A stretch of 63,340 nt of DNA, the filler included, from Choristocarpus tenellus KU-1152 (taxonomy: Eukaryota > Protista > Phaeophyceae): NCBI GenBank assembly GCA_964200185.2. It is 11 parts of 11 records of this genome, joined end to end, with 100 filler letters (N's around TTAATTAATTAA, not from the genome) between each part and the next. Parts side by side here need not be neighbours in the genome. Positions count along the whole stretch, not along the records: positions 40,871 to 43,663 come from CAXNAD020024706.1; positions 43,764 to 46,599 come from CAXNAD020024324.1; 9 more parts are not named here. One strand, written 5' to 3'. Shown here one piece after another: positions 1 through 63,340 of this stretch. The position numbers were made by a program, and so were the translations under genes. The notes under the pieces are model-generated. The model did not search any database, was not told the origin of the DNA, and was given only the letters and a program-made list of their open reading frames with translations. Position 1 is the stretch's first letter, and every line of letters begins with the position of its first letter.

Positions 1-1243
1 GGGGGCAGTATTGAAAATACTGAGACTGAAGGTCATAATTGCATTTCTGCGGGGTGGGCAAGTACAGGGGGTGATGCCAGTGGGGGAGTGGGGAGGGGGG
101 AGGGCGGTAGGTCTTCAGGTGGGGGACAATCTCACAAGAGAAACCGAAGCAGTAGCTTTCAGGAGTATGGGGTGAGTATGGAGTGAGTTTGGGGGTAGTG
201 TGTGCTAGTGTTTTGGTATGTGTTACTGGGATTTTCAGTGTAAAAGTGGGGTGATTGATGGAGTGGCGACCTGTGCTATGGGGAGGGAGGAGGTGGGGGT
301 GTTTTGATTTTTTTATTGTGGCACGTGTGTATGCGTTATTATTGTTATTATTCTGTGAATGGTGTAGAGGGATTTCCCTCTGATAGTGGTATGATAGAGT
401 TTGGATTTTGTAGGAAGTATATGAGTATTTGTAGTAGTACTGATGATGTGGCAATGGTGATGGTAATGGGTTGAAGCAGAGAGATTGTGGAATGAAATGC
501 TTCATTGACTGCGTGGTTAGTGCTGTAACATACAAATTGATAGACTTGGCTGAGATTATGCTGTGATCGAAAAAGTCATTGGAGTTTTTTGGCTGAGTCA
601 GGGAGATAATTTGCGGGCTTGTTGGTGTATGCCAGATGATCTTGCCGGATTGTTACACCTCTGTACATGTGTGGAAACCTGAGGGTTTGGAGTATAGAGA
701 TGTTGTAGAGCTCTGTTGGTTGTGAAGTGTGACATATTTTGTGTGTTCCAGTATGGATACATACATGCATGCATATGCACAAAACCAATGAAATTGCCGT
801 TCCCAACACCTCCATATTTGTGTACTACATACCACTATTTATACATATCAGATCCTCTTTCTTCTTTTTAACCCGTGGTTATGCCTTCTTTTGAATTAAA
901 GAAAATTCTTCTTCCTATGATATATTTTGAAATAATTTTTCGGGTGGACAAGGAAGCAAACTTGAATATCTTGAATCTTATTTTGGGGAAAAAGTAGAGA
1001 GAGGGGTAACAAACACACTCTATGACTTGCTGCTGTCCTGCAGTAAACAATACTGGGTTATTTTTCGATGACAGGCTATGTGTAGGAGAAGCAGATACCC
1101 CACCCTACCCCATGCCACTGTTGACTTACGTAGAGTGGTCCCATCCTGTTGTGATATTTTTTTCATCATAATGAAAGTAGTTGCCACCCCCTCCCCCGCA
1201 CTATTTTCAGAGTCGACCACAACAACAAAGTCGTATTCAGTAC
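1..1243 (-). CDS. Possible exons of an unidentified intron-rich gene (fragment)
   Basis: Minus-strand AG-preceded open segments give TEYDFVVVVDSENSAGEG... (about 1243-1110) and YCFGFSCEIVPHLKTYRP... (about 155-1). The exon chain could not be phased confidently. Confidence 0.25.
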
Positions 1244-3176
1244 TACAATGGGGCAGGGGGGGGAGGGGCAGGGATGGCAGCAGACCCAGGCGCAGTGGAG
1301 GATATAGAGATGATGTCCTCTGTTGACTTCTTCCCTCATACTAACTCATTACGAGAACAGGTGCGGGGAGGGGGGGCAGGCAGTCAGGGGGGAGGGGGGG
1401 GATGATAATAGCACTTGGAGCTTGTGGCAGTGGGATAGTACAGAGTTGGGTTAGTTTATAGGGTTTGGGTGGTATGCTAGCAGTTTTGAAAAGGCTGGAC
1501 GGTAGGGGACATTTGGGGCAGTTCTAACAATGTTTCTTGTTAGATATGTGATGTCGTGTGTTGGGGTACGTATATAATAATCGAGTAACAGCAAAATAAG
1601 TCAGGTTTAGAGGTGGAGAGGAAGTAGTACTGGAAGTATTTTGATTAGGTCTATAGTGCCTTTGTATTTTGTGGGGAATGAGTACAAAAAGAGTGTACAG
1701 CTACCTGCTGCACAAGGGCTTCGGGCATAATGGGATGAGACAGCATGGTGCAGGAGGGATTAGAGCTACAGGAAGACGTAGGACAACAAAGCTATCTTAC
1801 ATAGTACTGCTGTGTTTGTATGTTCATAATGTATACTACATTGTGCTTGGGAATCATATCATAGGCAGGGTCAATGAAGATCTGAGAAGTAATCACATTT
1901 ACATACATGTATGTGAAGGTGTACATGTGTATTTGAGTTTATGCTTGCACTTGTGCCTGCCTGTCTGTCTGTCTGTCTGTATGACACGAAAATAGAGAAT
2001 GCCACAAGGGGGATTTGACATTAATGACCAAGAAAGCAACTGCAGGGGCGACAGCAATGGAGGGATGGGAGGAGGCGGAGGGGGTGACGAGAGGGACCGC
2101 AGCAACAGAGGAAACGCTCAAGGGAGTAGTGATGCTTTGGATGGAAATGGGGTTGGTGGACATTTATTGAAGGACAACAGAGATGAGGGTTCCTATGAAA
2201 ACTTGTACTGGTTGTAGGGCTGTCCAAAGGAACGATGCGTGTATTGATATGTACTAGTGATACCTCTGTCAAGGGTTTTTGTCAGGGAGGGGGGGGTTCT
2301 GGACTGGACTGGATTGGATTGGATTAGACCCCTTTTGTGTTTTGACAAGTGTTTTGTTGCTCGTGGTGGCCTCACTGTGATCGATCTTCGAATGCTGCTG
2401 CTGTGGAAGAAGGGGCAGAAAAGACTAAAGAAGAGTCCCTTGAATGTCAAGAGTGTCATCAAGATTGAGTAAAGGGGATATGATCATGGTGGAGGTTAGT
2501 GAAAAAGATGAGTACATGCGATTAATTTGCTGAACATGTGGTATTGACTCATTCTATTGGTCTATAGATGGATTTCATTCCATGTCTGGTATGATGTGAT
2601 AACCCTTCTTTTTATTGTTAATGTTTGTGGTCATGATTATTCATCCGCTCCTGTCCTGCTTTGCTAAGTGGGTATGTTGGGTGTATTCTGGGATGGTGTA
2701 TGATGGATTATTGGGATCCACCCTATTGCCTGTTGGCAAAGGAAAAGACATGCAAACAGCTGTGGCTGGGTTTAATGTATGAAATGCACAGAAGGCGAAA
2801 ACATGGATCACAAAAATAAATTATCTCCTCTCTCGTGAGAAATGCCATGAAATGGGAGGGCAGGGGTATATTTGAGCATTGTGTTTAATTGGGCTCCTGA
2901 CAGGTTGAAATGGGGAGGGGGGACTAGCGCTTTCAAGGGGAGGGGGAAGGGGAGAGACGAGGACTTGGGAATGTAGGGGCTAGCTGTTTGCTATTTTCTT
3001 TGTTGCACAGACATGGTGTGATCACTGCCTGGACTGCCTCTGGTCATTTACTTCTTCGCCGTTTTGTGGTTGAACAGCAGATTCTCAAGATTGAGGATGG
3101 AGCGGGACTATGAGGATGGTTGTTTTGCGAAAATCGTCATTTAAAAAGTACCCGAAGGTTTTTTAGAAGGGCCCCT

Positions 3177-3276
3177 NNNNNNNNNNNNNNNNNNNNNNNN
3201 NNNNNNNNNNNNNNNNNNNNTTAATTAATTAANNNNNNNNNNNNNNNNNNNNNNNNNNNNNNNNNNNNNNNNNNNN
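3177..3276. other. Artificial contig-joining linker (first of ten)
   Basis: 44 N + TTAATTAATTAA (stops in all six frames) + 44 N. Identical 100-nt blocks start at 7757, 21722, 25302, 34041, 40771, 43664, 46600, 57555 and 60479. A separate 10-N scaffold gap is at 26385-26394. Confidence 0.99.
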
Positions 3277-3334
3277 AAAAGGGAGAAAAACGGACCCTGA
3301 CCCCCCCTCCCCCCCCCCCCAGATACTTTGACCC
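3277..3334. mobile_element. Sola-like MITE terminus at contig start
   Basis: CCCCAGATACTTTGACCC matches the terminal inverted repeat of the MITE group described at 5856-6113. Confidence 0.6.
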
Positions 3335-4737
3335 ATTACCATTATCCCCCTTTCTACTGCAGCCATTTCTTGCCTATCATCGAACCAAATGTTGCATTAT
3401 AGAAACATCGTGATGCCCAATACCTGCCCTTCATATAGCTGTTGTCCATCCACAAGCTACATGCTATATCACCAGCACATCTTCTAACTCAATTTTATCG
3501 ACCAACCTCTTTGCAGAAAAAAAACAAAAAAAGCCATTAGACAATTTTCGCAGTGCATATGATGGGGTGGAGGTAACAGGCCCTTGTGTATGGAGCAACT
3601 CCAGAAGGGTCATTCATGGACTGAAGGCACCTTTCTATTGCACATCTCACACCCCACTCCTATCATACCTGGATCATTTCTGTCTCCTATGAAACTCCGG
3701 GTCAAGGTTGCTTCCCAATACCGTATTCTTGTCAAACTCCTATTATGGGGGCAGTTAAGGGTGTGCCTAATGACGGATTACCTGGGATGAATTGAGTTGT
3801 GTCTTTCTTCGTGCAAAGTTCCTGATGATATCCTGCACCTAACTCCACATTTGAGAGGGTAGTGGTAAAAGGGGGTGCGCTCTACAGTGAGGAAGATCTT
3901 GCAAGGTGTGCTAAGAAATGGACAAAGACGATACTTCGAAGCATGTATCTATTTAAACTAGTGGTTTTTCAGGGTGCAACTACAGCATGCCTTCTTTTCA
4001 TATTCCAAAGGAATCATCTTAGGTGTGGAAACATAGTATCATATATTTGCTTCTCCAGCTAATCAATACCCATATCGAACTGTAGTCGTTGAAGACAAAC
4101 GGCTTCCTCAGAGATTGTTTGTTCCTTGTGAGGCATATTGAGTGTTAGAAGAGTATGTTGACCTTTCATTTGGTATTAGGATATGGTATCTACATTGGGC
4201 TCTGGAGATGATCTGAAAATGCTGTTTGCTCAAGGCTGTAAGAACTCTTCACTACCCCTGCACACCTCCTGATCAGTAGACTACTACTTTTACCTAACTT
4301 TCCCTTTGATATACTTAGGGTACTCATTTTATGGTTGGTCTATACAGGAGCACATTTGCTCTACAATCGTGCTCGTCAAACAGAATCTTAATATGTGCTT
4401 TTGTACCCCTAAGAATGTTTATGCGTTCACTGTGTATGATCATTCAACACTTTGAATGCAAGGAAATCAATATGAGCCACTGATGTAGAAGATAATCAAA
4501 CAGGGTCTATGCCGAAGTACTCAATGATCTCCAAATTACTACGTAGTACACACAGAGAGTGTTACTCTGACTTTCACCTCTCACATCATATGAACTATCC
4601 AGTTTCAACTCACATCACCCTTCTTACTTGGAGTACTTAAAAAATGTTGAATGAGACAAGCATTTCTGAAGAGAACGCCCCTGTTGTGCTCCCACAACCC
4701 TTCCCCATGTTTGCCTTGTCCTGTTGTGCATGCTCAC

Positions 4738-4905
4738 CTGAAGTGTGGAGAAGTATAGGTCCTTAGCGGCCATAGACAGGTACAGCAATTGCACTTCCCG
4801 ACATCCATCCATAAGCCCTTTGAGGTGTGCTAATCCACTGGCATTCACTAGTGATCTCTCAGTGGCGGGAAGAGGCACCATCAAGATGTCAATATCCAGT
4901 ATGCC
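4738..4905 (-). CDS. Internal exon of a hypothetical protein
   Basis: ccctcag|...|gtgagc splice sites, 168 nt, phase 0-0, encoding GILDIDILMVPLPATERSLVNASGLAHLKGLMDGCREVQLLYLSMAAKDLYFSTLQ. Family not recognised. Confidence 0.45.
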
Positions 4906-5855
4906 CTGAGGGATAGACAACATGAGGATTTGGGTTGAGGAGAGAGGGATGTGTTAGGTATGGTAGTAGTAATTGAAGAGTACTAGGGGTAACAATATTT
5001 TCAGTGGTAGAAGCTGAGAAAGTTCGGCCATATCCTGAGACTTCCAATTCAGATTATTGTGCTCCATGCAACTGAGTCAGGGAAATAGATGAGTCGCCTA
5101 CAGAAGCAAGGGTTTCCCTTTCTGTTGTAGAAGATGTGTTCAGGATGACTAGCCGCACAGATTAGCGTGCGGCAACCAAGGAAGTCGTAGAGGCTTCTAT
5201 GAGTTGACTGTTGAAGAATTTCACAAATCTTTAGAGATATGTGGAGAGAGAGTGCACTGTTGTGCACAAAAGGAGGATTCTGTCAAGTAGTGTGTGTTGA
5301 AACTTAAGTAATCTTTAGCGTACCTTCTGGTAGCTCAGGGGTATACTAGAGATGCAATGATTGCTACTGTTGTGGATTCGATCCTTGTCATGGTTGAACA
5401 TCTGTGGAATGGTTACCACCCCGTCAATATTCACAATCAACATACAGTATCTGCTTCTCCCCCGAGAAAGGTAGTCCTGGGCGAAGAGATGGCAGCACTT
5501 GAGCGACATCTAAGCAATCCGAACAGCTTGCGAAGGCCAGGATTACCTTGGTAGAAACTTCAGTAAAGGTTTGAGTTACCAAGAAGATAGTCTGAAAAAT
5601 TCCTACACTCTGGAATACTTTTTGAAGAACGCAATTTTCGAGGTCAGGGGGGAAGTGTGTGTGGTGCAAGATATGCATGTGAGTGTTGTCCAATAGCCCC
5701 CCTCCCCCTTGAAAGGGTATACTTGGCAAAAAAAGGATAATTGATTTTTGGGTTGGTCCAAATGAAGGCGGCATTTATTTGTACTCCTAAGCAATTCCCC
5801 TTCACATCCATTCCCATCGCAATGGATCTTCAGCATTGTTACATAGGTGTGTAAA

Positions 5856-6113
5856 GAGTGAAATTATCTTAGAGGGTACGAGTTTTGCCCTGTTTGTCCA
5901 TTTGGGGCTTGGCTTCCCTCAGGGTATTTTATGACATTTTCCTACTCCAAAATACTTCGGAGTAGGAAAATGTGTACATTTTGAAAAGATGTGTCTAGAA
6001 CAAGGATATTGACACTTCCTGACAAACACAAGAGCCAAAATTAAATCAAAATCGCAACATCGGATTTCGGCCCCCAAATGGACGTGGCTCTACCCTCTAA
6101 TATACTTTGGCTC
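5856..6113. mobile_element. Sola-like non-autonomous DNA transposon (MITE), subfamily A
   Basis: Termini GAGTGAAATTATCTTAGAGGGTA ... TACCCTCTAATATACTTTGGCTC. Subterminal GTCCATTTGGGG/CCCCAAATGGAC. Exact 4-bp TSD TAAA (5852-5855, 6114-6117). Internal 15-bp perfect hairpin at 5934-5973. A homologous copy lies at 45470-45737. Confidence 0.85.
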
Positions 6114-7065
6114 TAAACATTTTATGAATCGCTCCAGGAACAGGGGAGCATAATTCGGACTGACAATTATCCACCCAGTCCATCACCTTGTTGGACACAG
6201 TCTATGCTCAGAAAGGGGAAGGGGTGACTTGGCATGATGTGAGATGAACAGGATTGATTCAGTAGACCAGCAACCTGCACCAAGACCAAAGGGTCAGTCA
6301 GGCAAGAACTTTTGTCAAACTTACCACATAGTCTGTGATCTTGGGATACCTTTTGATAGTTTCAATTGAATATTGATGGACCTGGGCCATCTCAAATTGT
6401 ACTTTATGAGCATTGCCATATCACCTTGGAGTATGACACGCACCAACTTGTCCGCATATTACATCATACATATGACCATGCTGTATCACCTTATCGGGAG
6501 GGTAGAAGGGTTGTCCTGTAGTCTTGTCAACCATCCATACCTCCTGGAGCTTCTCTCTCCACTCTTCTGCTTCCATCAAAGCAAAACGGCTCTGTAAGCC
6601 ATGACACCTGTGGTTGGCCATGCCAGTATCTCTGGTGGTATGGGAAGCAGACATAAATGCGCTTCTTAGCTGGTATTGAAAGCATGTAGCCCTAAGAGCT
6701 TCTCATACAATGAACCTATCAATGCAACTAGCCTCCACCTACAATTTGTAAGGAGGAGAGTGTCGTTATTGTCAAGGATGAGGGGGGAAAGGACTACTAG
6801 TGTGATTTTGATTTCTAATATCGATGTGGATGGGGAACAGCAGGAGAGAGGAAGGTTGGAAGAGTGGATAGATAGCTGAGTGCTTGTCACGAAGCAGGTG
6901 CAGGTCGTTCACTGTGGCCTTGGTGGTCCCCTGAAATGACAACACGATGCAATAATATCACATTGTGTCATATCTCGAGAAAATGATTCAGTGACCCGCA
7001 TCTTATATTGTACCAATGGGATTGTGGGATCCATATCATATGAATACTGAGAGCAGATTATTGGT

Positions 7066-7327
7066 GGGCTATATTATCCTAGAGGGGGGGGATGTTTAGC
7101 CCAGGTTGTCCATTCAGGGCTTTATGAGGTGTTGGAACATACCCCAGTTTGATGCCTGCTTTGTGGGTATTTTTCCTTCGAATTTGTTCAGGCGAGGGGA
7201 TGGAAAAAGGAACTTTCAGATGAATAAAATTCCTCCTAAATCTGACACGTTCACTCAAACGAAATCACTACATGGTCACACAGGCCCCCAATGGACACCT
7301 GACCCCCCCTCTAGTACACTATGGGTC
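7066..7327. mobile_element. Sola-like MITE, subfamily B
   Basis: TATCCTAGAGGGG ... CCCCTCTAG inverted ends and a CCAATGGAC motif. Body aligns with 38120-38384. Flanks TGGT/TGGC (1 mismatch). Confidence 0.7.
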
Positions 7328-7731
7328 TGGCTCTTACCCCAATATCAACTCTGGAGCAATCACATGGAGTCCACGTACTACTAGGGATGAACTCCTAGTT
7401 GCACTGAGTGTGCAATAGACTCAGACACTGACCTTCAACCCTCAACACTTGGCGTTTTGCTATATGCTCTGTGGCATATTCTTTAGGTACAATGCGTTTT
7501 TCGTGGCACTCAAATACAAGCTGAAGTGTCTACTCTCCTTCTATTCCAAGCAGTATGTATATGGGTTACATATCATGCTTATATAGGGTGATCAGGCCTA
7601 TATAATTCAACAATGCATATCGTATACCCTAGTCACATCCTTGTGTGTGCTTGAGAACGACGTGGGACTCTAACACCAGCTATTTGCCATTATGGATACA
7701 TCACCTAACTCTAGCACTACTGTGAGCATGT

Positions 7732-7756
7732 GACCCAAAGTATCTGGGGGGGAGGG
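7732..7756. mobile_element. Sola-like MITE terminus at contig end
   Basis: GACCCAAAGTATCTGGGGGGG is the shared terminal motif. Confidence 0.6.
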
Positions 7757-8538
7757 NNNNNNNNNNNNNNNNNNNNNNNNNNNNNNNNNNNNNNNNNNNN
7801 TTAATTAATTAANNNNNNNNNNNNNNNNNNNNNNNNNNNNNNNNNNNNNNNNNNNNCCCCCTCCCCCCCTGAGCAAGTGTGCATGTGTGTCACCCTTACT
7901 CCAACGCTCGAGGTGTCCTTCATCTTCATCTTTTTCTCATTTTGGTTTTGTGGACATGTACAATGTGCAGTAGATGCATCGATATCGATTTTATAGTTTT
8001 GTACTAATGCCATATTCCACAAGAATAAAGCAGAAGAAACATTGCGTTGTGCTGGGGCTGATGTAAAAATGATGTTTACCTTTTTCGAAACTTTTGAGTT
8101 GCTGAGGTCCAGAGAGGAGCTGTTGATTGACACTGGGAGGGGAGTACATGAGCGAATGACTTGGTAACTTTAAAGGTTTGCTTTTGTAGCATGTCCTTGT
8201 TCTGTTTGAGGTGAAACGACGTGCAACAACATCGCGCTGATCTGTTTGAGCGGTGGAGGACATGATCTGAAAAGAGGCAGTTACATCAATTTTGAGGACC
8301 TTCCATGCTGTGTCGGGCTAGTAGGATTCGTTGTCTTGTGTTTGTTAGTACATTTTTTTTATTGATTATTTACGTTGGGACTGTACTATATGTAGTTAGG
8401 GTTAGGTTGAGGGTTACAATTTGAATTAGAGCTCAAGTGTGCCATTTTAGAGTGTAAATTGCACTCCATACATACTTCTGTAATGTTGAAAGGACTTGAA
8501 ACAATACCAATTTGTTTGTTCATGGTGTCACCATGCCA

Positions 8539-8762
8539 GGTTGTACTCCCAACATGATACCTTGAAGTACAGGTATCGCATGTCTCAAAGAGATGGTTGT
8601 ACTCCCAACATGATACCTTGAAGTACAGGTATAGCATGTCTCAAAGAGATGGTTGTACTCCCAACATGATACCTTGAAGTACAGGTATAGCATGTCTCAA
8701 AGAGATGGTTGTACTCCCAACATGATACCTTGAAGTACAGGTATCGCATGTCTCAAAGAGAT
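8539..8762. repeat. 56-bp minisatellite x4
   Basis: Unit GGTTGTACTCCCAACATGATACCTTGAAGTACAGGTATMGCATGTCTCAAAGAGAT starts at 8539, 8595, 8651 and 8707. No spacers. Confidence 0.95.
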
Positions 8763-8876
8763 GCCACATACATCATTTTTTTTTTCATGTCCGACATAGC
8801 TTGCAAGAAGGTACACCTTTAAGTGACCTACAGCTGTGCACCCTTTCCTCATCCAAACGCCTGCTCCAACTGGCAG

Positions 8877-11800
8877 GGAGTATGTGTACTGGTCCAAACT
8901 AGAACTCATCTTCCTATCGTTTGGGGTTCTTGGAGGTACTGAGCCAGCACAATCTCTCCATGAAGTAGCCCAGGTTTGTTTGCATCAAGGGTTAGGGTTA
9001 TTCTCTTGTTTGGTTAGGGTTTAGGATGAATATGGGAAGGTTTTAATTAGTGGGGATGTAACTGTCAATTCGTGTCAAATAGAGTGAAAAAGGATGAAAA
9101 AGTCTGAGATGGAAGCTCAGAAGTACCTTAGGGTTAGGGTTTGAGTACTTAGAAGTACCTTAGAGGACTTAGAAGTACCTACAAGTACCAGGTAGTACTC
9201 GTATGCGGGTTAGAGTACCAACAAGTACCTTAGAGGACTTAGAAGTACCCACAAGTACCAGGTAGTACTCGTATGCGGGTTAGAGTACCAACAAGTACCT
9301 GGAACATTTCTAAAGCGACTGAGGACTGCACTGCCACAAGGTTGTCTGGGTGTAGTCCGGAAAAACCCCAGAAGTATCCTAGAATGTAATTTAGGATAGG
9401 GTGGGAATGGTCCAAAGTACTCCAGGTTTTATTCCGGACACCCTCGTACCGCAACCATTGACAGACCTCTAGTACAGGGGGAGGGGGGGGAGAATAAATA
9501 TAATAGAAGGTCTGCTCACATTGCTCTCTCTTGTATCTCAAAGGCCTCCGGTATATATTTCCTTGTGAGTATAGGTTATGGGTTAGGGTTAGGGTTGGCT
9601 ATGTCATGCACCTGGACCAGGTTTTTGGTTGTAGGTTGGTATGAGCAGTGTTCTCTGTGGTTAATTATTCTCCAGCTCATAACTCATTCCCATATTGTGT
9701 GTGAAAATTCCATAACCTTAGGGTTAGGGATCTTGCACACTTCCTGCTCTTTTACTACTCTTTTACTATTGTTGGGATCACTGCGGACTCCAATGTAGGC
9801 GTTATTCACTTAGTGTACATGTTGGTTAAGAGTTGACGACAAATCAGTCCACAATTGGTGGAGGAATAAATCAATGACAGAAACACTTAACCCTAACCCT
9901 AACCTTTGAAGTACCAACTATTGACTTCTCTCAAGAAAAGGTACACCTCCACTAAGATAGTTAACTGTTACAAAATATATATTATGTTTTTCTTTGACTT
10001 AGTCCAGTGGGACCAGCCTGCAGTATTGTGGGTTAGCTTCACACATGTTTTTAATATATTTTTGTGTCTGGGGTGCAGGAGATGGAGAAAGTCTTGGAGA
10101 GTGTGAGAGGGATGCGCCTATGCCTGGCTTCCATGGACCATACCCATGGCCAGAGGTACTTTGTAGCCATGGTAGGCAATCAACTCATCGACACTGCCAA
10201 CTCCATCGAACAAGTGCTTCAGGTGAGAATTAAGGTTAGAGTTAAGGTTAGAGTTAAGGTTAGAGTTAAGGTTAGAGTTAGGGTTGGAGTTAGGCCTACT
10301 CATAAGGACTGAGGCCCTCGGGGGCTTGAGAAGTTTGGTGGTGATGGAGGGGATGTGTCTAGGGTTCAAACTCAGCCACAAATGTGTGAATTTAATGTTA
10401 GGGTTAGGGTTAGGGTTAGGGTGTTGTGTATCGATGTTGTTGATACTTAGGGTTAGGGGTTAGGGTTAGGGTTGTGTAGGTGTACAGTGAAGTCTACTCA
10501 CTTGTTCCTCATTAGGGTTAGGCATAGTGTGTAACTGAGTGTTTCAAGATGGGAAAGGGGTAGAAGCAGCATGCATGGGTCAACACCCAAGACAGTGCCG
10601 ATTTTGACCAATTGCAAGGGTTAGGGTTAGGGTTTGTTCCTCTTTGTGTTATTTTGGACCCAGAGGATGGTTGATTGAGTGTGACACTACCGTGGAAGCT
10701 GACCAATCTGCACTGTTTACATATCCCCTTAACCAATCAGAAAGGGTTAACACACTTTGTTTATCACAGCTCTTGTTGAATGGTCCAATAGGAGCACTCC
10801 TAATCTTCTGTCTGATTGAGGAGGAACACATGGGTGAATGATAAGGATCCCCAGAAAATAAGAAATAAAATCGTTGTGTAAATCTCTTTTTCTCAATTGT
10901 AGTGAATCTTAGTGAATCTTAGTGAATCTTTTGTGTACCTCTCCTTTGGCATGGCACATTCCTTCTTTGGAGATTTCGTTGTGTTTGTTAAAAAGCATGA
11001 AATTAGGATGTATTCACAGGGACTTACAAAGGAATACATTGCAAAATGGCCAAAAAGGGGGTACCTCTAAGTTGGTATAATGTACCTCTCAGTTGGTATG
11101 ATGTGCCTCTCAGTTGATACGATGTACCTCTCAGTTGGTATGATGTGCCTTTCAGTTGGAATGATGTGCCTTTCAGTTGGTATGATGTACCTCTCAGTTG
11201 GTATGATGTACCTCTCAGTTGGTATGATGTACCTCTCAGTTGGTATTCCTCTCTCACTCATGATGCTTGAATGATTCTGACTCTGTGTGATGTACTATGA
11301 AATCTCCCCAGGAAGTCTCGGATGGGTTTGAGCTGCCCTACCTTTTTGGAAGGACATGTCCACAAGGATGTATCAAGCATGTCCTTTGGGGTGTTCTTAA
11401 GGTGAGTCAAACATTATCATCCTAAGAACTGATTCGTCGAAGAGACAGTTTTAAGAACTGTTTTCTGCGGTTGATTCTGGCAATAATATATATCTTAGGG
11501 TTAGGGTTAGTGATTTTTTCTTGATGTAAGTCATCTTAGCTTTGGAAAAGTTTTTTTTTAAGGTTAAGATCTTGTCTGAGAGTAAGTTATCTTGTCATAG
11601 AGTATTGCAGATGGTAGCCTCATTTTCTTCTTGTGGTTCAACCCTAACCCTAACCCTAACCCTATGATTTTTGTTTTCATTTGCTTGGGTGGATAGAATC
11701 GTTTCCCATTGGTGCTCCCTCTGGTTAGGGTTAGGGTGCACGTTTGCTCTTGTCCGCATCAGAGTTATTTGCATAGGCATATTCTTGGGGTTGGAGTTAG

Positions 11801-12927
11801 GGTTATGGAATAGATTTAGAGTTAGGGTTAGGGTTAGGGTTAGGGTTAGGGTGCATAGTGGTGAGGGTTCTGGGGGAAAAATCAGATAAGAGTCCATCTC
11901 CAGAGGCTCTCAGCATTTCCTCACTATCAATTTCATGACACCCGAACCCTACCTTAGTGCTGTAGGAGCACAATATATCCTTTCAAAGAGATTCAACCGG
12001 CATAATGATTGTTTTATTATATTTTTTGTTGTATTTTATTATATTTTATGACATGTTGCACACATTTCCGTTCTCTTTTTGAAAAAATCTAGAATATTAT
12101 TTGTAGCACACTTGATGGTGTTTTCTTGTGGATTGTTACTCTCTGCAGTTGTAACAACTGGTAGACCAAGCCTCATGACCCCCTTAGGTTCCAATGGAAC
12201 ACTGCCATGCCTTGTATAATCCACCAAAACTGTTGTCACCCCATGGCAGCGCCGGAGGGTTTCCCAAGATAAGGATGGCAGTGGTGAGAATGTAAAAGCT
12301 GACAAGAGCAAAACTTCTTCCTTACCTGTAATGGCTCCTAGTCAAAGATCATCGATTGAGGATGTGCAATCTTCATTGAAGGTGCTGATGGAGGCGTATC
12401 AGCAGGCAAGGTTACGAATTCTGTTTGGACTGGACCCACAAGGAAGACCCCTGGAGGAGGATATAGCACAGAGTGGACATGCATGGTATGTGACTGGCAG
12501 GCTGATGTATTGGGTGTTGCATTGATAAAGATGTATGCATGTATGTGTTATGTATGTATGTATATATGTATGGATTGATGGATGATTGATGGATGATTTC
12601 CGATATTTGCGTATTGTAAGAGTATATCTTCATTTTGATTCAGTTGAACTGTTACATCAGATGATCCTTGATTATTACTTTTTAGGTAAGATGATCCTTG
12701 ATTATTAATTTTTTAAAAGCCGAGAATTTTTTTGTATATATATATATATATATTTTTTTATAGTGGTGATGTTGTTGCACATGGACGATTTCTTTCTGAT
12801 AAGTACTGTAAGAGCAATGTCATAGTACATTTTATGTGGCACTTCAAAAAAGAAGAAAATAGGTAGAACTTTATCTCAATGATCATTCACCCCTACATGA
12901 ACCTAAAATGCTCCACCCAACTCAAAA

Positions 12928-12969
<42 letters not shown>

Positions 12970-15900
12970 CTGCCACAGAGCCCTGTTCCTTCTTCCCCGC
13001 TCACACTACATTTCCTTATAATGATCAAGGCGTTACATGCTCCACTCCTCAGTCCAGGAGACATCGATACCTCTCGAGGCAGAGCTCCTGTGCCCTTCCT
13101 AAAGCTCTTGGCAATGCCCAAAAGGGACGTTGGTGCTTTGGGGAGCAGGGGGGATCTCAGTGTCCGTGGAGAGGCGAAAGGCTTGGAGGAGGACCGGCTC
13201 TATTTGGACCAGGAGGTACCTCTGGGGAGGGAAGGTTCAGGGGAGGTGGAAGGGGAGGCTTTGCCATCCTTGTTAACTGTATCTGAGGAGAGGTCCCGTA
13301 TGGGGGTTAGCTACACCTTTGCCAGGGGTTCGTTTATTTTCAGCTTGGTGGGACTTTGTGATACTCTTGCAGGGGCTAAGGCTGTCAGGCAGGCTGTCTC
13401 TCAGGTTAATGACCCTGCTGCTTGTACCAGTGGTGTTGGTGGACTTGGGGGGGTGAAGGGCTCCAAAGGCCTGTCAAGAGGGTGAGCTTTGCAGGAGGTA
13501 TTCAATTGGAGAGGAGGTATCTATGTTTTCACAGTTTGGGCGACTCCTAAGAATGTTATTGTGTATGTTATTCTAAGAATGTTGTACTGTATGTTATTTG
13601 TAGTATTGTGTTTGATCGTGTGACCCTTGAGTGAAGAGGGTTAGGGTTAGGGTTAGGGGTTACAGGAACTGCACAGAATGAATGATTGAAAGGGAAAGTG
13701 GTGAGGAGGTCCAAATCGAGGACAGTTCGCAGGATTGGTGCTAGCTATCCTGTGCTTGTTTGATGTTTGTTGACTTTCTTGACAATAGTACATTTGTTTA
13801 ATGTTAGTAGTAATAGAGAGACAAGGGGGGTGTTTCTCAATAATGCTTGCTATGTTGATTAGGCTATTGATAGCAGCGACTGCTCTGATTATGGGCTTGA
13901 AATGTTGAATAGAGGTTAGGGCTAGGGTTAGGGTTAGGGTTGATGTGAAATTTTCAACGATACTTGTAACCCTAACCCTATGTATGACCTCTTCTGGACA
14001 AAATCAACTGAGAGGAGGGGGCCCTTGATTTCTAAGGGTTGAGGTTAGAGTGGTTTTTTGTAACCCTAACCCTAACCCTAACCCTAACCCTTGATTTCTA
14101 AGACCCCCCCTGACTTTGGGGTGGCACAAGTTTTGAAGAACACGGTCTACGGGTGAGTAGTTCAGTTCATTTTGACAGTTTGGTGAGAGTGTTCAGTTTG
14201 AAGACAGAAGTTGTCCTTGGGTTACACTCTTTGTTGAATGCCTTCCCTTTCCTTACAAAAACTTGGAAGACTCCTAAAAAGACTCATGAACAGTCAAGAC
14301 CCGCACCTCTTTCAGTTAAGTCAACTCTCTATTGTTTGTGCTAATAGAGGCTTGTTGTGTCACTGCCTGTACTGATGTCTTAGTTCTCTTAATTCTCTTC
14401 TTGCAACATATAGCAACTGGAAGTAGACTGTTGGTAAACCCCCTTCTCCTCACAGATAGATATGGAGGATTCTCCCTCCAGATAAATGCTGTGATGGGAG
14501 CAAGGAATTCAATAACAATAGTAGTATTCATAATTGTAATAATATTTGTAATCATAATTGTAATCGTAATCATAGTAATAATCATAAGCATAGTCATAAT
14601 CTTAATCATAATCATGACAAGTATTCCTGCTGATCTTATCATCATGCACACAACTTGAGTATTGTACTGAACATCTAACCTACCTCATCAACCCTAACCC
14701 TTGCTTGTGCTGTGGATTGGACTGGGTTGCCAATTAGAACAGGCACCCTATTACTCAAATGATCAATGGGGGAGTCCTCAAAAGGGTTTCTACGTGGATA
14801 CGTGAAGTAGGCGTTATGTGTCGGGGGAATGTGTTGGCCTTCTGGGATAGTGTCTGCAGGAGTGTGGTCTGCCATTACTGCAAGAAATGCACTAGGGGTG
14901 AAGGTGCTATTGAGAGTGGCACCAAGGGCCAAGGGAAGCACAAGGGCAGTCTTCAGGCTATGTATCAACCACTCAAGGTGACATGCATGCAAGGTGTAAT
15001 TGTGAGGATAGGAGTGTAGATGAGTTTTTATTGCTTAGGGTTAGGGTTGTGGGTATGGCAATGTGTAGGATTCTGAGTAGCTTTGCTTTTTCTGTAGGAG
15101 GAGTCCTTTCAAGATGTGCTAAGATGGCCTTGATGTTGTACCCTGTTTGTTTTTTTGAGGAGGATGAAATAAGTTACATTGATTTTCTTTTAGTTAGACT
15201 CTCCAATCTGTATCCAGTGGATAATCCAGCTGTGCAATGTTCTAAAGTGCTCCAGAGTGCTCCAGAGCGTTAAAAATATTGAAATGTACTCAAGATTTTT
15301 TTTTGTATATTTTTGTCCCTGATGTTCTGACACGGACGTCACAGTGTCTAGATTTTTTTTAATTGAGATCACATTTCCCCCTCCTTTCCACTCTTGTACT
15401 GTATATGGAGTAGATTTTAGTTCTACTTTTTTGAGTTATACTTACTATTATTCCTATTACTGCCATTATCATTATCTTCACTATTGTTATCACTAATATT
15501 ATTTGTAGTATCACTTTATATTATGTAAGAGCCTTATCATTATCTTCACTATTGTTATCACTAATATTATTTGTAGTATCTCTTTGTATTATGTAAGAGC
15601 CTTATCATTATCTTCACTATTATCACTAATATTATTTATAGTATCACTTTATATTATGTAAGAGCCTTATCATTATCTTCACTATTGTTATCACTAATAT
15701 TATTTGTAGTATCACTTTATATTATGTAATGGCCTTACCATTATCTTCACTATTATCACTAATATTATTTGTAGTATCACTTTATATTAAGTTAGCCTAA
15801 TACTTTGTGCATACCCTCAGAATTCTCAGGTAAGTGCATTGAAATGCCAGATACCTACCCTAACCCTAAGGATTAGGATTTTTCACATACACTCTATCCC

Positions 15901-18900
15901 TGATCGTATCCCTAACCCTACAATCAGGAGCGTATTGGAGTAATACAAATTTCTTTGTTCCAACTCCTCCTTTGTTGACAAACTTAATACCTGAATGAAG
16001 TATGAAGAGTGAAACATGAACCATGCTGTATTCTCACTCTAGGGTTAGGGTTAGGGTTTGATGATTCGGTTAGGAATGCATCTAAATTAGCTACCACATT
16101 CCTACATCTCTGTACACAGTCCTTGTGCTCTCATAACATCTTTACAACTAATTTATATACCATTGTAACAGTACTTTACAATGTTCCTCTCACTCTGATA
16201 GTAGTATGAAGTTCTCAATGGTACACGCATCATGTGTGCTCTTATCAACCTCTATTGTACTACTAGACCAGTTCTTGTGCCTACCACTCTAGTGCACAGT
16301 TAAAGGTACTCTTTTGTACCATGTCTTGGAGTACACAGTCCCTATCTTCCGCGTCTCCTTCCCTAACCCTACCCTACCTTCAAGATGCTTTGAGGTCCAG
16401 CAGTCGTTCTTTTCTTGCCCACATATCACACACACACACACACACTCATGCCCTCCATTGCAGGTGGCTCTATCTCTGACACTGTGTGCGCTGTTCCCTC
16501 TGGTGGGAGTACTTAGTAGGCGGTTTGACCCAGCAGTTTGGGTGCCTGTGACTGCAGTCTTTGTGATAGCAGACAACAGCTCCATTGCGGTTTCTACCAG
16601 CCAACTACGCCTCATGGGAACTGTGTTGGTGTGTGTGTGTGTGTGTGTGTGTACCCCACCCTAACCCTATTGTTGCTCTCTGTATGTATGGTGTAGTATT
16701 GGTGGGATATTAAAGATGCAACACAAGTGATTTTTTGGTGGCAGAAGATCTGAGCTGGTGATAAAGGTAGGGTTAAGGGTTAGGGTTAGGGTTAGGAATT
16801 TGGAATGTTTGAGACTGAGATTAATTGTACTCTTGAGGCCTAAATGCAAGGAGAGTTCTTGTCCATCGGGGGAGTGTCCAAGGCCTGGAAGGTATTTTGC
16901 AGGTGATGTGACAGGGTATCAGCAATATTCCAGTCAGTGAGTCGTTCCTCAGGAGTCTGGAGGGGAGTGGTAGATGAGGAGTAAGGATGCCAGATTGGCT
17001 GTTGCATGTTGTCATAGCTGATTATCGGATGAAGTTGTACCCTTGATTGTTGGATGGAGGTGTACCCTCAGTTCGTGAAGTTCTTGCTTGAGTTTGCTGC
17101 TTGACTGTGAGCGATTCCGTGACTTTCAAGTACAGTATGTGTTTCCTTTCCTCTGATACTGTGTTATGGTTAGGGTTAGCACAGCAAGGGAAAGTACATA
17201 GGGTTGGGGTTATCATTGGATTTTTCCGTTACACTCTTCAGCAACACAATGAGATAGTTCATTGCTTCGTTTCTTCATTGCTTTATTGATACTTGTTTCT
17301 TGCTTGATGCTCATCCATGGACCTCCCTCCTCTGCTGGAAAAATGTGTCTGATGAAAGGGGGCTGTCTACGGAATCTTTGCTGCTGAGTTGTCTGATGCA
17401 CAGCCAGGTCAGCCTTACACCTGGAAGACCTTTGCCACCCTCATGCCCTGGGTGAGAGATGAGGCATCATGCATTCGATGTTCTATTCTGCCTGATCGAT
17501 CCCCTTTATCTTAGGGTTAGGGTTAGGGTTAGGGTTAGGGTGGCGATGATGGTGGTGACTTCATTGCTTAGACTGTCTAGATTTTCTGGCACGGAGTGTG
17601 TGTTATTCTATGGGACTAGTTTTCACTTGCTTTCAACTTTTTCCAGAACACCTTGCTGTTTACTATTTGTTTTCCTTATTTTCCTGGGAAGATACTCTTT
17701 GATGTATCTTCCATACTGCGCACGTTATCAAACTTAAAAAAGCAAGGGTTAGGGTTAGGGTTGGTCCCCTCTCTCTTGTGAGGGACAAGTTCCCTAGCCC
17801 TAAGAAAAAGAAGAAGCAATGTGTTTTTTCATGATCCCATGTTCGTACTTGTTTGCTTTTCTTGTTCTAACCCTAACCCTAACATTTTCTTGTTCACCCC
17901 CCGAGACATGACTAACCCTAACTCTAAGTCAACACTTTGACAGAATAAGACCCACTCCTACGCGGCGAGTCCTTGTCTCTCAATGAGAGAAACGTCCAAG
18001 TCGAACTGGCTGTACTGGTTGTATGTGAGCCCTTCAACCCTAAATCCTTGGTCTATTTTCCTAAGGTGGCGTTTACGTGCTTCTTCCGGCACAGCTCGAC
18101 CTATGACTATGCTGCCATTGTAGCTGCCTTCACAGCGGTCCTTATGTTCACTGGTAGCACCACGGTATTGGGTGAGGGTGGCGACTCAACTGCTCTCCGA
18201 AGGATAGAGAGCACCATGGTTGGCATTTTTATCTACCTTGCTGTGGACATCTTCATAGGTGATGCAGTGTGATGTGGTGTGATGTGGTGTGATGTAGTGT
18301 GACGTGATGCGACGGTTGACTTCCTTTCTAACGTAGTTTTTTTTTTTCAATTTGATTTTTTAGCTTCGGATAAGGCTGGGGGACTTAAGGCTTAGGGTTA
18401 GGGTTAGGGTTAGACTTAAGGTGGTGTGGAAAGACGACGTGGGTATGAATTGATTTTGTCGCAGAGAGGGTACACCTTGGTTAGGTGTCTGTGGGATATA
18501 CCTCACTGTGAAGATGACGTTGCTGCTCCTTTTCTGACCCTAACCCGAACATTGTTGCGCTTTATGGCATGCAAGCACAGAGAACATCAGGTCTTAACCT
18601 CGAACAGGTCAGCTTGTTGAAGGATTAGGGGCTAGGGATAGGGCTAGGGTTAGATCACTTGCATGAGAAAAGGGTTAGGGTTGGGGTTAGATACACTTGC
18701 ATGAGAAAATATGGTGCTATTCGAGTGCTCTCAATACAGGCTACTTGACTTGGGATTTCCAAGTATAGAGCTAATGTACTTCTCCCTGAGACTACTGATA
18801 ATGTGGTAGAAAGTTTTGAAGAAACTACAGTTGAATTGTTTGGGGTGAGCATGTTGTTGTTTGGAAGATGAACTTGCTCACGAGATGGAGGCATTATTTG

Positions 18901-21721
18901 TTGGTCGTGGTACAGCTCGATGTGGTACAGGGATAGAGGAGTAAGCAACTAAACAATGTTTTTTTCTTATTGAGCATGTTGATAAATCACAATACTGAGA
19001 CCTGCATTTGTTGTCCTATTACTCCCTTTATAGTCAGGGTTAGAGTTAGGGTTAGGGTAAGTGATGCCCTGCCATTGGTTGATTCCACAATCTCTCCCCA
19101 ACTTTACAACTGTTGCAGCAATTACTACGAAACGAGTACATGTTACACCTTGAATGGGGGCGTTGACCTTGTCTTGTACCTGCCATGTACCCACCATGAT
19201 CACTGCCTCATCCAAGGATCCTTGTCCTGCTTCTATCAAGACCTTTTGCGTCAGTCATGTCATTAGTGATGTTTAACAAAGACCTGTTCCCGACCAACAC
19301 CTTCACCCTGTAAGATAGCCGTTTCCTCTGAGTTTCACGATATATATATATATATCGTATATATATATATATTACCATTATTACAGCAACCACTGAATCC
19401 CAAGTTGACTTGAACCCTTGACCAAACAAACCATGCATCACCATTATTGCTGTCCCCTCTGCATCCATTCTCCTCTCTCAGCCCCCGTCCGCTCCAAGGC
19501 TCTCCTCAATGATCAGATCTCTCTCGCCATGGAAGCTGCCCTGACAGAGGTCAACCTATGCGAGCTGAAGCTCTTTGATGGAAGGGATGGGACCTCGTTC
19601 CTGGGACAATGTCTTAGTGCACACACCGATGGAATGCCACAAGACGGTTCACGGGTAGATTCACTGTTTGTGGATAGGGACTCCAATGGGGAAGAAGTTG
19701 GAACACTGGAGGAGGGGAGGATCAGTGTTCCAACTTCTTCCCCCTCGATAGATTTACGTATGGAAAGTGAGTGGGTTAGGGTTAGGGTTAGGGTGTCAGG
19801 GTAAGGGGATTGGCATTTGGTTAGTGTTTTTGATTTTGAGCAGTATGTAGTGCATAGCTGATTACATTGTCTAACACTATTGGTACCTTGGTCTGATAGC
19901 TATTGGGCATTTGGTAGAGCGATAGATACTGCACTTAGAAATTGTTTAGGGTTAGGGCTGGTCTCCCATACTTCTCCATGTGCTTTCATAGTGCACAATA
20001 CACATAGTCTCCAAGGTAGGGGAGGGGTGGTAGGGATATGTTGTTGTGGTGCAGTCCAAAATGAACATTTCTGACTGATGGCAAGACACACTGTATCATC
20101 TTTTTTTTATTTCCAACCCGAGTTTTAGCGAATTGACGTTGACATGATGGAAACGTACCAATCAGCACTGTTCACAAGTCCCCCTAACCAATCACAAGAG
20201 GAATTGCCAGGAGACCTGCCGCTTCGTTTTTTTTTTATCTTTTCCCCTCCTTGATCTTAGTGACAGTCTTTGTTTTCTTAGTCAATTCCTCTCTTGTAAT
20301 CTTCTAAAGTGTTGGGGAATGTTGGTAGTGCTGATGCTCTCTGATCGCAGGTGGAATGGATGATGCTGGGATTGGCATGTGACGATGCAAATCTGTGCTT
20401 TGGCGGGGGGGGTTTTGTACTCAGTTTTGGTACAAACCCAAGGAACCCTAACCCTAACCCTAACCCTAACCCAAGGAACTATCCTTGCTCAAAATACACA
20501 TTTCTTTATTCCATTTCCTAGCCTACATGCTTCTGTAAGTCCAGAGCATCCCCAGCTAAAATTGACACTGATCTGCTCCATTGCTGATTTCTTGAGGAGA
20601 GCAGAATGCCTGGGAGACCTCATGTCATTGTTGCAACGGCAAGCACAGTACCTTCACCAGGCACAGACTGAGCCTCAGCTATGGTACCACCCCTTCCCAA
20701 CATCAGCCTATCAATCTTTGCTGGCTGCAGAGGAGCAGGTGATGTGTTGGGAAATTGCACTGGACTTCCTTTTTCACTGGAAGAGTTGATGGCTTATCTC
20801 ATTTGAAATTTCTCTGGTAGACCATCGGGATGTTGTTTTATTAACCAGAGCTGTGCAAGTGGCTTTTAATTATTGATGTTTGTCGAAAGTGTTTGTGGGT
20901 ATGATTTCAACCAAACACAAGATGTATCAGATATACTGGACTAGGATCGAAACATGTGTGATGCTCTCAAAGCATGTGATAGGTTGCCTACAAGTCCCAC
21001 GAGGAGATTCCAGTTGAAGTCGTAGGTCACATACGCACAAGCAAATTACTATCTGAATGTTTCTATTTTAAACTCAATGTCAATAATTTTTTTTCTTCAA
21101 TTCAGCTGCGTCAATCCTTCTGATTCAGAACGCAATTTGCATTTGATGCTTGAGTTTGATAAGTTTCGAACATGTGGGTTAGGGTTAGGGAACGACCCAA
21201 GGAGAAAAACTTTTGACTTAGGGTTAGGGTTATGGGCCCGTTCATGAGAAGGGCAACTATTTATGACATTTTTTTTGTTATAAGAGGTGTGTTCCAACAA
21301 ACGCCTTCCTGTTCCTCTCTCGGTGATGGCCTCTTTGGTGCTGCGAGTGTGCTCCCTCGACCGATACGCCTTTGCCATGTTGGCGTAACCGTCATGTTTA
21401 AATGTCCCTGATCAGGCGGGTACTGTTCTTCACACGGATGTGTTTGCTCGTGGTTGGTGAGCTATGTCTTTGTCTCCATGTCTTCATTGATGAGGTGCAT
21501 TGCGGTTGTGTTTGTTTGACCAATGCACACATGTTTTCCACGTATACTCTTGAAATGTTGTGACTGTTTCTACTCTCTTGTCGCTAGGTGCTGTTAGCGC
21601 TGTCCCTCCTGTCACGTGCAGCTCAAGTGGCCTCCAAGGATTGCTTTAGTGCACACTGGCAAAACGAGGTCAGGGCAACTCTCATGACCTGCACGGGTAT
21701 CACCACACTTCCTTCCTCCCC
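8877..21721 (+). CDS. FUSC / aromatic acid exporter (ArAE, ALMT-related) membrane transporter, multi-exon, truncated at both ends
   Basis: Phase-consistent GT-AG exons: 8877-8973, 10079-10222, 12250-12485, 13053-13481, 14743-14977, 16464-16628, (unresolved exon or exons), 18066-18258, 19482-19766, about 20545-20738, 21588-21721. Motifs: YQPLK|VALSLTLCA, WVPVTAVFV...STSQLRLMGTVL, YAAIVAAFTAVLM...ALRRIESTMVGIFIYLAVDIFIAPVRS, EPQLWYHPFPTSAYQSLL, typical of FUSC_2-type proteins. Confidence 0.8.
9161..9300. repeat. 70-bp tandem duplication built from AAGTACC sub-repeats
   Basis: 9161-9230 and 9231-9300 differ at one base. Confidence 0.9.
11061..11245. repeat. 21-bp minisatellite x about 9
   Basis: Unit GTACCTCTCAGTTGGTATGAT. 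Produces the repetitive YQLRGTS ORFs. Confidence 0.95.
15466..15788. repeat. 65-68 bp AT-rich minisatellite x about 5
   Basis: Unit TTATCATTATCTTCACTATTGTTATCACTAATATTATTTGTAGTATCACTTTATATTATGTAAGAGCC starts at 15466, 15534, 15602, 15667 and 15735. Confidence 0.95.
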
Positions 21722-23924
21722 NNNNNNNNNNNNNNNNNNNNNNNNNNNNNNNNNNNNNNNNNNNNTTAATTAATTAANNNNNNNNNNNNNNNNNNNNNNN
21801 NNNNNNNNNNNNNNNNNNNNNGCTTTACAACACCAAGATTCCTCTTCCTTCGTAGTCTATGTATCATATACAATGCATTCGATTCAGGTTTCAACAAGTA
21901 ACATGTGCTCTTTATCGAGAATAAAATAGTTCCCTTTCACAGGTCAGAATAACCAGAAAAATGCAATACTGTACTACGAAATGTCACAATAGGCTCTTCA
22001 CCGAAAAAATATATTTGATCGTCATGGAATTTGAATTTCTTTACTCGCCTCTGTAATTTGCATCAATTGTTCCAAGTTGACATAAAAAAAGATTAATTCT
22101 GACCTCTAACTTTGGTGCACTCTATACTACCCCCTCCCAGCATTAAAATGGTATAAAGCAATATTAGTACTTGTCCAGTTGGTACCGTGTCTCTCCCTTC
22201 CATGTCAGAGATGCGCATGTTTTGTAACTTTTGAACCAGATCTCCAAATACTAGGATTAGCCCAGATGCAAACTGAATTTGATGTTATTCCGTGACCTTT
22301 GGGACAGATTCTCTCAAAGAGAACAAGGATATCTGTTGATTTAATGAGGTCGTATTCGGAGATCTACCTATTTTTTGTAGGTGTATACTCTGATTAGGTC
22401 AAACGCGAACTTACTCTTACAGTGTCTTTCGACGATTGGAGATTCATCCTCAAAATAAGCAAGGGGATACTTCGATCATTTTTAGAAACAACTGGTTTAT
22501 TTGGAACTGGAGTCCCTGTGCTGGAAACAACTGGAAAATTTGAATCCGGAAGTCCCTGTGAAACCAATTTGGGAAGTATTTCTTTTGGAACTTTTGGCTT
22601 GTGATCCAATGGCAACCAATACATGCTGGTGCAGCACAATTGAGGTAATTGAAGATGTATTTTGTCCTAGGCTATGGCAATCGCTTATGGTAAAGACTAA
22701 TTTCACTCTGAGGGGCATGTTGCAGGCGATTGGCATGTCTGCTTTCGCACTCTAACCAGTGTGAATAGTCTAGGTATGAAATTCCCTACTTCTGTTATAT
22801 TTGCTATGACACTCCCTATTTAATGATATTGTGATATATTGTTCTTATTTGTTTATATATGATTGTGAGGCATTATCTTGGTGTCCTGCAGTTGTTTGTA
22901 TTTGTAGTTCTGAAGAGGGGGGAGTCTATGGCAGTACCCTAATTCAGTTTTATTGTGATTTTGCGCCTGTATTCATTTGTGTTGATAGTTGTGAATGGGC
23001 AAAGTCTTGCTATGACACTCCCTATTTTTATGTTATTGTGAGAGGGTTGTATTTATTTGGTTATATGTTCATAGTGCGTAGGGAGGGTAAGCCTTTCCAT
23101 GGCAACCTATCTCTTCGTGACTGTCAGATATTGTCTTGGTATCCTGCAGTCTTTTGTGTTTATAGTTCTCAAGGGGAGAGTGTTTCCCTGGCAGCACCCT
23201 CTTTCTCTGTGACTGTAGGACATTATTTTTGCCTCCGTATTTCTTTATGTCCCATGGTTTTGAAAAGGGGAGAGTCCCTTCAGAACGGTATCCTATTTTG
23301 ACACACGAGTATAAGAATCAAGTGTACGAGGTTTCTTTTGAATGTTGAGTCAAATGCAGAGTGAGTGCCGTGAAGTGCTAGTGTCACGCTAGCATATCTA
23401 TCCTATCGTCAGGGCAAACTTTCGAAGGGTTTTTTCCCTCTAAGTTTCCTACTCCGTTGGATCCCCAACGCAGGCTAGTGTATGTAAGGATCCAGAGGTG
23501 ATATTCGTTTCATTTATGCAACGTCAATGATAGGGCAAGGAGCGACAATTTATTTCCTTGTCCAATTGCCTATTTTTCGCACTGAAGCAGTTATGCTTCA
23601 TGCTAGGGGGGCATATTGCAGGCGATATGTCTCGATGGTGGTTTCATTAACGCCATTATGACCTTTAAGTCGTAGATTTTATATATTTGTACATCTCAAC
23701 TATTCACTTGGTATTTGGTAACTATGGTCCCCCAAGGAGATGGGACATCGTTGACCAGTTCCTTTTATATCCTGATGATACTTATGAAGTGACTAATGGA
23801 AGTGAGATACAGCATACGTGACGACTTGTGCATCATAGAGCCCTTGTACGAGCTTCATGGTCCGCATACATTCTTATGGGTTGGAGCTGCATATCTTATC
23901 ATGGGAAGCTTGCAGAACGTTTTG

Positions 23925-24070
23925 TAACACATCGCCTTCATACTGCAGCGCTTATTCTGTCCCCATGGGGGTTTGAGGGGTCCTCAGTGGAGTACAGGTA
24001 CACTTCTTGCTCATCTTTGTGCATGTAAAGTCACTTCTCGTCCACATGCACCCAGTCATACACATCAAAA
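23925..24070 (-). pseudogene. Decayed Tc1/mariner (plant-type, DD39D-like) transposase fragment
   Basis: Minus-strand translation FDVYDWVHVDEK*LYMHKDEQEVYLYSTEDP, then after a frameshift WGQNKRCSMKAMC. This matches the VH(I/V)DEKWFY ... Q(S/N)KRFITKVMF signature, with TGG>TGA. Confidence 0.75.
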
Positions 24071-25024
24071 CATGAAATATTTATGGTGCATCATTATGTA
24101 CCCAGAATGTTAAACCTGAACAATTTTCATCCTCTTTAAGTATGCACACTTCAGAGTAGGTAGATAGTGTACAGATCTTTTCCTGCGAAAATAAGTATGT
24201 AACTAGAATAATTTTCTTTTCTACCTTAGTCTTTCTTATTTGTGAGAAGAATGTACACAAGCCCTCCACCTACCCCACCCTCCACTATATCCCAATTTCT
24301 CCATTATGGAGGGGCATAGGATTGAGAACTCAGCCAACAACGGGGTCGAGTGTTAGCACAAACATGACAACAGATCATTACCCTAGCCAACCCTTCCATC
24401 TTATGCTTTCCCCCCACTATTCCTGCTGCGATGGTGCAGATCTTTAGGTGCGGTGTTGCAAGGGGTAGCTATAACAGAGATGGTGCATATTTAACTGGTG
24501 AAAGGCGCAATGGCAGAGGAGAGGGTAGGAGGAGGAGGTGAGGGCAATATAGTGATGAAGCGGCATTCAGTTCATGCTTCGAAATGTTCAGATTGACGTG
24601 ATGCTTGACAAGCACTTGAGCCACACTTGATTGAGGTGAACTGCTACCCCCCTTTGGGGCTGGACGGACCTGCCGACAGGTGAGGTGAGGGTGAGGACGA
24701 TGCTGTTCCATTGGTGGGGAGGTGTATGTGTGGTTGTTGATGGATGAAAAATACACACCCTCGGTAGCAGCCTTTTCTCTGTGTGTGCAGGCAAGATATG
24801 TATTATGATTCATGGTTGCTGAAGTTCCTGTTCTACAATTTTTTGTTGAAAATTCTGTGTGGTATAAAACAAGTCTTCCAACTAGTGAGTATGATGATAT
24901 ATGTTCATGCACCATCTAGAAGCATAAATATATACCTTTGCACCAATCCAGATGAAATCTAGGTTACCACCAGGCCAATAAAAGTATACGTATGGGGACA
25001 CATAGACACAAACTCTTGAAGAAG

Positions 25025-25249
25025 GGGTCAACGTATCTGGGGGGTGGGGTGCCGGCGTCCAACTTTGACCCTGGCTCAAGGTATCAAGGGGGGGTGGCGG
25101 CTATCAATTTGGGGCCAATTTTTTCATGCCGCGATTTTTGGGTAACTTGGTTCCATACATTGGGTGGATAATTAAAGTGCGCTTTTCCTGGTTTTGGTCC
25201 AAACGGATACTCTGCTGTAGACCCCCCCCCCCCCAGATACTTTGGGGTC
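25025..25249. mobile_element. Sola-like MITE subfamily C (25073-25249) preceded by an orphan terminus (25025)
   Basis: GGCTCAAGGTATC ... CCCCAGATACTTTGGGGTC. Body aligns with 33851-34036, 52274-52450, 57655-57759 and 60287-60467. Confidence 0.75.
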
Positions 25250-25407
25250 ATGATGTGCTCAACGGACTAGGGCCGTGTTGCGGGACACATAACGTTCAAC
25301 ANNNNNNNNNNNNNNNNNNNNNNNNNNNNNNNNNNNNNNNNNNNNTTAATTAATTAANNNNNNNNNNNNNNNNNNNNNNNNNNNNNNNNNNNNNNNNNNN
25401 NAAAAAC

Positions 25408-25438
<31 letters not shown>

Positions 25439-26126
25439 CAACAAAAGGTGTGTGCCTATGTGCAAGAAAAAAACAATAAAATCCAGCATACATCGATTTT
25501 AGAAGTAGATTAATTCATCCAGAGCAATTCGATCACTACGATTCATAATACCACTTCTGGTTCTACATGTTCCCTTGCCCGGAAGACCACCAGGGGGCTG
25601 GGTGACCAAAATGTGCCTTCAACCAACCAAAAGACAGACAGTAAGGGTCACAAAATCTCAACACAGGTGCACGAAACTCCTCCTTGAAAATTGTTGTGGG
25701 GGACAAGCTACAGAACTGTACAACAGGGAACCAAGGAGATGCAACCTTGGAAGGCACGATCCAGGGAGGGAGGTGGGGGGATGCACGGCTGAAGAAGTGA
25801 TGGACCTACATCGTAACCACACCCATCCTTACTCCTCAAGAAGTGACAACTGCTTGGGTGTCAAAAAGTTGGCTCACCACAAGAATGCCCTCAAAATACT
25901 CTCCTATACAACAAGATTTTGTGGCACAAACAGCTTGCCAGGGCCTCAGTACTCCCACCCATCAAAATAACGAACGATCTCGTCCCATCCTTACACAACA
26001 AAAATAGGTACAATAGTTAGTACTGCAAGGTTCAGGCAATGGGAGGGAGAGGGAAGAAAGCCTTGATCGCTCAACTAAAGATGGCATTCAAGGCATATCC
26101 AACTCATTAAAAAGGTCTATGTTCAC

Positions 26127-26445
26127 CTGAGGGGTATCTGGACAATGATCTCATCTGCACCAATCTCCAATTTGGTATGCACACCTCGGACCTCCAGTCC
26201 ATACTTACGAATCTCTAGGCAGGGGAACTTGGCCCCGTTTTCCTCCAACCATTGCTCAAAAACAACCACCTTTTTTTTTGGTTGTCGCATGGAGGAGATC
26301 AGTGGGTAGAGGGGGGGGGGGGGGGGGGGCGGGGCAAAAAAAAGTAAAGCAAAAAAAAAAAAGTAAAAGGGGTGGGGGGGTTGGNNNNNNNNNNCCCCCC
26401 CCTAGCAACAAACACCCCCTTCTTTTTTTTGGGGTGGGGGGGGGG

Positions 26446-26481
<36 letters not shown>

Positions 26482-28316
26482 CAGTGCAAACATAACGTAA
26501 TGCATAGAACAAAAGTCACAGTGGCTGTGGTGTTTGGGTTATGGCTGTGTACGCGTATGTTTATGTGTGTGCCTTCTGTCTCCTGCGCCTTTCTTGTCTT
26601 TGTTTGGCAACATGAGTACAAATGTTGGAGGAATAAGCCAAAAATTGCATGTAGGACTATCTTAAGTGGGCGTCGCATATACGCTGGAAGACAAAAAAAA
26701 AAATGTTTTCAAGTGGTAGGCACTGTGCAATAGGTGGTATGGAATCTGCCCGTGGTCGCGGGGGCTGGAGTGGGCACCTGGTTGGCAACACACCATCCTT
26801 GAAGAATTTATCAATATCTGTCTATGAAGAGGTAGAGGAAGTAGTTGAGGGAAGGAATGACAATGACGCCGGGAGCATCCAGGTGCTTGCATCTAATTGC
26901 TGGTCAAAAATAAGCTGGCCTCCTCTACCCTTAAAGTAACTCTATTTCCGTCCCACCTAGCAGACAGTCACATTGGCGTATCTATAGCAGAACAGATTGA
27001 ATTCACAACAAGTCAATCACTCTCTTCTTTGCACTGAACAACACAAGGACTCATGGGAAAACATTAACATTCGGGCCACTCCCATGACCACAACATCTTC
27101 TCCTCCACATCCTTCACTCTCCCCATGCATACTCCATATCAGCTTGTTTATAAGCATACACGTACATGTACAAATGGTCGACGTAGGGGAACACTGAATA
27201 TGTATTAATCAGCTTAGAGTGGCAGTGGAGAGGTGTTATGATTTCACCACAAAGTCGGACAGACTAGAAAGCTGGTATAAATTGCACACATTCACTGTAT
27301 CTAAGCCTTGTCCTCACCTTGTGGTCATGATCAACGTCATCAGGTCCTTCTCCTAGAAGGCAGGTGGGGATGAAGGGAGCGTTTTGGAAGGGGTGAGTGG
27401 AAACGGAGTGTAGGCAGCTGAGATTTCAAGCAAGGAGTGAAGCATGGGTTTTAAAGTGGATAGTTCTAATAATTTCAGTGCGCTTTTCCCCAGTAGAGAC
27501 AAGAGGCAAACCACACTTTCTTTCTTTCTTTCAAGATTGTGCTCTTTGTGTCCAAGACCTCATCGCCGTTGCCTTTCGTCCATTGCAGACCAGAACCGCT
27601 CTTACTTCCTTCTTCTCGTAGGGCTGCAATCGAGGCATAATCTTTTGCACAATCAAATTATACTAAGAATATTCGGTAGCAGAAATGTTTGCCGGGATAA
27701 TGCAGGCTGCACACAGGATCAACACAAACACCGCTAGCAAGGACACGTGCATCATGCACTTGTGTTGAGTCTCTCAGGGGGGTGACTGTACTTTGTCTCG
27801 TAATTCTAGGGGGTCACTCGCATTCCCAAACTTTTGGACACCTCCAAACACATATAATTGCAACATTCACCACCCAGTGCTGCACATCGCTCGGGAGTGG
27901 TCCTTGAATCTTTTTCAGTGAGAAGACGGAGCGATCCCTACCTCCAGTCATACTGCACTTTACATGTCATCTTCACAAATATGGAGATAAGCTAGTCATC
28001 TCTATTCTACGTCTCTAGCTCCACTATTTGCAGAAGTATATCCCAATTAATTGCACCAGAGGTGTTCCCCCACGATACACACGGATGAACAAATCAAATA
28101 CGTGCGAAATTGCTACAGTCAAATGGTCTAACCTGAAGCAATATTGTTTTGTCCCTGGTCAAATTTGTCTCTATCCGCATTTTCCATTACATTCGGCACC
28201 ACCCTAACAGCTTCCCCCTTTTCAGGGGGCGGAGGGGGCTGGAGTGGGGACTGCAGAGGTTCCGGTCGGCCCTCGATAGACAATGGCTTTGGGGCGGTCC
28301 CTTTTCTGTCATCCAT
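26127..28316 (-). CDS. SET-domain protein-lysine/histidine methyltransferase (SETD3/Rubisco LSMT-like), 5' part only
   Basis: Exon 26269-26127 encodes VVVFEQWLEENGAKFPCLEIRKYGLEVRGVHTKLEIGADEIIVQIPL|gtgaac, the N-terminal SET motif F..WL..NG...RG......I......IP. Probable first exon 28316-28133 (MDDRKGTAPKP...). Small intermediate exons near 27620-27510, 27352-27318 and 26822-26780 are less certain. Confidence 0.7.
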
Positions 28317-29104
28317 GCTTTCCAAAGCCAAATCTGGCTGCCAGACGGTTCAGCGGCACTGAACCACGTTGAAGGGACGCGATTGCGAGCCTGGCTGCGG
28401 ATGAGGGACTTCCCTTTCAGGCAATCGCCCTTCCGCACACCCTATCATCACCAACCCGAACAAGAGAGAAGTCAATTTAAAAACGCCTCGAACTGTTGCT
28501 AAAGAAGGGTATAATAGCAGTATAAGTTGACATATTTAAGGTATACGTGTGATGTGTCCTCATTCTTTAAGTATTGGAGTAGTGTGCGACACCCTGGTGC
28601 TGGTTGGTGGCTACCCTCTCCCCTTCAACAAAGTAGTAACCGGTGAGATTCTTTCCTACATAAAGTGGAGTGAATTATGGAGAATCGACCCTTGAACCGA
28701 GGGAGGAAGTGTACGTGGATAGAGTCAGTGCACTTCACTCCTACCATGATACATGCCAGTTGGTCCTCTCACATCATACCTTCAAGAGTCGACAACCTGT
28801 GCTAACATCTCTCGTTTCTACGCGATCAAGCTTCCCGCCAATTGTATTCCGGCTTGTGGACTCCTCAAAGGTTTCCAATGCATGCCTCCTTTTAAAGAGT
28901 CGCTTGATGTTCACTGTAGGTTCATCAACAGACTGTGCAGTGTGTGATGTAAACAGGGCAGTAAAACTTTATCAGAGATTCAAATACAAGGTTCTAACGT
29001 TGATAATGCCGGGTTTCATTGGAATTCTCTTTTGGACACCCATACCTCCTGATTGTTGGTCACAGGCTCGACCACCTAGGCCTTGGCACCAAAGTTGTAT
29101 CGGT

Positions 29105-30636
29105 ATGGCTACGCCTTTGATCTCCCAATTGGCAGGCAAGTCCGTGCTGGTTGTGGGCGGCGCTGGAGCCCTCGGATCAGCCGCATTATCCTTATTTGGA
29201 AAGCTGGGTGCCAACACAATATCGGTGGACCACGTCCGACAACCAGCCGCTGGAGTGTCCCTCCTTATAAGAGAGAACGAAGGATGGGTGGAGCAAGTAC
29301 AGCGAACGCGCGATGCTCTGAATGAGCTTCGACGAGGTAAAGATCCTATTAACTTGGTTTGGTGCGCTGCGGGGGGCTGGGCAGGGGGCTGGGTTGGGGA
29401 CGAGGAAGACGCGGGTCTACGGGCCGTGGAGAGCATGTGGAAGGTCAATGCTTTGTCCTCGGTCATGTCGGTACACCTGGTGAGTAGACCAGGTCAAGAG
29501 AATTTGAGGGGGGGCGTGGGTGCAGTACATCTGAATATAGTCAGATAGCTATGTTCCTTCACTTTGCTAAACACAGGTTTCTCATCAAATCCTACGGGTT
29601 GTCGACACACAATGACTATGCAGGCTAGTCATGTCCTTGACGACTCGGGATTACTGGTGTTGACTGGAGCTAATGCAGCACTCCATGGAACCCCGAGCAT
29701 GGTAGGTTATGGTATGTCGAAGGCTGCGACCCACCACCTTCTGCATAGCGTCGCACATGAAGAAAGAACCACGGTAAGCGCACAGAGTCGCAATTTGTGC
29801 TTCGTTGATGTTAAGAACGGAGAACCACGGCCATGACAAAGATGGCTGGCATCAAGTGTTTCTCTTAGGTTCCTCATCATGCACACAGACTACTTCAATT
29901 TTTCCCTCGTCTTACAGATATGCAAATGCTCGATGATCAACAATTTTCCCATTCTCGGTCCCACACCTATGTCTGACTCTATCTAGATGAAGTATTCTGA
30001 CATCCACTACATTCCACTCATATATTCTCATCACGCCTCTTATGATGTTTCTGCTCCCTCTCCTGTGAAATGGTCATGGCAGCCTGGTTCTTGGAATGTT
30101 GCTGCTATCCTCCCTACTGTGATTGATACGCCAGCCAACCGAGAGGCCATGGGAACAACCCATGCAGAAAGTTGGGTCAAGGTGAGAGATATGCTGTCTG
30201 AAAATGGAGATACAGAGATCGCGCATGGTAGATTGTTGTCAAACAATTGTTCTTGTCTGGGTTTTGATAGCTTGCCGAGATATGCTATCAAAGCGTTGTC
30301 CCAGTGCTTTAAACTTCAAAAGAGACCGACTCATTCAGGATGCCCCTTCCAAAGAAGATTCCCTTGGATCTTTTCATTGTGCACACATAAACAGACACAG
30401 ACATGTGCACATGCTATGGCCATGAGACTGATGAGTATTTGATTAAATCCTGGTGCCCCCCCATCCCCCTATTCCTTCTTGGTTATGGTTCCCAGCCTGA
30501 GGACATTGCAAACAAGGTGGCAGGATGGGTGAACCCTGGTCCCCGGCCACAGAATGGGGCGATGATATCTGTGAGCCAGTCCAAGGGCCGCACCTTCTGG
30601 CGAGAGGTTGAGATGGAAACCACATATCACACTTAA
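29105..30636 (+). CDS. QDPR: Dihydropteridine reductase (SDR family), complete, 4 exons, about 254 aa
   Basis: Exons 29105-29479, 29624-29773, 30083-30181 and 30496-30636, all phase 0, GT-AG. Motifs VLVVGGAGALG, CAAGGWAGG, LVLTGANAAL.GTPSMVGYGMSKAATHHL, ILPTVIDTPANREAM, WVK|PEDIA. Confidence 0.95.
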
Positions 30637-33600
30637 TGTGGTGATAGAACAGGCAGGGTGGGTGTCTGCAATGGAAACAGAAGAGGAGAGAGTGGCTGTT
30701 CCATCTTTGTAGATATCGAGGTGGAAAGTATCTGTACACAACACACTTGTAGTAGACAGTCCCTGCTCTCCTTGGGCATTTACATGTATATCCATTTGCA
30801 TTGAAATGACTTGTAGTGTATTCAGAGATCTTCATAGTAGTTCTACACACCGCCTTAAAATATATGTTATATTTGAGCTGTGTGTCATACAGACATTACT
30901 CTATTTGTACGCAATGCTGCAAAGCGGAAGAGTGCCATGTTTGACTCAATGACACTCTTTACTAGGAGCACTGTGGATGTACACTGTACTTACCACAGTA
31001 CAGTAGTGTATGTTATGATACACCATTCAACTGTTCTACACAGCAAGGTACTCTCTTTTGAGAGGTACATTTAGTTGTATGATAAGGAGAGAGGAAATTG
31101 TGTTGTTTTGGGGGTTCTAGTGTTTGCATGGATCACATCCATGAGGTTTTCTGTTCCAATTGAGTGACTTGCCACTAATGTGTGTAAGCTTGTATGACCA
31201 AACCAAGCTTCTGGACAAGGGAGTCCTTTGAGATACTTTGGTGTGAATATTCCTGGGCTGAGGTCCAAGGTGTATGATCCTCGTGGGGTTAGCCAATGGT
31301 CTCCAGTAGTGACATGGAAGGTGTATTGGAGGTTAGGTGTTTGATGTACATAGTGAAAGAGGTCTAAGCACATATCATAGACGCGTCATCTGTGCTCCAT
31401 GAGATCCATGCGTGATATGAGTGTGTTGTAGATAGATTATATATTGCCATGTTCTTGCTGTGAATAAAACACTTGAGGTAGAAGGTCTTGGGTTGTTCTT
31501 CCTCTGAAGTGTGACCTCTCTGTTCACTGAGAATCATTGGAGGTGGTACTAGATATATATAATGCACACGTTTTTTTGCAGGTGGTCTACACCTACACAA
31601 CCCATTTGACCATACTTATTCTAATAGGCTTGTTTGTCGCTCACTTCATGATACAATCGCCAGCCTGGACCCTGCTCTGCTCTTAGACAAGCACACGTAC
31701 TATAATATAAAAACCGGACCATGCCAAACTTCAGTTGCTTCTTTTAAAATAGAAATATTAAATTACAGTTATCTCACAAATATGAGCAAGGCTTGCTACA
31801 GGCAATTCTTTTCTGATGCCGTGTCAAACTAAAGGTATCATAAACGCAAAGCTCCTCTCTATACTTCCGTACCACATTGATTCAATCCTCGTATATTATG
31901 TACTTGACTGAGTACAAAGCTCCTAAATTTAGTGAAGTGAGGTAACTTACCATTCCCTCATGGAAGTTATACATATGGGGTGAGGGGGGTTGGCAATTGT
32001 ACGTATCATGTGTGGTGAACTGCCTCAAAATCATGCAGTGAAAGAAGTGATTCAGGAGATCTGCGCATGAGGTATGTCAAGAGGTAGAAGAACTGTGTGT
32101 GAACTGATTGATTGTCGTTATTACATACAGTATTTGTTGTTCGATTGATTGAGTTGAAAATGTGGTTGAGTTGGCGGTTGATGGAGTGTATGTTTGATTG
32201 AGCAGGGCAACAATTCTTCTACAACAAATCAACTGGAACTATTATGGACATACATTAGTATAAATCGTTTGAATTATTGAGTTGAGAGTGTGATTGAGTA
32301 GTTGGCTGATGGTACAAATACTTGAGTGAATAGGAAAATAGTTCTTCTGCAAGCTGCAGCGACCGTGTTACTGGTGAAAACGTACAGGAAGATTAAGTAA
32401 GGTGTGTGGGATTTGACAGAAGCCAGGAGATAAACAAGAGCAGCAGGAACAATTTCAAAGCATCGTTCTACCTACCTAGTGTAAGCTGTAAGCTGATGAT
32501 TCACCTGATAATGAAACCATTCACTCAACCCAATTGTCTACATTTAATTTTTCGATTTTAGGGGGATGAAATTTTGATAGTCGCTCTGTCTTGATGTATA
32601 GAACAAATTACCTACACACTTTTTTTGAAAAAGAAGTGAAAGTCAAAAACTATTAATGTTCCACCACTTTCAGAATTTCAAATGATCCTTACGCAGGTCA
32701 ACATATTTTCAAAAGCATCCAAGCGCTTACTTGTTCTACACATCAAGACGGAGAGACCCTCGAAATTTCACCCTTGAACTCGAAAAACTGATCGTAGAAA
32801 ATTGATTCTCGTGAGGTATACTGAATTGTAATTTCCAGTCCTACAGGTGGAGCAGTCCTGGATAGCAGGATGTAGTACTGTGACAAATGTTTATAGTTGT
32901 TAGAGCAACTAGTTTCTACAATTGCACAGTGTACTTGTAATTGTAAGTTGATAGATCTGTTACAAGCAAATAGTTTTGGCTTATTTAGTTGTAGATAAGT
33001 GTGGAAAGCATGCTTGTCTGTTGTTATACCGTTATTGCAGTATGCCATATGCTGTCATACCGTTCTACCGATTGAGGTTCCTTGTCAAGCATCCACGATT
33101 CCACTGGCGGGCCTTCCGTCAGAATGAAACCATGGAATCTCTTCACAAGACCATCCCACAGACTTGGGACACCTCGTCATTCAGAATTGTCACACATGAA
33201 AGATTCACTTTGTTCTCACGTCCTGACATGCAGTGATGAAGCCTCATCTCTGAAGATGCTCATCACTCCACAATTTGCACTTGTCCAACCTTAACCTCGT
33301 ACCCTCGGTTATGGTTCATCTTCGTTCTACTGGTCCTTCTTGCCCGGTGATTCCCTTCGCCACCCTTCCTACCTGAGTGAACCGCACCACCACAGAATCA
33401 CACGATTCATATAAGGTTCAATTTGATCATATCTATACAACTATGTATGTCCCACTTACAAATCCTTATTACACAACTTTCAACCCCAGGCAGGAAATGA
33501 TTGTATACGACCTAGCACCTCCAGACAGCAAGGAGGTGTGCACACTCACCAGTTTCAGGCCCTAATAGGCATGAGCAAATAAACAGAACTATCAACAGGC

Positions 33601-33850
33601 GGACACAAAATAACTAGTGCAGTCAGCCAAATGAAAAAGATACATTCATCCCACTATCAGCTTTGAAGTAGATTGCGAACATCATGGGCAAGAATACTGA
33701 GATGCACCTTTTTCACACTTTGTACCATGTTGTGTATAATGGTCGTCCGTCCTCCCCCAATTCCCCCAAGATACTATCCTCACCCAAGCATTCATACATC
33801 CCGTGGTAGGGTTTAGTGACGTGCATGCCGTCTATAACGCCCCAGTGTAA

Positions 33851-34036
33851 GACACAAAGTATCTGGGGGTGGGTGGGGGGTCTACACCAGGGTGTCTATT
33901 TGGGTCAAAACCAGGAAAAGTGCACTTACATTATCCATCCAACGTAAGCAACCAAATCACCCAAAAATTTCGACATGGAAAGAATGAACCCCAAATGGAC
34001 ACCCACCACCACCCCCCCCCCCCCATCCCTTGAACC
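33851..34036. mobile_element. Sola-like MITE subfamily C
   Basis: GACACAAAGTATCTGGGG start, CCCCAAATGGAC motif, reverse orientation relative to 25073-25249. Ends 4 nt before a contig break. Confidence 0.75.
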
Positions 34037-34432
34037 ACACNNNNNNNNNNNNNNNNNNNNNNNNNNNNNNNNNNNNNNNNNNNNTTAATTAATTAANNNN
34101 NNNNNNNNNNNNNNNNNNNNNNNNNNNNNNNNNNNNNNNNCCAGTATCTGCAGACGAATATGCAACAAGAAACATCTCACACATGTGAAAAAAAAAAAGT
34201 CTCAAGCCCGAGGGGTACAGCACAGCTGTCTTCATCACATGCACGCAAAGCCAGAGTACCCGACACCTTACACTGATACAATGTGCAGTCTTCCCCCCCA
34301 GGGTGACAGGTGGAATGTCTGTCCATCCTCCAACGCAGAGGAAATTGACAAAAAAGAATAATAAAAGAATAAGAAAACCCTCAGCAGATGTACTCCTTCA
34401 GGCATCTTGCATAAATATCAAAGTTGAACATT

Positions 34433-35764
34433 TCAGATCCATGCAAAACGGCCCAGCAGGAACACACAACACAAAAACTGAAAGACTGCTACAGCTCCCA
34501 CGATAGGAGTCCTTATCTCCGGGGCATGCTCCGACAAACGTGGCCATGTACTTTTCTGGATGAAAAGTATTGCCATGCTAATTGCTGCGACGAGAGCCAA
34601 TACATCGAACAGAGAAGGGAGCACGCACAATGCTACCGCTGGCACAAATGAGGTAAGTGAGTACCCACAGAGACTAAGGGCCTGGCAGGGACATACACCA
34701 TCACAAGTTTTGACAACAAGCAGGCAGCAGACAAGAGGATAGGGAGGGTGAGCACAACTATCTGAAGTAATTTTTTATGAGGTGTCTTCAGGTGTCAAAT
34801 TTGCACTGTTGCCCCTTCTTTTCCTCCATGCAAAATGACGAGGCACTCATACACACCTCGGAGACGGATAGGGGCAAACCCTTGAGCTTGAAGAAAGCCC
34901 AAAGACCCCCACCAAAAACTACACAGTAGCTAGAGACTGAGGAGAAGCCCTGCACTAGCAAGTTGAAGTCCCTACTGTCCTCATCAAGCCGAAAATTTGA
35001 CATCGCAGACATAACGAAGATCAGCGTTGTGGCCACCTAAATTCACGAGGGGAAGAAAATGCATGATTCAGGATCCAAAGTGCGGATAAATGTCTCATTA
35101 TGGTCTCTGGCAAGTGACAAACGATGGTAAGGGAATGCTCTGCACGCATGAGGCGGCAGGTAGTAACCTTAACAAACCAGGTTAAGATAATAAAGTTCAA
35201 TAACTAACGTACAAATAGAAAATAACCTTAGGTTAGTACTTAGTAAAACTAGCTACAACTATACCTATGAAGGCAGCAGTCATCAGTGTAGAGGGGCTTG
35301 TAACTCCCATTTGTACTATTCTCAACACCCACCCAAAAAGGACCATAGAGGTCAAGGACGCACTCCCTGCCTTCCTCTTCCTCCAGTATTGATGGGCCCT
35401 TTATCACAGGAAGCCCAGCTTTAGCCAACCGAGACAAGACCTGACTTGTATCCACATCGAAATATGGTCGATAGAATTCTATGGAGAGGAGCCCACACAT
35501 CGACATTCTCAGCTCATTCGTCTTTGTGGCTGACGGTTGGGAAGATCCCATCTCCACATCTGACAGAAGCTTTGATGTTGCTAGGCGGAGCAATTAGGGA
35601 CAGAAAAGCCATCACACATTATTAGTTAGCTAGAAACAAAGTCCTCTAGATCGCGTAAGGAAATCGATTCAGATTTCGGAAATTCTATCCAACAAGGAAC
35701 ATCATTGCCGTGGACTACCTTGTGATTCTTCCCATCCCTCCCTAGATTCGTCTGACGGCATCAT
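34433..35764 (-). CDS. YIPF1: Yip1-domain Golgi membrane protein (YIPF1/YIPF2-like), complete, 4 exons
   Basis: Exons 35764-35719, 35580-35333, 35036-34857 and 34681-34433, phase consistent. Motifs SIEFYRPYFDVDTSQVLSRL, DLYGPFW|VATTLIF, LCGYSLTSFVPAVALCVLP. Confidence 0.88.
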
Positions 35765-35915
35765 TGTAGCTTGATTGGGTACAACCCTCAGGAAGTTGAA
35801 AAGCCTAGATGCCAACCCAATTTTGAGATTAAAAGTTCTAGAGGAGACATTAATGCTTCGAAGGCGTTGCCATGTAACGACACAGCAATCCTCGAACTCG
35901 TTGGTACCTGTGCTT

Positions 35916-36659
35916 ATGGCGTCGATGTGGCATGATTCCGGGCTTGAAAGTGTAGTTATCGCATGGTTCGGAGGCATAGTTTTGTTCATCGCCACGCATG
36001 TCGTCGTGTCCTTTAATCACAGGAAAGAGTCCCAGGAATTGCCCCTCCTTCGATCCTTAGCGGCTTGCAATCGTGTTATCTTGGGAGCAATACTCGTACT
36101 CCTCGTTCCTCTTTTCTTGGGCGCAGTGAGTAACAGTTCTCCTGTGACTATGCCAATTACTTCATATGGGAATACGTTCTCGTGGAACTTTGGCTGGGGA
36201 CGACCCTGTACCCACCTTATCTTCATTAGTGTGGGCATGTTCTTCGAATATCACCCAGGAGTAAGGTGGGTCTGCCTCGCGGGGCTTTGTCAGGCGTTAG
36301 CCCTCGACACGATGGCCTCTTACGACCTTCATAGGGAAATAACTTGTGTATGGGATGGAAGGTGCGCCCTTCCCAAAGGCTACACTCGGGGTGGTCTTCG
36401 ACTGGCGGGGATGAGGGACGTAGCCTCCATATTGTTCGAGGTGTGGGCACTCCTCCTCATGGCGTACCTGAACTTGACCATTGGTCAATGGAAAGTTAGA
36501 TACGCATACAGGCACCTTCATGGTGGAGGTTGCAAGAGAGTGAGGGAGATGCGCCAGGAACTTGCCAAGCATGCACTTAAGCTTCCACAACGTCGGGGCG
36601 CAAATAGATCGGGAGGACAACTGTATCAGGGGGGTGAAGCAGAGAAGACGAAAATATAA
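35916..36659 (+). CDS. Intronless hypothetical integral membrane protein (about 247 aa, 4-5 TM)
   Basis: Longest ORF in the window (35775-36659), probable ATG at 35916. Several hydrophobic helices, a CVWDGRC loop and a basic C-terminal tail. Family not recognised. Confidence 0.75.
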   Translation: MASMWHDSGLESVVIAWFGGIVLFIATHVVVSFNHRKESQELPLLRSLAACNRVILGAILVLLVPLFLGAVSNSSPVTMPITSYGNTFSWNFGWGRPCTHLIFISVGMFFEYHPGVRWVCLAGLCQALALDTMASYDLHREITCVWDGRCALPKGYTRGGLRLAGMRDVASILFEVWALLLMAYLNLTIGQWKVRYAYRHLHGGGCKRVREMRQELAKHALKLPQRRGANRSGGQLYQGGEAEKTKI

Positions 36660-38119
36660 AATTCCGTCTTCAGTGTCTGCAAAGACGTCGAGAGGACTTG
36701 CAGTTAGAGGAGGACATGCACTAGGAATGAGAACCCGCCTTCATGAGAAAGCTGAAGCATTTTTCTTACTCCAGAGGAGGATGGATTAAACCGAAAAGGA
36801 GGCTTTAGGAAGTACTATAGTGGTAGCGCTGGAATGTAGAGAATCGAAACAAAGAAACAACAATAATAGTTTCTTCTCGCTCCACCTAATATCATAATGT
36901 GTTCTCAACTTGGTGTAATTATATAGAGAGTAGGTTGCTCACTTCAAGGCTGGGTTGTACCAATTAAAAATAACTTGTGGCGACGTGGATGGATGCCCTG
37001 TGACCTTGCAACCACCTCACTTACATATATGTATGCCTACTTGAATAAGGAAGGCCAGGTCATGACTGAAATGCCTATTTAATCAGAAAAGTGCGTGCTT
37101 AAGAAATTGTCCTGTCGCGCTTAAGAAGTTTCACTTTCAAAACCAAACTAGACGTGAGGTATATTACCTTCTACAAAACGATAATGCGTGGTATTGTGGA
37201 ATTTTAGTTGGGGCAGAGTACAAACAGGTGTTGACAAAACAGATTTCTTCATATACCACTATGTACTGTTATTATTCGCACTAAAATTTTGCAGATGTGG
37301 CAGATGAGGGAAGGCAAAAATCAAAACTACAAGAACTTCTTAGGCAATATATTAGTTGTCGTTTCCAAGATCCTACAAATTATCAAATTGTTTTATGTAT
37401 AGTGCATGCTATGAATGATGCTCGAATATTTGGCATATGTTGTCATAGGATGAGAAGAAGTAATACATGCAGCATGCTTGGAGAACTGGTCAGAAAGGTA
37501 ACACAAAAAGGGAGAACAGAAAAAGAAGTATATATCAATGTAAACAGAAAAAATACCAATCTGATAAAAAAAAACAAAGATGATGATTCGAGGGTAGAGA
37601 AATGCAGCAACGCAATCATTTTGTTAGGCAGGCTCCCAATTATTCCACAAGATTCTTGACTTCCGCAGGGTAAGGCAGGAAATGAGAGGTCAACAGAGCG
37701 GTATGATGCTCTGCATTTACTCAGAACGGTACAAGCTATTCTGTATATACTGTAAACAGTCTTTTTCTTAGTCATACCGTTCTGCCAACTAAACCGAAGC
37801 CCTATTTATCCCCATGCAGGATAACCGTGATGATGTGTACACCCACTGAAATGACATCCTCTCACAAGACAAACCAGAGTGGAAGGTGGTCACCATCGAG
37901 TCCCTTGTGAATAGTATTTATTCCCTGATGGAAATTCCAATGCCAGCAATCTGTCAAGCACAAGCCCAGGGCGGGTCAAAATGGAGAAGCCTTCCATACA
38001 AGTGTTAGGTACATTCGGATAGGCGAACACAATCTGCAATGATGTATTGAGACCTGTGTCTAAAACACAAATCCGTCCCTCCACAACTTAGATTACGTCT
38101 TTTTAGAGAGTGTACACAC

Positions 38120-38384
38120 ATGCCATAGTATCTTTAGAGGGGGGTGGTGCTTAGCCCAGGTTGTCAATTTGGGCTCAATGGGGTGTTGTAAGATACCCCA
38201 GTTTTGATGCCAGTTTTGTGGGTGAATTTCCTTCCGATTTGGTTCAGGCAGGAAAAGGAAGGTTGATTCGGATTACGGAAACTGCCCTTACATCTGGTAT
38301 ATTCACTGAAATGACTTGAAAATCACTGTTGGTTCACACAGGCCCCAAATGGACGCCTGACCCCCCTCTAGAATACTCACGATC
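38120..38384. mobile_element. Sola-like MITE subfamily B
   Basis: Aligns over its length with 7066-7327. GTATCTTTAGAGGGG ... CCCCAAATGGAC ... CCCCTCTAGAATAC. Confidence 0.7.
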
Positions 38385-39639
38385 ACAGTTTTTCTAAGAA
38401 CATTCTCTTGTTGAGATTTGTTAGCGAGTGTGACAATATGTTACGTTCCACAAAATGTTAGTATCTTAGAGTATCTAATTCGTATCCTGTCCGAGACAGA
38501 TTGTTACGTCTACTCATTATAAACATGATTGTGTTTAGACACTGGAATGCGCAAAAAATAAATGGAAGATTGAAATGCGAAAAAGAAGGTTGACATGCTT
38601 TATAAAAACAAGAAAAAGGCCCAGTAGTCAAATCTGAACAAAAAAAGGAATTGCACTCAGCACCAAAGAACAAAATCTGTTTTGGGATGGATTAGCACAT
38701 TATTCCCTTCCACCAATCACAGTCTCACATCAGAAAATTAGGTCAAGTCCCGTACACCCACTAGCAACGCAATTATATCATCATCACCAGTACCAACACG
38801 TAGGGTATCTCAGCCAGACCAAAAACCTTCAGTTCCCAGTCAAAATTTCAGCAGGCAGTTTCATCATGTGCGTTTGTGTGTTTTCTGACTAACTGTGGCT
38901 ACATTCAACCTGTAGCCCCTAGAAAGGGGCATGTGTGTATAATCTTCTCCCTGACACCCTCATCTCAACACTTGGAGTGCAGCTAACTCTCACCATCAGG
39001 ATACTGTGACTGACTATAGGCCAATATGCACACTCACACAGCTTGCAGCGCAATAGTTTCTCCCTCTAGAGTGCTAGGAGCACATAAATGCATACCTAAA
39101 TACCGTAAATATCCAAGGAGTCGCAGAGAGACACCCCCTATACCCGACAGCACTCACCCAGGCCAAAGCTCCTGCAGTGTGCCATGGGAAGAGCTATAGT
39201 ATCCTAGAGGGGTCCTCCACACACAGCACCCACATTTTGTACCAGCCTTTTGGATCTCATACAACAAGTTAACCCCACATTTTAGCTGGGAACCTGATAT
39301 AGGCGCCACTACTACCTACCAGCTTTTCTCCAGTCATCCCTTTGCCCGCTTGTTCAGTTTTTCATTTGCTCCCCACACATCAAGGTCCTTTTGGGCAAGT
39401 AAAAGCACCGTTCATGTACCCTACAAACCAACAAAATGCAGCTTCAACTTGTGTATATATAATGTAGCAGCCTCATCGTTCTTGCAATCAGTTCTCCAGT
39501 GTCAACTGTTGTGAATCGCAGCAATACAATCGGTACCCTTCAACAATCGTTGTTGTCGGTTACTTACTGTGAAGGTCTGTCTAACCTCATATTACGGTAT
39601 ATATTGCCGCCACAGCCACCAACTCCGCATATTATCTTA

Positions 39640-40235
39640 TTATTATGCCCTCTGACATTTTCCAGATGTGTCAGGGAAAAATCAACAAAAACTATTTACA
39701 TGTCGGAATAAACCTTCAAAAAGTAACAGTTGTCATAAATGCGAAAAATATTGTTCACCATTTTACTACCAGTTATGCTACACAGTTCCCTTCCTGTCCC
39801 TCTAACCTAGCTTAGTCCTATTCTCTAGGGTGAGGGGCTAGGGAGGCATCCCACGAATCTAACAAGCCCCTCCTTCCCTATCTCCCTGGTGTCTCCAGCT
39901 CGAAGCGCATGACCCCTCTGGATAGAAAGGAATTTGCACGGTATGGTGTCGTATTGTAAAAACATAAACGAATACAAGACTATATTTTTTGTTATTATAC
40001 CCTCTGACATTTTGTAGATGTGTCAGGGAGATACCCAATGAAAACTGTTCACATGTCGGAAAAATTCCTAAAAAGTAGCAGTTGTCGTAAAACGTGAAAG
40101 ACATTAATCTATTTACTCTTTTACCACTAGTTGGGCTGTACCACTGCCTCCCTGTGCCTCCAACCTAGCTTAAGACCCGTATTCCAGGGTGAGGAGCTAG
40201 GGAAGCGTCCCAAGAATTTAACAAGCCACTCCTTG
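39640..40235. repeat. Diverged tandem pair (about 350-bp period) of a dispersed repeat also present in reverse at about 50530-50900
   Basis: Shared blocks TTATTATRCCCTCTGACATTTT..AGATGTGTCAGGGA and GGGTGAGGRGCTAGGGARGCRTCCCA.GAAT. Confidence 0.75.
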
Positions 40236-40870
40236 ACCGTCTACCTGTATAATATATTTTCATTACGATAATGTACGATTAGAATTTGGTTTTGATGGTA
40301 CGGTTATGGTTGTAGCATAAATGTTACTCTTGAGGACAATGACCAGGTGACTACTACAGTGATCAATAGTTCAACTGTAGAGCATACTACGTAGTATGTA
40401 CTGGTAGTTAGCACTGCCTATACACACAGGACATGAGTGACATTTGAATCTCTAAAGCTACTCTGTCTGCCTATAATAGTATCTCAGTTGTACCTCTAAA
40501 GAAAGATTTATGAAATGAAAGACTTCTCTTACAGTTACTATTGTAAATACTAGAAACAATAAAAGAGTAGCGAAGATATTTTTCTGTGCCTTGTTTCGAT
40601 TTGTATTATCTCTGATCCTAGCCCTGATGGATGATGCAAAGATTATTTTATACGTCAGTATTTAATGGTCTCTGTCATGTATAGAGAGGAGGGGGGGGGG
40701 GGGAAGGGGATGCACTATCCTAGGGGGAAAAAGAGACTTGGACAAGACAACAAGCCAGCCGAACACAAAANNNNNNNNNNNNNNNNNNNNNNNNNNNNNN
40801 NNNNNNNNNNNNNNTTAATTAATTAANNNNNNNNNNNNNNNNNNNNNNNNNNNNNNNNNNNNNNNNNNNN

Positions 40871-43356
40871 CAGTACAGCAAACGCCCGCGTTCCACCCTC
40901 CATGGCCGTTTTGTTCTTCTTCCACACCAGGAACGCTGCTGACAGAACCCCCTTCGCCCGTATCCTCCCTGTCTGGCAGTCCGTCCCTCCTCGTCTTCGT
41001 CCCCTCCTTCGTGTTCGTCCCTTCCCTCGTTTCCATCTCCTCCTCTATGTTCGCACCCTCTCTTGTCTTCTTTCTCACGGCCATCTGATGCCGATCCGTT
41101 CTTGCTCTGGACGTCTGTGCCGCCGCCATGACCGGCCGACCCGCTGTGACCCTGGTGGAGGTTGATCTGGTTGAGGACATAATATTTCCCATCCCAGGTG
41201 GTGAGGTAAGCGCGTAGAGTTGATTCCTTCTCGATAATCTGGTGTTGGGCACGGCGGAGGACGTTGTTGAGGAGAGGAGGGGACGATGGAAACGTTAAAA
41301 ATGGGAGAGTGTAATGGAGTTATGATAGCATGTCAACTGAACAACGGAGCAAACCTATCGGTTTATGTGGTGAACATGTTTAATTGATGCGGCTTGCGGG
41401 GCGAAATAGTTTGAAAGAAGTCTATGTCGAGGACGCCAGTCTGTAGGTTACGACAGTGACACGTGTTGGAGGAAGAAACGGGGTGGAGATTGACGAAGAT
41501 CGTTGTCTAGAGTAGAAGGAAACGATTCGCTATTCCCACTATTAGCAACGAAAGACTAGAACTGACAAAATAGCATCGTTTGTTGTAGGGAAGGCAACTC
41601 TGTCGCTCATGATGACGACGAAGACCCGCTACGAATCCTACCAAGCGTCAACTAATTGTTTTTGTACAAGCCATATTTCAGCTACAATTACCAACATAGG
41701 AGGCACACTCACGGCTCTGACCTGTTACATGGGTTTCATTCCGACTACCGCCACGATGTTTGCCCTCAGCTGCCGGACGGTCCCCGCTTGTTGGTCGCCA
41801 GATGAAACCTTCTCCAGAAGTTCCGCCACCTCACTCTTCCTCTCCTCGTAGTGGGACTTGACCCAGATGTCGTGCATATTGCCGTTCTCATATGCGAGCT
41901 TGTTCATTTCCCTGGCAGCCTGTGCATCATTCACGTAACGTAAAAAAAAAACCCGTTATGCAACAGCCAATAAGTGCGGTGCCGAAAACTATGCTGATAG
42001 TATATTTTGCAATTGAGGGGCGCATGGCCACGTATGGGTGCACTGGAGATACGGGAAAGGAGAAAAAGGAAGATAACTGCTGTAACTTCCACCATTTACA
42101 AACCTTTGGAGCTCTCGTGTCCACTTCTCCTTCGGCACAATCTGCCTCGTGCGCGAGACAACCATGTCAGACATGTGCGCGTCCGATTCGATGTCCTTGT
42201 AGTCCCTCACCGTAGGAACCCTCCTGTTGAACGACTTGTATCTGCAAAAAGGGAATGGCCATGAAGGACGTCAACGAGAACGATACGCAGGGAATGATGA
42301 CGAAAGGGTCGCCCATGCATTAAATATTCATGGATCGATAGTTGTAGTTCATGACAGACAACAGCGCGCATAAACAGGAAACACACACTGTTGGTTGAAT
42401 CTACACAATACTACGAAGGGTTCTTCGTTCGACACAACAATGGCCGACAATATTCTTCGTCATAGGAGACACGTATTTAACGTCAATGTGCAATGTCCTA
42501 CGACCTGCATTCAATGCGCTTACTGCTGTCTACACAAAAAAACATGCGGCGGTTTGACTTGCCTAGCAAGCAGATGGATGCATAGCCCCTGCTTGAGAGA
42601 AGTGAAGCCGGCGAACTCCTCGCAACTGAGATAGTTCAGTGTGACTACGTGGTGGTCGACCTGCGGTGCCTTGCTCTCACACACTTCCTTCAGTACCTTG
42701 AAGGACTCTGGTATAAGGGACTTTACGCCTTTCTGCCAGTTTCGTAGAGTTGATTTCGACGGGGGAGCAACGACCACCTTGGCGATGGGCAGAAAAGGAA
42801 AATATCATGCACCCAGTCAGCCAGGATGAGTCATATTGCAAAACTCTCCTATGGCCGCAGCCTTCCGAGTCACATCTTCCTCTCTCTTAAAAAATAAAAA
42901 AATAACACATGGCAACCTTTTTATTTCCGCACCAACGGGGTATGTATGAGTGTGTGTGGGGGTTATTCAGCGGCCTGGCCTAATGATATTATAAACAAGG
43001 ATATATTCATTGCTCGTCTGTTTTTAACCACTCATACATACTACCACGTGATCAGCCGTAAATCCGTAAGTTGGTTGACAGGGTTCCTAAACGCGGGATA
43101 ACTATATCAACTTAGGTTGAATAGGAGGACACAGAGGGATTTCACAACAGCTGTAACCGAACTAGAGGAGGACTATAGCGCCAACATCTCACTAACGTGG
43201 ACAACTCCCTCACCCTTTTGTACATTGTGCAGATCTCCACTATTGACGCTTCTTTTTTCTTCGTCTGTTGCTTGATAGATTCTTGGAGCTTGTGCTGAAG
43301 AAATATCTTATCGTACAGTGTGCGCTCAACCACATTCTCGATCGCGTCGCTGAATG
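40871..43356 (-). pseudogene. ParB-like gene, copy 1 (middle and 3' exons), degenerate
   Basis: Exons 43356-43214 (AFSDAIENVVERTLYDKIFLQHKL...), 42777-42563 (VVVAPPSKSTLRNWQKGVKSL..., AG|gcaagt donor), 42241-42104, about 41990-41713 (frameshift in a T10 run, premature TAA) and 41238-40871 (acidic Gly-rich). The first of these exons is homologous to 43992-43850. Confidence 0.6.
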
Positions 43357-43434
43357 CTATAAGCGTGGCGGTCCAGTGGGCGAATGGGACAAGGGTTAGG
43401 TGGGGAGCGGTCGCGGGACACACGCGGCATGCAG

Positions 43435-43663
43435 TAGGGATGTCAAGATTATGCTTGACCATTTGTGAGAATATGATTTGAAGTATTATTTTATGTACAC
43501 ACAGAACATAATACGGGATATTCAGGATGTTTAGGCGGGGTATTTGACCAGAAGTAATCGGCGGACTATTAGAGTCGGAGTGTTTCTGACGTGTACTAGA
43601 GAAACGTTGAGTCATTTGGTATTCTGAGTCATTCAATGTAAGGACTGGTGAGCCCCACCTAGT
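43435..43663. mobile_element. Probable transposon end (hAT-like TAGGGATG) interrupting ParB-like copy 1
   Basis: Alignment to copy 2 stops at about 43434, where TAGGGATGTCAAG begins. The other end is not in the contig. Confidence 0.35.
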
Positions 43664-43849
43664 NNNNNNNNNNNNNNNNNNNNNNNNNNNNNNNNNNNNN
43701 NNNNNNNTTAATTAATTAANNNNNNNNNNNNNNNNNNNNNNNNNNNNNNNNNNNNNNNNNNNNGACACAGGGATATCTCGCAACAGCTGTAACCCAACTA
43801 GAGGAGGAGTAGAGCGCGACCATCCCACCAATGTCGACAACTCTCTCAC

Positions 43850-44697
43850 CTTTTGGTACATTCTGTGGATCTTTGCTAGTGACACTTCTTTCTTCTTCGT
43901 CTGTCGCTTGATAGCTTCTTGGAGCTTGTGCTGAAAATATATCTTATCATATAACGTGCGCTCAACCACACTCTCTGTCGCGTCGTTGATTGCTATAAGC
44001 ATGGCAGTGCAGTGGGCGAACGGGACAAGGGTTAGGTGGGGAGCGATCACGGGACACACGCGGCCTGCGGCACCGAGAAACATGTTGCTGTGGACAGGAA
44101 TACCACGAGGGATAAAAAAGATGAACAACGAAAAGATCCACAATGGGCTGACTGACAATGAACATAGCAAGGGAAACTCGACAACAACTTCGTATATCAG
44201 AATAGTCATCAGGCGATCACGGAACAAGGAAAACACTACATTACTTCGGTGCTTAGTTGATCAGAACGGTCAGGCGGTTATGGAATGACGAAAACACTCC
44301 ATCACCCACCATTGGCAATTAGCCTCTCTTCCGTTTGCTTGAACTCCATGTAGATCCGCATGGTGAAAGCGTGCTTGGGATCGAACACTCTCTTCAGTAC
44401 CGTTACTCTATGGTTTCCGTCCAATACATGCCCTTCAATGGCAAGCGCAGTTTCGGCGTTTAGTTCATCCATATTACCTAAACTTTCTCGCTAGATGACA
44501 ACACTTGGAGCAAACTGATCCAGCCAGCCTTTCTCCTTTATAGACTTATGAATGCACGCAAGGCCACGCTCGCTTAAAGGACGCACCATATCTGTGCATG
44601 TGACGTGTCCTAGTTTCATCTTGTATGGCCCCAGATAATGTTCATCAAACAGCTGGGACATGCCAATAGAGGGTAGGTCCCGCGTTCTGGATTCCAA
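43850..44697 (-). pseudogene. ParB/Sulfiredoxin-fold domain gene, copy 2 (5' exons), one in-frame stop
   Basis: Exon about 44697-44310: MVRPLSERGLACIHKSIKEKGWLDQFAPSVVI*RESL...GHVLDGNHRVTVLKRVF...EERLIAN(G|gtgggt). It splices in phase 1 to exon 43992-43850, AINDATESVVERTLYDKIYFQHKL. TAG at 44493-44491. Confidence 0.7.
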
Positions 44698-45469
44698 CCT
44701 TTCCCATCGGTGGGCGGGTGGGTTGTTGTTCTTGGAATGTTGGACATGGCAAAGATTGGGAGGGTGTGATGGGGATGGGTAAGTAAGAGGTCTGAGTGGT
44801 ATCTACGAAAGGGAATGAATTGAAATGAGGACTGAGGGATGGGAGGTGCTGTTTTATGTCGTCTGGTCTGTCGATCCTCAAAACTCAGATTTCACATTTT
44901 TTATGAGAATTGCGTTACAAAAATACGAATATCAAACAGCATAGGATTTCATATTGAACTGGAACAGAGGGTGTCTGTATTTTTGTGACCTTTTCGTTTC
45001 GTACGTTTCGAACGTATTAGATCAATGAAGGATGTGTTTTGTATCTGTATTTGTTGGTGTAAAGATTAGAATATCATTCTACTTTTGGAAAAACCCTAAC
45101 GCACGTGTTCTGAGTGTTCAACGGTAAAAGTGTTTACCAGTAACCGCGAATAAGATACGCTTTTTTATGTTATCTAGTGTTTATTTAAACCCTAAAGACG
45201 CAAAAAAGTGGATTTAGGGTTTAAATAAATAGTGGGTACCAGTTGGAAGGACTTCTTAGGTTTTCTGAAAGTTGGAAACGTGTGAGACCCCTAAAGTGCG
45301 TTCTTGGTATTACAAAAACACCTTAAGAACGGCTTTCAGTGGGTTTAGTATTTAAAAAAACACTAACGCACGTGTAAAGTGGCCTAACCCTTAAAGGTGG
45401 TTTGTGGCAACCACCTTTTCGTAAAGAGTCACTTCTTATCGACTTGTACGTTTCTGACAATCGCTATGT

Positions 45470-45737
45470 GAGTGAAAGTATCTTAGAGGTTAGGGTCGAG
45501 TCTGTTTGTTGTCTGTTTGGGGCAAAATCCAATGTTGCGATTTTGATTAAATTTTGGCTGTTGTGTATGTTAGGGAGTGTCAATATCCTTGTTCCATACA
45601 CACCTTTTCATAACATAAATATTTCACCTACTCTAAAATATTTCGGAGTAGGAAAATGTCTTTTAAAAAAACGTGGGAAGCTAAGCCCCAAACGGACAAA
45701 CAGGGCAAAAATCGTACCCTCTAAGATACTTTCACTC
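45470..45737. mobile_element. Sola-like MITE subfamily A (reverse orientation)
   Basis: Perfect 20-bp TIR GAGTGAAAGTATCTTAGAGG / CCTCTAAGATACTTTCACTC. Exact 4-bp TSD ATGT (45466-45469, 45738-45741). Homologous to 5856-6113. Confidence 0.88.
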
Positions 45738-45814
45738 ATGTCCGATTCGGTAAGATTTTGTACTTCAAATACGTAGAGGGTTGGGGTTGTTTTTTGACGT
45801 TTTGGTTACTGCAA

Positions 45815-46437
45815 ATTGGAAACATACAAGATAAATTAAGTATGTGATTGGTATCTTGAAAAATACAAATCACTACTGATATAATTATATTTTTTAGAAA
45901 TAGAAATCAGGCATTTTACCTGATCTACAACTTCCGAAAAAATGTAACGCACGGATTTTCGGGATCGGTGGGATGTCAGAGTGGTTCCACTGATCGCCCG
46001 AGGATCAAACAAAGTTGATTTAGGAACATTGGAAATGTACAATAACAATTAATTACGTGATTGGTATCTTCAAAAATACAAATCACTGATATAATTGGAT
46101 TTAAAAAAAATAGAAATCACGGAAAGAATCATTTATAACTTATGAAAAATGTAACACACGGATTTTCAGGATCGGTGGGATTGAAAGGGTGGTCCCACCG
46201 ATCCTGAAAAGGATCAAACAAAGTTGATTTCGGAACATTGGAAATGTACAATAATAATTAATTATGTGATTGGTATCTTGAAAAATACAAATCACTGATA
46301 TAATTGTATTTAAAAAAAAATAGACATCACCGATATAATCTGATGTACAACTTCTGAAAAATGTAACACACGGATTTTCAGGATCGGTGGGATTGAAAGG
46401 GTGGTCCCGCTGATCCTGAAAAGGATCAAACAAAGTT
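45815..46437. repeat. About 210-bp tandem array x3, each unit with an 18-bp-stem hairpin
   Basis: GTGATTGGTATCTT anchors at 45844, 46057 and 46266. Hairpin TTTTCAGGATCGGTGGGA-12nt-TCCCACCGATCCTGAAAA at 46163-46210. Confidence 0.9.
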
Positions 46438-47199
46438 CATACACTCGTCTTCGAATCTAATCACTCCTACACCTTCTCACTGCCCAAGACCGCATGTTGA
46501 TCGAAAACGCTATGCCAGTTGCTTCCACAGCAACAGGGTGGCTTGTGTCGCCTACGTCTCCCCCTGCGTTGCCCCCACACCAGCCCGCCAACAATGATGN
46601 NNNNNNNNNNNNNNNNNNNNNNNNNNNNNNNNNNNNNNNNNNNTTAATTAATTAANNNNNNNNNNNNNNNNNNNNNNNNNNNNNNNNNNNNNNNNNNNNA
46701 TGCTAAGAGAATCCACTGAGGAGAGGAGGGAGAGAAAAAGGAAAAAGAGAAGGGGAAGGGGGGGGGGGGGGGGGGGGAAGGGGGAGGGGGGGAAGCAATG
46801 AAAAGGATGAGGTAGCATAGTTGCTGTAAATCTCGAAGAAAAGTATCCCCACAGCAAGGCAGTAAAAGCAAGCACAACACCACATACAATTGCACACACT
46901 AGTGTACAGAAATGTAGAGCACCAGTGGAGTGGTCCTTTCTCGTTCCTCCACATAATATGTATATTCTAATAATATATATATTCTATTTCAATAATTGCT
47001 TCTTTCCATTCCACCAAATGACCAGAGTCCTCAATCCTTTAACTAATCCGTAGGGAGAACCCATGCATGCAGAGATAGACCACACCCTGTCCAAGACCTT
47101 TATCACAACCTCTTTCCTCCCTTTGCCCCTCCTATCACAACATTGCAGTTATCCCTTGCCATCAACAAAATACAAAACGATAAGCGCACTTGGACTCAC

Positions 47200-50100
47200 C
47201 ATGCTCATCCACCAATGCCCGGAGGCATTGTGTCATGTACGGAGTCCATCCTCCAGGGTCATACTCCTCCAGCTGCAAAAAATAAAAACATTGGGCAGGA
47301 AGGTGCTACAGTGATGATTTCTTATCTAGCTTGGTGTCTCGCAGACCCACAACAAGCAGAGTAGTAACATTGTTTCTTTTTTTCCGAGGCGAGGACCAAC
47401 ACCAAACAACAACAAAAAATGTTAACATTTACACAAAAAAATACTTCCATTTTTGTTTGGAGAGGGACTGGGGTGGAAGGCTCACCGCATTCATTTGATT
47501 TGTAGGTGAGGACCAATGCACGGGCTCTAAGATGGTACCACATAAATCAACTCATCAACTACACTGCATGTACCTACTCCTTTAAAGTTAACAGTCAGCA
47601 TCACTACTATAGACAAAATAGAAAAAAAAAAGAATACAGCACAGCCATCAAGTGTCCTGTGGATATACTTCTAAAGACAAATATGTACCAAAATGCATCA
47701 GTAAGGAGGCCTCTGTAATATTATGAAAAGTACACATCTATACATGTATATCTAGATGCTTGTATACAAACAAATGCCGACCAATTTCAAACTTACATTA
47801 GCCTTTCTAATTGCCCGACTCTGCTCTTCCATCTCCCTTGTGCTGGCCTTCTGTGCTCGAACAAGAGAGGGTCCCTCAAGTGCCTGTTTAATAAATTTTG
47901 GGATTTTGGGATGAGAGGACATAATTTTTTTTTAAATCAAAACAAAGGATACACAAATAGTTACGGTGGGGATATAACCAACAAAACCTTTCAGAAGGCA
48001 ATATTTCTAGTCACTTGCACCTATCACGAAACTAAAAGGGTCTTAATGGCACACAAAAAAACGCAAGTTCTTTTCTTGCTTTCATCACTAAAAAATAGTG
48101 GGGAACCAACAGGACTGTACAACTGACAGTACGAGTATGATGCTATTGATCATGTACTGAGTCAGTAGTGTCCTTGCCACATCCTCTATCGCACAATGGT
48201 ATGCTGCACAATCTCTTCAGTCTTCCAGAAGATATTTTTATTACAAAAAGGCAGTATCTTCTTTTGCGTTTTTCAGATCTCTTGAAGCTGCTAGATGGAG
48301 AAGAGGCCGGCATGTGATATGTAGTCAAGTACAAGGGAATCTGGGTGATGTAATAATAGTTACACATACATACCGTTTTTTGTCTAGCAACAGCTACTAC
48401 TTTGAAGAAGTATCTACCAGAACTGTATTGCAATTGCAGAGCGGAGAAAAGCTCTATAAATCATGCAAGGATTTCCCTTTTATGGTGGGATGGGTCAATG
48501 TTTTCGCATTTGAGCACAACTCTTACCCAAATATACCTCTTATAAAACAGGAACTTGAAACAAAATACGAGTCCCTGCTAAGTATATGCCTGGGTAGGTA
48601 GGTGGCATCATTATCACATTCTCAATCCCCACGACAGTGAGTCGTCCTATCTTCTCAATTCTCTGTAACAGAATCAATTTGACAAAAACACAATTATATT
48701 ATCTATTAGATCTCTAGTAAGAGGGCAGTATGACAACACAGACAGGGAGAAGGAGATGGAGATCATATAATGATAATTCCAGATAATCACTAGGGCTTTA
48801 TAATGGACTGGCAGTTAACCGGATCAGGACAGCTGCAATCTTTACGGCCCAAGTCTGACCCTGTCAATATAATATATATTTTACCCGATCTGACTACAAT
48901 GTCATTATATCTGGCCCGGCCTGGTCCAGTCACACTCTCTGACCTGGACCAGTCCTGCTGAGGTCCAAATTCGAATTATATTTGGGTGACCCTGTCAAAT
49001 TATTCCAAGCCTAGTGACATTTCAAACTAGAAATTGAAAGATCTACAATATATATAGCAGAAGAAACTCTTAGGTAGGAATGAATACCTAGTTTCTAGGG
49101 CACTTTTTTTCACCTTTCGAACAGCAAAAAATATTTTACATGTTACTCTTTACTACATTACTAGTGAAGCGCTCACAGTCTATTGACACTAAGCAGTGCA
49201 TTGGAAGGATCAGGATCCCAGTGATCCACAGGTGCAATCTTCACCTGGAAGGGATTCCAGCGGTTGCATAATGACACTTAGATGTTAAGCCATCTGCTCC
49301 AAGGTTGTCAAGTCAGGTGCGATAACATATCAACCTGATGATCAATGAATTAACGGATTCTCCCATGTGGCAGGTGGGATAAAATCCAGGCTATGTGGCG
49401 GTATTCCGCTGTTCCAAGACATTCATGAGATATTTATGATCCCACATGTGGATCTTACAATCGAAAATCCGAGGGCATCGCAACAGGGTGGATTACAGAA
49501 AAATAAAAAGTCCACCCTTTCAATCTATTAACAATGAGCAGTGCATTGCAAAGGTCAGGATTCTTGTATTCCGTATGTATACTCTTCATCTACAGGATAA
49601 TCCTACCAGTCGGTTGCACAGTGGCAACTGGAAGCTGATCCATCTGTTTTAGGATTGTGTCATCAGGGATGATATAATCTCTACCTGATGACGTCCAATG
49701 ACATTACCGTTTCTTCCATGTGGTGACCGGGAACTGTGCATGGTGCCACACGATCTCAGATTCAAACAGTTCAAACCGTTTGTGAGATACAAGTGATCCT
49801 GCAAAGAGACATCACAATTGGCATTGTGAATTTGCCACAGGATGGATGATGGGGAAGCGAATGCCTGGGAAGAATGTGGTTAGGGGGCCAAAATGCGTGA
49901 AAGGGGAAGAAGATAAAAAGGCGAGTTCCTACCGTTGAGAGAAGCTGCCAGATCTGCCTGGATGAAGAATTTGACGGTGAAGATGATGGCTGAGGATGAA
50001 GAGATCAAGGTAAGTAGAACCTCCTTGCTCTGGCTAGGGCTGAGGTTGGCACCCATGAGTGTTAGAGATTGAGGAGTATGAAGAAGATAATGATGAAGAG

Positions 50101-53100
50101 CAATACGAGAATATCGACAAATAGGTGAATGGAGAGATGGCAGCTCGTTTAGATACTTGAAGAAATAATGGGCTTGTGTGAGCTTAACACACTCCAACAC
50201 TTTAACACCTCGATACTTCAGTGACCCAAGTATCAATGAACATGGCCTGGAAGGCCAGTCCTACCTAAAGTCTTGATGCCACCGGTCCAGTCCGGTCCAG
50301 TCCGGTCCAGTCCTGTTAAAATATACCTAACTAGAACCACCCCAGGGCGTAGTTCGTTTTACAATCTTAATAGCTCCCATCCAACCCAACCCTGTTCACA
50401 TACTCTTCGTCAGGTTAGTGTGTGGTGAGATCCATTTATATTCTGTGATGATATTGGGATGGTCAAATTGTCTCGGTGACTACGCAAGTGGCACTCTCTA
50501 GACGTGCCTTGCGTTTTAACCTGAAGTCACCAGGGAGATGGGCACGGAGGGGTTTATTGGATTCTTGGGATGCCTCCCTAGCTCCTCTCCCAGATTGCAG
50601 GAATAGAGAAGGTAGTAGTAGTACAACATATATCGTGCTGAAGTAACAAATAGATACGTATTTTTCAAATAAATAACATTTTATTTAAGGCTTATGTATA
50701 GTGTATAGTTTTTTCTTATTTCCCCCCTAGAAAATGCCAGAGGGCATAATAATAAAATATTTGGATGGTGTACAATGTTTTATAATGTTCTTACGTTTAG
50801 GACATTTTATTTCTTTAGGGCTAATAACGACATATATATAGTTTTGATTGGTTTCCCCCAACATATCTGCAAAATGTCAGAGGGCATAATAATAAAATAA
50901 TATATATGGTGTTCAATACTTCAGGTGGATTGATCTGGTGTCGTGATATTTTATCGTTATGTAAAAAACAGCGATATTCACCGTTTCAAATCTAAATAAA
51001 AAATGCGGAACGAATCATTTCTATAAAAATATATATATCCTATTCGGTCCTTTTTTCAACCTTTCCTAAATACTTTCAGTGAAATGTGTAGATGTGGGAG
51101 ATTTTGGAATGATTTGAGTTGTTGGTGACATCACATTAAAGAAGGATGTTGATTCTTCAGAAGAATAAAAGCAAAATAGTAGTTATATTTTTCAATTTCG
51201 GAAACAAATCAGAAAAAACAACATTTTTCCTGGAGTACTACAAACCTACATCTTCATTAAATGAATCTACATAGAACCTTTTCCAGTTGAATCTTGACAA
51301 CTATGTTGATATGAGGGATGGATCCCTTTTAATACATATTTGCGATTATAAAACAATGACGACAAACAAAATAATATATTTTATTATTATGCCCTCTGAC
51401 ATTTTGAAGATGTGTCACATAATATATCCTTCGATTTTTTCTCCACCTTAACGTTTTTCAATCTCACGATGGCGAGCTGCGCGATTTTGACAATAGTCGA
51501 TTTGAATACTATCTAGATAAGTACACCTACAGGATAATTGGGTTGGTTTACACTCGGCAGTGTCGGCAACCAATGTTCTTCTCCAACCTGCCCCTGTATG
51601 CTCCTATAATCCACTCTCATTATTCTCAGAGTTATGATGCCCCCCCTCTTCACGTACCAGAACTACTTTCGCAACCTACTTCCTGCCACTTGAGATGGAC
51701 AACGTGGGGCCTTCATTGGCTAAGAAGAAAATATTCTTTAAATGCCAGGGTTGGTATGGTTGTGGTAGAGGCTACAAGATTGACAAATTGAAGAGCGGAT
51801 CCAAGTCCTTCGCCTAATATCGGTTGTAACAGTCCCAAACCGACAGGACAGAAGCAGACATTGAGGTGTCATACACACTCCATTCATTCATTTGTTGCAA
51901 CAATGCACATACATCTCTCATCCCCACACCCAACAGTTGGCATACAATGCATCACATGCTCTCCGCCAAACATAGGGTCAATACTCTCTTTCACCTGCCC
52001 TCCACACACATTGACTTGCCTATGAACGAATTCTTGATCTCTAGTGAACGAATGATGTCGAACTATGTCTGAAAAAGTCAGATTTTGGGCCTAGATACGT
52101 TCGAAGTAAATGGCTGGAGAAAGGAACCCCAGGTCTTGCTCTTCTTAGGAGTGGAGCTCAGTGGATATACTCCTGAGCTTACACTACTATTGAATTGACA
52201 GTTTCTACTATTTATATTTGCGTATAATAAGTCACCAGAACAAGGAGGGTCATTAATACTGGTTTTTATGTCTGGCTCAAAGTACCTGGGGAGGGTGGTG
52301 GCTGTCAATTTGGAGCTAAATTTTTCATGTCGCGATTTTTGGGTGATTTGGTTCCATACGTTGGATGGATAATGAAAGTGTAATTTTCCTGGTGTTGGTC
52401 CAAATGGACACTTTGGTGAAGAACCTCCCCCCCCCTAGATACTTTGGGTCTCTTTATTATCCATTGACAAAAAAAGAACCTCAGCCACCTTCGAACAACA
52501 AAATATGTCAAAATTGAAAAAGATATTATACATGTATATATGTATTTTGTACAGCAAATGCATCACAATAAAAAGAACGGAAGGTTCTTATCATAGAGTC
52601 ATATTTTGCTGGACCAACCTGTAGGTGATGGTGGGTGAACAGCTCCAAGAGGGGGAAGCATCATCAAATTTCTCTGGTCGTAGAGAAGATAGATTCCCTT
52701 TACTCCACACACAGAGTCTCCAAGCATCAGTAACATCGAAATTTTCGTAGTTGCTACTGAGAAACACTCGTATTCAATGCACAATCCTAACCTTGCAACC
52801 CTCTTCAAAAATATATATGTACGGTAGAGGTAAATGGTGGAGACATACTTGTCCACATTTGCTTCCTTCTCACCTGTTTTGCACTGGCCTGATGAGCTCG
52901 CTGGTGCTTCTTCACCTTCTCCATCTGATTTTTACATGGCAGTTACATAAATGAATGCAACACCATGGCAAAAGTTGGAGGAAAAATGAAAGTCGTGCAT
53001 TCGGGTATATGAGACATTAGTTGAGCAAAGTACATGTTTGATTCATTTGCACAACTTGCAATGTGTCACCTACACACCCGAATATTAATATTTGACTTGA

Positions 53101-56100
53101 AGCTCTCCAGTAGTAGAGCTACACAATTATCACTGAGTTATTTCAAAATGCCCATTAATAGGTGTACTATTTTCAACAAAATCAATGGAGGTATTTTAAG
53201 AATAAACGTTCACCCATCAACAACCGAGCATACTACTAGTACAAAAAATAATCAAGTTACATTATACATAATAGGTGTATATACGTTCTGATAACATTAT
53301 TCAAAGAGTAAGATGTCACTACCAAGGTTGGGGCCAGTTCAACAAAAAGGTTCATTTTCTGTTAAAAATCAAACCGAACAAAAAAATATTATATAGAAAC
53401 TAACTGTAACCGTACAGAGCAGAAATCAAATTACCATTCTTAGCCGATTCCTTCTAAGTTACCAGGTTATGCAAGTAATGCACCTGATGGTGGTGAAATT
53501 GGACCCCTTTCCTCTCCCCACTACGGTGGACATGACCACAGAGAGCGTGGTAGTGTCGACGAGTTGCCCTCCCATCCTCCTCTCTGTTGGAGGCAGACAG
53601 TGTACATGCATACAAAGAGAAAAAAAAAAAAAGTGCATCCCGCCGTTCACATAAAAAACATAATTACACAAGCACAGTAGGGACAACAGAGAAAAGACAG
53701 AGTTCACAAGAAAACAGGCGAGGTGTGCAATGGTCACAGGGCTTGGGAAAGGAGGGGACCAGTTGAAGCTAATCTTATCATTTTGTGAGGTGAGGCTTCC
53801 CGCATGTCAGCAGTGACAGGCTGAAAAGTCATTTTGAAATAAAAACAGAACATGCACCTAACTCAGGGATGTAAACATAAGCCCAGTTGAGCAGACCACT
53901 TATACGAAAAATCAGAGATAAATCCTGACTAGACATGGATGGGAAAGTCAATTGGTTGGTTCAATTGTGTGTGGTATATCACCAACAGTATAATATCGTA
54001 TATGTGTCTTTCATCATCATAGTAGACTTCTTTCACACCAGAAATCTATCCACATCTATCTCCACAATGTACCTGCCACTACTGTTACTGTAGAGGCAAT
54101 AATGTGAAATTCATAACTGTGGTTGAAGAAAACAAAACAAAACATACTAAGCACACGTGGCTATGCAATTTGCAAGAGGGACACTGCCCACCACTCCAGC
54201 AGCTATAAACACACACAAAGATCGGATAGACCTTACAATACTAACAATGTGTGCATACCCAGGAAACGACAAGAAAGGTTTCAGCACAAGATATGTACAT
54301 AAATGTCACTACACTCCTAACTTAAAGAGTACAAGCATGCTGAGGGAATCAGCAAATCAATGAGAAAAGGCATAAGGTGGGGGAAGAAATAAAAGTTCCA
54401 TTCTCTTCACAGTACCAACAGAGAGGTAGAAAGACATGATCAAATAGGAACAATCGCTGCAAATATTTAGCCATCGTTGCATAGATGGTCATATAATGTG
54501 AAAGAGAGACCCCACCGAGTGTTAATATTTAGCAGCAAGATTTATTGTCTCAAGTTTTCTGGGTAAGTCATAAAACACATCAACAGTCACAGCAGCTGGT
54601 GGCGACACATCAATTAGGGCCCACTTGGCTCTTTGGGGATGAGGCTATGATAGCTCTGATCCCTAATGTGCTTGCTCCGACAAGCCATCATGACCCTCAG
54701 GGCTTGTACCTCCGCCGATGGTCTTGGGGCAATTACGATTCTCACTGTGACCCCAGTTAGAATGACTAGGAATGACTTAGATGGTGACTGTCCTACACAT
54801 CAAAGTTTAGCCATTTTGCCAAACAAACAGGGACTAACGGGCACCACCTACATAACACTTACAGACTGAGACAACAATAAACACATATTTTCAAGTCCTC
54901 AACTGTCTAGTTCATTCCTTATTATTAGGATTGTGAATCTCTGCAATTCAACTGAGACCCGATTAATTTAATTGAATAGATACTAACAGCAATAGAAACA
55001 CTTCAATCAGACTTCTATTCATCATATGTATCCTTGCTTCACAATCTGCTTCAAAATTTCTCACGGCACTTGGTGTTTTCTAGCAACTACCTCACGGCGA
55101 TCTAAGCATCACGCACCTCAAAAGATTCAAGATACTCACAAATCCTTGAATTCTTGACTCACTTTTTTTATTCTGGGTGATTTAGGGTTAGGGTTAGCAT
55201 ACTGCGGGCAAGTCACTGTTTAATACAAGCTCAAGTGCAAACACTAATGAAAAGCCAATGCGTCCCATACAAACCATATAGCATTACCAACCAAAACAGG
55301 GGAAAAAAATGGCAACATACTCCAAATAAATAACCTCGTGCATACCATCCTGGCTTGAACAAAGAAAAAAAATATAACACGGATATGATTATTCCTGTGA
55401 TTCATATTGCAGTTGTAAATACTATACAGCAAAGGTTCCTCATTTTGAAACAGAAATAAAAAGCAGTTTTGCTATTCAAGATGAAAAAGATTCAAAAATC
55501 ACAATAGAAAAAAAATATAATATTTTGTCATTTAATTATATATGTATGTGTGTGTGTCTATCCTGGGCTCAACTAAGGAAAAAATAGAGTACTGAGGAGC
55601 AAGAAAATTCAAGAGTGTTTTACTAATTGTTTCAAATCGATTCTATTGACTATTGGATCTAAGCATATGCAAAGTGTGTAAGGCAACGACTATTAATGGA
55701 TGGGAGCCGCACATGCCTGCAACTAAAGATTTGACTGATTTAAATTTTTAATTGCAATGTTGAATATTCAATTAAATGAATCAACTCTCAATCTGATCAT
55801 CGCGCTTCACAACACAAAAATATATATCGTTTCATGTGTATATTTCGATAATGGACTTAGTTGTTGAAATGCAAAAGATGAAGGGTAAGAAAATAAAAAA
55901 TGGACATGTCCTTTCCTATCCAGGCTCATTACCCATTTGACACAAACACAGCTACAGATACTGACCATGGTGTACGCATCATGATACTGGAGCGTTATGC
56001 ACATACTGTCAAACTCCATCTATTCAGCATCATTTCAAACAATATGCAGGGCGGTTCGCTTCTGGAAACTTTGCACACACATAAAAAAAACTCTCAAATG

Positions 56101-56901
56101 GGGATCATTCCTTGTGGTGATAGGTCGGTTTCCATGGAGATTTAAGTGTAACCTCATAATGTGTTTTTTTTTAAAACCACAAAAAAATGTGAAAATCTGA
56201 TAGCTATTGTGCATTCATAGCCCCCCTAGCAAATTGTTCGGAGGAATTATGAACTTGCAGGAAATATCCCAACACAATCAAATATTCATTTATAGAAGAA
56301 AAAAAGAACCCAAGAGTCACAAGAACACTACCACAGATGATTTTCATCAACACAGGGGAGAAGTAAACACTACATCAAGGCTTCAAACTCTTTTGTATGA
56401 TTGGCTAAAAAGTAGTGTTGCGAATGGTAGAGCTTCAATCATGACAAAGGACAGCTGAAAATGAGGGTACTTTCAACTGCTTATTTTTCGAATGAACATG
56501 CACCATTCTGTGGAGCTTGGTAATTCACACGACCCTGGTACTGTGCTGCACGTACATTCTGGTTATGATGGGATACACAATCTTTTTTCCACCCGATTTA
56601 ACTTAAAATCACAAACGCATTCAATTCACAACACTACTAAAGCAAGGAATCATCCATAAATATGCTGAGCAAAACGTATATCTGGAACCTGGGGATGGTC
56701 AGAGGAATACACTTTAGTAATGGAGGACAGGAACAGGAGGTTTAGGGTTAGGGGTGGGGGAACTAACACTGTACCTCACCTTCGATAAGCACACTCCCTA
56801 GCAACACATATTGCACGTCTTTCCACCACCACCCAAAGCTTAGGATCCAACTGAAACGGGCAAGATTCATCTGAGCCTTCCACTGCCTCTCCCCCTTCCC
56901 C

Positions 56902-56935
<34 letters not shown>

Positions 56936-57554
56936 TTCCCCCCCACCCCCCTCCCCCCCCTCCCCTTGGTCCCCAGATTACCACCCTGCAGGATGACAGA
57001 ACCACCTCGCCCCTCATAAACTGTAGTGGAGCTTGTCCTAGCCCCCCCTATTCCACTCACACTCCCAATGTCATACATATCATCACCGCTACCACCGTCA
57101 CTGTTACCAAGTGAGCCACTGTCCCCTCCCACAGCAACCGTAGCATCTGGCAGAGTAAATCGCTCATTCGAAGCAACATTAATCCCTTTAAGAACATCAT
57201 CACCTACCTGAACCAATGAATCCATGAAATTCCCAAACTCCCCCTCTGCCCCCCTCTGTTGCAACCCCCCCACACCACCCTCCTGGGGCGAAGGATGGTC
57301 TCCAACTTCAATTCCTCCAATTCCCATACTTTTGCTGTCAATGAAATCTTCCATCGGTGAGGCACCCCCTATCTCACCCACCCCTTGAGATATACTGCTA
57401 CGGGGTAGTGCTATTGCATTGGAATGGATCCCAAAGCCTTGCCGCTGACGATGATAATGCTGGTGTTTATGCTCAACATGCCCAAGCACCCACGCCTCAT
57501 CCAGACCGCCAGTCGTTCTGCAACCCCCCCCCCCGGCGGCGGCGGCGGCGGCGG
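47200..57554 (-). CDS. Putative transcription factor with Cys/His zinc finger and Myb/SANT-like start (partial)
   Basis: Phase-consistent exons: (57554)-56780 (Gly-rich ... CVARECAYR), 53583-53484 (REEDGRATRRHYHALCGHVH...FHHHQ), 52924-52874 (MEKVKKHQRAHQASAKQ), 47883-47797, 47272-47200 (GGWTPYMTQCLRALVDEHG, like a Myb first helix). Confidence 0.6.
50861..51415. repeat. Inverted-repeat pair (29 bp perfect, about 40 bp imperfect) around about 480 bp of AT-rich DNA
   Basis: AAAATGTCAGAGGGCATAATAATAAAATA (50871-50899) vs TATTTTATTATTATGCCCTCTGACATTTT (51377-51405). Same motif as the 39640-40235 repeat. Confidence 0.75.
52274..52450. mobile_element. Sola-like MITE subfamily C, intronic
   Basis: GGCTCAAAGTACC ... 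GATACTTTGGGTC. Aligns with 25073-25249. Flanked by TCT on both sides. Confidence 0.8.
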
Positions 57555-57654
57555 NNNNNNNNNNNNNNNNNNNNNNNNNNNNNNNNNNNNNNNNNNNNTT
57601 AATTAATTAANNNNNNNNNNNNNNNNNNNNNNNNNNNNNNNNNNNNNNNNNNNN

Positions 57655-57759
57655 ATTATCCATCCGACGTATGTATGCAACCAAATCACCCCAAAATCGC
57701 GACATGAAAAAATTGACCCCAAATGGACAGCCGCCACCCTCCCCCAGATACTTTGAGCC
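57655..57759. mobile_element. Sola-like MITE subfamily C, partial at contig start
   Basis: AAATCGCGACATGAAAAAATT ... CCCCAAATGGAC ... CCCAGATACTTTGAGCC. Confidence 0.75.
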
Positions 57760-57761
57760 CG

Positions 57762-58279
57762 AAAGCTATTCCCAGGGATCACAAGATGTTAGACTTGGTG
57801 AGATTTTGTTGGAGGGTTTCTATCCCTTCCATCAGTGACTGACATTATTGGCGGGGAGTTACTAGAGTGTGGTAGTCATGTCCAGGCGGTGTGTTTAGCG
57901 TTTTGTCTTTTTTTAAGAGATGATATATATCTGTTTCTCAACTATACACTAAAGTTACGACAAACACGTATATCATGGGATTGAACCCCGTATTATTACA
58001 CATACATGCGTAAATAATATCTCCTCCTAACCTCGACTGTTTAGTACAGTTCTAATAAAGGCTAATCACGAGGGGTCGAATCCCGTCATGGTTACGCACC
58101 CGTCACACATCCGTCAAAAGGCTGAACACGCCGCCTGGACAACAAAAACAACGCAGTTTGGATAACAAAACCACACTATAGTAACCACCTCGCCAAAGTT
58201 ACCTACTGAACATAGAGATAGCAACCCTCCAGTGAAACCTCACCAAGTCTAAGAGTTTGCGATTCCCAGGAATAGCTTT
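57762..58279. mobile_element. Foldback-type element with about 240-bp diverged inverted arms
   Basis: Mirror-matched blocks: AAAGCTATTCC/GGAATAGCTTT, TTAGACTTGGTGAG/CTCACCAAGTCTAA, GTCCAGGCGG/CCGCCTGGAC, GGGATTGAACCCC/GGGGTCGAATCCC. Confidence 0.8.
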
Positions 58280-58930
58280 TTTTAGAACTTCAATACACTC
58301 CTGAGGTATGGACGAGATGACTTATTTCCTTCATAATAGGTCAGAAGTTTATTGAATCCATCTCGTTCAAAAAACATTTCAATCTTACTTTTAGTAGGGA
58401 GAATAATATCGATCACAACAAAGTCCCAAAAGTGTAATTTGATCCCTTGTGTCGCGCATTTTTTGTTGTTGTCGAATCGATTTCTTCCATTGTTCAGGAG
58501 TTTATCAAAGTTCAAAACGGATCAGGGCCATGCGTTCCAGGACCAATGGATCATTAAGGTTGTCCTTTGCCTCCTACTCAATCTGCCTCGAGCAGAAGAA
58601 GTCCTAGATCTGCTGAAGGTAGGCAATGATTCTGTCTCCCCCTGCACGGCTTTATTAAGGCACCTCGCTGACTTTGGACAACATTCTACGCAACGGGGAT
58701 TGAAATGTTCAGGATATGCCGGTCCACCACTGAAGAGAATGCAAGGATATAGCGACATCTCATTTGGAAAATAGTAGGGGGAAATACTCCTCTCCAGAAT
58801 CCGTAATTGGAAGACCAGTTGGAATTTATTGAGTTGAATACCAAATACAAGTTGCCTCTGTTGTCTGACGTGAAAAAACATCCTCAGAATTTTCATCTAT
58901 TGCTCTTAGGTGGTATGGGTCGCTTGTTGA

Positions 58931-60285
58931 TCAGCTTACAACTTGAGTAGGTTCTGCAGCCATGGAGTTGGCACAGAATTGGTCTTCGTGCCTGCGTTGA
59001 GATAATGTGCAATAAACCAAGGTATAGCATCGCAGATTGCTCCTCCAACAGAGCCACCTGCTGAGCTGTAGAACCTGGTGAGGTAAGCGAGGTCTCCTGG
59101 CATAACAGCCAACGAGAGTGATGATTTGCCTAAGCATAACACAATGCTCAAGGGATGTGGTGAAAGTGCCTAGTCCGACCCTATGATCCATATGAAAGAA
59201 TGAACCAGACCCTCGTGCAAGATCCGTGGGTTCGACACTTGTAGACAAGGAGGAGCTAGATAACGATGTTGATTTACGAACTGGACTCTGCCCCATCGTT
59301 CATGGGTGAACCTATGATTTGGATGTGTTCATTATGCCACGAGTGTTATGTTCACCATCGTCCTTCATAATCAACTTCCGTTAACAACTCTTGCCACCGA
59401 TTACATTGTATGGTTTTTGCGCTAGGCGGTGTTGAGGAGTCATGGAACTTGTTTGTCCTCCATTTCCGTGATGTGCTTGACAAGATCTCGTGATACAGAT
59501 CTCTCTTTAATTGTCCTTGCAAGCTCGGTCAAAAGCTTCTGTGCTAATGGTAGCACCAACGACCAGAAAACTATCTGTGTCTGGGGCGAGATTGATACCC
59601 ACTGTGGGAAGGTCTATTCAGACTGGAGGTGATGATGGACCTTGGGGGGGCATGCAAAGGTCTTGTCCATATTTAGCAGAATCCCCACCCTCTATAGATC
59701 TGTCTAGACTTGAGAGAAATACTCCGTGATTGTACAATCGATTCTACTGGGATCCAAACATAGTCTGGATGTTACTGAGTGCCATGGAGGTGGCAAGGCA
59801 GAACAGAAGGGGGTCTAGTGGGTCAATCTGTTGGACTCCCGACCCATATGGTATAATTCTGACTCCACTCTCATCCAAGGGAATGAGGAGCTCCAGTGAA
59901 CCGCCATAAACCTTAGCTATATTGGGAAGGATCACTAGGAGGATATCTTGGACGGTCTCAATGAAAACACAGCAGTGCATGCTGGGTTTTTTTCGACCAA
60001 GCTTTAGACTCATCCCTGTATTAATGTCGGAGCCAAGGGTCCAGTAGGGCTCTCTCCACCCTGTTGGGAACACCAATTCAAATCGACCACTATCTACAAG
60101 TTGCTGCTCCAAATGTATATGCTGATGCAGAGAGACGAGAAACTCTATAAAGTCTACGGAATTCTGTATGGAGAGAGTCAGGTGAGGTGTACATTACAGC
60201 CCAGGGCTGCGCAAAAACGATGGATATGCCATTGTGGCCATTGCCCGTAGTAATCGCCAGTGAATGTGGCTGGGGTGAAGCTCCA
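58931..60285 (-). pseudogene. Decayed non-LTR retrotransposon reverse transcriptase (CRE-like)
   Basis: ORF 60112-59744 contains SGVQQIDPLDPLLFCLA (RT motif GVQQGDPLGPLLF). Downstream FLVVGATISTEAF resembles the VLG.PIG...F motif. Multiple stops and frameshifts. Confidence 0.75.
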
Positions 60286-60286
60286 G

Positions 60287-60467
60287 GACCAGAGTTATAA
60301 TTTGCCTGTGGGGGGGTCTACACCAGGGTCTCCATCTTGGTCATAACCAGGAAAAGTGCACTTAATTATCCATCCGACGTATGTAACCAAATCACTCAAA
60401 AATCGCGACATGAAAAAATTGGCCCCAATTAGACAGCCGCCACCCCCCCCCCCAGATACTTTGGCTC
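60287..60467. mobile_element. Sola-like MITE subfamily C abutting the RT relic
   Basis: Aligns with 33851-34036. Ends CCCAGATACTTTGGCTC. Confidence 0.75.
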
Positions 60468-60578
60468 AGTTCCTCTGTNNNNNNNNNNNNNNNNNNNNNN
60501 NNNNNNNNNNNNNNNNNNNNNNTTAATTAATTAANNNNNNNNNNNNNNNNNNNNNNNNNNNNNNNNNNNNNNNNNNNN

Positions 60579-60639
60579 CGCAACATTGTATTTTGACCCC
60601 CAAATGGACGCGGCCCTACCCTCCAAGATATTTTGGCTC
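60579..60639. mobile_element. Sola-like MITE subfamily A end at contig start
   Basis: CCCCAAATGGACGCGGCCCTACCCTCCAAGATATTTTGGCTC. Confidence 0.75.
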
Positions 60640-61315
60640 AAAACTCAAGATCTTCGGGAAAAATAAATTCCCTTCTCTGCCTCACTTTTAATCTGGAAGC
60701 ATAGGACCCACTATACTACACCTTGAACCCACCTAACCCCAACCTGTGGTCAGATACACTTGCACCCACAGACTAACTGCAGCACTACGACAAACTGCAA
60801 TACCCTGTGCGTGTCTTGATTTTTTAATGGCACGCTGGGTTCAGCCTTCTTAAGGTTTATCACTCCACTTCCGCATTCTATACTTGTGCAGTCCTTGCCT
60901 TGCCTTATTGAAACCCTATGATCATGATATTTGTGTTTTCCATGTTTTTTTGGGGGGGGACTTAGCGATTAGTGACAGACAGGAAGGTAGAGACTAGTGT
61001 TGTGAACCACAAGTATTTAATCAGTCCCACTGATCTAATCAGTACCTAATCGAAATAAGATCAGTTGCTGGGTTATCGTTTTTTCTATTTGCTGTACTGA
61101 GCATCACCAAAAGCCCTGCGAAAAGCTCCCCACCATACATTACCCATCTCCACACACACACACATATATATATATATAAATCTGCGTGAAGCCTGATGCC
61201 GGTGGGTGCATTTGGGAGACCCTGGTGATCTATCTCTCGGGTATGTTCTCCCATATGTGGTTGATGGCGAGAAGGAAGATTTACTAGAAGATGAGAGTGA
61301 GGTATATACTATTAC

Positions 61316-61400
61316 ATGAGCAATCAAGGCAGGAGATGCTAGATATAGCTGGCATGGTACAACACAGCGCATGCATTGCCTGTGCTGAGAGGTCGCAGTC
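61316..61400 (-). CDS. Possible leucine-rich-repeat (RNI-like) exon
   Basis: gacag|DCDLSAQAMHALCCTMPAISSISCLDCS|gtaata, about one 28-residue LRR unit. No neighbouring exons confirmed. Confidence 0.3.
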
Positions 61401-63278
61401 CTGTCCAGCAAAGAGGATAAATTTTGGGCTTCACTAGAGCATCCCCATCAATATTGTGATGGAAGTTCAGCTCCTACTTGTCGAGGGATAGTGCAAGTCA
61501 CAAGATAGATTTACAGTTTGTTAGTGTGGACGATTGCAACCCCAACACCATATGAGGAATAGTAATTAGACTACCAGTTATGAGAGCCTCATGAGTTCAG
61601 TCTATGGAATTGAGACACCGACCTCTTTGTTACACTAACACTATACATTTACACCAAGTCATATGTTGTCTTCCTTCCAAGGCACATAATAGATATACTT
61701 AACCGTGTGTCCAGTGCTAAATATTTCAACATTGTGTTCTTATTTTTTTGGACTATTTCTACAACAAAGAGAGATTTTTGGGTCTGGATAACGCACAGCT
61801 TTTCATCTTCCTACCTAGAACCTCCTGGCTCAACGTGGATCCTGGGAGGGTTGCCAAGAGTGCCAAGAATGCAGGTGCCACCTGTAGATTGGAGGAATCG
61901 TGTGGTTCAATAACGGTATAACAGACAAACCTGCTTTCCACACAAGTATTTATTTACTGTACTATTGTGACATACAAACAAAACAGTCTCTGTTGTTGGT
62001 TGTTGTGTTAGTTGTACATGTGCATACTCTCTCGTTTGTACCTTCTATCCTCTAATGGCATATCAAGAATGTTGATGGTCATGGGAAACTCATTGATCAT
62101 ATTTGCCGACTGACTCTTTGCCGATGTTGCCATGGCGGGCATATGAATGAGCAGCTAAAGGTACTGAATTCTAGACTGGGGATACAAAGAACTGCAACAG
62201 GGTCTGTATTGTTTGCAGTAAAGGCCTTCCAATGCACTGACTGTAGTTATACTATATTTGAAAACAAGAAACCAGCTCGGAGTACATTAAGAGCTTATGT
62301 ACTGGCAGTTATATTTCTATCTCAAACCAAGAAACATATGATTGCACAAGCATTTGCAACTACTCCTACACTGGCACTAAGAAGGCGGTCTAGGAACAAG
62401 GGAAGAGTCCCTTAGGTTTGTCAAGCCCCATCTCGTCCACTGGCACAGTGTCTCCAGCTTGAAGTGCCTGACATCATTTGCGCCATGACGGACAAAATCT
62501 GTCTCAACGTGCCTTCATACCACTTCGTCCTTGCTGAATTCCTCAGTTCCCGACCACCCACTTCATGAGTCATCAGCTCATGCAGGAATTACACTGTTTA
62601 TAAGTTGGGACACCTGAACCTTCCACCATGAAGATGTGTTGAAGTTAAAAGCACAGGAGGAGTCAAAAGTTTCCTCGTACTGGTGGCACTTCTAGGCCTC
62701 AGCTGCAGCAGCTGTCAAGCTATTATCCAGCAACAAGTCTTGAACATGGCAGACCGCTGGGACCTCAGCACAAACCACATTCAGGAGGAGACCCTTTTCG
62801 GAGCAAAGAGAAGCGACTGCGTTGGAAACTTAGAATTCCGCGCTCATGAGGAAATTCTGGTCGATGGTGAAGGGACTTCTATCCTCTAGGGTGCTAGGGA
62901 TTCCAATCTGCTTGCAGGCACTGTTTAGTCGCCTGACCGTCGGTGTGTGCTACCCATTGACCCTACAGCTCTAAAGGATGTGCTTGCATACCTAATGTCC
63001 CAACCAGAGACCCCAGGTTGTAAGTTCAAAATCCAGCTGGGCCACTTTCCTGCCTCTACAGTGCAAGGAAGTATGAGATTGTGAGGGGAGGGTACTTGTA
63101 ATGGACTCAATGGAAAACACGAAGGTTGGGATGATTACTTGGGGAGAGCGTGCAACTAGTGGAGTGTCGGCCTACGATTTTAGCCTGGCCTGGTCTCTGA
63201 TTTTTGTAAGATATTGAGATATCACTATACCCCTGAGGTAGAAAGTTGCGAAACTACCTGCTCCAGTGGGACAGTGGG

Positions 63279-63340
63279 GAGCCAAAGTATCTTAGAGGGT
63301 AGAGCCGCGTCCATTTCGGGGTCAAATTCTAATGTTCCGA
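63279..63340. mobile_element. Sola-like MITE subfamily A start at window end
   Basis: GAGCCAAAGTATCTTAGAGGGTAGAGCCGCGTCCATTTCGGGG. Confidence 0.8.

What the first reader, a model, noticed from the sequence alone, without database searches (positions are those of the whole stretch)
40871..44697. Spliced, multi-copy, prokaryote-like ParB (DGNHR) + HTH-like gene in a eukaryote: candidate undescribed mobile-element system
Seen: reading through one TAG that splits the ORF track gives VRPLSERGLACIHKSIKEKGW...PSVVI...VLDGNHRVTVLK...RLIAN|AINDATESVVERTLYDK. A second contig carries a paralog of the 143-nt second exon with flanking intron sequence still alignable (about 43130-43430 vs 43764-44070). That paralog continues into a PSKSTLRNWQKG segment, helical exons and an acidic tail. 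Both copies carry lesions. Established: L..SI...G...P..V ... DGxHR ... A...N is the ParB/Srx N-terminal pattern, and bacterial and phage ParB place an HTH after it. Eukaryotic sulfiredoxin has FGGCHR instead, so this is not Srx. ParB domains are often fused to DNA methylases in phage and plasmid systems. Inference: two similar decaying copies among 11 short contigs point to a repeated, TE- or virus-derived cassette that has gained spliceosomal introns, possibly a CTP/nucleotide-binding DNA clamp or the N-terminus of a DNA-modifying enzyme. The two copies are on separate contigs, so the full protein is a composite model.
Basis: partly seen in the sequence, partly recalled or inferred. Interest (0 to 1): 0.85.

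Follow-up and report, generated by a model that had tools for sequence, protein, structure and literature searches.

The report
Algal transposon's ParB cargo gene
These are two broken copies of a spliced, highly repeated brown-algal gene for a bacterial-type ParB protein beside an array of palindromes; it is likely cargo of a giant DNA transposon, a kind first reported in 2025, and is predicted to bind its own element rather than act as an enzyme.

Summary
Two contigs carry decayed copies of one spliced gene. Four of its five complete introns are joined out in one public run and in none of the comparison runs. Many divergent copies exist, and copies A and B show no sign of selection.

A full-length relative folds as a bacterial ParB nucleotide-binding domain plus helical DNA-binding region (Foldseek E 1e-4). 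The profile finds 185 clusters; all named ones are brown algae. Full-length relatives end in a distant N4C/N6A-methyltransferase-like domain. The system is not undescribed: a ParB-methyltransferase cargo gene is reported in the Ectocarpus Sola1-1 transposon, and a ParB gene beside inverted-repeat arrays in red-algal Plavaka elements.

New here:
- A 210-bp tandem array with an 18-bp palindrome lies upstream of the gene.
- Both glutamates that ParB needs for CTP hydrolysis are absent.
- The methyltransferase motifs are absent in the relatives seen.
- The element is CpG-rich in a CpG-poor genome.

The likely role is a non-catalytic protein that binds and marks its own element. No transposase or element end was reachable.

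The parts
44310..44747 (-). Copy A exon 1: ParB/Srx-fold domain (R..., SI...GW...P, DGNHR); frameshift near 44700 and stop at 44493-44491
43993..44309 (-). Copy A intron 1, GT-AG, 317 nt; joined out in run X3
43850..43992 (-). Copy A exon 2 (143 nt): end of ParB domain (conserved Asn) and first helix of the predicted HTH
43441..43663 (.). Another high-copy repeat inserted in intron 1 of copy B; homology with copy A stops here
   Evidence: depth step and loose ends at 43442
43214..43356 (-). Copy B exon 2, 83% identical to copy A; conserved Asn lost
42563..42777 (-). Copy B exon 3: second helix of the predicted HTH (PSKSTLRNW) and following helices; GC donor
42104..42241 (-). Copy B exon 4, helical region
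41713..41911 (-). Copy B exon 5, helical region; stop at 41727-41725
40871..41238 (-). Copy B exon 6, last helix and acidic Gly-rich linker; cut by the contig end before the methyltransferase-like domain of full-length relatives
45469..45738 (.). Nested MITE-like insertion with 24-nt terminal inverted repeats; another copy at about 5856-6078; hundreds of different flanks
45815..46437 (.). Tandem array, period about 209-212, 2.9 copies; 18-bp inverted repeat with 12-bp spacer (perfect at 46163-46210); candidate binding site, untested
46438..46599 (.). Repeated sequence beyond the array, so the element continues past the contig end; weak hint of a divergent transcribed unit
   Evidence: 29-39 contigs at two sites in X1; high cover in X3

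Best explanation
The region holds two decayed copies, on separate contigs, of a spliced multi-copy brown-algal ParB-fold gene that is likely the accessory gene of a giant DNA transposon, and whose intact product is predicted to bind the element's own palindrome array as a non-catalytic, self-marking DNA-binding protein. Shown here: the exon structure, splicing in one run, many divergent copies, neutral decay between copies A and B, the ParB fold of a full-length relative, the array, and the missing catalytic residues. Inferred steps: (1) intact copies elsewhere in the genome make the protein; (2) a dimer reads the 18-bp inverted repeat through its HTH, as ParB reads parS; (3) the ParB domain binds a nucleotide and closes on DNA but hydrolyses it slowly or not at all, like PadC; (4) the C-terminal methyltransferase-like domain, which lies beyond the contig end here, acts as a DNA-binding or docking module and not as a methylase; (5) coating the element favours its expression or transposition, in the manner of VANC anti-silencing proteins. 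My odds: transposon cargo about 0.85; binding of the own array about 0.55; non-catalytic marking as the function about 0.4.
For: Fold: the model of relative P0027 (115-sequence alignment) has block pLDDT mostly 80-98 over residues 31-420, with one dip to 61-74 at 141-160. All 9 Foldseek hits with E<=0.001 are ParB, Noc or KorB (E 1e-4 to 6e-4, 266-274 columns). VIA Z is 9.9 for 6sdk (rmsd 2.7, 95 residues), and several ParB-family chains align on to residue ~300. Splicing: 4 of 5 complete introns are joined in X3 and not in the comparison runs. Copies: 18-49 contigs differ at each of the 14 listed sites from 43873 to 44963 in X1; five Choristocarpus gene models lie on contigs of five different lengths. 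Decay: exon 2 of A versus B has 16 amino-acid-changing and 4 silent codon differences of 47, while the adjoining introns are 82-91% identical. Family: 185 clusters at E<=0.001; Ectocarpus, Pylaiella and Sphacelaria each have members in different deep clades. Catalytic loss: Asn in 90% and Ala in 8% of 98 domains at the E78 position; no acidic residue at the E111 position in 10 of 10 spliced models, with the next Asn kept in 10 of 10; E78 and E111 are needed for hydrolysis and absent from PadC (PMC8494293). Methylase-like domain: hhalign 30.6 against a maximum of 19.3 in 40 shuffles, two colinear blocks; no DPPY-type or FxGxG motif in 5 of 5 C-terminal pieces. Precedent.
Against: No transposase, terminal repeat or target-site duplication could be reached: the contigs are under 3 kb, no genome is held, and locus scans were empty. 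No member passes a Pfam ParB cut-off (0 of 115; only weak ParB-superfamily hits), and sequence searches of the PDB found no ParB. The methyltransferase match is weak (HH probability 25%) and was tested against one chosen template. It rests on two complete domains, one from Cladosiphon and one from Ectocarpus, and that region did not fold. The published Ectocarpus protein is predicted to be an active methylase, and its sequence could not be read. The array was seen beside one copy only. CpG transitions are still about twice as frequent as expected in the element, so it is not clearly shielded. The run types are not on record, so X3 as RNA is inferred. DGxHR motifs also occur in ParB-fold enzymes that use other nucleotides (recalled), so missing glutamates do not prove inactivity.
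Confidence: 0.55

Rival explanations
1. Same transposon cargo gene, but intact copies encode an active N4-cytosine or N6-adenine methyltransferase, guided by ParB to the element's own repeats, as proposed for Ectocarpus Sola1-1_Ec32.
For: Published prediction (PMC12477816). ParB-methylase fusions occur in phages: 7 of 67 fetched, and their ParB domains align with the algal profile at P about 1e-5. The array holds 10 GATC sites in 626 nt against 2.9 per kb in the window. The C-terminal domain of the window's own copies is not visible.
Against: Motif IV and motif I are missing in all 5 C-terminal pieces seen, including P0002 from the window's own subfamily, which covers the motif IV position.
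Confidence: 0.2
2. The ParB domain is an active nucleotide-using enzyme of another specificity (as in SbnI, SerK, DndB or GmrSD), acting as a switch or kinase in transposition rather than as a parS-type clamp.
For: DGNHR is nearly invariant. SbnI, SerK and sulfiredoxin score Z 7.2-8.8. Weak Pfam hits to GmrSD_N, DndB and DUF1015.
Against: The best structural matches, which extend into the DNA-binding region, are ParB, Noc and KorB, and a palindrome array lies upstream.
Confidence: 0.12
3. The gene belongs to endogenous virus or virus-like insertions and is not transposon cargo.
For: The nearest Atlas clusters by features are phage proteins (score 0.91-0.92). Viral ParB-like folds match at E 1e-6 to 1e-3, including two giant viruses. 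The contigs are CpG-rich, unlike the rest of the window.
Against: Five or more spliceosomal introns, no sequence relative in IMG/VR or phage records, only 9-15% identity in the top viral fold matches, and no viral gene recognised on either short contig.
Confidence: 0.06
4. An ordinary or domesticated host gene family, or two haplotigs.
For: P0002 (Ectocarpus) and P0003 (Undaria) are 83% identical over 172 residues.
Against: Both copies are broken, diverge neutrally at about 15%, and are repeated many times together with their introns, upstream DNA and array.
Confidence: 0.05

Closest known systems
Accessory gene of Ectocarpus Sola1-1_Ec32 (21.5-kb giant DNA transposon; 1104-aa ParB + N4C/N6A methyltransferase; PMC12477816)
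   Same: Brown alga, repeated element, ParB domain with a C-terminal beta-class methyltransferase-like domain in full-length relatives.
   Different: Homology untested, because the paper's FASTA supplements could not be read. The carrier superfamily here is unknown. The relatives seen lack methylase motifs, whereas the paper predicts methylation. No palindrome array was mentioned in the passages read.
PAG3 of red-algal Plavaka elements (bioRxiv 2025.02.11.637652)
   Same: Transposon cargo with a ParB domain (their best hit 7BNR, also a top hit here) beside tandem arrays of inverted repeats.
   Different: PAG3 ends in a putative 2OG-dependent oxygenase; this family ends in a methylase-like domain. 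Different algal lineage; homology untested.
Bacterial ParB, Noc, KorB and PadC
   Same: Same nucleotide-binding fold, the Gly and last Arg of the GxxR motif and a following Asn kept, helical DNA-binding region after it, and a palindromic candidate site.
   Different: 10-17% identity; DGNHR in place of GERR and no ENLQR; spliced; extra helical domain and acidic linker; no ParA seen.
VANC proteins of Arabidopsis VANDAL transposons (PMC5735166, abstract)
   Same: Functional analogy only: a transposon-encoded protein whose targets often form tandem repeats in its own element.
   Different: No relationship shown; anti-silencing is demonstrated for VANC and untested here.
DUF3723 of fungi (Starship cargo; association recalled)
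   Same: Weak similarity: Atlas feature score 0.89 and 3 of 115 members at E>=0.06.
   Different: Below every cut-off; a lead only.

Membership tests
ParB/Srx superfamily | ParB/Srx nucleotide-binding fold | tested here: met
   Foldseek E 1e-4; VIA Z 9.6-9.9, rmsd 2.5-2.9 over 91-100 residues, on relative P0027; window exon groups with the family
ParB/Srx superfamily | Pfam ParB_N gathering score | tested here: not met
   0 of 115 members list PF02195 among the 25 families shown; 0 of 68 at E<=0.05
ParB CTPase clamps (Spo0J, Noc, KorB) | Nucleotide-binding Gly, Arg and Asn of the GxxR and xN motifs | tested here: met
   G 100%, R 95%, upstream R 92% of 98 domains; N in 10 of 10 spliced models
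ParB CTPase clamps (Spo0J, Noc, KorB) | Hydrolytic glutamates E78 and E111 | tested here: not met
   N or A at the E78 position; F, L or C at the E111 position, mapped by motif and by alignment to phage ParB
ParB CTPase clamps (Spo0J, Noc, KorB) | HTH DNA-binding domain after the ParB domain | tested here: inconclusive
   Helices 191-200 and 209-221 are predicted; alignments to Noc, KorB and ParB extend to residue ~300 but at rmsd 6.5-11; no HTH profile hit above cut-off
ParB CTPase clamps (Spo0J, Noc, KorB) | Dimer clamp that binds CTP and a parS-like site | not testable with these tools
Sulfiredoxin | FGGCHR motif with catalytic Cys (recalled), stand-alone domain | tested here: not met
   DGNHR in 82 stored proteins, no Cys at that position; multi-domain protein
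Beta-class N4C/N6A DNA methyltransferases | Colinear homology to the catalytic domain | tested here: inconclusive
   hhalign 30.6 vs shuffle maximum 19.3, probability 25%, in relatives only
Beta-class N4C/N6A DNA methyltransferases | Motif IV (D/S/N)PP(Y/F/W) and motif I FxGxG (recalled) | tested here: not met
   Absent in 5 of 5 C-terminal pieces; 4 cover motif IV and 2 cover motif I
Algal giant DNA-transposon ParB accessory genes (Sola1-1_Ec32, PAG3) | Lies in a high-copy interspersed repeat | tested here: met
Algal giant DNA-transposon ParB accessory genes (Sola1-1_Ec32, PAG3) | Linked DDE transposase, terminal inverted repeats, target-site duplication | not testable with these tools
   Contigs under 3 kb; no genome held; locus scans empty
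Algal giant DNA-transposon ParB accessory genes (Sola1-1_Ec32, PAG3) | Tandem array of inverted repeats beside the ParB gene | tested here: met
   45815-46437; 18-bp perfect arms against a maximum of 11 in 300 shuffles; one copy only
Algal giant DNA-transposon ParB accessory genes (Sola1-1_Ec32, PAG3) | Sequence homology to the published proteins | not testable with these tools
   FASTA supplements unreadable; search for 843-2405-aa relatives empty

The most novel reading that the evidence does not exclude
Brown-algal giant transposons carry a eukaryotic ParB/parS-like module: a spliced, hydrolysis-dead ParB clamp with a pseudo-methyltransferase that loads at the element's own palindrome array, spreads along it and shields it from host CpG methylation. 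This would be a bacterial segregation clamp repurposed as a transposon anti-silencing device, and would explain the CpG-rich element in a CpG-poor genome.
Probability: 0.2. Interest if true: 0.85.

Novelty: new variant of a known kind. Interest (0 to 1): 0.48.

Why it matters
ParB clamps are known from bacteria, plasmids and phages. Their use by algal transposons was noted only in passing in 2025, and I found no test of it in the papers searched. This locus supplies a gene and a concrete candidate site side by side, shows the family to be large and old in brown algae, and predicts that both enzymatic activities are lost. That makes it directly testable whether a eukaryotic transposon uses a ParB/parS-like module to recognise and protect itself. 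The copies in this window are themselves dead.

Tried and rejected
No whole genome is held for this window.

Profile and sequence searches that gave nothing: Pfam on 10 window pieces (no hit in the six gene pieces beyond two weak unrelated ones). Pfam, NCBIfam and PHROGs on relatives gave no ParB or methylase above cut-off; the best were PHROG ParB-like at E 0.006-0.09. PDB sequence searches found no ParB or methylase domain.

The first fold (4 sequences, pLDDT 36) was uninformative and gave no Foldseek hit. The C-terminal region of P0027 did not fold, and the Atlas gave only scores under 0.8 for the P0002 tail.

Scans for related loci were empty in viral contigs, metagenome contigs and phage records (none; two hits at E 3). 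No relative of 843-2405 aa was found (weak evidence). No RNA holder was listed by record. The scan's earlier findings held nothing.

Rejected readings: the ATG at 46494 as a start codon (other copies read another letter there); exon 5 starting near 41990; contamination as the cause of the CpG richness of contig A (it shares a MITE with a CpG-poor contig). Shielding from methylation is not claimed: CpG transitions are 10 of 25 CpG sites between A and B, and 7 of 20 private C-to-T changes against 21% expected (p=0.12).

Literature searches: ParB + brown algae + methyltransferase + transposon, ParB + accessory + N4-methylcytosine, ParB + algae + parS + tandem, ParB + DUF3723 (none), ParB + Ectocarpus. 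None of the listed titles or read passages describes loss of the catalytic motifs. Iyer et al. 2011 was not held.
Full report
Observation. The window is 11 short contigs joined by N-spacers; no genome is held. Contig 43764-46599 (copy A) carries, on the - strand, exon 1 (44747-44310) with the ParB-like pattern and a TAG at 44493-44491, then a 317-nt GT-AG intron and a 143-nt exon. Contig 40871-43663 (copy B) carries a paralog of exon 2 with alignable intron flanks (85% over 305 nt) and four further exons. A single database gene model, P0001 (Choristocarpus tenellus, 525 aa), matches exons of both copies in order, so the composite model stands. The closest named proteins for the exons are Choristocarpus models, so the host is likely a Discosporangiales brown alga (inference).

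Splicing. Four coded public runs hold part of the sequence, all from one study, with their kind not on record. Run X3 has contigs that join out intron 1 of copy A (exactly 317 nt once the four replaced letters are counted). It also joins out introns 42562-42242 (GC-AG), 42103-41912 and 41712-41239 of copy B. These joints are absent from X1, X2 and X4 (copy A) and from X1 (copy B). That is 4 of 5 complete introns; the fifth is not among the rows shown. X3 cover is high over exons and low over introns, so it is probably RNA (inference). The joints correct exon 5 to 41911-41713.

Copy number and decay. In X1, 20,160 contigs lie on contig A (many on the nested MITE) and 2,279 on contig B, most of them under 95% alike. 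At each of the 14 listed sites from 43873 to 44963, 18-49 contigs differ from the window; only 40 of about 665 rows were shown. Introns, upstream DNA, array and the last 160 bp are all covered, so the repeat unit is larger than either contig. Contigs are not a copy number, and X1 may be the source sample. All X1 depth at the stop codon reads a different letter, so that lesion is private to copy A. Between A and B, exon 2 has 16 amino-acid-changing and 4 silent codon differences, and the adjoining introns are 82-91% identical. This fits neutral decay (p=0.8 against 75% amino-acid-changing). Five Choristocarpus gene models lie on contigs of five different lengths.

Family and fold. A profile of four proteins found 185 clusters at E<=0.001 and 97 at E<=1e-10. 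Of 20 looked up, the 17 with a name are brown algae (Choristocarpus, Sphacelaria, Ectocarpus, Pylaiella, Scytosiphon, Cladosiphon) and 3 are unnamed Logan proteins. A tree of 84 domains (83 stored domains after dropping near-duplicates and pieces too short around the motif, plus the window exon; 120 columns) has several deep clades with single species in more than one. The window exon groups with P0006 (100/98) inside a 13-row clade that holds P0001, P0002 and P0003. The model of full-length P0027 is confident over residues 31-420 and matches ParB, Noc and KorB. The Atlas model of P0001 agrees (TM 0.60-0.68). No curated ParB profile is passed.

Catalytic residues. In 98 domains the upstream Arg (92%), SI, GW, P and DGNHR are conserved. 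B. subtilis ParB needs E78 (GERR) and E111 (ENLQR) for CTP hydrolysis, and PadC, which lacks them, binds CTP without hydrolysis (PMC8494293, passages). Here the E78 position is Asn or Ala, and the E111 position is Phe, Leu or Cys in 10 of 10 spliced models, with the following Asn kept. Full-length relatives continue through an acidic linker (in some with a Cys-rich stretch) into a C-terminal domain. Against a profile of 67 phage beta-class methyltransferases, taken from 124 loci, it scores 30.6 (40 shuffles: maximum 19.3; reversed: 12.8) in two colinear blocks, at a probability of only 25%. Neither the catalytic nor the SAM-binding motif is present. P0002, from the window's own subfamily, has the start of this domain, so the window's element likely had it beyond the contig end (inference).

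Surroundings. About 1.1 kb upstream of exon 1 lies a 2.9-copy array of ~210-bp units. The middle unit has perfect 18-bp inverted arms around a 12-bp spacer (300 shuffles: maximum 11); the other two units are degenerate, with 7 and 11. A MITE-like insertion at 45469-45738 has hundreds of different flanks, and another repeat interrupts intron 1 of copy B. Both contigs have CpG o/e 0.91-0.94, against 0.33-0.59 for the other 9 contigs; 0 of 51 1-kb windows elsewhere reach 0.9. [quoted passage not shown] CpG changes inside the element are only about twice expected. This fits weak or recent methylation of a CpG-rich element and does not show protection.

What is known. PMC12477816 (passages, section 5, and rows of the text supplements) describes a 1104-aa ParB plus N4C/N6A methyltransferase gene on the strand opposite the transposase in the 21.5-kb Sola1-1_Ec32. 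It suggests such proteins bind and modify their own transposon. Its FASTA supplements could not be read and bear directly on membership. The Bostrychia preprint (passages; supplements not seen) describes ParB-domain PAG3 beside tandem arrays of inverted repeats in Plavaka elements, and says the accessory genes move between transposon families. PMC4738411 (passages) covers ParB-HTH methylase fusions in other eukaryotes. PMC5735166 (abstract) gives the VANC analogy.

Verdict. The feature is real: dead copies of a transcribed, spliced, multi-copy ParB gene. It most likely works like the published algal transposon accessory genes; membership in the Sola1-1 family is untested, and the carrier transposon is unknown. 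It differs from the published picture in the predicted loss of both catalytic activities, which points to a binding and marking role at the palindrome array. Binding, dimerisation and any effect on silencing are inferred, not shown.

Noticed in passing
P0134 (Ectocarpus sp. CCAP 1310/34 gene model), residues about 100-225: The N-terminal part, fused to a ParB exon in this gene model, looks by recalled motif like a hAT-type transposase (LIVGDES...FVAF...WFGLL). Pfam, NCBIfam, PHROGs and PDB searches gave no support. If real, some copies sit beside a hAT transposase.
   Followed up: partly
P0002 vs P0003: The Ectocarpus and Undaria proteins are 83% identical over 172 residues, while other Ectocarpales members are far more distant; possible horizontal transfer or strong conservation of one subfamily.
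   Followed up: no
window 1-40770 and 46700-63340: The host contigs are strongly CpG-depleted (o/e 0.33-0.59, TpG and CpA raised), a sign of past or present CpG methylation in a brown alga, a group in which most species lack DNMT1.
   Followed up: partly
window 45469-45738, 5856-6078, and both ends of 60579-63340: A very high-copy MITE-like family; related pieces sit at both ends of contig 60579-63340.
   Followed up: partly
window 57655-60478, about 25070-25250, 33850-34020, 52270-52450: A second short repeat family; direct copies bound contig 57655-60478 and recur on three other contigs.
   Followed up: no
window 28667-29545 (+): Open frame with a weak short-chain dehydrogenase match (adh_short E 0.001, below cut-off); probably an exon of a host gene.
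   Followed up: no
window 35775-36659 (+): A 294-codon open frame with several hydrophobic stretches and no Pfam match.
   Followed up: no
window 45088-45420: Palindromic and repeated motifs between the gene and the MITE, with uneven cover; possibly another nested element.
   Followed up: no
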